NCBI GenBank assembly: GCA_963665665.1 | Contig: OY762428.1 | Span: forward strand, 1,600,001-1,664,000 | Length of the DNA: 64,000 bases | Origin: Candidatus Kapaibacterium sp. | GTDB lineage: Bacteria > Bacteroidota > Ignavibacteria > Kapaibacteriales > UBA2268 | Reading direction: 5' to 3' | Part shown: positions 1-64,000 of the stretch, piece after piece | Layout: every line of letters begins with the position of its first letter | Numbering within the stretch: the stretch's first letter is position 1 | Position numbers and translations under genes: made by a program | Notes under the pieces: model-generated | What the model was told of the DNA's origin: nothing | The model's input: the letters and a program-made list of their open reading frames with translations, nothing else | Databases searched by the model: none

Positions 1-376
1 TTACCAAAAACCATAGTCCTGTCCTTTTTTTTGATTCAAATACAAAAAACAGTTTGTCGTTTTCATCATTTTCAATCCCGATAATATGATGAAAATGGTT
101 TATTTCCCAATCAGTTTCTTTAGCAATTTTCTTATCGCCAAAATAACTATAATCCTGAAATTCGGTTTTTATTATTTCAGCATATAATTTATAATCTGTT
201 TCTCTATCACCTATCCATTTCTCAGTATAAAAACCATTTTCCTTGACAATATTCTCAATGTTATCAGGATCAGCAAGTATTTTTTCAATTAATAAACATT
301 TCTCTTTATCAATCTCTTTGCATGACAAAGTAATAACTATAGGTATAAAACACATCATTATAACTATTTTTTTCAT
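1..376 (-). CDS. Putative lipoprotein, 3' end runs off the window
   Basis: Read manually: ATG at 376 with upstream GGGGAG; MKKIVIMMCFIPIVITLSC-KEIDKEK (lipobox-like TLSC); open to position 1. Not in the ORF track because it is truncated. Confidence 0.7.
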   Translation of the reverse strand, partial: MKKIVIMMCFIPIVITLSCKEIDKEKCLLIEKILADPDNIENIVKENGFYTEKWIGDRETDYKLYAEIIKTEFQDYSYFGDKKIAKETDWEINHFHHIIGIENDENDKLFFVFESKKRTGLWFLV

Positions 377-561
377 AATTCGCTCCCCGTGTCGCAGTCG
401 TTTATTCATTTTAGCAAATATAATAAATCATTTATTAATTGAATAACATAATTATTTAATAAACCGTTAATTATTGAACTAATTACATCTAAACTTGTCC
501 TCGTTGTAGAATACTGTAATTGGCAATTGGCAGCTACGGCCAGCCCCAATGGTTTCTTCCG

Positions 562-712
562 GGGCTGTCTCAAAAGTTGAAAAACTGTTATTTCCCGACA
601 GGCCGGGATCTTCGACTGAGCGCAGCGAAGAATCTATAACCCGCATGAATACTGGATTCTTCACTTCGTTCAGAATGACAAATCGTAAATATTTCGAATA
701 AAGAGACATCCC
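562..712. mobile_element. MITE-like element with GGGCTGTCTC...GAGACATCCC terminal inverted repeats carrying a REP-like palindrome (copy A)
   Basis: 9/10 terminal IR. Internal CTGAGCGCAGCGAAGAATC...GATTCTTCACTTCGTTCAGAATGAC. Close homologue at 49599-49728 and a partial inverted copy at 38694-38797. Confidence 0.75.
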
Positions 713-914
713 GATTTATCCAACAAAGTTAAACTTTGAAAAATTCCGAAACAAAGCTTCTGCGGAAAGCTGCATTGCGGAGTACAACTTCGCAATGAGA
801 AGAAAAGTTGAGTTCGATTCAGATGCAGATTCTGTAACAATCTTCAGAATAATACTTCCTTTATAAATCCAATAATTCTTTAGATATTTTTAGCCCCTAA
901 ATAAAAATACATAA

Positions 915-946
915 ACACCTTTCCCGTATATCTTCGGGAAAGGTGT
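915..946 (-). terminator. Stem-loop downstream of the NmrA-like gene
   Basis: ACACCTTTCCCG / CGGGAAAGGTGT perfect 12-bp stem with T-rich tail on the minus strand. Confidence 0.7.
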
Positions 947-998
947 AATATTTCGAACAACTTCCTGCTTTCAATAATTATCTAATGAAAAACAACGA

Positions 999-1841
999 TT
1001 AAATTTTATTATCTATATACTCATCAAAAGGCAGGGGTTTTCTGCCGATAATTTTCTCAACATCATCAGTAACTCCGGCTGTATATCCAGCACTTACAGT
1101 TCCGTATAAGGCACACATCATTTCAACTGAAGGCTCCGGCATTCCATTGTCCAGTGCGCCCTGCTTCATATCTTCCATACTTAGTTCAACATAGCTTATA
1201 TTCTTCCCTGATATTTCGGAAATAATAGCTGCAACTTCATAATGATCCAGTATATCCACACCTGTCAGATTATAAGCCTGCCCTTTGAAATTCTCAATAT
1301 TATTAAGAATTGCATTTGCACAATCTGCAATATCATCCACGGCAATAAAACTTGTTTTCCCTTTGCCTGCAGCCAGAAATATTCCGTTTTTATGCTGAAT
1401 CATAGGTGCTATAAATCCGGCTGTAAAGTTTTCCATGAAGAAATTCGGCCTGATAATAGCATAATCGATTCCGCTTTTCATCAAATGCTGCTCTACTTTA
1501 TAAAGTCCGGAATCAGGAGCCATGTCTATGCCAAGAGCTGTATTCAGAAGAATAAAATTAACACCAGATTCGATTGCAGTATCAATAAAAGGTATAAGCT
1601 TTTGATCAGAAAAAGGATCCATTGAGGGGGCAACAAGAGATACTGAATCAACATCCTTTAGAACCTCTCTGAATTGAGCGGGTTGTTCATAATCAAATTT
1701 TACAGGGGTCAAATTCTGTTTTTTCTCAATTTTATCAATATTTCTACCTGCTGCAAAAACATTGTTGCCACTTTCAGCTAATTTTGCAGAAACTTTACTT
1801 CCCAGGTTACCAGTTGCTCCTGTTACCAAGATATTCTTCAT
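999..1841 (-). CDS. NmrA-like NAD(P)-binding SDR family oxidoreductase
   Basis: N-terminal ILVTGATGNLG Rossmann motif; IIRPNFFMEN; SFIAVDDIA. Confidence 0.9.
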   Translation of the reverse strand: MKNILVTGATGNLGSKVSAKLAESGNNVFAAGRNIDKIEKKQNLTPVKFDYEQPAQFREVLKDVDSVSLVAPSMDPFSDQKLIPFIDTAIESGVNFILLNTALGIDMAPDSGLYKVEQHLMKSGIDYAIIRPNFFMENFTAGFIAPMIQHKNGIFLAAGKGKTSFIAVDDIADCANAILNNIENFKGQAYNLTGVDILDHYEVAAIISEISGKNISYVELSMEDMKQGALDNGMPEPSVEMMCALYGTVSAGYTAGVTDDVEKIIGRKPLPFDEYIDNKI

Positions 1842-1886
1842 TGTTTTATCCTTTTGTTATTTAAAAATGTATCCAAATGTCTGGTA

Positions 1887-1894
1887 CAAAATTA
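1887..1894 (-). promoter_or_regulatory. Bacteroidota-type -7 promoter element (TAATTTTG)
   Basis: Matches TAnnTTTG ~45 bp upstream of the NmrA-like start. Confidence 0.4.
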
Positions 1895-1952
1895 AATATT
1901 CGTCAGACGCTGATAAAGGTAACAAAAGGACTATGGATGGTAAATTTCGGAA

Positions 1953-2825
1953 TCAATAGTTAAACAGGCTTTCCCGGAATTGCATTGGCGGGCTTCCCGT
2001 ATGTTTTTTAAAATACTTTACCATATTTGTCGGTTCATCAAACCCTGTCTGATATGCTATCTCCTTCACAGTCATTTCAGTATATGAAAGCAGTCTTTTT
2101 ATTTCCAGAATATTTCTGCTGTCAATAATTTTTTTTGGTGTCCTGCCAGTACAAAGCTTAACAACTTTTGTCAGAGTTTTATCAGACACATTCAATTTAT
2201 CTGCATATCCGGCAACACTGATTTTATTTCCAAGATTATCTTCCAGTAAATCCTCAAATCTACTAAACAGTTCAAGTGAATCAGAGCATGAAACCACCGA
2301 TAGATTTCTTTTTGCCCGTTCAAGGTTAATTAATAACTGACTGAGTATATTTTTGAGTATATGTTCCTTACCAAAATCAGGTTTCCTTTCCTCTTCAAGC
2401 TTCAAATTATGTACTATTGAAAGGATCATATCAACATCATAATCGTTTCTTTCAATAGCCAGCGGTTGAATTTCCGAGTTAAACAGCAGGAAATCGCGGA
2501 AAAACCTGAAATTTGACTTCGATTTAAAAAGGAAATCTTTGGTGAATAATATGGCATGCCCCTTCACTTCGGGATTTTCCCGAAACATTTGAACCTGATT
2601 AATTCCAATAGGAATAATAGTTCCTGACTTATAGTTAATTTCCTGAAAATCAACGATATGCTTACCTGCTCCCTTAGTAAAAATCAATATCTGATAGAAC
2701 CTGAGCTTATGTGGCAATACAGCAATATCAGTATTTTTTACAACTATGTGGTCAATATCAACAATTTCAAATTGTATTTCAGGTTCATGGCTTTTCAAAA
2801 AATCATACTCTTCAATCGATTTCAT
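1953..2825 (-). CDS. AraC family transcriptional regulator
   Basis: N-terminal cupin-like sensor (PHKLRFYQILIFTKGAGKHIVDF); C-terminal HTH signature TVKEIAYQTGFDEPTNMVKYFKKHTG. Confidence 0.93.
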   Translation of the reverse strand: MKSIEEYDFLKSHEPEIQFEIVDIDHIVVKNTDIAVLPHKLRFYQILIFTKGAGKHIVDFQEINYKSGTIIPIGINQVQMFRENPEVKGHAILFTKDFLFKSKSNFRFFRDFLLFNSEIQPLAIERNDYDVDMILSIVHNLKLEEERKPDFGKEHILKNILSQLLINLERAKRNLSVVSCSDSLELFSRFEDLLEDNLGNKISVAGYADKLNVSDKTLTKVVKLCTGRTPKKIIDSRNILEIKRLLSYTEMTVKEIAYQTGFDEPTNMVKYFKKHTGSPPMQFRESLFNY

Positions 2826-3021
2826 TAAGTTACCCTGTAGAAAATCATGGTTAACATATTATATTCTTATACAAATTAGTAAAATAGCTTAATAAATACA
2901 TTCAAAATCCGTCAATTAAATTTATTTAACAGTTTTCATTCTTATATCAGAACATTGGAATGAAATTTGCGTTAATAAAAGAAGAGTTATAAGAAATAAT
3001 GGAATTATCACTAATATTTCT

Positions 3022-3029
3022 TATATTTG
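3022..3029 (+). promoter_or_regulatory. Bacteroidota-type -7 promoter element (TATATTTG)
   Basis: TAnnTTTG ~60 bp upstream of the TonB-family gene. Confidence 0.45.
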
Positions 3030-3090
3030 AAAAGAATATTTTAAACCATTAAAAAACAAATCGGATAGATTTGATTTATGGGGGGCTGAG

Positions 3091-3876
3091 ATGTATAAAT
3101 CAACAAGGCACGAAAACGAATCAAGCCTTAATTTTAAATTACCTTGGGACAAAAATACCGCGAGGGGATTCGGTATTGCCGTCCTGACTACTTTTTTTAC
3201 AATATTTATTGCTGATTATTTCAACCTGATAGACAATGAAGTACATGTTAGAACCATAGAAATCAGATCTATACCAATCGAGCTATTAAATTGGGGAGAC
3301 GGTGACGGTACAGGAATGAGTGCAGGAAACTTGCAGGATGAGGGAAAAAGACACAAGGGCAATGAACCCAACAGTGTTCTTGAAGATGCTAAGATTGCAG
3401 CTAAAACTAAAAGAAGTAATACATCATCCAATACAGATATAGACAGGGCTACTGATTTCAAACCTGTTAGCGAGTTATCTTCAAACGAAAATTCCGAAAG
3501 CTCTGAAAAAGGAGAGTCAACGTCGAATATCGGTTCCAAAGACGGTGATCCTAATGGTACAGGCCTTAAAGATAAAGGCTTCGGAAAAGGTGCAGGCAAC
3601 GGATTTGGAGATATAGAATGGGGCGGCGGCGGCAATCGTACCGTATTAACAAAGATTGTCCCCAAAATGCCTCCGGGTGTAAACAGAACAGCTTCTATAA
3701 AGATTAAATTCTGGGTTCAGCCTGACGGAACTATTCGTAAAATGATTCCGCTTAAAAAAGCAGATCCGAGAATTGAAAAAGCTGCTATGGACGCACTTAG
3801 AAGATGGCGTTTCAACAAATTGGACGACAATCGCGAAATGGTCGGGATAATTCCTTTAACTTTCCGCCTGAGGTAA
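3091..3876 (+). CDS. TonB family energy transducer
   Basis: Single N-terminal TM helix, Gly/Ser-rich linker, TonB_C-like end (IKIKFWVQPDGTI...EKAAMDALRRWRF...GIIPLTFRLR). Confidence 0.8.
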   Translation: MYKSTRHENESSLNFKLPWDKNTARGFGIAVLTTFFTIFIADYFNLIDNEVHVRTIEIRSIPIELLNWGDGDGTGMSAGNLQDEGKRHKGNEPNSVLEDAKIAAKTKRSNTSSNTDIDRATDFKPVSELSSNENSESSEKGESTSNIGSKDGDPNGTGLKDKGFGKGAGNGFGDIEWGGGGNRTVLTKIVPKMPPGVNRTASIKIKFWVQPDGTIRKMIPLKKADPRIEKAAMDALRRWRFNKLDDNREMVGIIPLTFRLR

Positions 3877-3879
3877 GCA

Positions 3880-4050
3880 ATGGTTTTAGCTTTCATTGCC
3901 GGACTTCCGACTGTAGCAATTGTAATTATAGCTATTCTTGCTATAATGATACTTTTTATGATCTTTAAAAAGCTGATTAAATTTGCTATCTATCTTTCAG
4001 TTTTAATTATCCTCATAATAGTAATCAGCAAACTGCTTCAAATGCAATAA
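3880..4050 (+). CDS. Small 56-aa membrane protein (two hydrophobic segments)
   Basis: Read manually: MVLAFIAGLPTVAIVIIAILAIMILFMIFKKLIKFAIYLSVLIILIIVISKLLQMQ. Starts 3 nt after the tonB stop with GAGG upstream and ends right before the terminator. Confidence 0.7.
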   Translation: MVLAFIAGLPTVAIVIIAILAIMILFMIFKKLIKFAIYLSVLIILIIVISKLLQMQ

Positions 4051-4056
4051 AAATTT

Positions 4057-4096
4057 AAAAGACTCTGATTTCCACTTTGAAATCAGAGTCTTTTTT
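4057..4096. terminator. Bidirectional intrinsic terminator
   Basis: AAAA-GACTCTGATTT / AAATCAGAGTC-TTTTTT between convergent genes. Confidence 0.85.
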
Positions 4097-4129
4097 ATAT
4101 CGTCCTAATTCTTACAATCTCTTCTTCAA

Positions 4130-5218
4130 TTAGCCCAAAGCATCAATACGTCTTTTTACAGCATCCATCATCATATCAGGAGTCAGGCTGTCTAAGCAGA
4201 AATATTCATTGTTTTTACATTTCGGGCTGAAGAAGCAGGTACATTCTTTTTGGGGCATAACTATCTCTCCCCTGCCGTAAAGCTCAAATTCATTCGGGTT
4301 AAATATATTATTCATCAGCACAAGCTGCTTTCTTAAAGCTATAGCAATATGCATTCCCATCGTTACGGCGGATACTATCACATCGCACTGGTTCATCAGG
4401 GAAATAAAAACAGGCAGTGGGAAGTAACCGAGATATTCGGCTCCTGTCTGTTCGGCATAAAACCTGTTCTTATCATCTTCCTGAGGCCCGCCAAGCAAAA
4501 GCGGATAAAAGCCTTCAGATTGAATTTTCCTGATCAACTCAACCCAATAGTCATCTTTCCATAGCCGGGAAGTCCAGCGCGCTCCGCAGCCCGTATTCAA
4601 ACCTATTATTTTCTTCCCTTTGCTTTGAATATCCCATTCGGCGCTTTCATCGAATTCAATTACATATTCCTGTCCTTTGAATTTCCAACCCATTATTTCA
4701 AAGATTTCCTCCATGTAATTCTTTTTATTGGACTGGTTAACATCATCAAAAAGACCGGTAATAAATTTATCCCTCGATGCTGAATCGATAGGGGCAGGCT
4801 TTCCGTTAATCAAAGTATATCCGATTTTCCTGTCAGCCTTTGTCATATTGGTAAGGGCGCAGGCATAATCATCTTTGTCAAGATTAATAAGTAGGTCAAA
4901 TTCAGTTGCCTGCAAAACGAGCAAAGCCTCGGGACCAAATTTTAATACCTTTTCAACAGTTGACGGAACAACTTCAGGCGTTAAAGTCAGCCACCAAATT
5001 GAGTATCCGGGATATTCCAATCTGAATTTTTCAAGCAGCGGTGTTGTTCTTATAACATCTCCGATAGCACCAAGTTTAATTATTAATATTTTACCCTGCT
5101 CCTGGCAATAATCCGGACAATCCTCGCAGTGATATCCCTTTGTTTTGTGAGGATTGCATGGAATATGCCCTCTGAAGTACTTACAATCAGATTTGTATTT
5201 AATATTTTCAAACTGCAT
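4130..5218 (-). CDS. Glycosyltransferase family 9 (LPS heptosyltransferase-like) with Cys clusters
   Basis: KILIIKLGAIGDVIRTTPLL GT9 motif; second domain ...TMGMHIAIAL; N- and C-terminal Cys clusters. Confidence 0.88.
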   Translation of the reverse strand: MQFENIKYKSDCKYFRGHIPCNPHKTKGYHCEDCPDYCQEQGKILIIKLGAIGDVIRTTPLLEKFRLEYPGYSIWWLTLTPEVVPSTVEKVLKFGPEALLVLQATEFDLLINLDKDDYACALTNMTKADRKIGYTLINGKPAPIDSASRDKFITGLFDDVNQSNKKNYMEEIFEIMGWKFKGQEYVIEFDESAEWDIQSKGKKIIGLNTGCGARWTSRLWKDDYWVELIRKIQSEGFYPLLLGGPQEDDKNRFYAEQTGAEYLGYFPLPVFISLMNQCDVIVSAVTMGMHIAIALRKQLVLMNNIFNPNEFELYGRGEIVMPQKECTCFFSPKCKNNEYFCLDSLTPDMMMDAVKRRIDALG

Positions 5219-5240
5219 TAACCAACCCGTAAAATTTAAT

Positions 5241-6044
5241 TTAAAGCCTGTATTGAACTAAGAATCTGAATTGAAAATTGGAAACAAATGATTCTTCATA
5301 TTCTTTAGAAACTTTAGGTGTGAATAGCTCGCCTCTTTCCATCGGCTTTGGATTACCATTAGGATATTTCAGTTCTTCGTCCCGAAGCAAGAGATTCATC
5401 ATACTCAATGAACCACTTATATTCAGATACCATCTTTCATAAATCCTGCCTTCAATACCGAATTTTCCAAATCCTCCCAGCCGGAATGTTGCCTCTTTCG
5501 ACGGATGAATAATTGTTGTATCATTCCTTGGTACATTATTGTAATCAATGAAAACAGTATATTCATCACCATAAACAAATGTACCCATAGCATGAAGCCC
5601 TACAAAAAGTTTTGCCTCGGCCAGCGGAAATTCAATAAATGCCCAGTCAAGCCCAAGGCTGAATGTTGAAACTGTAACTTTATGCTTCAAACTGAACTCA
5701 ACCTCGTTATTATAAGGCAATCTTTGAGCCGAACTGTAAAAATATTGGTCGAAGCCAATCGGTATTCTAAATCTTTCCTTTTTATCGAGATAAGTCATAA
5801 ATTGAAGTGCAAAACCCGGCTGCGGGCCTCCGAACCCTCCGCCAACAACATCCGATTTAGTTGAATCTCTTTCAAATACAGGCAAACGGCCGGGATTGTT
5901 TCCAAGAATTTCTATTGTGGATATTCCAAATGCAACACTAAAACGATCCTGAAACTGAGCTTTTGTGTCTAACTTAAACAAGAAGAAAAATGATACAACA
6001 ATCATAAGCAAGGATAGCGGCAATCTAATTTTATTATTATTCAT
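5241..6044 (-). CDS. Outer-membrane beta-barrel protein
   Basis: Signal peptide; alternating amphipathic strands; C-terminal FRFLVQYRL. Confidence 0.65.
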   Translation of the reverse strand: MNNNKIRLPLSLLMIVVSFFFLFKLDTKAQFQDRFSVAFGISTIEILGNNPGRLPVFERDSTKSDVVGGGFGGPQPGFALQFMTYLDKKERFRIPIGFDQYFYSSAQRLPYNNEVEFSLKHKVTVSTFSLGLDWAFIEFPLAEAKLFVGLHAMGTFVYGDEYTVFIDYNNVPRNDTTIIHPSKEATFRLGGFGKFGIEGRIYERWYLNISGSLSMMNLLLRDEELKYPNGNPKPMERGELFTPKVSKEYEESFVSNFQFRFLVQYRL

Positions 6045-6062
6045 AAGTTTTACCCGTTGATA

Positions 6063-7184
6063 TTATATTCTTTCTTTTATACCATAGCTTTCATTTTTTA
6101 CATTATTCTTTGTGATAAGCTCACCTATTAACCCCATTGATATAAATTGCACGCCGACAATAATCAGAGCTATTCCGAACAGGGTAAGCGGCCTGTTACT
6201 GAGTGACGTTTTATTCATAGCCCATTCTATTGTAAGATATAGATCAATAATAAAACCTGTAATTGCAAACAAAGACCCGAATGTACCAAAGAAATGCAAA
6301 GGACGTTTCATATACCTCGTTGTAAAAAGCACCGTTAGCAGGTCAAGATAACCTTTCACCAGTCTGGTAATGCCATATTTTGATTTACCGTATTTACGTG
6401 CGTGATGATGAACCGGGATCTCCGTAACCCTGAACCCCGCCCAATTTGCGAGGGCAGGTATATACCTGTGCATCTCACCATAAACTTCAACATTTTTTAC
6501 AACATCTTTTTTGTATGCTTTCAAACCGCAATTATGGTCATGAAGCTTAACACCGCTTGTTTTTGAAGTAACGTAATTAAACAATTTTGAAGGCAGTGTT
6601 TTGGATATCGGATCTTTCCTGTTTTTCTTCCATCCGGAAACAAGATCGAATCCATCATTAAGCTTTTGTATCATTAACGGAATTTCAGCCGGGTCGTCCT
6701 GCAAATCGCCATCCATTGTAATTACATAATTTCCTTTTGCTTCATGAAAACCAACAGATAAGGCGGCAGCTTTTCCGTAATTCCTTCTGAATCTTATTGC
6801 CCTGAATTTTCTATTTCTTTTATTGATTTTTCTTATAACGGAAAAGGAATTATCCCTGGAACCATCATCAATAAAAATTACTTCATACCTGTTTTTGGTA
6901 TATGAATTCAATACATTTTCTATCGATTCTGATAATTCTATCAATGATTCTTCCTCATTATATATTGGTATCACAACAGATACAATTAGATTCTGAAATT
7001 TATCCGTATTTTTTGAATCTCTGTTTTCCCGGATATTCTTTGCTTTCCTGTCCTTATCATAATTTCTCGGTTTTCTTTCCCTAACGGTAGAAACATTCTT
7101 TTTCCTGCCGGAATTTATTCGCCCGCTAATATTTTTATTATCTTTTCTTTCCGAATAATCGGATTTTCGTTTTTCTGAACCCAC
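6063..7184 (-). CDS. Glycosyltransferase family 2 (ArnC/DPM1-like, polyprenyl-phosphate) with basic N-terminal extension
   Basis: VSVVIPIYNEE, IDDGSRD, RRNYGKAAAL, MDGDLQDDP, two C-terminal TM helices. Confidence 0.92.
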   Translation of the reverse strand: MGSEKRKSDYSERKDNKNISGRINSGRKKNVSTVRERKPRNYDKDRKAKNIRENRDSKNTDKFQNLIVSVVIPIYNEEESLIELSESIENVLNSYTKNRYEVIFIDDGSRDNSFSVIRKINKRNRKFRAIRFRRNYGKAAALSVGFHEAKGNYVITMDGDLQDDPAEIPLMIQKLNDGFDLVSGWKKNRKDPISKTLPSKLFNYVTSKTSGVKLHDHNCGLKAYKKDVVKNVEVYGEMHRYIPALANWAGFRVTEIPVHHHARKYGKSKYGITRLVKGYLDLLTVLFTTRYMKRPLHFFGTFGSLFAITGFIIDLYLTIEWAMNKTSLSNRPLTLFGIALIIVGVQFISMGLIGELITKNNVKNESYGIKERI

Positions 7185-7240
7185 TAATTGCCCCTTATGA
7201 CAATATTAACAAGATAAAAGAAGAAAAATTTCATTTTATT

Positions 7241-8002
7241 TTAATTTTTTATCAAATTGATTCTTTTTCTTATCATTCCGGATTTCTTTAACACTATAAT
7301 ATAAAATCCTTTATCAAGATTATTAATATTCAGATAAGAACTTTCTAATTCAACCAGGTCAGTATCAATTTTTCTGCCATTCAGGTCGAAAATATATAAA
7401 TCAACATCACTTATTTCATTTTCAAAAAATATCATATCATCCGCAATTACGGAAATATTCTCATCTATTACGTTCTTTCTATCAACGATACCTGTAGGTA
7501 CTTTATTATATTCTATTGAGATTTTAAATTTGTCGAGAAATTCATTCCCTACTTTAACCATTTTATTTTCTATCATATCAACTGTAAGAATACTACCGTC
7601 AATAGCGTCGCTTATTGTAGCATTTTTTACATAAGCCGGATCGAGATCCCATGATATTGTTATAGTATCAGCTCCGAATACAACACCAAGATAATAATCT
7701 ACTTTATATGTATCGTCATCAGGCAAAGAATCAACAGGAGCCCTAAAATCCTTATATGACAAAACGGTCGGGCTAATATAAAAAGCGCCCTGAAGCTGAC
7801 TTGGGGCAAAATTTGGAAATTCGAACTCGCCGTATACTGTATCTATTCCATCGGTAGCATCTGGCATTATTCCAAAGATACATTGCTCGAAATGATCATT
7901 ATTATTATTATCCAGAATTATCTTATTTGTTATTTCCTGGGATAAACCGAGCGACTGGCTAAGAACTATAAGCGCCGATATTGCAATTAATAATCTTTTC
8001 AT
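7241..8002 (-). CDS. Small T9SS cargo protein (ATDG-type domain + CTD)
   Basis: Signal peptide; FGIMPDATDGID domain; CTD IFDLNGRKI...LDKGFYII...INLIKN. Confidence 0.8.
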   Translation of the reverse strand: MKRLLIAISALIVLSQSLGLSQEITNKIILDNNNNDHFEQCIFGIMPDATDGIDTVYGEFEFPNFAPSQLQGAFYISPTVLSYKDFRAPVDSLPDDDTYKVDYYLGVVFGADTITISWDLDPAYVKNATISDAIDGSILTVDMIENKMVKVGNEFLDKFKISIEYNKVPTGIVDRKNVIDENISVIADDMIFFENEISDVDLYIFDLNGRKIDTDLVELESSYLNINNLDKGFYIIVLKKSGMIRKRINLIKN

Positions 8003-8065
8003 CTTCTGCTCCTTTTTAACATAAATAAATATAAGAAATTTTCCGGGAGTGGCGCTACTTTTAAT

Positions 8066-8097
8066 AAAAAACGGGCAACCACTAAGGTTGCCCGTTT
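8066..8097 (-). terminator. Intrinsic terminator after the 1047-aa T9SS gene
   Basis: ACGGGCAACC / GGTTGCCCGT stem with T-run on the minus strand. Confidence 0.85.
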
Positions 8098-8116
8098 AAA
8101 AATAAATCTTTTCAGA

Positions 8117-11100
8117 TTATTTTACAACATTGATTGTACGAACAGTTGCTTTACCATTAATGATCATCTTGGCAATGTACTGCCCTGATGTTAATGAAGC
8201 GGCATCGATCTGTACGTCTGTATATGTTCCTGCATTCCTGCTTGCATTATCGAGTAATTTTGCTACCTGGTTACCAAGTGCATCATAAAGAACGATAGTT
8301 ACATTTGCATTTTCGGGAACAGTATATTTAACAGTTGATTCTGAGCTAACCGGATTTGGATAGTTTACAAGAGCTGATTCAAGAGCATCTACTGTTTCGA
8401 TTTTAACAGAATTTGTTTTTGAGCTCGGTATAACTACAGTTCCGTTGCTGCCTTTTTCAATTGTACCATATATCTGGCCTGTTACAGGATCTGAGAATGT
8501 ATATTTTGCATCAGCATTGTGTACTGCAAATGATGCAGGATATTCAACTGCCTGAAGAAGAACTACTGATGAATTCTCTGTTGATAATTTACTGTTATTA
8601 TCAAACCTTACATCAAATAGATCTGCTGGAGGAAGAGGAGGAAGTACAAAACTGTTTGCATCAACATTCTGGTTTGAAAGATATAGAGAAGCTTCATTCT
8701 GTGAATTATCACGAAGAACAATAGCGTCTGACATTGCCATTACATCGTCTCTGTTTGATGCATAGATCTGTGATCCTGTTTTGATATTACTCATATCAAG
8801 GTTCAACCATGCACCTGCATCTACATACAGCCAGTAACCAAGTCCTGGTTCAAGTTCAGATACTTCTACATAACCACGGTTAGTTTTGTATCCATACACA
8901 CCAAGTTTCATTGATTCTGAAAGTGTTGGCCTGTTGTTATTATCAAATGCATCAAGGTCGATGTGATCAATATTAATCGGGATAGAAAGTGCACCAATTG
9001 TGTTCCATCCTTTGTAAAGCCTTACAGGATCGCCTGTAGCTTTAGAAATCTTAGAAATAAACACACCCTGGAAAGTAGTGTCAACTCTGTCTTCTGAATA
9101 TTTAACGAAGTAACCAACACCAGGCATTAATTCTTCTTCCTGCTGATAGATACTAAGTGTAAATTTAATCGGTACGTTCATTGCATTTGGATAGAATACA
9201 TTCCAGAATGAATTAGTAGGCCTTACTGGTAATGACAGAAGGTTCCAACCAGGATTAATTCTTGGTGTACCATCAGCATTTACGTAACGGATTACTTTTG
9301 GAAGTGTGTATTCAATCATAAATTCACTGTATTTAGGATCAGTGATAACATAAGACAGGCGGCCATTTGGCAGTGGAGTAGCTGAACGCATATTAACATT
9401 GAATTCCTCGCCGTTGCGTGCATCTCTCAGGAAGAGCTGTGCACCATCCGGGAAGTTCTTTGTATCCCATTCAATTGTGATAGGATAATTTTCAGCACCA
9501 CCAGCATTGAATTTCACCCAGTATGTAATTGACTGAAGTGTATCAAATGCACTTCTGATATCTCTTGAACCATATACAAGGTTGCCATTTTCGTCGCGAA
9601 CTGCAGTTCTTGGAAGCTCATCGTTAGGAGCCCAATCACCAAATCCGAAAGGTACCTGTGGCTGAATATCTGTATCTACAGGATAGAAACGTGCGCCGAA
9701 TCCCTGAAGATCATATTCATAAGCAAATTCACCAAATAGTTGATCAACACCGTCAGTAGCTCTGTGGCCTGTACCAAAGATAAGTTTACAAGAATCGCCT
9801 ACAGCACCGCGTGAGTTTCTTACTGTTAATTCGATACCTGGTTTTGAAGTAGTATTAAACCATTCTACAGGATTTCTGAAATATATAAATGTAACTTTAA
9901 TCCTTACGGGACTGTCAAGTGCATAGTCAGATCTGAAAGTGATGTAACCAGTATAAACACCGGCTTTTTCATCATCAGCCTGGATTTCATTAGGATCGCA
10001 CTGTACTTCTAAGTAAAGATCGCCTTCAGCTGTTGTAGGATCGCCATAAGGATCTCTTTCTTCACCAAGAATTGTATTGTCTAACCAGTCAATCCAACCG
10101 GATCTTGTTGGTGATGCAAAGTCAGCAGGATATTTATCAGCTGTGGAAAGCCTTCTTGCCTGAAGTTTCAACCATTTCTGATCTGTTTCTACTTCGATAT
10201 CAAGCAGCCTTGTTCTTTCAACGCCATTCATAACTCTAAGAAGCCTTGTTCCGAACAGAGGATCGAAAGAAGCGGAATCTATTGTAATCGGGTCAACGAT
10301 TTCCCATAGATTTTCTTCATCCTCAACTTTTTTGATAGCGGGAATTGAGCCAATACCTCTTTCAATTGAGAAATTGAATTCCGGAATAGCAGGTGTAATG
10401 CTCATATAAATTGAGCCTTCTTTTGTAGGTTCAATTTCACCGGCTGCATAGTCAAGGTTATTAATACCTGCAAGTCCTGTTATTTCAGTAGGTTCGTACT
10501 GTTCTGTGCCCGGAATACCTAATTTATAAAGATGTGCAAAAGGATTATCTTCTCTTACGTTAATATCATTATATTTTATTGTATCTGGTGCAAAGTGAAT
10601 TGATGGTTTTGCTACAGAACCCTGGCCGGGGTTATCTATAGACTGCATCACTTTGAAGCGTACATAAAGAAGTATCTGCCAGTCTTTTCTTCCAAGGTCA
10701 GTATTAGGAAGCGGACGTGTTGTGGAAGTACCTGTTATACGCATTGCACGGCCTCTCATCCTGTCCTGGAGAGCAGTTTCGTCAGAAAGATAAACCCTGT
10801 AACGGGAAGTATCTTTGAAGTCGTGCCAGGAAATATTAAAATGTTTTGAAAGTGGTTCCTGATCCATTTCTTCGTCCCTTGGTCCGAACTTCTGAACACC
10901 TACCGGCCTGATTGCCGATGAGTCATAAAGAAGTGTGAACTGGAAACTATAGATCGGGTCCGGAACAAATCTGTCATCGTCATATTTTGCCCACCTGTTT
11001 TCAATCCAAACAGGAACAAGAAATTCCCTGGGATGTTCGTATTTTTCTGATGTGGGAATCCAGATACGTCCGTCAGGATACCATTCTTCGTTATATCCGT

Positions 11101-11248
11101 CATCAGTACCTGTAAGAGTAAGATTGGGCACCGCAGGCTTATCAAAAGCAGCGAATGCATCCTGGCCTGTTGAAAATAAAAGGCCGATTACAAGCGCCAA
11201 GCCCATTAAGACTTTCATGCCCTGGTATTGTGATAAGAATCTCTTCAT
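8117..11248 (-). CDS. Large T9SS cargo protein: cohesin-like, BACON-like Ig, ATDG domain, GWN repeats, CTD
   Basis: ATG at 11248 (MKRFLSQ) preceded by GGAGGT; signal peptide; CTD NYPNPVSS...YDALGNQV...LTSGQYIAKM. Confidence 0.85.
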   Translation of the reverse strand: MKRFLSQYQGMKVLMGLALVIGLLFSTGQDAFAAFDKPAVPNLTLTGTDDGYNEEWYPDGRIWIPTSEKYEHPREFLVPVWIENRWAKYDDDRFVPDPIYSFQFTLLYDSSAIRPVGVQKFGPRDEEMDQEPLSKHFNISWHDFKDTSRYRVYLSDETALQDRMRGRAMRITGTSTTRPLPNTDLGRKDWQILLYVRFKVMQSIDNPGQGSVAKPSIHFAPDTIKYNDINVREDNPFAHLYKLGIPGTEQYEPTEITGLAGINNLDYAAGEIEPTKEGSIYMSITPAIPEFNFSIERGIGSIPAIKKVEDEENLWEIVDPITIDSASFDPLFGTRLLRVMNGVERTRLLDIEVETDQKWLKLQARRLSTADKYPADFASPTRSGWIDWLDNTILGEERDPYGDPTTAEGDLYLEVQCDPNEIQADDEKAGVYTGYITFRSDYALDSPVRIKVTFIYFRNPVEWFNTTSKPGIELTVRNSRGAVGDSCKLIFGTGHRATDGVDQLFGEFAYEYDLQGFGARFYPVDTDIQPQVPFGFGDWAPNDELPRTAVRDENGNLVYGSRDIRSAFDTLQSITYWVKFNAGGAENYPITIEWDTKNFPDGAQLFLRDARNGEEFNVNMRSATPLPNGRLSYVITDPKYSEFMIEYTLPKVIRYVNADGTPRINPGWNLLSLPVRPTNSFWNVFYPNAMNVPIKFTLSIYQQEEELMPGVGYFVKYSEDRVDTTFQGVFISKISKATGDPVRLYKGWNTIGALSIPINIDHIDLDAFDNNNRPTLSESMKLGVYGYKTNRGYVEVSELEPGLGYWLYVDAGAWLNLDMSNIKTGSQIYASNRDDVMAMSDAIVLRDNSQNEASLYLSNQNVDANSFVLPPLPPADLFDVRFDNNSKLSTENSSVVLLQAVEYPASFAVHNADAKYTFSDPVTGQIYGTIEKGSNGTVVIPSSKTNSVKIETVDALESALVNYPNPVSSESTVKYTVPENANVTIVLYDALGNQVAKLLDNASRNAGTYTDVQIDAASLTSGQYIAKMIINGKATVRTINVVK

Positions 11249-11282
11249 GAGAACCTCCAAAAATTAAAAAAAATATCAGTTA

Positions 11283-12491
11283 TTATTCTTTTATTAAAAC
11301 AATTCTTTTTTTCTCGTTATTTTCTGTTACAACAATTCCGAAGTATATTCCCGGTAATAATTCTGCAACATCAATTTCTATTCGGTTTTCAAATATATTG
11401 TCAATTTCTTTAATCTTATAACCCATCAAATCGTAAAAAGACGCAAATTTTATAAGATTTTTTTCATTTTTTATAATAAAACTATTTTTACCTGCACTGT
11501 ACCATGATTTAGTATCGCTTTTATTACTAATTTCAATTATATCATTACCTGTGGTATCTTTTTTTATTGATCTTAAATAAAGGTTTTCAGATGAATATCT
11601 CGTAACGCAAGAACAAAAACCTGTATTTATTGAATCAATTGTAATACCAGATAATAAACTGTCATTACTTTTTCTTTTAATATCAAATTCTAATATTGTC
11701 TGATCGCTGAAATCATTATTCTTTTGAAATCTGATCTTTTTTCCATCATCAATATCTTCAACAGACAAATTTGATATTAAATCATCTACAGTTTCAGTTT
11801 TTAAAATTTCAAAGTACGTTTTATCATAAACCAGGTTAAATTCTATCAAGTCGAGTCTTGCAATGTTTTCATCATATTGCATGTACAATTCGAACTTTTG
11901 AATCGAATCATTCCTGAAGAACAAAGAATCTGAGCTGAAACCGGCAGTTATTGCCCTGGTTTCTTTATCAACTTCCAATCCTTCGATTATCAATGTATCC
12001 TGTTTCTCTACTTCTATTTTGAATTCCTCGGTGAACTCAATATCCTCGAGATATAATCTTGTTGTATCCGGGCAATCCCCGAGAAATCTTCCGTACAAAA
12101 CAACCAAAGGTTTATTTCCGCTCGAAGGCGGAAATGAGAAATTGAAGGTTGTGGCATAGCCCTGTACTCTTCCTTCTTCAGAAATAAATGATACTTCCCT
12201 GGTTTCAAAGAACTCTGATAATGTATTTGTGTAGAGTGCTGTTATCCATTGTATTTTTTCCGGATTATAGTTTAAATAATACTGGAAACCATACAAGCTG
12301 TCGAATCTTTGCACTTCTCCGATACTCAGTGAAACATAAAACTCTTTTTTATCTGCCGAGCCGCAAACATCAATAATTTTTTGTTGTGTCAGTTCAGCTC
12401 TTACCGTTTCCTGAGATAATCCGGTCAGGCTGCTGCAAGCAAAGAGCAGCAGCCATATCCAGATTTTATATTTCAATGAACAGCTCATCAA
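11283..12491 (-). CDS. T9SS cargo protein with two tandem cohesin-like domains
   Basis: LYGFQYYLNYNPEKI and IEFNLVYDKTYFEI strands typical of cohesin folds; CTD YDLMGYKI...LLPGIYFGIV. Confidence 0.75.
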   Translation of the reverse strand: MMSCSLKYKIWIWLLLFACSSLTGLSQETVRAELTQQKIIDVCGSADKKEFYVSLSIGEVQRFDSLYGFQYYLNYNPEKIQWITALYTNTLSEFFETREVSFISEEGRVQGYATTFNFSFPPSSGNKPLVVLYGRFLGDCPDTTRLYLEDIEFTEEFKIEVEKQDTLIIEGLEVDKETRAITAGFSSDSLFFRNDSIQKFELYMQYDENIARLDLIEFNLVYDKTYFEILKTETVDDLISNLSVEDIDDGKKIRFQKNNDFSDQTILEFDIKRKSNDSLLSGITIDSINTGFCSCVTRYSSENLYLRSIKKDTTGNDIIEISNKSDTKSWYSAGKNSFIIKNEKNLIKFASFYDLMGYKIKEIDNIFENRIEIDVAELLPGIYFGIVVTENNEKKRIVLIKE

Positions 12492-14450
12492 TTACTTGTT
12501 GAGGATCATTTTCTTTGTAGCAGTGAAATCATCGCCTGTTAACCTGTAAACATATACACCGTTTGCAACAGCATTACCACTGTTGTCTACGCCATTCCAT
12601 GAGAATTTGTGTGTATCTGTAGAAAGGTTTCCGTTAACGAGAGTTTTTACAACATTACCAAACATGTCATAAATTTCAAGTTTGTAGCTTCCTGCATCTT
12701 TAATTGTTACAAAGATATCTGTGCTTGCTGTGAATGGGTTAGGATAGTTTTTGAAATTAAGACCAAAATCATTATCCTGTCCTTCAACATTTGTAAGAAG
12801 CGCAGAGAAACCATCGATATTGTTATCGTTGAATCTTGCATTTGTAACTTCTATCTGAGCATTTTCAGATTTTACTGTAACAAATAATACGGGTGTTGAT
12901 GTTTCAAATTCGCCTGTACCTGCAAATACTACAGTATTGCCTTCATGTGTTGTCTGAACATTACCGTTAACAGATACTATGTCAGCATTAAGGTCGAATT
13001 TACCTGCAAGCATACCATCAAGATAACCATTCAGGTTAACTGTCAGCATGTATTCGTTATCGCCAAGACCTTTAACTTCAGAAATATCGAAAGCAGTTGC
13101 TTCTTTTTCGTTGTTTGAGATCTTACCATATTGTTTTATCCAGTCATATATCCAGGGCAATTCAGGAACGCGGCCTGAAATATAATGCAGAATCCATGCT
13201 GCATCATATTCTGTTGCCTGGAAATAAACGCGGTTAATACTATTGATACCAACAGGAAGGTTATCTGCTACATTCATATCACGCCAGGGAATATCTTTCC
13301 TGATAATGAGTGTAGCTTCATATTCTTCACCCTCATCGTCGATGAGAGTAGTATCCACATAAGCATAGTAATAACGACCATTATGGTTAACGTCTGCGTG
13401 ATAAGCTTCTCTTCTGCGAACACTATCCAAAGGAATATTTGTAACAACGTGACGCATGATAATACGTGCATCGTTAACTGTTACAAAGCGGTTCTGAGGC
13501 ATACCATAATGTCTGTTACCATAAGCTTTAGAGAAATCAGCATCACCGTCGCCCCACCATTCGTCAATATTCAGACGTGTAAGTGCGCGGAAGAAGATTC
13601 TCTTGTCTGTACCGCCGGAAGGTGGCCAGAGGTTAGTTAGTGTAGTTTCAGTTCTTGCATACATCGGGTCGTAATCTTCATCATCCGGACCCATGAAATA
13701 AAGGCCGTTCAGGAAGTCGCCGCCAGTACCGTTAATACCTACTGAAGCATCTTTAGTAATAATTGTATTACCAGCATCCGGGTCGGGATTGCCACCAACA
13801 GGGCCATAACAGAATTCAATATTACCCTGATTTGAGAATTGGTCAGTAGATTTATAAATAACAACCTGGAAGTTTGCTACCGAAGATTTTACATGAACCA
13901 TATTACCTTCATCATCTTCCTGTTCGAAGTTAATGTTAAGGTCTTTCCATTGAACCACGAAGAAATCACCACCGTCGTAAGTAGAAATTTCTGACTCCAT
14001 AAATCCATCAAATACATCAGTTGCATTTCTGTAGTAGTGGTCTCCCCAGAATGGAGCAATTACATTACTCGGGAAAGAAGTTGCATTCTGGAAAAGAGCA
14101 GTAGGATCGTCAGGAGCTACGAAAGGAGGTGTAGTTCCCTGCCTTGTGAATGCAATGAAACCATTAATGTTTACCCATACCTGGTTGTAAACTTCACTAT
14201 TATATTCGAACTGGAACGGAAGAGGAATTGCCTGGTGATAATATCCGTTCCTGCGGTCTTCCCTGAAACTGGGCGGAAGCCCGAAGTCCTCAGAAGGCAG
14301 TACATCAGGATATTCGAGGAATTGGAAAGGAGCATTTTCCCTTACAATTACCGTATCGAATTCGCTGTATACCTGCGCTTCAGCTTGCTGTGACAGGAAT
14401 GTTACTCCTAAGATCACAATCCCTACAGCAAAGATTAAGAAACGTTTCAT
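12492..14450 (-). CDS. T9SS cargo protein: NIDO-like N-domain, split dockerin, degenerate cohesin-like domain, FlgD/CTD
   Basis: IPLPFQFEYNSEVYNQVWVNINGFIAF...IAPFWGD; GDAD...VTVNDARIIMRHVV...ADVNHNG...YDAAWILHYISG; CTD NYPNPFT...ANGVYVYRL. Confidence 0.82.
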   Translation of the reverse strand: MKRFLIFAVGIVILGVTFLSQQAEAQVYSEFDTVIVRENAPFQFLEYPDVLPSEDFGLPPSFREDRRNGYYHQAIPLPFQFEYNSEVYNQVWVNINGFIAFTRQGTTPPFVAPDDPTALFQNATSFPSNVIAPFWGDHYYRNATDVFDGFMESEISTYDGGDFFVVQWKDLNINFEQEDDEGNMVHVKSSVANFQVVIYKSTDQFSNQGNIEFCYGPVGGNPDPDAGNTIITKDASVGINGTGGDFLNGLYFMGPDDEDYDPMYARTETTLTNLWPPSGGTDKRIFFRALTRLNIDEWWGDGDADFSKAYGNRHYGMPQNRFVTVNDARIIMRHVVTNIPLDSVRRREAYHADVNHNGRYYYAYVDTTLIDDEGEEYEATLIIRKDIPWRDMNVADNLPVGINSINRVYFQATEYDAAWILHYISGRVPELPWIYDWIKQYGKISNNEKEATAFDISEVKGLGDNEYMLTVNLNGYLDGMLAGKFDLNADIVSVNGNVQTTHEGNTVVFAGTGEFETSTPVLFVTVKSENAQIEVTNARFNDNNIDGFSALLTNVEGQDNDFGLNFKNYPNPFTASTDIFVTIKDAGSYKLEIYDMFGNVVKTLVNGNLSTDTHKFSWNGVDNSGNAVANGVYVYRLTGDDFTATKKMILNK

Positions 14451-14498
14451 TTGTGAACTCCAATTATATTTAAAAATATTTATTTCCGATTTATAATT

Positions 14499-14520
14499 GG
14501 CAGGCCATTGAAGGCCTGCC
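14499..14520 (-). promoter_or_regulatory. Intergenic GC-rich hairpin without a U-tract on the coding strand (mRNA stabiliser or partial terminator)
   Basis: GGCAGGCC-ATTGAA-GGCCTGCC, followed by AATTATAA on the minus strand. Confidence 0.55.
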
Positions 14521-14537
14521 TATTTTTATCAGATATT

Positions 14538-17500
14538 TTACTTCACAATTACCAGAGGCATTGTTGAAGTAGTACCATTTGCTGTAAGTCTTACTACATA
14601 AGAACCGCTTGAGAGAGCTTTGCCATCAAGGTCGTTTGCTTTCCAAACAATGTTATGTGTTCCAGCTTCGTAATATGAGTCTGCAAGTGTTGCAACTTTA
14701 TTACCGAGAGCATCGAATACATCAAGAGCAATTTTGCCAGATCTTGGAATCTGGAATCCAACAGTTACATCGCCAGTGTTGCTGTACGGGTTCGGTGATA
14801 CCGAATTAACTTTGGCAACAGTTGGTAATCCAACCTGAGTTTCTACCGGTGTTGTCCAGTCATAGATAATCAGGAAGGCATCGATTTCATTCTGTTTGAT
14901 GCTCAATACTGTGTATTCACCATCTTCAGTAAGTTCAATATAAGAGGCGATATTAGGATCGTTATAGTTTGGATCTCTCATATCTACTCTGAATATATTA
15001 CCGTTTGACTGTGCATCTTTAAGATACCATGAACCACCAGAAGGATTAACCTCGTTATTGTCCATCGGAGGAATCTGAGATTTTTTCCATTTCAGTGTTA
15101 CAGGATATGCAGGTGATGTCTGACCATTTTCTCCACCAGCCTGGAATGATGCTCTGTATACATAAGTACCTTCCTGGCCAGGAGCCTGTGGGAATACGCT
15201 TATAAGTGTACCATTCCTTGTAGGAATTGTCCAGCGAGCGTCAAATACGTCAAGCGGAGGAAGTGGAGGAAGATCATACTCGCAATAGTTTGAATCAAGC
15301 ATACCAAGCGGGTTGCCATCATCAGCATCGCCAGTTGAAGCGTTACGTGCTGCAGTACCCCATGTCAATGTTTCCATTGCACCAAGGTGGTTTTCGATAA
15401 TAATATCGCAAAGGAAGTCTGCTTCTTCCATAAGTTTCAGCCTGAACGGAAGCTCTTTTTCAGCTCCGTCTTTGTCTGTTACTTTTATTATAATAGTTAC
15501 TTTACCGTCAGCATCTCTCGAAAGTGCTGATGGATCTGTAATTGTTACAGATACTTTTACAGTGTCAAGATCAAGCGGACCATTGATAGTTGTCGGATCG
15601 AGTGTTACTCCTGCTGAAGGTTCTACTACTGTAAGTGTAAGAACTTCATTTTCACCATCAACTCTGCGGAGAAGATCAAGATCGCTTACAAGCAATGTAT
15701 CGTTATAAACTCTGTCGTCAGCATTGAATTTTGCACTTTCAATACATTTAACGATAGGAGCCTGGTCAATATCAGGATCGTGGTTTGTTTTCAGTACTCT
15801 GAGAGGAATCTGCTTAACATAAGTCAAGTCATCTTCGTCTCGTACAAGTACAGTTACCAGTTCGTCCTGAGGAGCTACTTCGTTATCTGCCTTAAGCATC
15901 GGTTTTCCATAAAGAAGACCGCTTTCTTTATTTATCTTAAGCCAGTCAGGAGTTGTTTTCATATTTGAAACATCCCAAACGCCAGCTTCCGGGAAGCACG
16001 GATCTTTCTGAATTTCATCCTGCGGATAATCTTCATAGATCAATTCATATTCGTGCCATTGGCCGAAGTTAGGATCGTAAACTGAGATAGCTCTTGTTGT
16101 ATCATCAAGGCCAGGATTATAATCAATATCTTCCTCTGCGTCAGGAAGTGACTGAGTTATAATTTCAGGCTGAATATTGATAAATACAGGCATATCCATG
16201 TAGTTCACTCCACCATGACCGTCATTTACAACAACTGTAAATACTGTATCAGTGTTGAGTTTGTTATTAACCTGTTTTGAAGGAGTAAGAAGCTCAATTG
16301 CTTCATCTCTGTCAATACGAATGTCAAGTTTACCCCAAGTCTGGAACTGAGCGCCAAATGTATCTGATGCAGGATCGGTTACACCATCACCATATTCATG
16401 CAGATATTCATTAGCCATCCAAACAGGCCTTGTCTGAGTGATAGTTGTATCGTTTTCACGACCATCACCATCATTATCATAAATTGTGCTGTCGATAACA
16501 ACATCATCTTCGCCAGCGCGAACTGCAATGTTCATAAAGCCATAAGCTGTACGTCCGTAGCGGAAGTCCCAGCCACTTGCCCATGAATCTTCAAGCTCAT
16601 CATCTGTATTAAAGTCAACTTTAAAGCGAAGTTTATCTGTAAGGTTTGCCATTAATGTACCATCTTCGTCTGAACGACGGCAAGGATAAAGTGAAGGCAT
16701 ATATGTACCAACAACTTCTCTTGTTCCTGCCATATCAACTCTTCTTGTTACTTCTTCTTCTGATTCATCAGGACCAATGAAGCGAGGAGTTGAATCTACA
16801 ACAATAATACGGAATGCATAGTCGCCAGTATGGTAACCGTTCTGGCCAACATAGTCAATTGTATCCTGCTGCAGATAGCGTGCTTCCATATCCTGATATG
16901 CAGGAGCTGAAAGATAAGGCCTGAAGAGCTCGATAAATTTAGCAATATATTCATCGCTTGGCCTTAAGCTGTCCGGAAGAGCTTTAAGAGAATCAAGAGT
17001 TCTGTAATAAGGAGGATAGCTCATACCTTTAACGTTAATCCACTCGCCGCCAGGTACTACGAACGGGTTCATAGGCTGACCACGGAACAAGATGTAACCG
17101 TCTGCATCATCTCTTGGAAGCTGATATGAGTTTTCCCAATCTGTATTGTTTTCAGATGCTACTGTATCAACGAGAATCCAGTGTTCAAGTGCTGTATTCG
17201 GGTTGTACTGTCCGTGTCTCGGATCTGTAGGATCGTATGTCGGATGCCATTCATAAGTAAGGAATGAATACAATTCAGGATACATCTGTGATCTTGGATC
17301 ATAGTACTGATTTGTATCCATAGCTGTAATTGTAAGAATAGAATCACGTCCTGCAGCATCATCACCAATATTAGGATCATCAGGATCGCTGTAGAAACCT
17401 TCTTCAACAGGATAATACCTGTTTTCAGTAAGGAATATTGTATTAAGTAATGAAGTCATTACAAGTGTATCAAGCTGTTTGCCCGGAACTTCCGATGGAA

Positions 17501-20500
17501 CGATCTTTGTAACTGAAGCTGTATCGTCACGAAGTTTAAGAACGTTACCTGTAAATGTCGGAGGATCAACATTGCGAACAACCTTGAATGAAATACCATC
17601 GTCATAAGCCGGGATAACGCCTTCTCTCCAGAGAACTGTACGAGAGATCACTCTAACAACATCGCCGGTATCAACCGGAAGTGCTGTGAAACGTTCACCA
17701 GCGTAGAATGTTGCCTGGTTGTTATTATCAACTGGCATTGCAAAGTTACCGTTATCATCCCTGTTCGAGAAGAGATCGCTTACATTACCAAATGAGTAAT
17801 AAGGATTATCATAGCGTCTTCCTTCGAGAGTAGCTTCGTCTTCACTGTAAGGATCGTTAGCTAACTGACGGAGGAGATATTCGCCTGTACCAAGGTTAAT
17901 AAGGCCTTCAGCTGTACGGCGGATAAGAGAGTTAGGATTCCTGTTAGTAGAATCAGGAACAAGTTCAACTCTCGCACGGAATATTTCACGATAAGGAGCT
18001 TCATTGTGAACCTGGTTAAAGTTAACGCGAATGAAGTCACCAGTTGTTTCATTGATTACGAAGAATACTGATTCGTTAAGTGTTCTCGGGTCGAAGTTGG
18101 ACCTTTCAGCAACACCATCATAATCAACCATTGATTCAAGATACAGCGGATAACCAATCGGATGGATCATTTCGCCGTTTTTATTAGCGCGGAACTCATC
18201 CTGAAGCTGAGCAATAGCAGGGTATTTTAATGCGCCTGTGCTATCAATTTCTTCAGCTACGAAAGGATCGCGTGTATAACGTTTTACATATTTACCGTTT
18301 GAAGGCATAAGGGCATCTTCGAATCTTTTAACGATCGGAGGAATACCAACTGCAAAGTCTTCAATCGGGCTCATTCTGCGTTTTGAGTAATCAGCAGTTT
18401 TAATGTCTGTACCTTTGTCATAAATGTCGTAGATACGACCTGACTGAAGAACTGCATCAGGAATTGATCCTGCTTCAGGAGTATTTTCATTACCACTGAT
18501 GTTCTTCATAGGTATTGCTGTATAAGTATATTGGCCATTCTTTTCAAACGGACCCTGATCGCGGAGATCGCTGGATGAGTTGTATTTCAGCCAGAGATTG
18601 TTATTTCCGTCAGTGTCAACAAAGAATGTATGCTGAATAGCGCCATTATAACCAAAGCTGTTTTCAATTACGATGTCAACATTTGCTTCTGTACGGCCCC
18701 AATAGTTACCGCGAAGTGTATCTGTTCCGCCATAGCCAATACCGGTTGTTCCTGCAAGAACGCCTTTTGTATTAGGAGCATCAGGAAGCCTGATAAGGAA
18801 GCGGGCATCGTTATCATAAATTGAGTTAGCTGCTTCTGAGTAAATTGCATTCGGAAGCGGACCCTGAACTTCACCATAAATGATAGAGCCTGCAAGATCG
18901 CTGGATGCAAAGTTTGTTGTAATATCGTTTGTATTTTCATCTCTTACGATAGGACCGGTAATAGCATTTTGTTCCATACCGATTTCTGATTCTGCAATGT
19001 TTCCGGCAACAAGTGACCTGTTAAGGATAAGTTTAAGGTCAAAGTTGTCTGAGTAAATTGCAGCGCCGGAGAATGATTTATTGTCCTGCATTCTTACGCG
19101 GTTGAACCAAACTGAGTCAACACGTCCGATTCTGTTAACAGTTACACTGTCCAGAATATAAAGAGCACCACCAAGGCCTACACCATTTTCAGGAAGCATG
19201 ATTTCCTGGTGAAGGCGAACAACGTCAGTGTGGCTTTCGTCAACAGGCCTGAGGTCGTTCCATGTAGCGCCTGCGTCAGTTGTTGATTTAACAAGTCCTG
19301 CATCGCCAACTATATAACCATTGCTTGTTGTCGGGAAGAATACATCATATAAGTTATAATCTGTTTCTGCATCAAGTTCTGTCCATGTGTCGCCACCGTC
19401 TTCTGTTTTGTAAAGTGTACCGTAAGTACCTGTTACATAACCAGTGTTCTGTGAAGTGAAGAAACATGAATAAAGGTCATCATTAATACCAAGATCAATA
19501 ACTGACCATGTCTGGCCGCCGTTTTCTGTTTTTACAACAAGGCCGGCATTACCAGTGATATAACCAACGTTAGCATCAACGAATGCAATGTGGTTAAGTT
19601 TAACAATAACTGAAGGAATGAACTGTACATCCCATGTAGCGCCACCATCGTCAGTAACAAGGATAAGGCCTCTTTCGCCTACTGCATATCCCCTGTTAAC
19701 GCCTGTGAAGAATACACCAAGAAGGTCTGCATCTTCGGGGCGTGTATAAGTCCATGTAGCACCGCCATTGATTGTTTTAAGAATATAACCATCGTCACAT
19801 ACAGCATAACCTGTGTTTGTGCCGATGAAGAACAGGTCGTTTACAGCTTTCTGAATAGGAGTTGTAAGTTCTTCCCAGCTGCTTCCGCCGTTTTCTGTTT
19901 TCAGGATAACGCCCATTGCATCGGGCCTGCCTGTAACACCACCAACAGCGTATCCAACATCTGAACTTGTGAATACAACATCATTAAGTCTGTAATTTGT
20001 ACCTGAAGTCTGATATGTCCAGTTTACACCGCCGTTTGTAAGTTTGGCAATTTTTCCGCCATAACCAACAACGTAACCGGTATTGTTATCAAGCCAGGTT
20101 GTAGCATAGAAGTTGCTTGTTCCAACGAGTGTACCTTTACCAATCTGTGTTGTACCGGAACCGCTCTGAGAAGCAAGAATTTCGTCGTCAACTTCAATTA
20201 CGTTGCCGAGGAATCTTGTAAGCATTCTCTGGTCAGCAGGATAAGGAACTTCTTCGAATGTAAATACATCGTCGTTTGACATAAAGTCATAAGCTACGCC
20301 ATTCTCGTCATACATAACATGGTCAAGGTCTGACAAGAAGAAACGTTTTGTAGTTGCGAACGGGTTAACCATACATACGGCAGCACCGTTAGCATTATAA
20401 AGCATGTTTTCACGGAATTCAACGCCTTTAACAACGTTAAGGTCAGCATTGATAGTATAGATAGCAGCACCACCGCGAATTTCCGGTTTGTTAGCATCTA

Positions 20501-22670
20501 AAATACCTTCACCAACAACGTTTTCGTTAAATTCAGCTCTGATGATTTGAATCATTCTCTCGTGCGGAGGTTTGATTTCAATATCAGCAGGAATAGCAAC
20601 CATTAAAGCACCACCGGCATAACCGGCTGTATTTTCATGGAAACGAACCGGATATTTACCACCATAACCAATAAGGTTATCTGCAGCAACACCACCGGCA
20701 CCGTTTATCGACATATTTCTTTTTGTAAGTACAGCGCCACCCCAGCTAAGAGCTTCGTTTTCATCAAAGTAGATATTGAAGCCGTAATCGCGTGTCTGAA
20801 CGCCGGCATCACTACCACCAATGATCGGTGACATTTTAGGATCTGTATTACCATCAACATAGATAGCACCACCGGCGCCTGCTACGTTCTGGTAGAATTT
20901 TGTCTGGTTGTTAAGGTCTTCCCTTGTGGGGCCACCTCTTACCTGAAGACGGCCAAGAGTATTTTCTTCAAAGATAGCGCCACCCATTGAGTAGTAACCG
21001 CTATTCTGTCCTGAAGCATCGTCTTCAAGGAATTTAGTATATGTTTTGTTATGGCTGAATTCGCCGGCAACAATCATGGAAGTGTAACGGCCAAGATAAA
21101 TGGCACCACCGCGAGCACCTTTTGTGCTTGCAGCATCCTGATAGTTTTCAGCAAAGTTGCCAATGGCATGGAAAGTATCTTCATCATCAAATACTTCAAT
21201 GTTGCCATCAATTTTAATACTGTTGTTCAAACCGAATGCAACTTCGATCTGCCTGTCTTCTGCACCTTCACGGCCTGCTATATAAATAGCACCGCCATAA
21301 GCACAGTCACCATAAAGCTGAGGATAATCTGCCGGATTATCGTAATCCTGCTCAACTACCTGGAAACCACCCTGATTTGTAAATATAATGTTTACAAGCT
21401 CAACTTTATTCTGGTTAAATTTAAGATTACGGATACGGCCAAGATAAACAGCAAGCCTACCGTCGTCATAAGCCTGACGGTCGTAATCTGACATTGGTTC
21501 TTCCATACCCGGTTCATCGATCATATCGATTTTCAGTATGGGGTTATTTCTTACTATACATGAAATATTACCGTCTTTATCAGTAATATTCGGGTTTTTA
21601 TCAGCATCATAGTAGCCAACAGCCTGATCTGACATCGGGAAACCTGCGGGAGCCTGAAGAATATTCAGAGCACCACCGCGATAGCGTGCAGTATTATTTG
21701 AGAATTCACAACCAAGGAGCCAAAGCCTTGATGAGAATGTTGTAATAGCACCACCGGAACCGTTAGATGCCATCACCATCCTGCGATTAAGATCGCGAAC
21801 TTCATCCCAGGTATAACCGGGGAAATCAGCCTGTGAATAATAATCAGTACGATCTACCATAGTATCCTTGCGGAAACCTTCGAATGAACAGTTCCTGAAG
21901 AAAGCTGCCCTTGCACCAGGTAGAACAACGATATGTCCCCATTCCCTTGAAAAATCATTTGTCGGCTGGCCGATAAATGTAATTCTTTCAGGACCGAAAG
22001 GAACTGTACCGTAGTTTTCTCTTTGCCAGGGATTGATAGTCAGGTTGATATCATCATTAATATCTTTGTTCATTCTGGCTGCTTTGAACATAATAGCCTG
22101 TTCGAAGCTGATAACAGCTTCATTTTCATCAAGTGGATACATTACAGCGCCGGGATGTTCCAGATCGCGGATAGTTCTGTCGTCCAAATCAAGGATAACA
22201 TTATAAACGTAATCATATTTGTCTTCGTGAACTGTAATGTCTCTTGCAGTTTCCACACCAATAGTCGAAACAGTTCTGCTTGTTTCTGACTGGTATAGGA
22301 AATAGTCAAGGTCTGAATAGCCGGCCCAACCATAAGGGTTAGCCGATGAACCCGGAGCGGCAACTGGATCGATGTTGTCCGGATTTTGTGTGTAAGTTGC
22401 TTCGGCAAAACCGTCGGCGATTACTCTACCTCCGGCTGCAACAACGAGCTTACCTAACGGGTTGAATAAAACTTCCGTACCCGGTTCAATGATAAGCGTA
22501 CCTTTTACTGTGTATGCCCTGTCAATAACATAAGTTGAGTCTTTGACAAAGATACGGACATGCCCGGATTCAGTTTCCCCGGACACATACACCTGGTCGG
22601 CTTGCCCGGTATTATAACCGAAAATGGCAAGTATAAACGCCAGGATGCTCAAACGAAAAAATCGTTGCAT
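14538..22670 (-). CDS. Giant (~2710 aa) T9SS cargo: GGA(I/L) beta-helix with inserted YCF48/BNR propeller, Ig/cadherin-like domains, ATDG-type domain, CTD
   Basis: Likely ATG at 22670 (MQRFFRL) with GGAGGT RBS and signal peptide; many GGAI/FxxN repeats; 7 TxxGGxxW blades; CTD SPNPYS...LSSGSYVVRL. Confidence 0.88.
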   Translation of the reverse strand: MQRFFRLSILAFILAIFGYNTGQADQVYVSGETESGHVRIFVKDSTYVIDRAYTVKGTLIIEPGTEVLFNPLGKLVVAAGGRVIADGFAEATYTQNPDNIDPVAAPGSSANPYGWAGYSDLDYFLYQSETSRTVSTIGVETARDITVHEDKYDYVYNVILDLDDRTIRDLEHPGAVMYPLDENEAVISFEQAIMFKAARMNKDINDDINLTINPWQRENYGTVPFGPERITFIGQPTNDFSREWGHIVVLPGARAAFFRNCSFEGFRKDTMVDRTDYYSQADFPGYTWDEVRDLNRRMVMASNGSGGAITTFSSRLWLLGCEFSNNTARYRGGALNILQAPAGFPMSDQAVGYYDADKNPNITDKDGNISCIVRNNPILKIDMIDEPGMEEPMSDYDRQAYDDGRLAVYLGRIRNLKFNQNKVELVNIIFTNQGGFQVVEQDYDNPADYPQLYGDCAYGGAIYIAGREGAEDRQIEVAFGLNNSIKIDGNIEVFDDEDTFHAIGNFAENYQDAASTKGARGGAIYLGRYTSMIVAGEFSHNKTYTKFLEDDASGQNSGYYSMGGAIFEENTLGRLQVRGGPTREDLNNQTKFYQNVAGAGGAIYVDGNTDPKMSPIIGGSDAGVQTRDYGFNIYFDENEALSWGGAVLTKRNMSINGAGGVAADNLIGYGGKYPVRFHENTAGYAGGALMVAIPADIEIKPPHERMIQIIRAEFNENVVGEGILDANKPEIRGGAAIYTINADLNVVKGVEFRENMLYNANGAAVCMVNPFATTKRFFLSDLDHVMYDENGVAYDFMSNDDVFTFEEVPYPADQRMLTRFLGNVIEVDDEILASQSGSGTTQIGKGTLVGTSNFYATTWLDNNTGYVVGYGGKIAKLTNGGVNWTYQTSGTNYRLNDVVFTSSDVGYAVGGVTGRPDAMGVILKTENGGSSWEELTTPIQKAVNDLFFIGTNTGYAVCDDGYILKTINGGATWTYTRPEDADLLGVFFTGVNRGYAVGERGLILVTDDGGATWDVQFIPSVIVKLNHIAFVDANVGYITGNAGLVVKTENGGQTWSVIDLGINDDLYSCFFTSQNTGYVTGTYGTLYKTEDGGDTWTELDAETDYNLYDVFFPTTSNGYIVGDAGLVKSTTDAGATWNDLRPVDESHTDVVRLHQEIMLPENGVGLGGALYILDSVTVNRIGRVDSVWFNRVRMQDNKSFSGAAIYSDNFDLKLILNRSLVAGNIAESEIGMEQNAITGPIVRDENTNDITTNFASSDLAGSIIYGEVQGPLPNAIYSEAANSIYDNDARFLIRLPDAPNTKGVLAGTTGIGYGGTDTLRGNYWGRTEANVDIVIENSFGYNGAIQHTFFVDTDGNNNLWLKYNSSSDLRDQGPFEKNGQYTYTAIPMKNISGNENTPEAGSIPDAVLQSGRIYDIYDKGTDIKTADYSKRRMSPIEDFAVGIPPIVKRFEDALMPSNGKYVKRYTRDPFVAEEIDSTGALKYPAIAQLQDEFRANKNGEMIHPIGYPLYLESMVDYDGVAERSNFDPRTLNESVFFVINETTGDFIRVNFNQVHNEAPYREIFRARVELVPDSTNRNPNSLIRRTAEGLINLGTGEYLLRQLANDPYSEDEATLEGRRYDNPYYSFGNVSDLFSNRDDNGNFAMPVDNNNQATFYAGERFTALPVDTGDVVRVISRTVLWREGVIPAYDDGISFKVVRNVDPPTFTGNVLKLRDDTASVTKIVPSEVPGKQLDTLVMTSLLNTIFLTENRYYPVEEGFYSDPDDPNIGDDAAGRDSILTITAMDTNQYYDPRSQMYPELYSFLTYEWHPTYDPTDPRHGQYNPNTALEHWILVDTVASENNTDWENSYQLPRDDADGYILFRGQPMNPFVVPGGEWINVKGMSYPPYYRTLDSLKALPDSLRPSDEYIAKFIELFRPYLSAPAYQDMEARYLQQDTIDYVGQNGYHTGDYAFRIIVVDSTPRFIGPDESEEEVTRRVDMAGTREVVGTYMPSLYPCRRSDEDGTLMANLTDKLRFKVDFNTDDELEDSWASGWDFRYGRTAYGFMNIAVRAGEDDVVIDSTIYDNDGDGRENDTTITQTRPVWMANEYLHEYGDGVTDPASDTFGAQFQTWGKLDIRIDRDEAIELLTPSKQVNNKLNTDTVFTVVVNDGHGGVNYMDMPVFINIQPEIITQSLPDAEEDIDYNPGLDDTTRAISVYDPNFGQWHEYELIYEDYPQDEIQKDPCFPEAGVWDVSNMKTTPDWLKINKESGLLYGKPMLKADNEVAPQDELVTVLVRDEDDLTYVKQIPLRVLKTNHDPDIDQAPIVKCIESAKFNADDRVYNDTLLVSDLDLLRRVDGENEVLTLTVVEPSAGVTLDPTTINGPLDLDTVKVSVTITDPSALSRDADGKVTIIIKVTDKDGAEKELPFRLKLMEEADFLCDIIIENHLGAMETLTWGTAARNASTGDADDGNPLGMLDSNYCEYDLPPLPPLDVFDARWTIPTRNGTLISVFPQAPGQEGTYVYRASFQAGGENGQTSPAYPVTLKWKKSQIPPMDNNEVNPSGGSWYLKDAQSNGNIFRVDMRDPNYNDPNIASYIELTEDGEYTVLSIKQNEIDAFLIIYDWTTPVETQVGLPTVAKVNSVSPNPYSNTGDVTVGFQIPRSGKIALDVFDALGNKVATLADSYYEAGTHNIVWKANDLDGKALSSGSYVVRLTANGTTSTMPLVIVK

Positions 22671-22752
22671 AGTACCTCCAATGAATAAATACCTGTTATT
22701 TATCAAAAAATCTATTGTTTTCTCCATAAAAAAATTCATTTCAAATCTATGA

Positions 22753-23472
22753 TTATTCAATTATCGTGCCAATACGAACCAGTCCTGTCTTAGCTTTTCC
22801 GCTAAATTCGGATAAGCCTGACTCGTCAATAATTTTTCTATAAAGTTCTTCTGCTTTTTCTTTATCGCCGGCTTTTTCGTAATTCCTTCCGGCATAATAC
22901 TGATACCTTACTTTCGAAGAAGATTCGGATGCAGTATTTGCAGCATCTTCGTAATGGCCGGCAGCTTCTTTATAATTTTTATCAGCTTCAGCACAAACGC
23001 CAAGGCCGGCATGAGCGCCAATCAGAACCAATTTTGATTCCGAATCCATAGCGTTTTCAAAATATGATCTTGCTTCTGAATATTTGCCAAGTTCCACATA
23101 AGCATTTGCAGCATAAAGGGCTGCTGTTTTTCCCGGCTCCACACCTGAATATTTATTTGCAATGGCAGTTAATCCTAATATAGACTGTCCCCTTACCTTT
23201 TTATTAGGATCGCCGTTAATAGCCAGCTCATATTGTCCCTGATTATAATAATTGAGTATCCTGGAAAGTTCTGTGGTAGCTTCCTTCTGCTCGTCTGCCT
23301 GGGCACTTCTCATGTAAAACATACCAAGAACAATAATAATTACAGCCCCAAATCCAATAACAAAATGTTTCCAATATTTCTGTACGAACTCTAACGATTG
23401 TTCAGCGGAATTTTCTCCCGACTTTTCTCCATTTTCTTGTGTCATTTTTTTATTGTTTTCCATTTTTTTCAA
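22753..23472 (-). CDS. Membrane-anchored TPR protein (YfgM-like)
   Basis: One TM helix followed by TPR helices (ALYAANAYVELGKYSEARSYFE, YYAGRNYEKAGDKEKA). Confidence 0.85.
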   Translation of the reverse strand: MKKMENNKKMTQENGEKSGENSAEQSLEFVQKYWKHFVIGFGAVIIIVLGMFYMRSAQADEQKEATTELSRILNYYNQGQYELAINGDPNKKVRGQSILGLTAIANKYSGVEPGKTAALYAANAYVELGKYSEARSYFENAMDSESKLVLIGAHAGLGVCAEADKNYKEAAGHYEDAANTASESSSKVRYQYYAGRNYEKAGDKEKAEELYRKIIDESGLSEFSGKAKTGLVRIGTIIE

Positions 23473-23528
23473 AATCCTTATTTTCTATTTACTTGATACT
23501 CTTTTTAACTCGTTTATTTTCAATTTTG

Positions 23529-23602
23529 TACGCCCGAAGGGATTCGAACCCTTAGCCTTTGGAACCGGAATCCAACACTCTGTCCAGTTGAGCTACGGGC
23601 GC
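23529..23602 (-). tRNA. tRNA-Arg(CCG)
   Basis: Reverse complement GCGCCCGTAGCTCAACTGGACAGAGTG-TTGGA-TTCCGGT-TCCAA-AGGCTAAGGGTTCGAATCCCTTCGGGCGTA; cloverleaf, anticodon CCG, CCA not encoded. Confidence 0.96.
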
Positions 23603-23620
23603 TTTTAAGCCACGTCAATG

Positions 23621-23628
23621 CAAAATTA
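23621..23628 (-). promoter_or_regulatory. -7 promoter element (TAATTTTG) for tRNA-Arg and possibly downstream genes
   Basis: TAnnTTTG 18 nt upstream of the tRNA 5' end. Confidence 0.55.
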
Positions 23629-23636
23629 AAACACAA

Positions 23637-23666
23637 ATCCCGAAAATCCAATTGGAATTTCGGGAT
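23637..23666 (-). terminator. Hairpin downstream of the E1 gene
   Basis: ATCCCGAAA / TTTCGGGAT stem. Confidence 0.6.
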
Positions 23667-23792
23667 GTATGCCGTTCAAATCATTAATTTTGTGTCATAT
23701 TTGCGTTCTTTGTGTGTCTTTTTTTACAGTGTCAGGTTTATTACACACTTTGAAATTATCTGACAATTTTGCTAAATTTTTTCCACACTGTT

Positions 23793-25925
23793 CTAAAACC
23801 TGACAACTTTTTCCACACTTTGTTTAACATCTTCCACACTTAGCAATATAGCATTTTCGTAGCTTTTTGCAAAACCAACAGGAGTATTTTTCGATCCTAC
23901 ACGTTTAACAGGTGCATCAAGAGAGGTAAAACAATTCTCTGTTATCTCCGCGGAAATCTCACCGCCGAAACCGCCAATAAGTTTATCTTCATGTGCAATC
24001 AATGCCCGGCCTGTTTTCCTGACCGATTCAAATACAAGTTCCTTATCCCATGGTATCAAAGACCGCAAATCTATAACTTCGGCTGAAATCCCGGATTCTT
24101 TTTCAAGTTTTTCTGCTGCCATAAGGCTCATGTGGACTGCATTCCCATAGCTAACAATGCTTATATCCGTACCTTCCCTTCTAATTTTTCCTTTACCAAA
24201 CGGTATGATAAAGTCATCATCCGGTGTCGGGCCATAAGCCTGTTTGAAATTGTAAAGGAATTTGGGTTCCAGGTGCATAGTTACACCTTTTGACCTCATT
24301 GCATTTCTGATCAAACCGATAGCATCCTCAGCAAATGAAGGATAAACCACCCTTATTCCGGGAAATGTTGTCAGCACACCTTCAATTGTCTGAGAGTGAT
24401 ATAACCCGCCCTGAATATAACCGCCGCTTGCCAGCCTGATAAGAACATTGGGGCTGAACTGGCCTTTTGTTCTCCAGTATTCATGCGAATGTTCAACAAG
24501 TTGTTCCATTGCAGGCCAGAAATAATCTGCAAATTCTGCACCTTCTACAACAACTCTGATTTCATCGTCGTACCTGCAGAATCCGTTGGCCGTTCCAACA
24601 ATACTATCCTCGGCAATAGGGGAATTGAAAACCCTGTCGTTGCCAAATTCATGCATCATACCTTTCAGCACATTGAATACACCGCCTTTATTCTTCGAGG
24701 CAACATCCTGCCCCCACAGGTAAGTTTTCGGGTTTCGCCTGAACTCCTGCTTCAGAGCATAATTAATACCCTCAAGATAAGACAATTTTGGAGCATCAGG
24801 ATTCAGTATAGTTTCTGTATTATCTTCCTTTTTAACAATTGATTCCGGAATTATAAACTCGTGATAACTACTACCGTCTGCATCAGGCGCAGCCTCAGCT
24901 TTATCTGCCGCTTCGAAGATCTTTTCCTGATTTTCTTTTTCAAGTGCCAAAAGTTCCTTCTCTGTCATGAATCCTTCACTAAGGATTGTGTAACGCAACT
25001 GAAGCATCGGATCTCTTTGAGCAGCTTCGTCAATTTCTTCCGGTGTTCTGTATAATTCATGCGGATCAGAATTGGAATGGGAACTCATTCTGTCACAATC
25101 GGCATGAACCATAGCCGGCCCCATACCGGATTTTACATAATCCATGGCGTCAAGCATGGTATTATAGGAATTGAACGGACACCTGCCATTACAATTATAT
25201 ATCTCAAGGTTTTTAAAGCCTTTATAATTATCTGAAATTGTAGCGTTTGCCGTTTGTTCGTAAATCGGAACCGATATAGCATACTTATTATTCTGAATCA
25301 CGAAAATTACAGGGAGTTTTTCCAGAGTCGCAGTATTAAGAGCCTCCCAGAAGTACCCTTCTGAAGAAGCTGATTCACCGGCAGAATAAATTACGAATTC
25401 CTTTCCGCCAAACTTCTTGATTGCCCTGCCCAAACCTGCCGCGTGAAGTGAATGGTTCCCGGTACATGATGATACATTCTGGATTCCGATTTCCGGCTTT
25501 GCAAAGTGGTTGCTCATATGCCTTCCACCGCCTGCAACATCAGTTTCTTTACTCAGGCCGTTGAGAATTATTTCCTCTGGAGTCATTCCTCCTGCAAGAA
25601 CTGTCAGCATATCCCTGTAATATGGGAACAAATAGGATTTGTTTTCTCTAAAGATTTTTCCAATTGCAAACTGAATTCCGTCGTGCCCCCCAAATGGTGC
25701 GTGGTATGACCAGCCTTTTCCCATTTTCAGATAGAGAGCAGCTTTTTCATCCAGCCTCCGCCCCAGATGAATTGTTTTGTACCATTCAATAATTGTATTC
25801 TTGTCATAATTACGTGCATCGAATGCACAATTTAAAACCAATTCTCTTTCAACGCCAAGATAATTCATTTTTACCTTGGCGGACTCTGTGTTCAATATTT
25901 TTCCGACATTAACTTTTTTTGCCAT
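23793..25925 (-). CDS. Fused alpha/beta E1 component of a (branched-chain) 2-oxoacid dehydrogenase
   Basis: TPP motif GESASSEG...QNN; HSNSD loop; transketolase-like central and C-terminal domains (EVIDLRSLIPWD, HED). Confidence 0.92.
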   Translation of the reverse strand: MAKKVNVGKILNTESAKVKMNYLGVERELVLNCAFDARNYDKNTIIEWYKTIHLGRRLDEKAALYLKMGKGWSYHAPFGGHDGIQFAIGKIFRENKSYLFPYYRDMLTVLAGGMTPEEIILNGLSKETDVAGGGRHMSNHFAKPEIGIQNVSSCTGNHSLHAAGLGRAIKKFGGKEFVIYSAGESASSEGYFWEALNTATLEKLPVIFVIQNNKYAISVPIYEQTANATISDNYKGFKNLEIYNCNGRCPFNSYNTMLDAMDYVKSGMGPAMVHADCDRMSSHSNSDPHELYRTPEEIDEAAQRDPMLQLRYTILSEGFMTEKELLALEKENQEKIFEAADKAEAAPDADGSSYHEFIIPESIVKKEDNTETILNPDAPKLSYLEGINYALKQEFRRNPKTYLWGQDVASKNKGGVFNVLKGMMHEFGNDRVFNSPIAEDSIVGTANGFCRYDDEIRVVVEGAEFADYFWPAMEQLVEHSHEYWRTKGQFSPNVLIRLASGGYIQGGLYHSQTIEGVLTTFPGIRVVYPSFAEDAIGLIRNAMRSKGVTMHLEPKFLYNFKQAYGPTPDDDFIIPFGKGKIRREGTDISIVSYGNAVHMSLMAAEKLEKESGISAEVIDLRSLIPWDKELVFESVRKTGRALIAHEDKLIGGFGGEISAEITENCFTSLDAPVKRVGSKNTPVGFAKSYENAILLSVEDVKQSVEKVVRF

Positions 25926-26053
25926 TTTAGCTATCCTTATTATATAGACATATTGTATTATGAAATTTCAATTTTTTTACTACTTCAACTGCCTATATAA
26001 CACTTAAGCAGCAATGTTATTGTTTTTAGATTAAACTTAATTTAATATTAGGC

Positions 26054-27475
26054 TCATTTTAATAATTTCTTTTTCAGAATTTCCTCCAACAATTCAGTAT
26101 CAACATTCCCGTTAAAAGACTGAATAATCAATCCTTTGAAATATGTAAAAGCTTTTCTGTCTCCATCGGACAGCCTTTTGAAAAGTCCGCTTTCAGAATC
26201 TATCAGTGTTTCGATAGTGTTATTTATAATGTTTGGATCGCGAATGATTTTCAGTTTTCTTTGTTCAATTATTTCCTCAATATCTTTATTATTCTTGGAG
26301 AGTTCATTTAGAATAATATTTGCGGATTTGGAAGAAATAATTCCCTGCCGAATATATGTTACAATTTTGGATATTGCTTCCGCCAAACCTTCGGAATATT
26401 TATCAGCTATATCCCGTACTTCATTGATAATAATAGAAGCTGCGGTATTAATATTATCGGCATTGTAATCAATAATAACTGCAATTTTTTCAAATAAACT
26501 ATATAAGGATTTGTCATCTGCAATCACCTTCGCATATTGATATTTCAAACCGAAGTCAAAAATGTACTTTTTCAACCTTATGGATGAAGGGGGAATCACT
26601 CCTTCCTTCAATTTTTCGATATAATCTTCATCACAAATCAGGGGCAGAAAATCAGGTTCATTGAAGAACCTGTAATCATTCTCATCCTCTTTTGTTCTCA
26701 TTAATATCGTTTCTTTTTTCCTTTCATCCCACCTCCTGGTTTCAGATTTCAGAATTTCCCGGCATGATAATATATTTCTCTGCCTTTCAATTTCAAATTT
26801 CAGAGCCTTTTTCACATTCGCGAAACTATTCAGATTCTTTATCTCTACTTTATAGCCGGGTATAACATCAGAATTACAAGAAAGCGAGATATTGACATCA
26901 CATCTTAGTTCTCCTTTTTCCATCCTGCACTTTGATATTTCATTGTTAACCATCAGGTTTTGAAAAGCCTTTAAAAAATCATATATCTCATCCGGCGATT
27001 TACTCGAAGGTAGAGTTACAATCTCCAATAACGGAGAACCGCTTCTGTTAAAATCAATCAATACATTTCCGGAATCATCGTGATAGCTTTTCCCTGAGTC
27101 CTCCTCGATATGAAGCCGTTCAATTTCTATGGATAAAAATTTACCTCCGGATTCAAACTCTAACTCACCTGATCCACAAACTGGCGAATCACCCTGGGTT
27201 ATCTGGTAACCTTTAGGCATATCAGGATAAAAATAATGTTTTCGGGTAAATTCCGAGATTCTGTCTATATGGCATCCTAAAGCAAGCCCTGCCATTATTG
27301 CTTTATCTTTTACTTCATTGTTAAGGGAAGGCATTGCTCCGGGATATCCAAGACAAACCGGGCAAACATGGTTATTTTGTTCAGCATCCCGGACATTCCT
27401 GCAATTACAGAATACTTTCCCGGATGTTTTTGGCTGAACATGAATTTCAAGGCCTACAATTGGTACAAATTTCAT
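26054..27475 (-). CDS. gatB: Asp/Glu-tRNA amidotransferase subunit B
   Basis: GLEIH, RKHYFYPDMPKGYQITQ, HIEEDSGK, DFNRSGSPLLEIVT, LRCDVNIS, EIKNLNSF. Confidence 0.95.
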   Translation of the reverse strand: MKFVPIVGLEIHVQPKTSGKVFCNCRNVRDAEQNNHVCPVCLGYPGAMPSLNNEVKDKAIMAGLALGCHIDRISEFTRKHYFYPDMPKGYQITQGDSPVCGSGELEFESGGKFLSIEIERLHIEEDSGKSYHDDSGNVLIDFNRSGSPLLEIVTLPSSKSPDEIYDFLKAFQNLMVNNEISKCRMEKGELRCDVNISLSCNSDVIPGYKVEIKNLNSFANVKKALKFEIERQRNILSCREILKSETRRWDERKKETILMRTKEDENDYRFFNEPDFLPLICDEDYIEKLKEGVIPPSSIRLKKYIFDFGLKYQYAKVIADDKSLYSLFEKIAVIIDYNADNINTAASIIINEVRDIADKYSEGLAEAISKIVTYIRQGIISSKSANIILNELSKNNKDIEEIIEQRKLKIIRDPNIINNTIETLIDSESGLFKRLSDGDRKAFTYFKGLIIQSFNGNVDTELLEEILKKKLLK

Positions 27476-27490
27476 GAATAGACATTAGAA

Positions 27491-28729
27491 TTATTTTTTA
27501 TTAGGTATTCTTAGCCTGAAAGTTGTACCTGAATCCTTTATACTTACAAAGTCAACTTTACCTTTCAGGTATTTCTCGCCGAACAGTTTCATGGAAAAAG
27601 TACCCATTCCCCTGCCGGGCTTATTTTTCGTAGTGAAATTCTTTTTAAAAACCCTTTCTTTTATACTATCCGGAATCACACAAGCATTCCAAACTGCAAA
27701 TTCCACTTCATCCTGTCCTATATGATAATGGAATTCCACCTTGCCACCCTTTTCAGTTGCTTCTAAAGCATTAAGCAGCATATTAGTCAATATTCTGTTC
27801 AGGAGAAACGGATCGGAATAGAAATATTTACTTTCACAACTTTTCTGGCAAACAAACTCTTTATCCTGAGAGCAGGGCTGAGAATTGACCATCTCTGAAA
27901 GTTCATCTACCAAATTAGTAATCTCAATTGATTCAATCATCAGTTGGTAATTATCTTCAACATGTGCGTTCAGCAATCTCTGTAAATCTATTTCCCTGGA
28001 AAGCCTCATTGATATTTTTTTTATTTTAGATGATAATCTTTCATAATCATCCTTTCCCTTGGAGTCAAGCAAATAAGTACTTGTAACCAGGGAAGTAATA
28101 ATATTATTAATATCATGAAAGAAAACCCTTTCGAGTAATTCTTTCTGTTTCATTTTTGTAATGTCATTGATAAAGAACAGAATAAATTTTTTCCCACCGA
28201 AAGAAACAGGGGATGATTTAATCTGAAAATAATAATCAACCTGAACCCCGTTCTTCTCTGCCGAAATAACACAATCTCTCTCATCTGGCGAATTATCGCC
28301 AAGGGCAGCCATAATTGAAATAGCAGCACCGCATGTACTACATGTGATTGATGTACCACAACCACCTGGCATCTCGTCGGAATAAACACAGTTCAGCGCT
28401 TCCCCCGGCCTGAGTCCAAGAAGCGGGGATGCTTCAGTAATATCAAGAACTTCAAGCAAATGATCATTGACAGCAACAATCTGCCTGTCTTCATTCAGAA
28501 CAGCAAATATCCCCCCGGCACTTTCCAAAAGTTGTGTTATAATACTATTATTGGCAATAAAATCAATCTCCCGATCTATCTCTTTAGCAGTCTTCCTTTT
28601 AGCAGGGGCAAAATATGTTTTAATTGCTGGATTATCCTCTGTCATATTAACTTCCATAGTAATTTTCCGGCTTATTAATTTTTGATAATTAAGAGCAATA
28701 TAAAAATTTCTTTCGAATATTACTAACAA
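27491..28729 (-). CDS. Cytoplasmic sensor histidine kinase with Cys-cluster PAS-like domain
   Basis: FFHDINN H-box; NMLLNALEA; FTTK..GRGMG. True start is probably ATG at 28645. Confidence 0.85.
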   Translation of the reverse strand: MLVIFERNFYIALNYQKLISRKITMEVNMTEDNPAIKTYFAPAKRKTAKEIDREIDFIANNSIITQLLESAGGIFAVLNEDRQIVAVNDHLLEVLDITEASPLLGLRPGEALNCVYSDEMPGGCGTSITCSTCGAAISIMAALGDNSPDERDCVISAEKNGVQVDYYFQIKSSPVSFGGKKFILFFINDITKMKQKELLERVFFHDINNIITSLVTSTYLLDSKGKDDYERLSSKIKKISMRLSREIDLQRLLNAHVEDNYQLMIESIEITNLVDELSEMVNSQPCSQDKEFVCQKSCESKYFYSDPFLLNRILTNMLLNALEATEKGGKVEFHYHIGQDEVEFAVWNACVIPDSIKERVFKKNFTTKNKPGRGMGTFSMKLFGEKYLKGKVDFVSIKDSGTTFRLRIPNKK

Positions 28730-28879
28730 TTAATAATAGTATCAGGTTCTGTTATAATTATTTGAATAGGTCACTTCAGCTTTACTTTTGGAAGCCGATA
28801 CTCATAGTGGAATAAAATATTCTTTGGCACGTTCATTGATAGAAACAGTCTTGATGAAAGAGTATATAAAATAGAAAAC

Positions 28880-30370
28880 ATGAAAACAGAAATAAAAATA
28901 TCCATATTGATCATCAGCTTTTTACTCCCGTCAATAATTTTCGGGCAGACATTTAAGCTTGAAAGGACAGATGTTGATTCCACGCGTTCATCGTTTGTTA
29001 CTGCAACGTACAATTTTGGATTTGACGTAATTGCCGAGGATATAGAGAATTGCAACGGAGCTGCTTTTGAATTACATTTTAACCAGACTGATTATGTTAA
29101 ATTCAACGGTTATGATCTTCGCGGTTTCGGCGAAGATCCCATTCCTATCGTATTCACAGAAGAAGACCCTGCAAATGACATTTCAAAGATTCATGTAGGT
29201 GTCCTGTCAGGTGAAACCCTGGAAGAAAACGGTTTTGATAATCCTAATATTATCCACCTTGAGTTTACAGTTGCACAATCTGCGCCAAACGAGGATGATT
29301 TAACTTTTACCTTTGTCAACCCTCAGGCAGTTGTCAGTTCAGACAGCGGCGTTGGAGAAGTTCTTGATATAGAAACCGAACCGGTAACCTATCAAATACA
29401 TAGCTTCATTGACGTTTGGCCCGGCGATGCTGATAATAATGATTCGGTGAATACAAAAGACATATCACAAATATTACTGTTTCTCGGGATGGGTAGCAAT
29501 ACAAAATTCATGCGCAGCTTTAAACGCCCCAATGCCAGTACGTTATGGACCGGCCAGAGAGTTCTTGGCTGGGACAGCCTGACAGTAACTTATGCAGACT
29601 GCGACGGCAACGGTGATGTTACTATGAGCGATGCACTGGTTGTTTACCTGAATTACGGAAAAGCACACGGCATTCCGATTATTCCTGTTTCGGAAGGTAA
29701 TATTACCGAGAATGCTGATATCATTTATGAACCGGTAGTTGAAAAAACCGAAAACACTGTTTCAATCCCCGTTCAAGTAGGTGAAACTACTTCTTATATT
29801 GCAGCAGGAGCAGTTTTCGATTATTCGTTGATAGGTAATAACTACAACTTGATCGGATTTGAAAGAGGAGATATTTTCAATCCAGGAGAAAGTTATTTCA
29901 CTTATAATATTAATCCTGCCAATAAAACTGCCAGCATTGCTTTTGGCTCATTGGACAAAAATATCACTAACAACTCGGCCGGAATAATTGCTTATGCACT
30001 GTTGGAACCAAACGGAACAACAAGTTCTAAGCCCGCATCCCCGATTATTACCGAACTTAAAGGTATTAACCGAAGCGGAATGGTATTCCCACTTATTGGA
30101 ATAACCGGTGTCGATAAATCATCTGCAAATTCAAAAGATTTTACAATCACTCATCTTGATGAAAATATACATTTGTCACTCACCAATGATCTTCCGGAAA
30201 CAAGTGAACTCGAAATATTTGATTATACAGGTAATAAAATTAGAAATTTCTATTTGCAACCGGAATTATCCGGCAATACAACAATTTATTGTCCTCTGCC
30301 TTCCGGCGTATATTTCGCAATTCTAAGATCTTCCAGAGAAATAAAAAGCTGCCAGTTCATATCCAACTGA
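28880..30370 (+). CDS. T9SS cargo: cohesin-like, dockerin, cohesin-like, CTD
   Basis: VWPGDADNNDSVNTKDISQ and YADCDGNGDVTMSDALVV EF-hand pair; flanking GAAFELHFN and AAGAVFDYS cohesin-like strands; CTD LPSGVYFAIL. Confidence 0.82.
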   Translation: MKTEIKISILIISFLLPSIIFGQTFKLERTDVDSTRSSFVTATYNFGFDVIAEDIENCNGAAFELHFNQTDYVKFNGYDLRGFGEDPIPIVFTEEDPANDISKIHVGVLSGETLEENGFDNPNIIHLEFTVAQSAPNEDDLTFTFVNPQAVVSSDSGVGEVLDIETEPVTYQIHSFIDVWPGDADNNDSVNTKDISQILLFLGMGSNTKFMRSFKRPNASTLWTGQRVLGWDSLTVTYADCDGNGDVTMSDALVVYLNYGKAHGIPIIPVSEGNITENADIIYEPVVEKTENTVSIPVQVGETTSYIAAGAVFDYSLIGNNYNLIGFERGDIFNPGESYFTYNINPANKTASIAFGSLDKNITNNSAGIIAYALLEPNGTTSSKPASPIITELKGINRSGMVFPLIGITGVDKSSANSKDFTITHLDENIHLSLTNDLPETSELEIFDYTGNKIRNFYLQPELSGNTTIYCPLPSGVYFAILRSSREIKSCQFISN

Positions 30371-30509
30371 TCTATCATCATAATTAACATCATAGCTGAT
30401 TCTATATTACAAATTACTATATAGATATAGTAATACTTAACATCGGTGCACCTTGTTGATTAATTAATTATATTTATTCAGCATGTTAGATTGATAGCCG
30501 GAGTTAGAA

Positions 30510-30794
30510 ATGAAATATTTAATCTTAGCAGCATCACTTCTGTTATTGGTTGTTATGAATGAAAATATCAATGGTAAAGGGCAGATTACAATATCATTCA
30601 CCGGGGAAATTGAATTCGAAAGTTCAGAAAACAGTTCGGAATTGAAATTCCAAAATAACAGCATCAATAATATTGGAAATACTCTTCCCTGTATTCCCGC
30701 AATCAGCAGCCCCTGTCCGAAAAACAATATGATTAGTTGTCTGTATCAACAAGATAATTCAATAAAATATTTTAGAAGAAATACACATAAATAA
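30510..30794 (+). CDS. Small hypothetical secreted protein
   Basis: GGAG RBS, signal-like N-terminus MKYLILAASLLLLVV; no recognisable domain. Confidence 0.4.
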   Translation: MKYLILAASLLLLVVMNENINGKGQITISFTGEIEFESSENSSELKFQNNSINNIGNTLPCIPAISSPCPKNNMISCLYQQDNSIKYFRRNTHK

Positions 30795-30886
30795 AAGAGC
30801 CCGCCAAAAAGGAGGACTCCTTCAATAAATCGTTGCTGCATTGTCAATGTTGATAAAAGAAGCAATATTGATGGATATTCACTATA

Positions 30887-31300
30887 TCAGGGATTCAATA
30901 TGCATTCATGTGTAACATTAGCGCCTGCTGCTTTGAACATTGCAGAAGCACCGCAATATTTATCCTGTGATAGCTCAACACACCTTTCCAGGTCGGCCAG
31001 GGAAGCATCAGGGCTTGTCAATTCGTAAATGATATGTACGTTTATGTACATTTTAGGATGTTTCTCCCCTCTTTCACCTTCGATTTTTATCTGAAAATCA
31101 TCAATAGTTTTACGTTTTTTCCTGAGAATACTGACAACATCCATTGCTGAACATGCAGACAGTGACTGAAGCATCACTTCCATAGGGGTGGCAGCTGTGT
31201 TTTCCCCGCCTACTTTATCCACGGTATCGAAAGCCGTTTCGTGGCCGCGTCCGTTATCAGCAACAAACCTCATTTTTCTGTCCAATTTCAGGGTATGCAT
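30887..31300 (-). CDS. OsmC/YhfA family protein
   Basis: PMEVMLQSLSACSAMDVVSIL...SQDKYCG two-Cys signature. Confidence 0.92.
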   Translation of the reverse strand: MHTLKLDRKMRFVADNGRGHETAFDTVDKVGGENTAATPMEVMLQSLSACSAMDVVSILRKKRKTIDDFQIKIEGERGEKHPKMYINVHIIYELTSPDASLADLERCVELSQDKYCGASAMFKAAGANVTHECILNP

Positions 31301-31499
31301 ATTTTTACCTTTCTTTTTTTTAATTATTAATCATTTTAAAAATCATTATTTTTGTTATTCGTTATCATTTGATAATTAACGTTTTGACTTTAAAATTACT
31401 GTATGGTAATATATTTTTAAAACAAACAAATGAAAATTAGATTTTATAAAAATATAAATAATTTCTTTATTATCAAATATTTATTAAACAGGAGAACTA

Positions 31500-32021
31500 A
31501 TGGCTGATTTAGCACCAAAAGTTTCGATAATAATGGGAAGCGATTCTGATCTTCCCGTAATGAGAAAAGCTGCAGAAGTTTGTAAAGAATTCGGCGTTGG
31601 GTATGAAATGCGTGTAATTTCTGCACATAGAAATTCAATAGACTCTATTGAATATGCACAGAATGCAAAGAAGCGCGGTATTAAAGTAATAATTGCCGGG
31701 GCCGGCGGCGCAGCACACCTGCCGGGCGTTCTTGCCGGAAATACTACTCTCCCGGTTATCGGTATTCCTGTACAGTCAAAAGCTTTGAATGGAATGGATT
31801 CACTGCTTTCAATCGTTCAGATGCCTCCCGGGGTTCCGGTTGCTTCAATGGCAATTGACGGCGCAAAGAACGCAGGCCTTTTTGCTATGCAGATAATCGC
31901 GCTTTTCGATCAGGAAGTATCAGATAAATTTGACCAATACAAGATTGATATGCGTGATGCTTCAAGGGCAAAGAATAACAATCCGGAATTCACCCCCATA
32001 TACGATCCTGAAGCAAAATAG
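31500..32021 (+). CDS. purE: N5-carboxyaminoimidazole ribonucleotide mutase
   Basis: IIMGSDSD, SAHR, AGAGGAAHLPG, SIVQMPPGVPV. Confidence 0.97.
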   Translation: MADLAPKVSIIMGSDSDLPVMRKAAEVCKEFGVGYEMRVISAHRNSIDSIEYAQNAKKRGIKVIIAGAGGAAHLPGVLAGNTTLPVIGIPVQSKALNGMDSLLSIVQMPPGVPVASMAIDGAKNAGLFAMQIIALFDQEVSDKFDQYKIDMRDASRAKNNNPEFTPIYDPEAK

Positions 32022-32053
32022 GTTGAATTCCCAATATCGCAGTAATTTCTAAG

Positions 32054-32083
32054 AATACCCCGGAAACTAACCGGGGTATTTTT
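32054..32083. terminator. Intrinsic terminator after purE
   Basis: AATACCCCGG / CCGGGGTATT-TTT. Confidence 0.85.
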
Positions 32084-32221
32084 ATACTATATGATTGCCT
32101 GAATCGGGGAAGACGTGCAATTACCAAGCTCTGCTAAATAGTTATGGCTTCATCATAATCATCCAAAAACTTTTTCCGAAAGTACAGAAACAATTATCAG
32201 CTCGCATATATTTCATGGGAA

Positions 32222-34870
32222 TTAATTCACCGGAAACCAATATGATATTTTTAAGGCAAAACTATTATAGCCCTGCGCGGCAAAACTTTCAAGCAAAGAA
32301 GCAGGTGCAGATGTCCTTGTTTCATTATAATAATCAGACCTGTTTTGCTGCCATACAAGATAGAGGGTGCTCCCCGGCAGCCATTCCCACCTTAAAACAA
32401 AATTGCTCCGAAGTGAAATGTATTCAAAATCTCTGTATCTTAGCGTAAACTCCTTTTCACCGTCTTGCACAGTATATGATCTGTCATCATTCCTTACTAT
32501 CGTCGTTCCGTCAGTTCCGTATTCCCTGCGGACAACAGAACCGGCTGAAGGAAGTTCCCAGAACCTGAAATAATTTCCACTTGTTGCAAAAGGCTCAGCA
32601 TATAGTTCCACTGTAAGATCCGGAGTAAAAGCATAATTTATTCTTACAGGCAGCCTTAGTGTATTTAACTCCGTAAAAGAAAAAATATATCTTTTGCCGA
32701 AAGTTGATTCGCTGCCATTATCCAAAGTATTAATATACTGCCTGGGATTTGTTTCATAAATATATGCCGGTGAGATTGTTACATCCAGCCTGCCGGCCAT
32801 TCGAACCGTTATATCCCCTGATAGGTAAAGAACTTCCTTTCCGGATTCATCCCAATTGTAATATGAATCAAATCCGTAAACATGATTTTGGGAATAGTCA
32901 GTTGAAAATCCGAAATCAACCCCTGTTGCTGCAGCTAATCCAATTATCGGCCCTCCGCGTGTAAGGGCATCATCCTTACCCTGGAATCTGTGCCATCCAT
33001 TCAGGTAGAATGAATTTCTGGAAAGAAATGTAAAATTTGATAGCAGAGTAATTGTATTTGTCAGGTTCACTCCTCCGAAATTCATTTTGTTGTCAGTGTG
33101 CAGGCGTGCATTCCAACTATAAAATATCATTCCCGGAACAGTTTCCCTGTACTGGATATTTGTCCAGTAGTTAATATCATCAGCAGATTGTAGCTGGCCA
33201 ATATCATTAAGTTCAAATTCAGGCGATTCAACCCAGAAACCTGCGCTGCCCAGCCAATGATCGCCGGCATTTTTATTAACTTCAAGCGAGGCAGCATAAC
33301 CGCTTAGTGATGTCCTGTTAGAATCAACAGTTACATGATTGGCATCGGGACGCTGAAAGTAGTGAGCAGGTGACAATTGAGTATTAAGAATAGAATTCTT
33401 TGAGCCTTTCACATGGCTGAAACCGGCAAATCCTACAATATTGTATGCACCGTTATCAAAACGGATATTCCAGTCAAGGCCTCCTGTATATGCATTTCTT
33501 CTTAATATTTCATCAAGATATGACCCTTCTGTCATATCCCGGTGTACTCCTGTCAGCGTTATACCCAAGGTTGAAGCATCCCTGCCAAACTCCTGCTGCA
33601 AGCGCAATACATTATAACTTGCAAGTGGTTCCACCCTTTTTTCTTCAGTTTTTTTATCAATTGAATGGTATAGCTCCGCATACTCCTCAGATGTTAATGA
33701 AGTTAATGCCCCAATAGAAAGCCCGGAAAATGTTCGTCCGGTTATTTTTGCAGCTCCGAGAATTTGTGAATTGTCAGGCCTGTCTATATAATCAGCCTCA
33801 GGAGAGCCTTTCGGGGGGGCGCCAATCCTGCGGGAATAGAAATACCCGGGCCCTCCGCCGGATAAAAGTTGAGCCCCTTCGGTAAAGAATGGCCGCTTTT
33901 CACTGAAAAATGTTTCATAAGCGCTAAGATTAACTTCGGCAGGGTCTGCTTCAACCTGCCCGAAATCAGGATTTATCGTTGCATCAAGTGTGATGTTTGG
34001 CCCAAGCCCCATTTTGAAATCAATACCGGCTCTTCCGTTCAGGGCAGTTTCTTCGGCAAAAGGATCATTTCTGTCAATATTAGGATTTACTACAGCACTC
34101 CCGGCAACATAAGGCATAAGTTCCATTCTTGATGAAGGCTTAATACCTTTTATACCAATAAGCTGCCCCATCCTGGACGACCAGCCGGTTTCGCTTTTCG
34201 GTATCACAATCCAATAATTATCCTCTTTGTATGCCGGAACATACCAGTTCATATTCAGCCCCCATGTCTGAATCTTTGTATCATTAAACCTAAGCTGGGA
34301 AAAAGGTATTTTCATCTCGGCTGTCCAGCCATTATCCGTAATATTGGTTTTCCCGTACCAGACAGGATTGAAGGAGTAATCACGGCTGTACTCGCTATCC
34401 TGTGAGTGATAATAATCAAATCTTACAGCCGATGCCGTTAGGCCGAAAGTATAGGCAGTACGTTTATCATTATAAGTGTCAAGGGAAATAATTATCCGTT
34501 CCGAATTTCCGGATTTGTCTCTTCGCGAAGTAGTATATCGGATATTTTCTTTTTTATCCCTTTTGATATCGACGGCAATAAAAAAATTATTCTCATCATA
34601 AGCAAACATCACTTTGATAGGGAATTCTGTTTTTCCTCCTTCAACCGGGTCTTTTTGCAGGAAATCAGTTACTACACCGGCTTTATTCCAAATTTCCTCA
34701 TCCAAAATACCGTCAATCTCAATCTCACTGTCTTCAATAAAATAAGCTCTGGCTGTTTTATCATCATTTGAATCCGAAGAATACAGATTATGATTTTGCC
34801 CCGCGATTATTAATAATATTACAAACGTGAAATAATTTAATTGCCTTTTTATCCCTGCCCCTGTTCTCAT
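32222..34870 (-). CDS. CBM9-like sugar-binding domain + DUF5916-type outer-membrane protein
   Basis: IEIDGILDEEIW, GWTAEMKIPFSQLRF, LDATINPDFGQVEAD, EKRPFF, C-terminal LKISYWF. Confidence 0.85.
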   Translation of the reverse strand: MRTGAGIKRQLNYFTFVILLIIAGQNHNLYSSDSNDDKTARAYFIEDSEIEIDGILDEEIWNKAGVVTDFLQKDPVEGGKTEFPIKVMFAYDENNFFIAVDIKRDKKENIRYTTSRRDKSGNSERIIISLDTYNDKRTAYTFGLTASAVRFDYYHSQDSEYSRDYSFNPVWYGKTNITDNGWTAEMKIPFSQLRFNDTKIQTWGLNMNWYVPAYKEDNYWIVIPKSETGWSSRMGQLIGIKGIKPSSRMELMPYVAGSAVVNPNIDRNDPFAEETALNGRAGIDFKMGLGPNITLDATINPDFGQVEADPAEVNLSAYETFFSEKRPFFTEGAQLLSGGGPGYFYSRRIGAPPKGSPEADYIDRPDNSQILGAAKITGRTFSGLSIGALTSLTSEEYAELYHSIDKKTEEKRVEPLASYNVLRLQQEFGRDASTLGITLTGVHRDMTEGSYLDEILRRNAYTGGLDWNIRFDNGAYNIVGFAGFSHVKGSKNSILNTQLSPAHYFQRPDANHVTVDSNRTSLSGYAASLEVNKNAGDHWLGSAGFWVESPEFELNDIGQLQSADDINYWTNIQYRETVPGMIFYSWNARLHTDNKMNFGGVNLTNTITLLSNFTFLSRNSFYLNGWHRFQGKDDALTRGGPIIGLAAATGVDFGFSTDYSQNHVYGFDSYYNWDESGKEVLYLSGDITVRMAGRLDVTISPAYIYETNPRQYINTLDNGSESTFGKRYIFSFTELNTLRLPVRINYAFTPDLTVELYAEPFATSGNYFRFWELPSAGSVVRREYGTDGTTIVRNDDRSYTVQDGEKEFTLRYRDFEYISLRSNFVLRWEWLPGSTLYLVWQQNRSDYYNETRTSAPASLLESFAAQGYNSFALKISYWFPVN

Positions 34871-35039
34871 TCTCTCTTCTTACTATTTATCCATCAATCA
34901 ATCCTGCAATATACAAGGATGCTTTTTGTTATCAAAAAGTTACAATGAATATATTGGGCTTTTATTTTGTTCATAAAATATTTTCAGCTATTCAAACGTA
35001 GATAAGTCTAAGATAATTTATTATTTCGGATAGTCTAAT

Positions 35040-35870
35040 ATGAAAGTTTTTTTTAATTTAATACTTGTGTCTATATTTATACCTTCGCTGATTATTGCAA
35101 AGGAAGAACAAAAAAAAACCGATGTTGATTTTAAGATCATTCCGGAGAGAACTTCATACATGCCGGGAGATACGATCAGAACTGCCGTTCCTTTCAATAT
35201 AGAGGAAGAATGGCATATTTATTGGGAAAACCCCGGAGATGCAGGAATACCCAGCAGCATTGAATTTGATTTACCAAAAGGAGTTGAACTCATTTCAACG
35301 GAATGGCCGGCTCCGGCAATACTGAAATACTCGATTTTTGCAAATTTTATATTCGAGAGCAGAGTTACTGTTAGATATAGTTTCCTGATTGGCCGGGACT
35401 ACAAAGGCGGCAACTTTTTAATTAAGGGGAATGGTAAATGGCTTGTTTGCAAGGAAAAATGTATTCCGGGAAAAGGCCGCGATTCAACCATTATTGTAAT
35501 CGGAAAAAACAGCAGTGATAATCCTGATTACCAAAAAGCATTCGATTCCCTGCCATATAAGTTTCCGGAAGATGATGGAATCAATATTGAATTAGATAAT
35601 ATAAAAAATCACGAGTTGGTTCTAACTATATCAAACCCGGAAACAGAAATCAGTAAAGCATACTTCTTTCCCCGGTCAGATGACTTATTTGCCCATGCTG
35701 CCGAACAGATAACTGAAAAACTTGGTTCGAAATATATACACAGGATAAAATTTGAAAAGCATATAAAAAAATACCCTGAATCAATAAGCGGTATATTTGG
35801 ATTTGTAACGGAAAATGGAAAAAGATTGTACTACAATGTTGATGTTAAATACAAACAGGAAAAACAATGA
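35040..35870 (+). CDS. DsbD N-terminal (Ig-like) domain protein, no transmembrane module
   Basis: WHIYWENPGDAG, WPAP, WLVCKEKCIP. Confidence 0.85.
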   Translation: MKVFFNLILVSIFIPSLIIAKEEQKKTDVDFKIIPERTSYMPGDTIRTAVPFNIEEEWHIYWENPGDAGIPSSIEFDLPKGVELISTEWPAPAILKYSIFANFIFESRVTVRYSFLIGRDYKGGNFLIKGNGKWLVCKEKCIPGKGRDSTIIVIGKNSSDNPDYQKAFDSLPYKFPEDDGINIELDNIKNHELVLTISNPETEISKAYFFPRSDDLFAHAAEQITEKLGSKYIHRIKFEKHIKKYPESISGIFGFVTENGKRLYYNVDVKYKQEKQ

Positions 35871-36463
35871 TATTAAAATACTTAGCAACTTTTACAATTG
35901 GTCTGGCAATGATATTTTCAATTGCCATGGCAAGTGAGAAAGAAGATTTTACTTTGAAAGACCACAAGGGCAACAGCCATAACCTGTCTGACTTCAGGGG
36001 AAAATGGGTTGTGCTTGAATGGATAAACTTTGGATGCCCCTTTGTTAAAAAGCACTACGACAGTGACAATATGCAGAGTCTTCAGAAGAAATACACCGGC
36101 AAAGATGTAGTCTGGCTTTCGATTTGTTCATCTGCGCCCGGCAAGCAGGGATACTTCGAAAACCATCGGCTTACTGACATTCTGAAGAAACACAAATTTG
36201 CCGGCACTGCATATCTGATAGACAGCGATGGAAAAGTAGGTAAGCAATTCGGAGCTAAAACCACCCCCCAAATGGTAATAATAAATCCTGAAGGAGAAGT
36301 TGTTTATAACGGAGCTATTGATGATACTCCTTCAACTGACCAGGACGATATTAAAGATTCAAAGAATTATGTAAGCCATGTACTTGATGAAGTAATGTCA
36401 GGCAAAAAGGCACCGCTGGATTATACCAAGCCCTACGGGTGCTCTGTAAAATATTCTGATTAG
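35867..36463 (+). CDS. Periplasmic thioredoxin/AhpC-TSA family protein
   Basis: VVLEWINFGCPFVKKHY, YNGAIDD, PYGCSVKY; 4-nt overlap with the upstream gene. Confidence 0.9.
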   Translation: MILKYLATFTIGLAMIFSIAMASEKEDFTLKDHKGNSHNLSDFRGKWVVLEWINFGCPFVKKHYDSDNMQSLQKKYTGKDVVWLSICSSAPGKQGYFENHRLTDILKKHKFAGTAYLIDSDGKVGKQFGAKTTPQMVIINPEGEVVYNGAIDDTPSTDQDDIKDSKNYVSHVLDEVMSGKKAPLDYTKPYGCSVKYSD

Positions 36464-36488
36464 AATTATTACCTGACAGGCTTTTTTC

Positions 36489-36597
36489 TTCTCCTTCCCA
36501 AGCCCCGCCTGGGAAGGAGTTCCTATATCCCCCGCCGGCCCCGACAAATTCCGGAAAAATTCCCCTCGTTGAGGGGTGGCCGAAGGGCGGGGTAGTT
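36489..36597. repeat. GC-rich palindromic repeats (CCCCTC-n-GAGGGG type)
   Basis: CTCCTTCCCA...TGGGAAGGAG and TCCCCTCGTTGAGGGG...GGGGTAGTT; related copies at 38036-38068, 38378-38482 and 38588-38697. Confidence 0.6.
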
Positions 36598-36623
36598 TTA
36601 TTTCTTTCAGATGCTATATCTCT

Positions 36624-36650
36624 ATCCACGCGCTAAAGCACGTGGCTATT
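36624..36650. repeat. Short REP-like palindrome CCACG-CGCTAAAGCA-CGTGG-CTATT
   Basis: Imperfect hairpin resembling (from recall) IS200/IS605/RAYT-associated CCACGGGCTAAAGCCCGTGG repeats. Confidence 0.5.
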
Positions 36651-36676
36651 GAATTTTACGATGATAAGGCCGGAAG

Positions 36677-36790
36677 GTCATTCTGAGCGCCAGCGAAGAA
36701 TCCATTCTTAATGCATTATCTAACTAAAGAAGATGGATTCTTCGGTCGCTTCGCTCCTGAAGCCTGCCCCGACGTGTCGGGGAATGACAA
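36677..36790. repeat. REP-like GTCATTCTGAG..GAAGAATC / GATTCTTC..GAATGAC element with nested CCCCGACGTGTCGGGG palindrome (copy B)
   Basis: Inverted homologue at 49761-49870. Confidence 0.8.
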
Positions 36791-36969
36791 CATAATACCT
36801 CCTTCTCCGGCCCTTACTCCCCGTTCTTCCACCCCAATGAACCAAGCACCGGACTTAATTCCCCATCCTGTGGTATCAATGAATCGAATAATTTCCTTAA
36901 TTCAATGCTGTTTTTAATCAAAACCCTGATGTTGGGGCTAATCGCTTTGTTGTCGGAGCTTTAAACTGT

Positions 36970-37440
36970 CTTGTTCCGCTACATTGTACGCTTGTTTGGC
37001 CTTATTGTAGTGAAATTTGGCTTCATTGCTTGCTTGGTCCGCCCTACTGATGTCTTGTTCCGCTTCATTGCTTGCTTGTTCCGCTTCATTGCTTGCTTGT
37101 TCCGCTTCATTGCTCACTTGTTCTACTTCATTGCTCACTTGTTCCGCTTCATTACTCACTTGTTCCGCTTCATTGTACGCTTGTCCGGCCTTATTGATGC
37201 CTTGTTCCGCCTCAATGTATGCTTGTTCCACTTCATTGCTCACTTGTTCCACTTCATTGCTTGCTTGTTCTACTTCATTGCTCGCTTGTTCCGCTTCATT
37301 GTACGCTTGTCCTGCTTCATTGCTCACTTGTTCTACTTCATTGCTCACTTGTTCCGCTTCATTGCTTGCTTGTTCCGCTTCATTGCTGTCTTGTTCTGCC
37401 TTATTGCTCACTTGTTCCGCCTCAATGTATGCTTGTTTGG
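36970..37440. repeat. Tandem array of 22 full 21-bp units (consensus CTTGTTCCGCTTCATTGCTYR) plus a partial unit
   Basis: Units counted manually; strict 21-nt phase with no indels. Confidence 0.95.
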
Positions 37441-37479
37441 CATTGAAATTCCAAAGGTAGAAATGAGAATAGTCTATAG

Positions 37480-37980
37480 ATAGAACTTATAATTAAATTT
37501 TCAATCAAAAATATTAAATATTATACTAATTCTAACAAATATATAGTATTTATAATATATTATATATAATATTCAAGCCTTGATATAGTTTATCTAACAA
37601 AACTTTTAATATGATTAACTAAATATTTTATACTTATAATTAAATTATCAGTATAATTTATTAATTTTTTTTTATGAATTATTAAATATCAATTCTAAAC
37701 TATTAATTAATCAGTATAGCTAATTTATTAGGACAATTAAATATATACTTGGATACATAATTAATTTTATAATAAGAGAATAATAAATAATAAAATGTAG
37801 TGATTAATGTCTTGTATGAATTATTTATTTGATTAGTTATATTATTAATATTGTAATTCTATATGATTATTTAATAATTCTATAAAAATATTTACTACAA
37901 ATACTTAAATATTTACTAATTCTTATGATATATTTTATAATTCAGGTATTGTAAATAATTCAATAAGTTAAATAATTTGG
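37480..37980. other. ~500 bp extremely AT-rich (~88-90%) non-coding tract
   Basis: For example 6 G+C in the 60 nt at 37501-37560; no credible ORF. Confidence 0.9.
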
Positions 37981-38078
37981 ATTCCAATGCTACACAAGCA
38001 ATCATTACTCCAAAACAAGGTTGCAATTCCTCTGACCCCTCCCAAACCCTCCCCGAAGGAGAGGGCTTTGAAGAAGAA

Positions 38079-38580
38079 TAAGGCATCAATGCCCTCGAAC
38101 AACGGTATTTTACCTCCAACCAAGGTTGCAATGACTTAGAACATCGGTGCTTTACTTCGGCACAAGGTTGCAATGACTTAGTACATCGGTGTTTTACTTC
38201 GGCACAAGGCAGCAATGACTTAGAACATCGGTGCTTTACTTCGGCACAAGGCAGCAATGACTTAGTACATCGGTGTTTTACTTCGGCACAAGGCAGCAAT
38301 GGCTTAGAACATCGGTGTTTTACTTCGGCACAAGGTTGCAATGGCTTAGTACATCGGTACATTGCTTTCGACACTTCCTACCTCCCCCCGCCCCCCTCCT
38401 TCAAAAGGAGGGGGAGTTAATTCTATGATATTTAACTTCTTATCCCCTCCTAAAGTAGGAGGGGAATACAGGGGTGGTTTTCTTGTTTTACTTCGGCACA
38501 AGGCGGTAATGGCATAGAACATCGGTGCTTTACTTCGGCACAAGGCAGCAATGACTTAGTACATCGGTGCTTTGCCTCCG
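38079..38580. repeat. Tandem array of 42-bp (2x21) units CAAGGYWGCAATGRCTTAGWACATCGGTGYTTTACTTCGGCA, interrupted by a hairpin element
   Basis: Units at 38079 (degenerate), 38121, 38163, 38205, 38247, 38289, 38331 (partial); resumes at 38484-38580. Confidence 0.93.
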
Positions 38581-38693
38581 CCCCTTCATACCTACCCACG
38601 GCTCCTCATTCATAAGGAGGGGAAGTTAATTCTTTGATATTTAATTTCTTATAACCTCCTTGGGTCGGAGGGGGGGCGAAGGACGGGGGTGGT

Positions 38694-38797
38694 TTTCTTA
38701 ATACATTATCTGCTAAAGAAGATGGATTCCTGGCTGCTCTCAGTTGAAGATCCCGGCCTGTCGGGAAATAAGTACTTTTCTAACTTCCAAGACAGCC
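38694..38797. repeat. Chimeric partial copy of the MITE/REP element (copy C)
   Basis: 5' part matches the loop of copy B (CATTATCT..TAAAGAAGATGGATTC); 3' part is the reverse complement of the left arm of copy A, ending GACAGCC. Confidence 0.75.
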
Positions 38798-38888
38798 ACA
38801 TAGCATATTCACATAAATTTATAATAATTAAGATTCAGATATTTCAGAATGATTCTTAAATCAATACCCCTATACAAGTTTATTTATT

Positions 38889-38920
38889 AAAAAAGGGAGC
38901 TATATTAGCTCCCTTTTTTT
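38889..38920 (-). terminator. Intrinsic terminator (bidirectional form)
   Basis: A6-GGGAGCTA / TAGCTCCC-T7. Confidence 0.85.
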
Positions 38921-38939
38921 CAAACATTGTATATAATTC

Positions 38940-39512
38940 TTAGTTCAGGAACCATTCGATACCAATGAAACCGCCTGCAATACCTGCAATTACTTTTGAA
39001 GGATCGAACTGGAAATCAAGAACCCTTACACCGCCGTAAACACCAACGCTGGAATAGGGGAACCATTCGCCGCCAATGCTGGCAGCAAGGCCGGTTGTTG
39101 ATTCCATGTGTGATGTAGTTAAATTCTGATCAATAGGATCGTACTCTGAAACCGTTTGTGAAGAAACTTCGAACTGGAACATTGCAAATGGCCTGAGATT
39201 ACGAATCGGCTCCATGAAAAACCATTTTGCTGTAGGTGCAAAATAAATCTCTGTTTTGCTGTCTTCATTGTCTGCGCCTGTATCAAACTTCAGGCCTACA
39301 TAAGCGCCAAGGTGAAGGTTTTCCTGGATGGCATAGGTGAACTGTCCGCCAAGATTACCCACAGAACCAAGAGCAACACCAATGCCCATTACGTCTTTAG
39401 GCACTTTTGATGTTTTTTTCTGGGCATCTGCTGCCGCAAATGAACCGATAAAAATTGCTGCTATCAATAAAACCTTTAGTATTTTAAGCTCTTTCATAAA
39501 CCCTCCGAACAA
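38940..39512 (-). CDS. Small 8-stranded outer-membrane beta-barrel protein
   Basis: Signal peptide (likely start MKELK, GGAGG RBS); amphipathic strands; C-terminal GIEWFLN. Confidence 0.75.
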   Translation of the reverse strand: MFGGFMKELKILKVLLIAAIFIGSFAAADAQKKTSKVPKDVMGIGVALGSVGNLGGQFTYAIQENLHLGAYVGLKFDTGADNEDSKTEIYFAPTAKWFFMEPIRNLRPFAMFQFEVSSQTVSEYDPIDQNLTTSHMESTTGLAASIGGEWFPYSSVGVYGGVRVLDFQFDPSKVIAGIAGGFIGIEWFLN

Positions 39513-39745
39513 ATTTGTAATTGAAATATAACATTAGAAAAAAAAAATTTTCAATCTGATAATGACAATATATAACAATTAGAAATTTATTCAAAAAACA
39601 ATATGAAAAATTGTTTCCCTTAATTAGTTGAGTTGAGAAGGATGTAATAATATATGTTCAAATTTCAAGGTTTTTGCAGGATTTGCATCAGCAATTGTTA
39701 TATTTACAAATATTGAGACTGAATATTTTTATAATATAAGAGATA

Positions 39746-41491
39746 ATGAAGAGATTAAGAATAACATCAATAACTGACCGGCTTGTTCTGTATTATGTGA
39801 TTCTTGGAATTAGCTCACTGGCAATCATCGGCTATTTATCGTTCTATATTTCAAAAAATGCCCTGCTTGAAAGAACTTTCGACCAGTTAACATCAGTCAG
39901 GGTGGTAAAAAAGGATCAGATAGAAAGCTGGTTTGCAGAAAGAATGAATGAGATGAAATTCCTTAAAACCGTAATGGATAGCAAAACAGGATGTGATGCA
40001 ATTATTTCGGGATCTACCGGCGTGGTGGATAAATTCCTTGCCACAAACAAACATTACCAGAATGCATATATACTGGATGCCGATAATAAATTAAAATCAA
40101 TAACTTCCGAAGGAAAGGTACTTGATTCAATTTATTCCCTTCAAATAATTGAAAAAATCAGGGAAAAATCCGGGAATATATCAGAATTTACTTTTATTGA
40201 TTTGAAAATCGACAGACCAACCATTTTCCTGTTTTCAGCAATAAGCGGAAAACCCGGCAGATATTTAATTTTCGAAATGAATTTTAAAGATATTAACAGG
40301 ATAATGCTGGACAATAATCCTGAAAACGGACTTGGTAATTCCGGTGAGTCTTATCTTGTCGGGGACGACCTGCTGATGAGAAGCGATTCAAGGTTTGTAG
40401 AAAATGCGCTTTACAGAATTGAAGTAGATACAAAAGGAGTACAAAGAGTTAAAGAAGGATTGTCAGGAACTGATATTTTTCCGGATTACAGGGGGATAGT
40501 GGTTCTAAGTTCATATTCTTCTTTGAATGTTAGCGGGCTGAACTGGATATTACTTGCAGAAATTGATAACAACGAAGTTGAACTTCCGATAATCAAAATC
40601 AGAAACACTATTATATTTTTTACCATCATTGTATCGATTTTTGTATTTATTTTTGTTTATATCCTTTCAAAGAGAATATCAAACCCGATAATAAACCTGA
40701 CACGAGCAGTAAAATCATTTGGAGAAACCGGCGATACTGAAAAGCTGGAAATCGATTCGAATGATGAAATCAGGCTGCTGACTGATTCTTTCGGAGAAAT
40801 GACATCACAACTGAAACAAAAAGAAAAGGAGTTGGAACAGGAAAGAATGCTGACTGTAACATCAGTGATTGATGCACAGGAAGAGGAAAGGGAAAGGCTG
40901 GCAAGAGAGCTTCACGACAGCCTTGGCCAGCGTTTTATTGCACTGAAACTAATGCTTGAGAATATCGAGCCCGGGAATCCGGAAAACAACATGGAACTTG
41001 TAAAAAAAGTTCAGGATGCAATTGATTCATCGGTGAATGAAATCAGGCAGATATCGAACAATCTGATGCCTGCTGCCCTGAAACAGTTTGGGCTTGTAAC
41101 TGCAATAAAAAATATTTGTACTGACCTGAATCAATTCAGTAATATCAAAGCTGTTTTCGAGCAGAATGGGAAATATAAAAATGAGAATAAAAAGATTACC
41201 ATATATGTTTACAGAATAGTTCAGGAAGCAATTAATAATATTGTTAAGCATTCCGGCGCTGATAAAGTAAATATTTACCTTGAAAATAAAGAAAATTCCC
41301 TTATACTTGTTATTGAAGACAATGGCCGTGGTTTTGATAACACAAGGCCAGGCAGAACAAGTGGCAACGGCCTGTATAATATCAAAGAAAGAGCAAGGCT
41401 TATAAATGCTGCCCTGGATATTGATTCGAATATTGACAAAGGAACGAAAATAACACTCAGGCTTTCATCAGGAGTCATAGAAAATGGATAA
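39746..41491 (+). CDS. NarX-like sensor histidine kinase (TM-Cache-TM-HAMP-HisKA_3-HATPase)
   Basis: ERERLARELHDSLGQ, YRIVQEAINNIVKHS, DNGRGF, GNGLYNIKER. Confidence 0.93.
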   Translation: MKRLRITSITDRLVLYYVILGISSLAIIGYLSFYISKNALLERTFDQLTSVRVVKKDQIESWFAERMNEMKFLKTVMDSKTGCDAIISGSTGVVDKFLATNKHYQNAYILDADNKLKSITSEGKVLDSIYSLQIIEKIREKSGNISEFTFIDLKIDRPTIFLFSAISGKPGRYLIFEMNFKDINRIMLDNNPENGLGNSGESYLVGDDLLMRSDSRFVENALYRIEVDTKGVQRVKEGLSGTDIFPDYRGIVVLSSYSSLNVSGLNWILLAEIDNNEVELPIIKIRNTIIFFTIIVSIFVFIFVYILSKRISNPIINLTRAVKSFGETGDTEKLEIDSNDEIRLLTDSFGEMTSQLKQKEKELEQERMLTVTSVIDAQEEERERLARELHDSLGQRFIALKLMLENIEPGNPENNMELVKKVQDAIDSSVNEIRQISNNLMPAALKQFGLVTAIKNICTDLNQFSNIKAVFEQNGKYKNENKKITIYVYRIVQEAINNIVKHSGADKVNIYLENKENSLILVIEDNGRGFDNTRPGRTSGNGLYNIKERARLINAALDIDSNIDKGTKITLRLSSGVIENG

Positions 41492-42140
41492 AATAAAAGT
41501 AATTCTGGTTGATGATCATAACCTGGTAAGAGATGGTATCAAATCATTGATAACAGGTGAAGAAGATATTGAAATAATCGGAGAGGCTGGTTCCTTCGAT
41601 GAATTAGAGCTGATTATGAAAAGAGGCCTTCCGGATATACTGATACTGGATATCGCCCTGGGCGATACATCGGGCATCGAAATAGCTGAAATGTATAAGG
41701 ATAAATATCCCGGAATTAGTATTATGATGCTTTCGATGTATATGTCCGATGATTTTATTTTCAATTCCCTGCGGGCCGGGGCAAAAGGCTATCTTCCGAA
41801 AAATACTTCAAAAAAGGAATTGCTGGCAGCCATCAGGACAATTTTCAGTGGCAGTGTGTTTTTCAGCAATGAAGTTTCTGATATTATCCTTAAAAGTTAT
41901 GTAAACAACGCTAACCCCGACAGCCCCCGGGAAGGCAGCGAGGAAATGCTTACAAAAAGAGAAAAAGAAGTGCTGACTTTCTTTGCAGAAGGAAAAACCA
42001 ACCAGGAAATCGCCGACCAGTTGTATATCAGTATAAGAACAGTTGAGTCGCATAAGAATCATATAATGCAAAAGCTAAATCTGCGCACTCCCGTGGATTT
42101 GGTAAAATTTGCAATAAAGAATAAATTTATAGAGTTGTAA
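41484..42140 (+). CDS. NarL/LuxR family response regulator
   Basis: LVDDH, LILDI, GAKGYL, LTKREKEVL...TVESHKNHIMQKL; overlaps the kinase stop. Confidence 0.95.
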   Translation: MDKIKVILVDDHNLVRDGIKSLITGEEDIEIIGEAGSFDELELIMKRGLPDILILDIALGDTSGIEIAEMYKDKYPGISIMMLSMYMSDDFIFNSLRAGAKGYLPKNTSKKELLAAIRTIFSGSVFFSNEVSDIILKSYVNNANPDSPREGSEEMLTKREKEVLTFFAEGKTNQEIADQLYISIRTVESHKNHIMQKLNLRTPVDLVKFAIKNKFIEL

Positions 42141-42379
42141 TATTAGAAATGTTAGCAATACCGGGATTAAGCCGGATATAATTGTAAAAAGATCCCGATG
42201 ATAAATACCGTCAGGCTTTTCCCCGGACAGTCAGAAAAATCAACTGCATTGAATATTATTTTTAAAATTGTAGTATCTGCAATTGTTTCAACGAAATTTT
42301 TTTTGATAAAAACCGTTATTTATTTATATTAACGAAGGTATCTTCCGGGTCTCTTTTGTAATTTAATTTTGGGTTTGAC

Positions 42380-43000
42380 ATGAAGTATAATATCAGCAAA
42401 TTGACACAACTATTAACTTTTCTTTTCATTTCCATATTGATATTTCCATTTTTTTCCTGCACAAAAAAACAGGATACAATAAGTGATATCGTATGGATAA
42501 GATATAAGAAAAACGAACCAAAACATCTTGTTGCTTTTACTAAAGACGGTAAATTTCTTGACTATAGTGAATTGGAACGTAACTCCACTTACGAATACAG
42601 GCAAAACAGAATAACGATAAATTACGATTACGGTCAAAAAGAAGTTTTTTATATTGATAAATTGAATGATAATGAATTACTTCTTTCCGAAGTCATGGAG
42701 GTGGGAGAAGGTAAAACTTTAGACCTGAAAAGACCCGAAACTCATGAATATTTCCTTGGTAAATGGATAACACCCGAAGACAGCAAAGAATATCTTGAAC
42801 TTGAATTTGATCCTGATATGGGCGGTAAGGAAGAAGTCCTTGTTGACGGCTACAAAGCAAAAAGAGATTTCAACTACCAGGTTGATGATAAAAACCTTAC
42901 TATTGATGATGTTAAATGGGAATATAAATTTGACGGGCCGTATTTGAATCTTGATATAAAATCTAAAGACGGAAAAAAATACCATTTAATCAGAAAATAA
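42380..43000 (+). CDS. Lipoprotein with two tandem lipocalin-like beta domains
   Basis: Lipobox FFSC; duplicated W...F..DG...Y pattern (IVW / FLGKW). Confidence 0.6.
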   Translation: MKYNISKLTQLLTFLFISILIFPFFSCTKKQDTISDIVWIRYKKNEPKHLVAFTKDGKFLDYSELERNSTYEYRQNRITINYDYGQKEVFYIDKLNDNELLLSEVMEVGEGKTLDLKRPETHEYFLGKWITPEDSKEYLELEFDPDMGGKEEVLVDGYKAKRDFNYQVDDKNLTIDDVKWEYKFDGPYLNLDIKSKDGKKYHLIRK

Positions 43001-43024
43001 ACTGAGTTAAAATATTTCGTTTTG

Positions 43025-43053
43025 AAATCCCGGAGCACTCCGGGATTTTCTTT
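43025..43053 (+). terminator. Intrinsic terminator
   Basis: AAATCCCGGAG / CTCCGGGATTT-TCTTT. Confidence 0.75.
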
Positions 43054-43236
43054 ATATATGATTGCCATATATGTAATTTGTTTGATATTAATTATTTAAG
43101 TTTTATGCATATTTGTTCCCGAAACAATATTTTCTTATATTATATTACTACACAGGCATTTGGCTTAATATACCTTGTAAATTCCATGAATTTTCTATAA
43201 ATTGTTCTGTAATTTTGATAACAATATTTTGGCAGA

Positions 43237-43620
43237 ATGAAATTTCTTGTTGTAGATGATTCACCCATGCAGAGGTCCGTTACAAAGGCTATCCTGAGAG
43301 AAATTGGTATCAATGATGTTACCCTTGCACGGGACGGCCTGGAAGCGTTGAAACTACTTAATGACAATAGCTATGACATGGTTATCACAGACTGGGTAAT
43401 GCCAAAGATGGATGGCCTTAACCTGGTGGAGAAAATAAGAAAAGACAACAAATTTTCTGATATGCCGATATTGATTGTTACAGTTAAAGACAATAAAAAT
43501 GACGTTTTAGAGGCATGGAAAGCCGGTGTGGACGGATATATTGCAAAACCTTTTTCCCCCGGAACATTGGCGGAAAAGGTTTTTGAGCTATTAAAAGCCA
43601 AGGTAATAAACAACCTATAA
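43237..43620 (+). CDS. Stand-alone CheY-like response regulator
   Basis: LVVDD, ITDWVMPKMDG, AKPF. Confidence 0.92.
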   Translation: MKFLVVDDSPMQRSVTKAILREIGINDVTLARDGLEALKLLNDNSYDMVITDWVMPKMDGLNLVEKIRKDNKFSDMPILIVTVKDNKNDVLEAWKAGVDGYIAKPFSPGTLAEKVFELLKAKVINNL

Positions 43621-43741
43621 CTTCGGGAAATCAGGCATTAACACAATTTATAATTTATTATAACAGTTACTCATAATAACTGCTATAGATTATTTGGAAA
43701 TAGAAATATTTTATCCTATTTATATTCCGGAGATTTATTCT

Positions 43742-44767
43742 ATGAATTTCAAACAACTGCCTTCCGTCTCAGGAAGTAAATCCCGAAAGAGGTTTACAAG
43801 TTTCTTCTTCTTATTTTTAATTCCACTTTTTGTGATGTCCTGCTCAAGTTCCAAAGATATGATAAACTGGAACGTGGAATTGGAAGAATCGAAACTGCCT
43901 ATCACAAACAGATGTGATCCCGATGAAAAACTAACTTCGGTGAAATCGCCCGAGAAACCTATCCTGATTCCCGAAACCGAGGACAGGGTTGCAAGGGTAA
44001 AAGTACTCAGCCTGCCATGCTCCGAAGGTGAAGATGCCGAGTATTATGAAATTCCCGTATCCAGGGTTAAAAGAATTACTTATGTGAGCGATCCCCTTCA
44101 GCCGCCGGTTGAAGTAGCTGTTAACGATCTTGAAATCGTAGAGGGATGCTGCCGAATGAGAACAGGACTCTGGTTCTTTGATAAATTCGAGATTCGTGGA
44201 ATGCTCGGTTATCGCGGGAGTGATGATGAAGTAGTCTATCCCGGACAGCCCGAACCTACCGTGTATGAGTCATCATTCTTCGGTTTCGACCGTGGCGGTT
44301 CCACAATGTTCACCGGATTTGAAGCAGCCGGATTGTGGAATGTAAAATTCTTAGATAAAAGCGGAAAGCTTCAGGCCGGGGTGCTAACCGGAATATGGCC
44401 CGTGGACGGATCAGCTTTCGTTCCGCTCGGCTTATACACAAGATATACATTCAACCAGATGCCCGGGCGATTCTCGGACAACTGCAACAGTTGGTACTTT
44501 TACGGAACATTGGGGCTTCCTTTCGATTTCAATACCGAAGCGCCAATATTCGGCGACAACATGGATTACCAAAGATATTTCTACGGTATCGGTATAGGGC
44601 ATGACTGGGCTATTACCTGCGGACTTGATTTTTCAGTCGATCTTGGCCTGAGAGGTATGAACCTTCCGCTGCCGCCATTTGAATGCTGCCCGAATACTCC
44701 CGACGAAAAGAAAAATCCCTTCAGGGATTCGCAGGCATTGCTTCTTCGCTTCGGATTAACCTGGTAA
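43742..44767 (+). CDS. Cys-rich lipoprotein with C-terminal OM beta-barrel
   Basis: Likely ATG at 43742 (GGAG upstream); lipobox VMSC; C-terminal LLLRFGLTW. Confidence 0.7.
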   Translation: MNFKQLPSVSGSKSRKRFTSFFFLFLIPLFVMSCSSSKDMINWNVELEESKLPITNRCDPDEKLTSVKSPEKPILIPETEDRVARVKVLSLPCSEGEDAEYYEIPVSRVKRITYVSDPLQPPVEVAVNDLEIVEGCCRMRTGLWFFDKFEIRGMLGYRGSDDEVVYPGQPEPTVYESSFFGFDRGGSTMFTGFEAAGLWNVKFLDKSGKLQAGVLTGIWPVDGSAFVPLGLYTRYTFNQMPGRFSDNCNSWYFYGTLGLPFDFNTEAPIFGDNMDYQRYFYGIGIGHDWAITCGLDFSVDLGLRGMNLPLPPFECCPNTPDEKKNPFRDSQALLLRFGLTW

Positions 44768-44795
44768 TAATGTAAAACAAAACAAGCAGATAAAA

Positions 44796-46901
44796 ATGAA
44801 AAATATAAATACAAACAAGAGATTGATAAATAAACCCTTAAGCGGCTTATTCATCTTCCTTGCAGCCGTTTTGTTAATTATATCAGGCTGTATGGAAACA
44901 TCAACTCCCGAGAACAGGGAAACACATGAGATTACTGTAAGAACATTTCTCCGGACTGACAACAACCCCGAACTTACGCCGATTGAAGGTGTTTTAGTAG
45001 ATGTTGAAGGTGCTGATGAAAATGCAATCGGATCAGGACAGGGAACAACAAACAACCTTGGATTGGCAAATTTTGACATTACTTCACCTCTTATCGGGGC
45101 AAATTATAATATCACAGCTAATTACAACGGGGAGACTCAGTATAAATCAAACCTGCTGATCTGCCGTGATACGCTCCTGGTTTTCGTTTTTGATAATTCT
45201 ACAGTAAATAATATCGACTGCTCGATGATAAACGGCAGTGACTCCCTGATATTCTATGACGATCTTGGTTCCAGGCTGATAAGCCAGAACTCACCTCCGG
45301 GCGTTAATCGATACGAAAGATGCCGTACTATCAGCAATTCGCTATCCAACCCGGAAACAATTACGGCACAAATACCTGCTGCTACATCTCCATTTGAACT
45401 TGTATCGGTTATTCTGGATGGTACAAATGTTCCGTTGAATACAAACGATATACAGATAGAACCCGGTTCCAGCATAACATTCTGTTTCTCAGTTTCAACC
45501 GAGGAAGCAGGACGTTTCAACGAAACTGTACAAATTCCGTTAACATGCGGTGGCAGCCAGGGCAATTTCTCATTATACCTTGACGCTGAAATCGTGGCTC
45601 CGCAATGCGATTGTGAAGAATTACCCGATTCCTATACTTTTGTAATGCCCGAAAGTGTGGAAGTAGGCGAATCAGCTGAACACATTGAAACGGTACTTAC
45701 AAACACTTTGCCATGTGCTGTAACGATTGGGTTCTCTAATATCGACAATGGCGATGAATGGGAAATTCTTTCACCCGATTTCCCGCTGAGGCTTGAAGAA
45801 GGTGAAAGTATCGAACTATCAGTCAGATTCACACCGACAACAGCCGAACAATCAACTGCCGTGGTTACTTACCTGATACAGCCTGAAGGCTCTAATCAGA
45901 GCTGTGAATTCGAAGTTTATCTTGAAGGCCAGGGTTGTTCGAATGCCTGTCCGCTATTCAGTACCAACGATTTATTCTATGAAACATTCGGTTCCGAGCG
46001 TACCGTTGATACTCTTTCAAACAGGAACGACAATCGTGTATTTGCCTCGGTCAGCGATTGGAACGAATCAGTCGCCACAAGAAACTACTACGTAATGAAT
46101 CCCGATACCGCATGCGGCGATGTGGTTATTAATATCATTGCCAGCGGTGCGGACAGCTATGCAGATGAGTATTATGAAGTATCTCCGAGAAGCCTGACGC
46201 TTGCTCCGGGACAAAAGGGAACATTTACAGTAGTGTTTACTGCTCCCGAAGTAGCTGAATTCAGAGATATCATCGCAGAAAGAGGCGCAACGGGTTCAAT
46301 TATGGACAGCCTTTTCAAAGTTAATATCAGGCTGACTACCAGGGGTTGCAGCCAGAGCCTTGAAGCAAATGCCGTTGTGACATCATTCCCGGATATCAGC
46401 CCCATTATAAACCTGAGGGCATATAACCAGAGCACACCCCAGAAACCTGACCCGGAAAATGAAGTTTATACATTCGGCGATGATGCCAGGACTATTAATA
46501 AGGGCACTGACGGTTCTCCGGGAGAATATCCACCCCTTAACGGCCAGATTTACATTGATGTTGACGATAATACAGCAACAGCAAATCCACCTCAGGAACC
46601 GATCCTTACATCAGTTAATAACAATGTGGAAATGAAATTATGGCGTCGGGCTTACGCGGAATCAGACTTTACTAACGTGCCGCAGCTCGTTACTCAATTC
46701 CTTACCGATCCAAATTATGAAACCGGTTATTCAACCAATCCGATAAGGAATATCCAGATAGGCGACGTTTATGCTATCAGGTCAGGCGGCTTCATATATG
46801 CATTGCTCTACATCCGCAGGGTTGACAACGGTACGGAAAATACCTCAAGCAAGCAGAGCGGCATTGAATTCAGGGCAGTTTATCCGATTTACGCCTTTTA
46901 A
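44796..46901 (+). CDS. Multi-Ig (ASH/choice-of-anchor D-like) lipoprotein
   Basis: Lipobox ISGC; three repeats of I.PG/L..GES...VxF.P-type Ig domains joined by Cys linkers. Confidence 0.75.
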   Translation: MKNINTNKRLINKPLSGLFIFLAAVLLIISGCMETSTPENRETHEITVRTFLRTDNNPELTPIEGVLVDVEGADENAIGSGQGTTNNLGLANFDITSPLIGANYNITANYNGETQYKSNLLICRDTLLVFVFDNSTVNNIDCSMINGSDSLIFYDDLGSRLISQNSPPGVNRYERCRTISNSLSNPETITAQIPAATSPFELVSVILDGTNVPLNTNDIQIEPGSSITFCFSVSTEEAGRFNETVQIPLTCGGSQGNFSLYLDAEIVAPQCDCEELPDSYTFVMPESVEVGESAEHIETVLTNTLPCAVTIGFSNIDNGDEWEILSPDFPLRLEEGESIELSVRFTPTTAEQSTAVVTYLIQPEGSNQSCEFEVYLEGQGCSNACPLFSTNDLFYETFGSERTVDTLSNRNDNRVFASVSDWNESVATRNYYVMNPDTACGDVVINIIASGADSYADEYYEVSPRSLTLAPGQKGTFTVVFTAPEVAEFRDIIAERGATGSIMDSLFKVNIRLTTRGCSQSLEANAVVTSFPDISPIINLRAYNQSTPQKPDPENEVYTFGDDARTINKGTDGSPGEYPPLNGQIYIDVDDNTATANPPQEPILTSVNNNVEMKLWRRAYAESDFTNVPQLVTQFLTDPNYETGYSTNPIRNIQIGDVYAIRSGGFIYALLYIRRVDNGTENTSSKQSGIEFRAVYPIYAF

Positions 46902-46934
46902 ACAATAATAATTTTTCCCATTGGGAGATATAAA

Positions 46935-49580
46935 ATGAAAAAAATAATATCAATATTAATATTTATACCTCTTCTGTGCACATATCTTTTCGCATCGGAA
47001 GAGCTTACGGGCGGTATTCTCGACGACAAGGTTAATTCCGACCACGAGGATTACGGCGCCTACCTGATTTTTGGCGAAGTTAACGATACTTTGTTCTTTA
47101 CCAGTTCCAGGCCTGTAAAAAACCGCAGACCTATTGCCATGGCCGCCGAGATTTTCTTCTCGGTTAGGCCGGCGGCAGACAGGATGACAAAACCGATAAA
47201 CAAGGGCTGGGGCAAGGCCCAAAGGATAGTCACTGAAGCTTCCCGTATAGCACAGTTTACCAGGGGATCGCAGGCACTGAGCAGCGACAGAATAATATTT
47301 GCCGCTGAGCGCGATATGTCAACAGAAAATGCTTCGGGAACAAGTTATCTGTTCGACTTGTGGCAAATGACCAAGCGGCAAGACGGATTTTCCCTTCCTG
47401 AACCAATCGATGAAGTTAATGATGTTGACGCATGGGATTCGCAGCCTGCGCTTTCCACCGACGGCAAAACGCTGTTTTTTATATCAAACAGGGAAGGCGG
47501 TTCCGGCGGGCTGGATATATGGTATTCAGTAAGGGATGCCTCAGGCAAATGGACGGCTCCGCTTCCCGTACCCAATATCAACACTCCCGGCGACGAATTT
47601 TCACCCCATTGCGGAACCGACGGAAGATTCTATTTCTCGACAAACTGGGATTATGAACAAAACGAGAAAGGCGACAGGGGAAAGGATATTTACCGCGCCG
47701 ATTATAATACTATAAACGGAGTACAGCTGCCGGTTAATCCAATCAATCTTGATGACGCTATCAGGAAAGATGCCGAAACATACGGATTGGCAATTCCCGG
47801 AGATATTTATTACAACTCGGAAGCTGATGACGAATTTCCATTTATAACACCTGACCGCACGGGTATTTTTATTACATCGAATCGCGAAAGCAGCTACGAC
47901 AAACGTGACATTTATGCTTTTAAATTGCCGAAATCAAGGATTATGCTGCGCGTGCTCGTCAGGGAAAAAATACTTGACGCTAACGGTAATGTGCTTGTTC
48001 CGGCAACGCTGAAATCCGGCCTGCCCCTGAATATTGTTGATGAGGCTTCAGGAGTATCCAAGGATATTCTTTCAGGCGAAAACTATGATGTTGATGCAGA
48101 CAGAACATACAGGATTGAGTTTACAAAATTTGTTGAGGAAGAATGCTATCAGAATAAAATCGAAGGGCCGCACGAAATGAAAGTGCTCGCTGCCCGCCCA
48201 TGGGGGCCTGATACACTTTATACAGTTGAAGCTCTTATCACCAGGCAGAAAATTGAGATTCCGCCAATTGTATTCCATTCAACGGACACTCTCCCATACT
48301 TTATAACAGGCTACTGGTATCCAAATACAAGCAAAAATATTGGTATTTACCGCCAGAGGGAAGCTTCAGGATTTTTTGATGAAACAGGTTTCGTGGATTC
48401 CACAGGGCATGACTATGATTTCATCTCCGGTAGAATAGATGATGTTTTTGCAGAAAGAATCTATAAACCGTTGGAAGAACTTCTCCCGGCATTCCAGGAT
48501 TTCTGCCAGGATACATTGTTCCTGAAAGTAACCATACACGGATATACCGATCCGAGGGGGCTTTCCGCCGGGAACGAACACCCGTACAGGCCGCAATCCA
48601 GGTATAAAAGGGTTTATGGTGATGAGACAGTTGAAGTTGGCGTTGATGCCAAAGGGTCTGATCTTGTTATACCCAATGGTATAGATATGTTCAAGCGTAA
48701 ATGGCCTGTCGATCCGAATGATAAAAACGGCAAATGGGTATCGCTTCCCGACGAAGGTGAAGAGGGCAACGTGCTGCTTTCAAAACTCAGGGCTTATTAT
48801 ACTTTCGTAACATTCGACAGGGACATGAGGGAACGCTCGCCGATATATTCGCAGCTTCGCGATAACGGCAGGGTGATTCTTGATGCCGAGGGATTCGGTA
48901 TTGACAAGGATGGATATAAAGAAAGAAATCTGCGGGACGATCCCCAGAGCAGGCGCATCGAGATATATGTTGACATTCTTCGTCCGGAAGAAATTTCAAC
49001 ACATAAGAGAATTAAGGGCGGAACTGAACTGGTAATGAAGTCGCAGCTTATCCAGAATGAAGATACACCTGTTGCTCCGGACAAAAAAGTTGAGGCTCCC
49101 GAAAAGAAAAAAGTGACGGAATTCAATAAGCCAAAGAAAGAAGAACCCAAAGCAACAATAAAGATTAAAGAACCGAAAAAACCGGAAGACGAACCGAAAA
49201 TGTTGACAAATCAGAAACCCGTGAAGCTTGAAGAAATAAAACCCGCGAAGGAAATTAAAGAAAATATCAGCAAGCCGCCGCGTCCGCTTGACCCGCCGGT
49301 TGATATACCTGAAAAGCCAAAGAAGATTGATCTTTGCTGGTCTCTTCACTATAATAATTATGAAGAGAAAAAAGGCGCTGACGATGCAGCCGATATTCTT
49401 CGCACGCACGGCGTTAAGGACGTGAGAGTTGAAGAATACTTTGATAATTTTGGTACTCGCAGCTACAGGCTGCGTTCGGGATGCTATAAAACAGCCAACG
49501 ATGCCGCCGCAGAGATTAAGAACCTGAGGGAAGCAGTAAATGCAATCGGGCTGAACAGTAAGCCTTCGATTGTCAGATAG
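46935..49580 (+). CDS. PD40 propeller + OmpA-like + Lys/Pro/Glu linker + SPOR protein (PorE-like)
   Basis: DSQPALSTDGKTLFFISNREGG.GGLDIW PD40 repeats; IHGYTD...LSKLRA...EGFG...RRIEI OmpA_C; C-terminal YRLRSGCY..A..A SPOR. Confidence 0.8.
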   Translation: MKKIISILIFIPLLCTYLFASEELTGGILDDKVNSDHEDYGAYLIFGEVNDTLFFTSSRPVKNRRPIAMAAEIFFSVRPAADRMTKPINKGWGKAQRIVTEASRIAQFTRGSQALSSDRIIFAAERDMSTENASGTSYLFDLWQMTKRQDGFSLPEPIDEVNDVDAWDSQPALSTDGKTLFFISNREGGSGGLDIWYSVRDASGKWTAPLPVPNINTPGDEFSPHCGTDGRFYFSTNWDYEQNEKGDRGKDIYRADYNTINGVQLPVNPINLDDAIRKDAETYGLAIPGDIYYNSEADDEFPFITPDRTGIFITSNRESSYDKRDIYAFKLPKSRIMLRVLVREKILDANGNVLVPATLKSGLPLNIVDEASGVSKDILSGENYDVDADRTYRIEFTKFVEEECYQNKIEGPHEMKVLAARPWGPDTLYTVEALITRQKIEIPPIVFHSTDTLPYFITGYWYPNTSKNIGIYRQREASGFFDETGFVDSTGHDYDFISGRIDDVFAERIYKPLEELLPAFQDFCQDTLFLKVTIHGYTDPRGLSAGNEHPYRPQSRYKRVYGDETVEVGVDAKGSDLVIPNGIDMFKRKWPVDPNDKNGKWVSLPDEGEEGNVLLSKLRAYYTFVTFDRDMRERSPIYSQLRDNGRVILDAEGFGIDKDGYKERNLRDDPQSRRIEIYVDILRPEEISTHKRIKGGTELVMKSQLIQNEDTPVAPDKKVEAPEKKKVTEFNKPKKEEPKATIKIKEPKKPEDEPKMLTNQKPVKLEEIKPAKEIKENISKPPRPLDPPVDIPEKPKKIDLCWSLHYNNYEEKKGADDAADILRTHGVKDVRVEEYFDNFGTRSYRLRSGCYKTANDAAAEIKNLREAVNAIGLNSKPSIVR

Positions 49581-49598
49581 TTTTTTTATTGAGTGCAA

Positions 49599-49728
49599 GA
49601 GGCTGTCTCACAAGCTGACGATGTTGTCACTCTGAGCGCAGCGAAGAGTCCATAAGCTGCATGAATACTGGATTCTTCACTTCGTTCAGAATGACAAATC
49701 GCAAAATTTCAGAATATAGAAACATCAG
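49599..49728. mobile_element. MITE-like/REP element (copy D)
   Basis: GAGGCTGTCTCA... homologous along its length to 562-712 but lacking the nested CCCGAC..CGGG palindrome. Confidence 0.75.
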
Positions 49729-49760
49729 CTAAAGAACATTGAAAATGAAAGGATTTTAGA

Positions 49761-49870
49761 TTGTCATTCCCCGACACGTCGGGGCATGCTTTCGGAGCGA
49801 AGCAACTGAAGAATCCATTTCTTTCTGCCTTTTCCGGAAGAATAGACTCTTCACTTCGTTCAGAGTGACA
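49761..49870. repeat. REP-like element with nested CCCCGACACGTCGGGG palindrome (copy E)
   Basis: Reverse-complement homologue of 36677-36790. Confidence 0.8.
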
Positions 49871-50022
49871 TCTTTCAAACTTCCGAAGCTTTCTTGATAT
49901 TCTCTCTAATTCCATATACAAAAGAGAATGCTTTGAAAAATCATTGTTTAAAATTTTCGCCAGAATCAGGAAATCGTGAAAAGTATTATAAAGTAAAATA
50001 GAATTAACACAGGAGAAATTAT

Positions 50023-50598
50023 ATGAAGTATGTATTAATTTTGATAATCGCATTTGGCATGGTAGCCTGCCAGTTACCCCAGCAGAAACAGTTCAAAACT
50101 CCGCCGCAGGAAGTTGAACAGCAGGAAATGACAGTTTCGCAAAGCGTTTCGATACCCCAGGACGGAAGCGCGCCAATTGCAGGAATAAGCCAGGTGGACA
50201 ACCCGGATCAGACAGTTACTTTTACATCTGTCGGTGAGAAATTTGACGTGAAGAACGGCCAGGAAGTAAATATAATTTACGACGGGATTGACCCTGAAGA
50301 AACATATATAGTTTATGAATCAACTTTCGACGGCTATTCCCTGGAACTGGCATACAGAAGCGACCCCGTTTCGATTTTCTTCGAAAAGCTTTGCCAGATA
50401 AAGATTGTGGCTAATCCGGCCCTGACCCAGGTTGTAATACCAAAAGAGCTGCGCTACGAGCAGATTATCTGGACGCCCCGTGCCGACGGTACATGGGAAG
50501 TAAGAATCGGAACCACCCAGCGCGGATGCAAAAGCAGCGCTCTAAGGGAATTGCAAAAGCTCAGAGATAAAGGCTACGAGAAATCAGTCCCGAAATAA
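50023..50598 (+). CDS. Lipoprotein with C-terminal SPOR-like motif
   Basis: AGGAG RBS; lipobox MVAC; WEVRIG...SALRELQKLRDKGY. Confidence 0.7.
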   Translation: MKYVLILIIAFGMVACQLPQQKQFKTPPQEVEQQEMTVSQSVSIPQDGSAPIAGISQVDNPDQTVTFTSVGEKFDVKNGQEVNIIYDGIDPEETYIVYESTFDGYSLELAYRSDPVSIFFEKLCQIKIVANPALTQVVIPKELRYEQIIWTPRADGTWEVRIGTTQRGCKSSALRELQKLRDKGYEKSVPK

Positions 50599-50626
50599 GC
50601 AGTAGTTGCAATAATTCTTACAAAGT

Positions 50627-50658
50627 ATTCCCCTTCTTTTTCAGGAGGGGAATTTTTT
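50627..50658. terminator. Terminator between convergent genes
   Basis: ATTCCCCTTCT / AGGAGGGGAAT-TTTTT. Confidence 0.7.
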
Positions 50659-50691
50659 ATTATATATCAATGAATTGAATTAAACACCACT

Positions 50692-52071
50692 CTACTTTGC
50701 CAATACCACCTTGCCGAACTTATAAAAACGTCCTACTGCAAGGCTGTAAAGGTATTCTCCCGATGGCAGGAACGACAGGTCTTCGTTAATAATATACGTG
50801 CCGGCATTTAGAATTCCGGAATCTATTTCTTTAATTATCCGCCCTTCTAAGTCGTACAGGCTTATTACAACCCGGTCGGCAGATTCTAATGTTACTTCAA
50901 AGTTTACATTTCCGTGGCTCGGGTTGGGAAAATTCTTAACGCTGAACGCCCTTCCTTCAAGCACGCTGCTTGGCTCGGATATATATTTATATATATTGCC
51001 GAATTCTCTCGATATTCCCAATACGCAATTTTGTGAATGCATTGCAAAATCTTCGAAATACCCCTGAACAAGACCGTTGACATAAGCTGAATCTCTTTTC
51101 CAACTTTGGCCTCCGTCGCTTGTACGGAACATGTAATACCAGTATCCAAGGGCTATTCCGTTATTAATATCCGTGAAATGTACGTCAATAAGTCCGTCCT
51201 GCTGCGGCGTAATCGTATCGAGTTGAACCTCCCAGTTATACCCTCCGTCAGTGGTATGCATTATCTTTACAACTTCCACATCGTTTGAAACGCTTGGCCG
51301 GCCAACCGCCCACCCGTTCAGGCTGTCAATAAAGCAGATTGTGCACATTCTTTCACTGAATGTATATCTTCTTTCCCAGTTTTTTCCCTGGTCTGTTGTT
51401 GTTAGAATATAGTTCTCAAGGCTATTTGTAAGACCAATTGTAAATATAGCGTTTTCATTTAGAATTTGCACATACTCATAAATTGCAAAATCTGAAGTGT
51501 CATTATTTATTAATTTTTGCCAGCTATCACAACCGTCTGTAGTTAAATATAAATCTCTCCAGGTTGATATTACGCCGGTTTTTTCATCAAAAAATTTAAC
51601 CTGCATTAATTTATCATTTATCCCGTTTAAATTTCGTCTTTCCCAATTCCGGCATTTGTCTTTTGATATCCAGTAGTAGCCTTCTTCACAAACCACAACA
51701 CAGAGCCCCGGGCCGGGGTATGAAATACCCTTTGCCTGCGTTGGCCTGTACAATATATTGACTCCGCCGCTGCCCCATTTCCAAACAAGAGAGTCATTCA
51801 GAGCAACTGACCATGTATTTCCGCCGTCGGTTGTTATCCTTACAAGGGGTTCCTTAATATTTACATTCATCAATGCCGCGTAATTCAGGCTGTCATAAGA
51901 ATCGATTTGCACATACCTTTTTGCAAAATTACCAATTTCATTTGTACCTAACCTGGTTTTTAATGCATCGTAATGATCAATTTTTTCCCAAGTTTGGGAA
52001 TAGGAAGAAACCTGAGTAATTATTAAAAATAAGATTGATTGTATAAAAAAATTATGTAGAAATTTTTTCAT
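50692..52071 (-). CDS. YCF48/BNR-repeat beta-propeller T9SS cargo
   Basis: Repeated TTDGG..W; CTD NFPNPS...LPSGEYLYSL. Confidence 0.88.
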   Translation of the reverse strand: MKKFLHNFFIQSILFLIITQVSSYSQTWEKIDHYDALKTRLGTNEIGNFAKRYVQIDSYDSLNYAALMNVNIKEPLVRITTDGGNTWSVALNDSLVWKWGSGGVNILYRPTQAKGISYPGPGLCVVVCEEGYYWISKDKCRNWERRNLNGINDKLMQVKFFDEKTGVISTWRDLYLTTDGCDSWQKLINNDTSDFAIYEYVQILNENAIFTIGLTNSLENYILTTTDQGKNWERRYTFSERMCTICFIDSLNGWAVGRPSVSNDVEVVKIMHTTDGGYNWEVQLDTITPQQDGLIDVHFTDINNGIALGYWYYMFRTSDGGQSWKRDSAYVNGLVQGYFEDFAMHSQNCVLGISREFGNIYKYISEPSSVLEGRAFSVKNFPNPSHGNVNFEVTLESADRVVISLYDLEGRIIKEIDSGILNAGTYIINEDLSFLPSGEYLYSLAVGRFYKFGKVVLAK

Positions 52072-52095
52072 TTTTTGATTTCCCGATTATATGTT

Positions 52096-52133
52096 AAAAA
52101 TCCATGCGCCAATTTGTTTACTGACGCATGGAT
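52096..52133 (-). terminator. Hairpin/terminator after the Cys-rich gene
   Basis: ATCCATGCG / CGCATGGAT with T-run on the minus strand. Confidence 0.65.
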
Positions 52134-52146
52134 AGATATTATTGAA

Positions 52147-53584
52147 TTAATTCGAATTTAAAATGAATTTCGAGGATCCGATTTTTAAACCATTTATTTT
52201 TACAGATAAATTATAACTTCCTAATGGTTTATCGCTTATATCAATATTTATTAGCAATTCACTACCAGTTTTGTTAATTTCATCATGGAAGACATCATTT
52301 CCTATCAAGTTGCTTATAATTATTTCGACCATACCTTTTTGAGTTGAATTTATTTTCAGTTCAAATATACCGGAGTTAGGATTAGGAATAATTTCAAGCT
52401 TGTCGGCTTGATCCTGTTCAATTAGAATACCGCCTTTTTTAAAACTCAGGTCGGGTTCAAAATCGCATACATAATAGCAGGGCTGTGTTTCATTGTCACA
52501 ATCAAGGCCGCTATATCCTGCATCCAGCAGTGTATAAGTATATGTATCATATATTGTTCGGCAAACTTTATATTGTCCCCAACAGCAGCCCTCCGTATAT
52601 GAACATGGAAGGTAATTATTCGGGGGCGACTGATCATGCATCCAGCAGGAAGCCTGAACAATCCTGAAATTTGTTTTACACTGACCAGGTAGCAAATCGT
52701 TATGTTCACCATATCTTAGCAATATACCCATTACCATTTCATGCAATTGTTGGTTGGTATAATAATTGCAATTTTCACATTGATCAACCATATCATAAGG
52801 GCAATCGTCATATAATTCATATTCCAACAGTCTATAATCTTGATATTCCGGAGTACATCCAATTGTTTCCCTATATTCATACACAACGTGAATATGACAA
52901 TGCGGACAATATGGCAAATCGACTTCAATTTCACTCTGCGTCCATTCGCCAAAATCACAGGGTAAATCGCATAGCACGCTGTAATATGGTTCATACTTGG
53001 GATCGTTACATTTTTCCGTACAAGTAGTGGGGCAGGGTGGCTGGATTGGTTCATTATATAGCCTGTTTGTACTCAGGAATTCCCCGGTATCCTTATCAAA
53101 TAAAACGTAGAAATTATTACGACAGCATCTGCTTGTTTCAGGATCGCATGGTTCGTCGCCATTTACACAACTTCCGGCAATATAGGTATATTGTGTAGAC
53201 CCATAATCAGGAGCAATATTATCCCAATAAAAATTCGGGTACTGTGTTGTTAAATCCTGCCAGAATTTTTTGTAAAAAGCGTCTATTATTTGTTCCGTAT
53301 CAACCCCCAAACAATCATCACCATCATAAAATATACCGGTTATACTCATTTCAACGAATCCGTCATCATTAATATAATAGTAATAAATAACGGTAAAGCA
53401 GCAATCTGTAGAATACATTCCGGGTATTTCATTAGCACATATCTCCATTTCCAAAGGAGATAAACCCGAAAAATCCACATATCCGTCATCACAGGGGGGG
53501 GGGGGTATAATCTTCCCATGGTATTTGGGAATAAACATTTGATAAAGAAAATACAAAAAAGGCAAAAACCAACAAGGTTCTCAT
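52147..53584 (-). pseudogene. Cys-rich T9SS cargo gene, +1 frameshift at a C12 homopolymer (candidate phase-variable, OFF state)
   Basis: ATG 53584 with GGAGGA RBS gives signal peptide MRTLLVFAFFVFSLSNVYS-QIPWEDYT. G12 at 53494-53505 puts it out of frame with the body. Span 1438 nt = 3n+1. Confidence 0.85.
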
Positions 53585-53768
53585 AGTTCCTCCAGAGAAA
53601 TTTGATTAAAAGTAATATCTGTATAAATAATTTAAGAAATATAATTAATTATTCCAAATATATTTATACAAAACAATATTTTAAATATTTTTAAGTTCAT
53701 TTATTGTCTTCCTATGCTTTTTTCTATGATAATAAATTAATTTGCAATGGCTTTTCCATCGAATTTCT

Positions 53769-53776
53769 TATCTTTG
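53769..53776 (+). promoter_or_regulatory. -7 promoter element (TATCTTTG)
   Basis: TAnnTTTG ~50 bp upstream of the MFS gene. Confidence 0.45.
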
Positions 53777-53824
53777 CTGAATTGATTTAGATTAAAGGTT
53801 TTTATTAACAATTTTATTAAAATT

Positions 53825-55231
53825 ATGGCAGATACACAGAAAAAATCAGGCGTAAAGGATTTACCTTTCACCTATTGGATAGCTATTATCTATGAATTTT
53901 TCGAAAGAGGCTCATATTACGGAATGATGAGTATTCTTTCTGTTTACATGATCGATCAGCTTGGATTTGAAAGAATGCAGGTGGGTATTATCAAAGGTAC
54001 CATTCAGCCATTGTTATATATCCTCCCGATATTGACCGGGGCAATCGCTGACCGAATGGGATACAGGAAAACTCTGATGGTGGCATTTACGCTGCTGGGA
54101 GGAGGTTACCTGCTTACCAGCCAGATGACAGAATACACAGGCGTATTCATTGCCCTTGTAATAATGGGCTTTGGCGCGGGAACTTTCAAACCGGTTATTT
54201 CAGGCACAATTGCCAAAGTAACTGACGAAGGAAATAGTACTTCGGCCTTTGGTATTTTCTACTGGACAATCAATATGGGAGCTTTTCTGTTCCCGTTCAT
54301 TCTCGTACCGATCCTCAAATCAATGGATTGGTCTTATATTATAATCGCCTCGGCCATTGGTACAGGCGCAATGATTATTCCAACAATTTTTGTCTATAAA
54401 GAACCACCTAGGGAAGAAATTAAGAAAGAGCCTTTCGGTACAATTATGTCTGAAATATTTCTTAAAATCTGGATGGTAATCAAAAATTGGCGCTTCATGC
54501 TGTTTATTGGAATATACTCCATGTTTTGGATTCTTTATTTCCAGATGTTCGATACAGTATTATGGTATGTAAACGATTTTGTAGATGCCACTCCGTTGAA
54601 TAATTTTATGCAACCATTTATGTGGGACGGATGGCAATTCGGCGTTGAACACGTTACGGTTATCAATGCTCTTACAATTATTTGCCTCCAGTTTTTCATT
54701 ACATTCATTGTAAGAAAAACCCCAGCTCTGCCAACGATGGTAGTTGGTATTACACTCGGTACACTTGGAATGGCTTTACTTTCCGTTGGCACTGGAATAT
54801 GGATATTTATTGCAGGTATTTTCCTGTTTTCAATCGGTGAAATGACTGCTCATCCAAAATTCATATCCTATCTCGGGCTTATTGCTCCGCCTGATAAAAA
54901 AGCGACTTATATGGGTTTTGGTTTTCTGTATGGTTTCTTTGGTTCATTAATAGGCTCTCCTCTCGGCGCTTTCCTTTATGTACAATATGTCGATAACCCG
55001 ACTATTAAATTCATCCAGGAACAAATTACTGCTAAGGGATCCGACCTTGTTCTCGCAGCAAACGCAAGTCGCACGGAAGCCCTTGAAGTTGCCGATAAAC
55101 TAAATTTAACACCCGATCAGCTTCTCCAGCACGCATATACAAGCGAGCTTTGGCTGACATTCAGCGCGATCGGCGTATTTTGTATTATTTCAATACTTAT
55201 TTATCATAAGTTTATTAATAAAGACAAATAA
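53825..55231 (+). CDS. MFS transporter, POT/PTR peptide transporter-like
   Basis: EFFERGSYYG (ExxERFxYY-like), GAIADRMGYRK, FYWTINMG, ~12 TM helices. Confidence 0.9.
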   Translation: MADTQKKSGVKDLPFTYWIAIIYEFFERGSYYGMMSILSVYMIDQLGFERMQVGIIKGTIQPLLYILPILTGAIADRMGYRKTLMVAFTLLGGGYLLTSQMTEYTGVFIALVIMGFGAGTFKPVISGTIAKVTDEGNSTSAFGIFYWTINMGAFLFPFILVPILKSMDWSYIIIASAIGTGAMIIPTIFVYKEPPREEIKKEPFGTIMSEIFLKIWMVIKNWRFMLFIGIYSMFWILYFQMFDTVLWYVNDFVDATPLNNFMQPFMWDGWQFGVEHVTVINALTIICLQFFITFIVRKTPALPTMVVGITLGTLGMALLSVGTGIWIFIAGIFLFSIGEMTAHPKFISYLGLIAPPDKKATYMGFGFLYGFFGSLIGSPLGAFLYVQYVDNPTIKFIQEQITAKGSDLVLAANASRTEALEVADKLNLTPDQLLQHAYTSELWLTFSAIGVFCIISILIYHKFINKDK

Positions 55232-55250
55232 TCGATATAATATTGAATAC

Positions 55251-55285
55251 AAAAAAAGGCTGCCTTTACCCGGCAGCCTTTTTTT
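55251..55285. terminator. Bidirectional intrinsic terminator
   Basis: A7-GGCTGCC / GGCAGCC-T7. Confidence 0.9.
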
Positions 55286-55300
55286 CATAAATCAAAGTAA

Positions 55301-58300
55301 TTATAATCGTGCAACGCGATTAATCTCGCTTATAAGAGCCTCGTATGTAACGGGCTTCTCTATCCTTCCCACGAAACCAAACTCCTCGTAATTTGCAACA
55401 ACAGGCTGCACAGAATGCCCGCTGAAAACAATAGCCTTAATATCAGGATCAATTTTCTTCAGGTCGTTCAGTACGTCAAGGCCGGATTTACTGCTGCCGA
55501 CAATAGTGAGGTCTAGAATTGTAATATCAAAAGGCTCATCGCTTTGATAGGCATCGGTAAAGCATTCTATTGCAGATTCAGGGCCTTCCGCCAGGCAGAT
55601 ATCACAATCTTCCAGGCTTAGCAGGTCATTTATAATATCCCTGATTTGCTCATCATCATCCATAAGCATTATCTTTGGGTTATTATGAAATCCGGAATTA
55701 TCATCAACATTTTCAGCCTGTCCGTCTTCTTCCGGTTCGGCTGCCGGCAGGTAAATTGTAAATTTGGTTCCAAGCCCGGGTGCTGATTCAACCTGTATGG
55801 CACCATTATGCTTCTGTACAATGAAATGAACTGAAGCTAACCCCAGGCCATGCCCCTTATCTTTGGTTGTAAAGAATGGGGTAAAAATATCTTCAAGATA
55901 CTTGGCCGGAATCCCGAGGCCCTCGTCTTCAATTTCTATCTTAACATACTTACCGCGTTCAAGGTTTGCAATTTGATTATCGTTTACAATCTCGTTGGCA
56001 GAACGAATAAATATTTTACCACCGCCGGGCATTGCCTGGTCTGCATTCAGAACCAGGTTCATTATCACTTCATTTATCTGCTTGGGGTCGATCAATCCGG
56101 GAAGAAGATCAGGAGCAAGATCGAAATTCAGAAATACATTAGAACCTTTCACGGCCATATCAGCAGATTCATTAAGCAACATATTAATATCTTCTTTTTT
56201 TAGCACCGGGCTTCCACTTTTTGAAAATGTCTGAAATCTTGTAGCCAGCGCTGCTGCCTGCTCGATTGAACGCATGATTTTATCAAGATATGCCTTGGCT
56301 TTCATTGGTTTAAGCCGTGCAATTTCAACACTCAGGGACATTGAAGTAAGCATATTCTTGAAATTATGGGCAATTCCGCCGGCAATAACTCCGAGTGATT
56401 CTAACTTGCTTATTTTCTGTAATTCTTCCTGTATTCGCTTTTTACGGGTAATATCTTCGAATATTGATATTATATCGGACTCCGGATCATTTTTCCTCAT
56501 AGAAGTGGCGATATAATTCAACGTCATTATCCTGCCGGATTTAGACTTCATTGGAATTTCATGTTCAACAACATCTTTTTCAATTAAATTGCTGATTAGT
56601 TCGCCTACCTGCACGTAGCTTTCATCATCAGGATAAAATATCCGCGTATTCATCCCGATTATTTCATTTTCATTATAGCCTACCATTTCGGCAAAAGCAT
56701 TATTAATTGATAAGATTGTCCGGTTATTAGAAAGAACCACCCCCACAGGCAGTTTGCGGAATAAATTCCTGAGCTTGTCTTCACTTTCCTTTAACACTTC
56801 CTGGGCAGCATAAACATCTGTCATGTCATGAGCTACTGCATAGATAAGGCCCTGTTCCGGCCTGGAATAGGACATCCAGTCGAAGATTCTGTACGTTCCG
56901 TTCTTACAGCGATACCTGTTTTCGAAATTGAACACAGATTTACCTTTTTGCAGGTCTTCTGCTACAATTTGGTTGGTTTTTTCAATATCATCGGGATGAA
57001 TAAACTCGTTGAACTCATGGCCAACCATCTCGTTCTCGGAAAAACCAAGTACTTTTTCAAATGCAGGGTTTAGAACTAAGAATTTTGATTCATCAAGATC
57101 GGCTATACAAATCGGGCTGATCGACATTTCAAAGATAGATCGGAAACGCTCTTCGCTTTCCTTAAGTGCTTCCTGTGCTTCAACCCTCCGGGAAATATCC
57201 CTTCCTGTACCAATTATTTCAATGACTTCGTTATTATCATCCAATACGGCGCTGTCTGCCCATTCAAACCATTTCCAGCCATTTATTGTTTTTGCTCTCT
57301 GCCGGATTGTGACATGATAAGGCGGGGAATAAAGTTTTTTCATTTCATTCAAAGTTGATTCAATATCGTCTTCATGCACCAAAGGCATAAATATCTGTCC
57401 AAGCAGCTCCTCCTCCTTTTTACCAAATGTTTCACAATAGGATGGGCTTACAAATAGGAATCGTCCCTGCGTGTCAACTTTTACTACAAGGTCGGTCTGA
57501 TTATATAGCAGCAACCTGTATTTCTCTTCACTTTCACGTACTTTATTCTCAGCTTCAATTCTTTCGGTAATATCAACTGATACTCCAAGAACAGCGGGAA
57601 CTTCAGTATCGGAAGTTTTGAACGGAATTTTCGTAGTCTGTAATGTTTTTGTGTTACCTGAAGAATCAGTAATCTGTTCCTCAACTTTATAATCTCTCAC
57701 TTTATTTTCAATAACTTTTCGATCTTCAGATATAAAATATTCTGCTTCTTTTTCATTCGGGTTAAAATCAATATCTTTCTTCCCAACGATATCCAGAGTA
57801 GTTGTTCCATATAAATCTGCAACAGCCTGGTTGGCAATCAGGAATTTTCCGTTTATATCCTTTGCGAATATCAGGTGCGGTACCAGATCGATTATCTGGC
57901 GCAGTTTCTCTTCATTTTCCAGTAGTGCTCGTTGCACTTTCTTCATTTCAGATATGTCAACATGCGTACCTACAACTCTGTAAGGCTTTCCATTTTCATC
58001 CCTTATAGCAAATGCTCTGGACAGTATTTCTACCCAATGGCCGGCCTTGTGTTTCATTCTGAATTCCACTTCAAAGCGCTTTGTTTTTCCCTGAAGATGC
58101 CAATTCATTTCGTCCAAGGTATTCAGCCTGTCTACTGGTTCAGTTAATTCTTCCCAAACTGAGAATTTATTCTCAATTTCATGATATTCATATCCCAGCA
58201 TGGATTTCCAGCCGGGGGAATAATAAATATCATTTGTAATCAAATCCCAGTCAAATAATCCGTCCCTGCTCGCCTTCATAGCCAGCAGGAATCTTTCCTG

Positions 58301-61300
58301 GCTTTCTTTCAGGTCTTGTTCAATTCTTTTCTTCTCCGTTATGTCCATGCCAATACTAAGTACGCCTGTAATATTTCCGGAATTATCCCTTGTAATATTA
58401 TTATTCCAGTTTATAAGCTTTTCTTCTCCGGACTTTACTTTTATAGGGTTTTCATATCTCGAAACTTCGGGGGAATTATTAAGAACATCCTCGAAAACCA
58501 CAGGGATTTCGGACTTCATTGAATCCGGCAAAAATATTTCAAGCCAGTTTTTGCCTATTACTTCAGATTTTTTATAACCCGTAAGGTTTTCAGCATATTT
58601 ATTAAAAGTAGTGATAGTGGCATTTTTATCGAGAGTAACGATAATTGTATTTGCTGTTTCGATAATATTTTCGGCAAAATCTTTTGCTGTTTTTAGTTCA
58701 TCTTCAGCTTTAACCTTATCTGTTATATCGCTGACAATGCTAATTGTACCGTTAGCATTTCCTTTATTATCATGGGAATAATCCCAGTTAACCTGTGTAA
58801 TGATAATTTTATTATCTTTTGTAATATCCTTACCAAAATAAACTACAGGTTGGGGTTGTTCCGTCATCAGGTAATTATAATATTGTTCAAGTTGGATTTT
58901 TTCATTTTCGTCTGCAAGTAATTCCCAGATATATTTTCCTATCAGCTCCGGATAATTATATCCGTGAATTTCATGATGGGCAGGATTACTAAAAATAATT
59001 TTCCCATTAACATCTGCAAGCTGAATCCCGTATGGTGCAGTATCCACCAAGGCACGATATTTTTCTTCGCTTTCCTTCAGAGCATTTTCAGCCTCTGTCA
59101 TCTCGGTAATATCCAGTATTGATACAACAGTCAGGGAAGTTTTAGGAACAACTTTTACATTTAAAAGTGCATCTCTTGTTTCTCCGAATTTGTTGATCAT
59201 TTTAACGCTGTATCGGCTCGGAACCGATTCTTTGTTAGTTAGTCTTGCAGCGTTATTCTTCTTCATAAGTTCCAGATATTCCGGAACCACGTACTTCGTC
59301 CAGCTATTTCCTATTAGTTCATAGGGCAAGTAGCCGGTTACCTTTATAATTTCGTTATTAGCCATGATAATACTGGTATCAGAGTCAACGATCATCATGG
59401 CAGTACCGGTTGATTCAAATATAGTCCTGTACCTGTTCTCACTTTCAATCAGCAACTTCTCGGCCTTTTTTTGTTCGGTAGTATCCGTTACAAAAGCCAT
59501 GAACCTGTTATGCGAAAGCTTAACAGCGCTAACAACCCACCAGCATAAACTACCGCCTTTGCGAATAAATGCAATTTCTTCTGTTGCTTTACCTTCTTCA
59601 ACTACCTTCCTGAAATGATTTTCAGCCTTTTCCAGGTTATCAGGAACAATAATTTCTAAAAGATTCATATTCAAAAGTTCTTCTTCAGAATATCCGGTAA
59701 TTTCTTCTGCGGCAGGATTTACTTCAATATATTGTCCTTTTTCATCGGCAATAAAAATTCCCTGTGGTGAATTTTCAATATAAGACCTTAAACGCCTTTC
59801 ACTTTCAATAAGTTGTTCTTCAATTTTCTTTCTATCGGTAATATCCCTTGTAACGTTAAGAATATAAACATCCTCTCCGGAATCAAAAACAGATGCTGAA
59901 ATAAGCCCTGTTCTTATACTGCCGTCTTTCATAGCAAACTGAGCTTCCATATTCGATACTGAGCCGTTCTCCCTGATAATATTAACCATTTTTTCTCTGT
60001 TATCAGGGTTTTTCCAGATATTCTTATCTATCGATGTTTTACCGATAATTTCCGCTCTGCTATATCCGGTAATCTTCTCGAAACCATCGTTAATATCAAT
60101 ATATAAGCCATCTGATAAGCGATTAATATTAATAGCATCAGGGCTTATTTGAAATGCTTTCCTGAATTTTTCTTCAGATAATTTAAGAGAACGCTCAATT
60201 CTTTTCCTATCTGTAATATCTGTAAATATTACAATACCGGCAATTATATCACCCTCTATATTTAATATCGGCGCAGCATTTGAGAGTACCCAATGGTCAT
60301 TCCCATTTTCATCCCGAATAACTAACTCCTCCCCTTTTACAGATTCACCATTAATAATTGCCCTGGACAAAGGCAATTCTTCAGGATTATATAGAGAGCC
60401 ATCAGGATAATAAGTTTGCCATTTGCCGGAATGATCTGAAACATCAATACCAGTCAACATTTCCCTGTCGCCGCCACGAATATTGAAAGCCGCTGAATTT
60501 GCCATCCTTATCTTGCAATCTGGAGCATCTGCAATAATCACTCCTGAAGCGGAAGCTGCCAAAGCAGTTTCCAGGAACTCTTTTGCTTCGAACAGCTCAT
60601 TTTCCCTTTCTTTCAGGTCACTGATATCAGCATGAGTACCAACCATTCTTATAGCTTTACCATTTGCATCCCTTTCAACGACTTTGCCCCTGCCAAGTAT
60701 CCACACATAAGAGCCGTCTTTCCTTTTAATACGGGACTCCACTTCAAAACTTTCTGTAAGGCCCTCAATACATCCAATATTCGCTTTCATTACTTTATCG
60801 AAATCATCAGGATGAATTGAATCCTTCCAGGAATCCTCTGAATTGCCGAATTCCTCTTCTGTGTATCCGAGTATAGCAAGATAGCCGTGGCTGTAATAAA
60901 CCTCATTTTGGGGTATATTCCAATCCCAGATGCCATCCTTTGTAGCTTCCATAGCAAAGGTAAATCTTTCCTCGCTTCGTTTCAATTTTTCCCTGATATT
61001 ATATTTTTCAGTTACATCCCTAAAAACAAGTACAACGCCACTTATCTCCTGGTCAGAATCGATAATCGGTGCAGCAGAATCTGATATTTGGAATTGCCTT
61101 CCGTCTTTTGATGTTAATTTAGTATGGTTTGCCAGGCCGATAACCCTGCCTGTTTTTAAAACTTCTTCAACAGGATTCTTAATTTTGATTCCGGTATTAG
61201 CATTTTCAATTACAAATACCTTCTCCAATGCCATTCCGATAGCATCTTCCTCATTCCATCCGGTTAGTAGTTCAGCTATCGGATTCATAAAATCAATACA

Positions 61301-61741
61301 ACCGTTTTTATCTGTGGCTATAACTGCATCCCCAATAGAATCCAGAGTTATTCTATACTTCTCCTGGCTTTCTAATATAGTTCTTTCCTTTTCTCCAAAC
61401 TCATCAATAAATATGTTCTTTTGAAAATCTATTTGCTCTTTCCTTGTAATGTTCTCCAGAATTACAGACAGCAAATCCATTGAATATTTTAATGTTTCAA
61501 ATAAACCAATATCAACATCTTCCGTATTGCCATGTATTATAAATAGGCCTGAAACTTTACCATCTGTTGTTATTGGTACAGATGCTGCATCTGCTACATC
61601 TAATTTGGAACTATATTCAATATTAAATTCATCAGACAAATGATTTATTTCGTCCACGAACAATTTAATAACATTTTCCCGGCTTTTAATCCCGGATAAT
61701 TTATTCAACAATTGTAAAATATCGGTAGCTATATTTTCCAT
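55301..61741 (-). CDS. Cytoplasmic hybrid histidine kinase with 13 PAS domains + HisKA + HATPase + receiver
   Basis: 13 PAS/PAC modules ending in DIT-like motifs; IAHNFKN H-box; NLVLNADQAM; GHGLGL; receiver MDDDE...LDL...EKP. Confidence 0.95.
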   Translation of the reverse strand: MENIATDILQLLNKLSGIKSRENVIKLFVDEINHLSDEFNIEYSSKLDVADAASVPITTDGKVSGLFIIHGNTEDVDIGLFETLKYSMDLLSVILENITRKEQIDFQKNIFIDEFGEKERTILESQEKYRITLDSIGDAVIATDKNGCIDFMNPIAELLTGWNEEDAIGMALEKVFVIENANTGIKIKNPVEEVLKTGRVIGLANHTKLTSKDGRQFQISDSAAPIIDSDQEISGVVLVFRDVTEKYNIREKLKRSEERFTFAMEATKDGIWDWNIPQNEVYYSHGYLAILGYTEEEFGNSEDSWKDSIHPDDFDKVMKANIGCIEGLTESFEVESRIKRKDGSYVWILGRGKVVERDANGKAIRMVGTHADISDLKERENELFEAKEFLETALAASASGVIIADAPDCKIRMANSAAFNIRGGDREMLTGIDVSDHSGKWQTYYPDGSLYNPEELPLSRAIINGESVKGEELVIRDENGNDHWVLSNAAPILNIEGDIIAGIVIFTDITDRKRIERSLKLSEEKFRKAFQISPDAININRLSDGLYIDINDGFEKITGYSRAEIIGKTSIDKNIWKNPDNREKMVNIIRENGSVSNMEAQFAMKDGSIRTGLISASVFDSGEDVYILNVTRDITDRKKIEEQLIESERRLRSYIENSPQGIFIADEKGQYIEVNPAAEEITGYSEEELLNMNLLEIIVPDNLEKAENHFRKVVEEGKATEEIAFIRKGGSLCWWVVSAVKLSHNRFMAFVTDTTEQKKAEKLLIESENRYRTIFESTGTAMMIVDSDTSIIMANNEIIKVTGYLPYELIGNSWTKYVVPEYLELMKKNNAARLTNKESVPSRYSVKMINKFGETRDALLNVKVVPKTSLTVVSILDITEMTEAENALKESEEKYRALVDTAPYGIQLADVNGKIIFSNPAHHEIHGYNYPELIGKYIWELLADENEKIQLEQYYNYLMTEQPQPVVYFGKDITKDNKIIITQVNWDYSHDNKGNANGTISIVSDITDKVKAEDELKTAKDFAENIIETANTIIVTLDKNATITTFNKYAENLTGYKKSEVIGKNWLEIFLPDSMKSEIPVVFEDVLNNSPEVSRYENPIKVKSGEEKLINWNNNITRDNSGNITGVLSIGMDITEKKRIEQDLKESQERFLLAMKASRDGLFDWDLITNDIYYSPGWKSMLGYEYHEIENKFSVWEELTEPVDRLNTLDEMNWHLQGKTKRFEVEFRMKHKAGHWVEILSRAFAIRDENGKPYRVVGTHVDISEMKKVQRALLENEEKLRQIIDLVPHLIFAKDINGKFLIANQAVADLYGTTTLDIVGKKDIDFNPNEKEAEYFISEDRKVIENKVRDYKVEEQITDSSGNTKTLQTTKIPFKTSDTEVPAVLGVSVDITERIEAENKVRESEEKYRLLLYNQTDLVVKVDTQGRFLFVSPSYCETFGKKEEELLGQIFMPLVHEDDIESTLNEMKKLYSPPYHVTIRQRAKTINGWKWFEWADSAVLDDNNEVIEIIGTGRDISRRVEAQEALKESEERFRSIFEMSISPICIADLDESKFLVLNPAFEKVLGFSENEMVGHEFNEFIHPDDIEKTNQIVAEDLQKGKSVFNFENRYRCKNGTYRIFDWMSYSRPEQGLIYAVAHDMTDVYAAQEVLKESEDKLRNLFRKLPVGVVLSNNRTILSINNAFAEMVGYNENEIIGMNTRIFYPDDESYVQVGELISNLIEKDVVEHEIPMKSKSGRIMTLNYIATSMRKNDPESDIISIFEDITRKKRIQEELQKISKLESLGVIAGGIAHNFKNMLTSMSLSVEIARLKPMKAKAYLDKIMRSIEQAAALATRFQTFSKSGSPVLKKEDINMLLNESADMAVKGSNVFLNFDLAPDLLPGLIDPKQINEVIMNLVLNADQAMPGGGKIFIRSANEIVNDNQIANLERGKYVKIEIEDEGLGIPAKYLEDIFTPFFTTKDKGHGLGLASVHFIVQKHNGAIQVESAPGLGTKFTIYLPAAEPEEDGQAENVDDNSGFHNNPKIMLMDDDEQIRDIINDLLSLEDCDICLAEGPESAIECFTDAYQSDEPFDITILDLTIVGSSKSGLDVLNDLKKIDPDIKAIVFSGHSVQPVVANYEEFGFVGRIEKPVTYEALISEINRVARL

Positions 61742-62138
61742 AAATTCACATCTGGATTATTTTAAATAACTGACAGAACGAAAACAAAAACAACATACAC
61801 AACAAGAAATCTTTCGAACAGTATTTTCCGGATACTTCTTTCTTTCGGACTCGACTATTTATTACTTTGCCAGCATATATCTCCAATTATAAATATAATA
61901 AAAAAAGACGATATTTAAATAGTGCAATGTGATTTTATTAACGCTCGGATATTATTAGCATTCCAACATAAAATAATTACAATTACAAAATTTCAGCAGA
62001 TTTTTTGTGGCCAACCCACTTTTCTATGCTTAAAATTACTATTTATGTAACTTAGCCTGAGAATTTTAAAAAAATATCACTATTTTGATGATAATTATTA
62101 AATCTTTTAAATAATATAAATAATCAATTTCCTGCTAT

Positions 62139-63104
62139 ATGAGTGAAGAACTTAATCTGATAGATAAAATAAAAGAAAAAACCGGCTGGATAATTAAGCC
62201 TTTCAGGTTTAAAATAGTAACAGATACAACCGAATGGATGAATATTAACCGCGGGGATGTGATAAGGCTTGAAGGACGGGATTTCGTTGTGCGTGGAAAT
62301 ATGAATGAACCACGCTTTGGAATTGATGACCAGCCGAAATACTGGGTATTCAGTGCGATTGACCTTGAAACATCAGAGGAGAAGATCATTAAAACCGTCT
62401 TCAACGAAGACTTTATGGTTCATATTGGCTTCTTCCGTATACGATGCTACAGAAGCCAGGACAAAGAAAGTAAAGTCCTTGACCTTATAAGGAATGACAT
62501 GAGGTTCATGCAGGGCCGGACAATCTATGACGAAAAAGGAAATAACGTCAGAATAATTGATTATATACGCGGGAAGAATTTCTTCCGATACATACCCCAA
62601 ATCGAAAAATCACATTATGAATATTACCATGAGGACCTGCCAATCATATTCCGGAAGCTTCGTGATTCATTCGAAGCTATTCGCTTCCTGCACAAAAACG
62701 GACTAAACCATGGTGATATCAGAAATGACCATATAATAATCGACAGCGAGACAGGTGTTTTCCGCTGGATCGATTTCGATCTTAATCAGGACGTATCGGA
62801 TTTTGACCTGTGGAGCCTCGGCAATATCCTTTCGTACGCAACAGCAAAAGGAATTAAAACATTCGAGGCCGTAACCAAAAGCCCGGAATTCAGCAATGAT
62901 ATTAAAAATTCACTCAATCATGATGATGCATCAGCATTCTACGAGTACAGGATAATGAATCATGCAAAAATTTATCCATATATAGGACCAAAACTGCAAA
63001 AGCTATTGATGCATTTCACGATAAAGCCAGTTAGCTATTATTCAAGTATTGATGAATTTATGGACGAATTTGATGATATGCTTGAAAGCGAGTTCCCGGA
63101 ATAA
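62139..63104 (+). CDS. Protein-kinase-like (Ser/Thr kinase fold) protein
   Basis: KIIK, HGDIRNDHII catalytic loop, IDFD, DLWSLG. Confidence 0.8.
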   Translation: MSEELNLIDKIKEKTGWIIKPFRFKIVTDTTEWMNINRGDVIRLEGRDFVVRGNMNEPRFGIDDQPKYWVFSAIDLETSEEKIIKTVFNEDFMVHIGFFRIRCYRSQDKESKVLDLIRNDMRFMQGRTIYDEKGNNVRIIDYIRGKNFFRYIPQIEKSHYEYYHEDLPIIFRKLRDSFEAIRFLHKNGLNHGDIRNDHIIIDSETGVFRWIDFDLNQDVSDFDLWSLGNILSYATAKGIKTFEAVTKSPEFSNDIKNSLNHDDASAFYEYRIMNHAKIYPYIGPKLQKLLMHFTIKPVSYYSSIDEFMDEFDDMLESEFPE

Positions 63105-63331
63105 TATTACAGCCTCTGCGCTCATACAGCATCCCGCTGCCCTGCTCCGGTCAAAGGGCTTAATATCGGTAGTGTAGATCGAAAATATTGTTTCTTATTT
63201 TGTTCCGGAGACACCCAAACTATCTGCAATTACCACCAAACAAAACAACCAATAAAGATTTGATTTGAAAATCAGCCGATCATTATTTAACTTGCAAAAA
63301 AATGCGTAGTAGTAATATTTCAGGGGATTTG

Positions 63332-64000
63332 ATGAAATTGAAATTATTAGCAGGTATAGCCTTACTTATTATTTTTACTTTTTTATTTAATTCTCCGCTT
63401 GGAAGCGCCGGAAACAGCTGCGTACAGAATGGCGAAGTACTGGAATACGAGATTTCATACATGGGTGTTTCCCTTGCAAAAGTAAAAGTTGTAACCAATG
63501 GCAATGAAAAAGTATTTGGCAGGCCAAGGCATGTAGCCAAAGCTTATATTAATACATATTCACATGTTCCAATGGTTGATGTAAACGCCATTCTTCAAAC
63601 CTGGTTCGACCCGGCTTACGGCTACTCTGCAAAATATTCCAGAAATCTTAAACTTAGCGACAAACCGCGCGAGTACCAGGAACTGCTTTTCGACTACCAG
63701 GACGGCAGAATAAGCAATAAGAAATGGGTAAAGAAGAAACTTGTTCACAGTTCCGGGATAAAAATCAATAAAAAACAACGTCTCTCCGATCCCCTGGGGC
63801 TGTTTTTTAAGGCAAGGGAACTAAGTACAAGAAGACAAAAAAAATCAATTTATACTGTTTTTGAAAGGAATCCTTTCTATGTAAGCCTGAATATTACCGG
63901 TAAAAAGAAAAAAATGGAGGTAGATGCTCTTGGAGGCATGATAAAGGTTGCCCAGATAAAAGCCCACGCAAACTGGGAATCAGGTTACGGCCTTACCGGA
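63332..64000 (+). CDS. DUF3108-like secreted protein, 3' end runs off the window
   Basis: Read manually: MKLKLLAGIALLIIF...GEVLEYEISYMGVSLAKVKV; AGGGG RBS. Confidence 0.7.
   Translation, partial: MKLKLLAGIALLIIFTFLFNSPLGSAGNSCVQNGEVLEYEISYMGVSLAKVKVVTNGNEKVFGRPRHVAKAYINTYSHVPMVDVNAILQTWFDPAYGYSAKYSRNLKLSDKPREYQELLFDYQDGRISNKKWVKKKLVHSSGIKINKKQRLSDPLGLFFKARELSTRRQKKSIYTVFERNPFYVSLNITGKKKKMEVDALGGMIKVAQIKAHANWESGYGLTG

Follow-up and report, generated by a model that had tools for sequence, protein, structure and literature searches.

A lineage-wide, enzyme-free T9SS surface locus of Kapabacteria with cohesin folds hidden from sequence models

The locus lies in a window of 64,000 nt of contig OY762428.1 (GCA_963665665.1, Candidatus Kapaibacterium sp.), the whole stretch of DNA that was analysed, and all coordinates are positions in this window (Table 1). 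Five successive open reading frames, here called A to E, follow one another on the minus strand, with intergenic gaps of 87 (A-B), 0 (B-C), 22 (C-D) and 114 bases (D-E). The frame of A spans 14538-22760, with the ATG at 22670 as its likely start, and the ORF calls bear out the five co-oriented neighbours (2710, 652, 402, 1047 and 253 aa) described in the initial annotation. Of 80 loci from relatives, 68 have a gene for a TPR protein upstream of A. Terminator-like hairpins 3' of A and D, found by a consensus scan, suggest that the block may give rise to more than one transcript.

Table 1 Features of the locus, in window coordinates
Feature	Position	Strand	Content or evidence
TPR gene	22753..23472	-	Membrane-anchored, TPR_21, YfgM-like; context, conserved upstream of A
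Gene A, 2710 aa	14538..22670	-	Signal peptide (by eye), Chlamydia-PMP-type repeats, Ycf48/BNR-like beta-propeller, He_PIG Ig domains, shared domain, T9SS CTD
Ycf48-like beta-propeller of A, ~residues 1040-1380	18531..19553 (approximate)	-	Pfam PSII_BNR, E 2.6e-30
Shared unnamed domain of A, directly before CTD	14811..15413	-	hhalign, E253 alignment vs A C-terminus: 98.5%, E 3e-15
G+C-rich palindromic hairpin between A and B	14499..14520	.	Consensus scan; listed on + strand
Gene B, 652 aa	12492..14450	-	Signal peptide (by eye), NIDO-like N-terminal domain, dockerin-like split F-hand pair, small beta-sandwich, T9SS CTD
Dockerin-like module of B, residues 296-432	13155..13565	-	Conserved motifs and AF2 secondary structure
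Small beta-sandwich of B, residues 446-556	12783..13115	-	Generic; cohesins among the matches, not standing out
Gene C, 402 aa	11283..12491	-	Signal peptide (by eye), cohesin 1, cohesin 2, T9SS CTD; AF2 pLDDT 87.8
Cohesin-fold domain 1 of C, residues 28-174	11970..12410	-	Fold
Cohesin-fold domain 2 of C, residues 175-311	11559..11969	-	Fold
T9SS CTD of C, residues 325-402	11286..11519	-	
Gene D, 1047 aa	8117..11260	-	Signal peptide (by eye), possible cohesin-like N-terminal region, unnamed regions, shared domain, second partial shared domain, T9SS CTD
N-terminal region of D, residues 40-300, candidate cohesin-like core ~77-142	10361..11143	-	Profile comparison only
Shared unnamed domain of D, residues 472-664	9269..9847	-	hhalign vs E253: 96.7%, E 3.5e-10
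Second, shorter shared-domain copy and CTD of D, residues 867-1047	8120..8662	-	hhalign vs A C-terminus: 99.6%, E 3.4e-24; match takes in CTD
Terminator-like hairpin between D and E	8069..8097	-	12 pairs, 7 G-C, then T run; consensus scan only
Gene E, 253 aa	7241..8002	-	Signal peptide (by eye), shared domain (residues 22-176, DNA 7475-7939), T9SS CTD

As had been proposed, each of the five proteins ends in a T9SS type A C-terminal sorting domain (CTD; TIGR04183 / PF18962), and at all five N-termini a basic n-region, a hydrophobic core and an A-x-A-like site could be recognized by eye. The same genome encodes the PorU sortase (NF033707, 853 bits) and the SprA translocon (TIGR04189, 957 bits). 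Because every protein carries its own CTD, a dockerin would be needless for any of them to reach the surface. The initial impression that catalytic domains are absent also held, in that searches with the Pfam and NCBIfam libraries found no catalytic family in the five proteins or their orthologues.

The block is single-copy and occurs throughout the Kapabacteria-type order. All 20 genome loci compared keep the order TPR-A-B-C-D(-E-GT2) up to the contig ends, and gene order in relatives, which had been named as a check on the early reading, is strongly kept in a larger set as well: among 80 further Kapabacteria-type loci, A and B were found in all 80, C and D in 75 each and A, B, C and D together in 72, with colinearity in 75. 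Single-sequence search missed C in 9 genomes, and a profile recovered it directly downstream of B in 4 of the 5 that were re-checked. Of 200 candidate stretches taken from species genomes, 194 contain relatives of B, and strong matches outside the order came from a single one of the genomes sampled. Housekeeping genes aside, the block ranks among the most constant features of the Kapabacteria, a widespread group with hardly any cultured members.

The largest protein, A, combines several module types. Its Chlamydia-PMP-type repeats correspond to an adhesin-like beta-helix, its propeller profile matches solved Ycf48 (E 4.8e-27), and a long conserved region matching no named family lies between the propeller and the He_PIG domains. 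The 14 orthologues of A, with a mean column identity of 49%, carry Chlam_PMP (14/14), Por_Secre_tail (13/14), PSII_BNR (10/14, the propeller being undetected in the other 4) and He_PIG (9/14). The additional unnamed domain that three of the proteins had been said to share is indeed common to A, D and E (hhalign 96.7-99.6%), where it sits beside the CTD. It also occurs in 2260 representative proteins whose architectures vary widely, and is a widespread general module of T9SS cargo and no mark of this complex.

The two cohesin-like domains suspected in C are true cohesin folds. In the AF2 model, each is a nine-stranded jelly-roll beta-sandwich of ~140 residues that superposes on solved cohesins (PF00963; PDB 4uyq, 2vn5, 1aoh, the 3l8q dyad, C. 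perfringens 2vo8/2jh2 and Archaeoglobus 2xdh), to which the identity of C is 5-17%. The Pfam Cohesin model (PF00963, gathering score 24.1 bits) gave no match in C at E ≤ 0.1, and a genome scan relaxed to E ≤ 10 had no match there either; the model matched 4 of 24 C orthologues, with a best E of 0.0012. Having a fold in common does not demonstrate a common function. Taken together, the five genes form an enzyme-free T9SS surface locus that is kept across the lineage and includes hidden cohesins. A further cohesin had been placed in D (~1043 aa in the initial annotation, 1047 aa here), for which we obtained weak profile evidence but no confirmation: residues 77-142 of D align with residues 48-96 of C (hhalign 42.8%, E 2.5e-4, 49 columns), the D_N/Coh1 comparison is the top cross pair of the sub-domain table (26.5, against 22.1 for the true cohesin pair Coh1/Coh2), and Pfam Cohesin matches occur in 2 of 18 D orthologues (best E 0.061).

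A type I dockerin (PF00404) consists of two 22-residue F-hand segments in ~60-70 aa. The module of B resembles it in having two segments joined by a short linker, each with a loop that begins D-x-[DN]-x-[DNST](-G), is acidic at position 12 and is followed by a helix, but differs in its size (~135 aa), in its split loops and in its place mid-protein rather than at the end of an enzyme. Segment 1 comprises D301-x-D303-x-D305, a 17-aa insertion, V323-T324-x-x-D327 and a helix at 325-337; segment 2 comprises D353-x-N355-x-N357-G358, a beta-hairpin insertion (359-387), E414-Y415-D416 and a helix at 414-424. Neither calcium loop is contiguous, with 17 aa inserted in loop 1 and at least 39 aa in loop 2, and canonical calcium coordination is doubtful because of these interruptions. 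Across 20 orthologues, EF-hand positions 1, 3, 5 and 12 of both segments are invariant or near-invariant columns, AF2 predicts a helix after each loop, and a regular expression written for this analysis matched 78 of 80 loci at segment 1 and 62 of them at both segments.

The motifs of the dockerin-like EF-hand pair claimed for B are thus present and conserved, but neither Pfam nor hhalign confirmed that the module is a dockerin. Even at E ≤ 10, the genome scan gave this locus no match to Dockerin_1, B did not reach the gathering score of that model (22.9 bits), and no B orthologue from 61 genomes matched at E ≤ 0.01; weak matches appeared in 2 of 20 B orthologue fragments (best E 0.036). Aligned by hhalign with Kapabacterial Pfam-positive dockerins, the module gave pieces of 11-18 columns at 2-10% probability, and all three short pieces placed loop on loop and helix on helix. 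An Atlas score of 0.83-0.84 lies within what chance would give. The pLDDT of both loops is low in AF2, and fold searches with the B fragment were dominated by the beta-sandwich (model residues 162-272) and barely covered the dockerin-like part. The evolutionary rate of the module covaries unspecifically, with partial r of 0.42 to A, 0.35 to the B N-terminus, 0.27 to Coh1 and -0.12 to Coh2. For the NIDO assignment at the N-terminus of B, 2 of 20 orthologues gave matches, the better one at E 2.8e-4.

The five proteins probably build one surface structure, and they may plausibly assemble through cohesin-dockerin contacts. The T9SS would export all five and leave them tethered on the outside of the outer membrane, where together they may form one fixed structure, whether a coat, a sheath or an adhesin complex, with the giant PMP-repeat and propeller protein A as its exposed part. 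The cohesin-fold modules of C, and perhaps of D, would grip the altered calcium-loop dockerin-like module of B and so provide lateral contacts. The existence of a surface complex is the more likely step, and the cohesin-dockerin contact from B to C or from B to D is the least supported. We consider the chances evenly balanced for the reading as a whole, in which T9SS-exported proteins form one fixed surface structure joined by contacts of the cohesin-dockerin kind. Its most far-reaching form appears unlikely: an enzyme-free, lineage-defining Kapabacteria nanostructure held by a new dockerin class, with both calcium loops split and one of them by a beta-hairpin, that plugs into the sequence-hidden cohesins of the next genes, as an ancient non-cellulosomal cohesin-dockerin rivet on T9SS cargo. 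If the proteins do assemble, the locus would be a case of cohesin-dockerin contacts serving purely as joints in a structure on the surface of a Gram-negative cell, and it would offer a defined set of parts to seek by cryo-ET and surface proteomics.

The same genes could instead encode co-regulated adhesins or coat proteins, each independently anchored, in which the cohesin folds serve only as rigid beta-sandwich spacers or have a binding partner that is no dockerin, the D-rich loops of B hold calcium in the ordinary way to stabilise the protein, and no cohesin-dockerin contact is made. The CTD on every protein, the adhesin-type PMP repeats and Ig domains of A, the shared domain generic to T9SS cargo and the unspecific covariation of the B module all fit this explanation, as does the failure of Pfam, profile or fold comparison to confirm a dockerin, the fold search having barely covered the relevant part of B. 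However, for adhesins that were merely co-regulated, the genes would be unusually strict in their order and adjacency, single copy and the high conservation illustrated by A point to a fixed structure, and the D/N loop and helix pattern of B fits dockerin segments piece by piece in the hhalign comparison; we regard independent anchoring as somewhat unlikely.

Alternatively, the cohesins of C (and D) might receive canonical dockerins encoded elsewhere rather than B. Pfam Dockerin_1 matches three other places in this genome, one of them above the cut-off, and matching proteins, of two recurring sizes, occur in 38 of 61 genomes of the order; the candidates are dockerin proteins of ~2000 aa and, in the same window, a 496-aa ORF at 28880-30370 with weak Dockerin_1, Cohesin and CTD matches in a cohesin-dockerin-cohesin-CTD layout. 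Yet these other dockerin proteins have cohesin-like modules of their own and are not linked to the five-gene locus. Moreover, family f2 has no Pfam Dockerin_1 match at E ≤ 0.01 in any of 9 genomes but keeps B (found in 6/7 genomes) and C (2/2), so that the module of B is the only dockerin-like candidate for the cohesins of C there. We judge a partner from outside the locus to be improbable. Little probability likewise attaches to an intramolecular clasp, in which the dockerin-like module of B would hold the C-terminal beta-sandwich of B itself and bridge to no other protein; module and sandwich follow one another within a single chain, the matches of the sandwich include weak cohesin-like ones, and the B fragment model reaches a pTM of 0.72 despite 54 of 284 residues below pLDDT 50.

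In a cellulosome, dockerin-tagged catalytic subunits are docked on a multi-cohesin scaffoldin. That arrangement is not seen at this locus, where the Pfam and NCBIfam searches found no catalytic family, and the analogy is weakened further because all five proteins bring a CTD anchor of their own and the domain common to A, D and E is widespread in T9SS cargo. Compared with known cohesin systems, the host belongs to a Gram-negative Bacteroidota-group lineage, the anchor is a T9SS CTD and not an SLH domain or a sortase, dockerin-bearing enzymes are absent at the locus, and the cohesins of C are known by their predicted fold. For Cloacimonadota (Ca. Stygibacter), the idea of combining cohesins and dockerins with T9SS cargo has already been published: a cellulosome-like system was inferred there, and a cohesin scaffoldin with a T9SS CTD was proposed (PMC8542988). 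In that system Pfam recognises the cohesins and dockerins, and carbohydrate-binding modules occur together with a dockerin-tagged chitinase, amylase and peptidases (PMC8542988). The Kapabacteria locus is without these and forms a fixed five-gene block. Peer et al. 2009 is reportedly an earlier source for the same general idea, and our literature search found no paper joining 'Kapabacteria' and 'cohesin'.

The locus may also resemble TfsA/TfsB of Tannerella forsythia, presented as S-layer glycoproteins from adjacent genes, non-enzymatic CTD proteins that depend on the T9SS and together make one surface layer (PMC4175972). The Kapabacteria locus likewise consists of adjacent genes for non-enzymatic CTD proteins, its likeness to an S-layer being a putative one. 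Unlike the five-gene locus, TfsA/TfsB are two proteins, with no cohesin described (PMC4175972). Finally, true cohesin folds escape Pfam at this locus, so cohesin surveys based on sequence models arrive at too low a number for the Bacteroidota group.

The five genes described by the initial annotation proved to be consecutive, co-oriented open reading frames (ORFs), here called A to E, with intergenic gaps of 87, 0, 22 and 114 bases at A/B, B/C, C/D and D/E. Flanking them are genes for a membrane-anchored TPR_21 (YfgM-like) protein (TPR) and an E1 dehydrogenase (E1dh) on the 5' side, and the glycosyltransferase genes GT2 and GT9 on the 3' side. Hairpins 3' of A and 3' of D suggest separate transcripts; a sigma-70 promoter scan, whose scope does not extend to Bacteroidota-type promoters, gave 68 against 57.8 ± 7.6 in shuffles, which is no excess.

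Conservation of the gene order in relatives, also anticipated, was borne out. The arrangement E1dh-TPR-A-B-C-D-E-GT2 is kept in 20 genome loci as far as the contigs reach. Among 80 species-genome loci, which overlap in part with the genomes of the first 20, A and B were each found in 80, C and D in 75, TPR in 68, E in 55 and GT2 in 52; A-D are complete in 72 of the 80 and colinear in 75, the five non-colinear loci being short contigs or cross-matches of the T9SS C-terminal domain (CTD). A single-sequence search found C in 32 of 41 related genomes; when five of the nine misses were re-checked, B was present in four of them, and a C profile detected the gene directly 3' of B in 4/4. In a phylum-wide sample B had matches in 19 of 251 genomes, and strong matches were confined to the same order (12/13, plus the genome holding the window itself) and one further genome of the class. 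The TPR_21 protein might assist the giant A in the periplasm, or its position could reflect mere linkage.

Positions in the window of the genes discussed in the text
Feature	Positions	Strand	Product	Basis or remark
A	14538-22760 (likely ATG 22670)	minus	2710 aa	ORF
B	12492-14450	minus	652 aa	ORF
C	11283-12491	minus	402 aa	ORF
D	8117-11260	minus	1047 aa	ORF
E	7241-8002	minus	253 aa	ORF
TPR_21 (YfgM-like) gene	22753-23472	minus	membrane-anchored	directly upstream of A in 68/80 loci
496-aa ORF	28880-30370	+	496 aa, signal peptide	weak Pfam matches

The two cohesin-like domains proposed for C were recovered by structure prediction. An AlphaFold2 model built on an alignment of 24 orthologues is confident (pLDDT 87.8, pTM 0.65), its top Foldseek match is the type II cohesin dyad 3l8q (E = 2.2e-12), and in a Foldseek-independent fold search over 48,161 chains the top 13 rows for C are cohesins. 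Cohesin in C was unseen by Pfam and by PDB sequence searches; with single proteins and with profiles, the latter returned only CTD/FlgD and Ycf48 matches, among them neither cohesin nor dockerin. A word-indexed homologue search for C yielded 7 proteins, and alignments were therefore built from genome loci; four of the 24 C orthologues gave weak Pfam Cohesin matches (best E = 0.0012). Together, the model, the fold searches and the weak orthologue matches show that the architecture of C is cohesin-cohesin-CTD, with the cohesin folds Coh1 and Coh2 at residues 28-174 and 175-311; the locus has the cohesin fold but not the Pfam memberships. Cysteines C43, C140, C293 and C295 of this protein are invariant or nearly so among the 24 orthologues, one pair lying within cohesin 1 and a C-x-C near the end of cohesin 2; they could be disulfide-bonded or bind a metal.

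For D, which had also been assigned a cohesin, weak profile evidence was obtained. By hhalign, D 77-142 matches C 48-96 (42.8%, E = 2.5e-4), and two of 18 D orthologues gave weak Pfam Cohesin matches. In a sub-domain table on whose scale unrelated pairs reach 8-19, the D N-terminus against Coh1 is the top cross pair at 26.5, and Coh1 against Coh2, both true cohesin folds, stands at 22.1. These weak sequence data are consistent with a cohesin-like core at the D N-terminus.

The dockerin-like EF-hand pair claimed for B stood as two conserved loop-helix motifs, but not as a recognisable Dockerin_1 domain. Within residues 296-432, segment 1 consists of W299-G-D301-G-D303-x-D/N305, 17 residues, V323-T324-x-x-D327 and then a helix, and segment 2 of D353-V-N355-H-N357-G358-R359, an insertion of at least 39 residues, E414-Y415-D416-A417 and then a helix; the residues of both segments occupy invariant or near-invariant columns across 20 B orthologues. 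A regular expression detected segment 1 in 78 of 80 further loci and the full pair in 62, counts that speak for conservation only, as the expression was drawn from the same B family. An AlphaFold2 model of B 285-568 (pLDDT 75.7, pTM 0.72) places two helices (325-337 and 414-424) and, between them, a beta-hairpin (359-387), with low-confidence loops. Pfam Dockerin_1 gave no match at the locus at E ≤ 10 and matched only two of 20 B orthologue fragments (E at least 0.036); its matches across 61 genomes of the order included no B orthologue. Against 28 Pfam-positive Kapabacterial dockerin segments, hhalign aligned only pieces of 11-18 columns at 2-10% probability, every one of them loop on loop and helix on helix. 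An Atlas search with B 292-445 stayed in the chance range (best 0.84; rank-2 cluster 0.83, with Dockerin_1 in 15% of its members), and in fold searches of the B fragment the neighbouring beta-sandwich fills the results, so that the dockerin-like part was barely probed. The module is best described as a pair of dockerin-like motifs whose loops are split, a putative dockerin at most. Weak NIDO matches were seen in the N-terminal domain of two of 20 B orthologues.

Each of the five proteins had been credited with a signal peptide and a T9SS CTD. By eye, all five N-termini resemble Sec signal peptides, and TIGR04183 (T9SS type A sorting domain) passes its cut-off in every protein but C, where it stays below at 17.2 bits. 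Since the same genome codes for PorU (853 bits) and SprA (957 bits), we infer on good grounds that A-E are exported by the T9SS and tethered to the surface.

The absence of recognised enzymes also held: no catalytic family was found in B-E, and A orthologues carry PMP repeats (14/14), a Ycf48-like propeller (10/14) and He_PIG Ig domains (9/14). A cellulosome proper was rejected, there being no enzymes at the locus. A SprB-type gliding adhesin operon, judged by the general traits of such operons, was likewise provisionally rejected, as the block, with its type A CTDs, showed no PorP/SprF-like gene. Conservation is very strong over residues about 1160-2100 of A, where D, E, R and H are invariant at many positions and no named family matches; the stretch may hold an unrecognised catalytic or binding domain, an enzyme being conceivable within about 1400-2100.

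In the mechanism judged most likely, A-E would be exported by Sec and then pass through the T9SS, where PorU would remove the CTD and tether each protein, by analogy with the Bacteroidota in which this has been studied; on the surface they would come together as a single structure, with B gripped by C and perhaps by D. We regard this surface complex, taken as a whole, as evenly poised between right and wrong, and the predicted cohesin-dockerin contact of B with C (perhaps D) as roughly half as probable as that. The five proteins might instead be independent adhesins whose cohesin folds act as spacers, a possible but rather doubtful reading. The unnamed domain shared by A, D and E bears on this choice. 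Its presence in all three was upheld (E 22-176 against D 472-664, 96.7%, E = 3.5e-10; E against the A C-terminal part, 98.5%, E = 3e-15; A C-terminus against D 867-1047, 99.6%, CTD included in the match), but its value as a sign of co-assembly was not. A 30-copy profile found it in 2260 representative proteins at E ≤ 0.001 (1191 at E ≤ 1e-10), 250-2900 aa long and often with 2-5 copies; among 17 sampled from 150 listed, 16 carry Por_Secre_tail, and FN3, Ig, cadherin, LamG, C25 peptidase and, in one, a dockerin also occur. An Atlas search returned unnamed clusters only (0.88). The domain is real, unnamed in Pfam and a general T9SS-cargo module, and is therefore no evidence for assembly of A, D and E. 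Rate covariation across 63 loci was unspecific and does not discriminate among the surface complex and its rivals.

Two further readings concern the partner of the cohesins, and we consider both improbable: an internal clasp within B, to which its two motif segments would belong, and cohesins of C that take dockerins encoded elsewhere. Kapabacterial genomes do encode Pfam-positive dockerins and cohesins, found in two size groups of protein (~2000 aa and 450-530 aa), the ~2000-aa group holding the order's best dockerin matches. However, one family within the order has Pfam-positive dockerins in 0/9 genomes yet keeps B (6/7) and C (2/2), the best indirect argument that the B module is the partner of the C cohesins, if any is. 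The 496-aa ORF of the window weakly matches Dockerin_1 at 182-255 (E = 0.035), Cohesin at 288-388 (E = 0.013) and Por_Secre_tail at 429-486 (E = 0.06); its dockerin type, marked by a long linker insertion, is shared by 450-530-aa ORFs of many Kapabacteria, several of them above the Pfam cut-off. By eye, the N-terminal part of the 496-aa ORF also appears cohesin-like. Outside the window, contig 1 of the same genome has two ORFs of ~2040-2110 aa (~2445385-2445906 and 2462006-2462155) with Dockerin_1 at 18.6 and 26.7 bits, one with a Cohesin match.

A literature search found no paper joining 'Kapabacteria' and 'cohesin'; others join cohesin, dockerin and 'type IX secretion'. For Cloacimonadota, PMC8542988 infers a cohesin scaffoldin with a CTD anchor, and the Tannerella forsythia S-layer (PMC4175972) may be a functional analogue of the five-protein locus. 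D-[ST]-[AILVMT], the Bacteroidota O-glycosylation motif given in PMC8550257, is enriched against shuffles in C (8 copies, z 5.5) and A (21, z 3.0), with no excess in B or D. The C copies include the conserved D64-S65-L of the cohesin core, so the excess there is perhaps partly structural.
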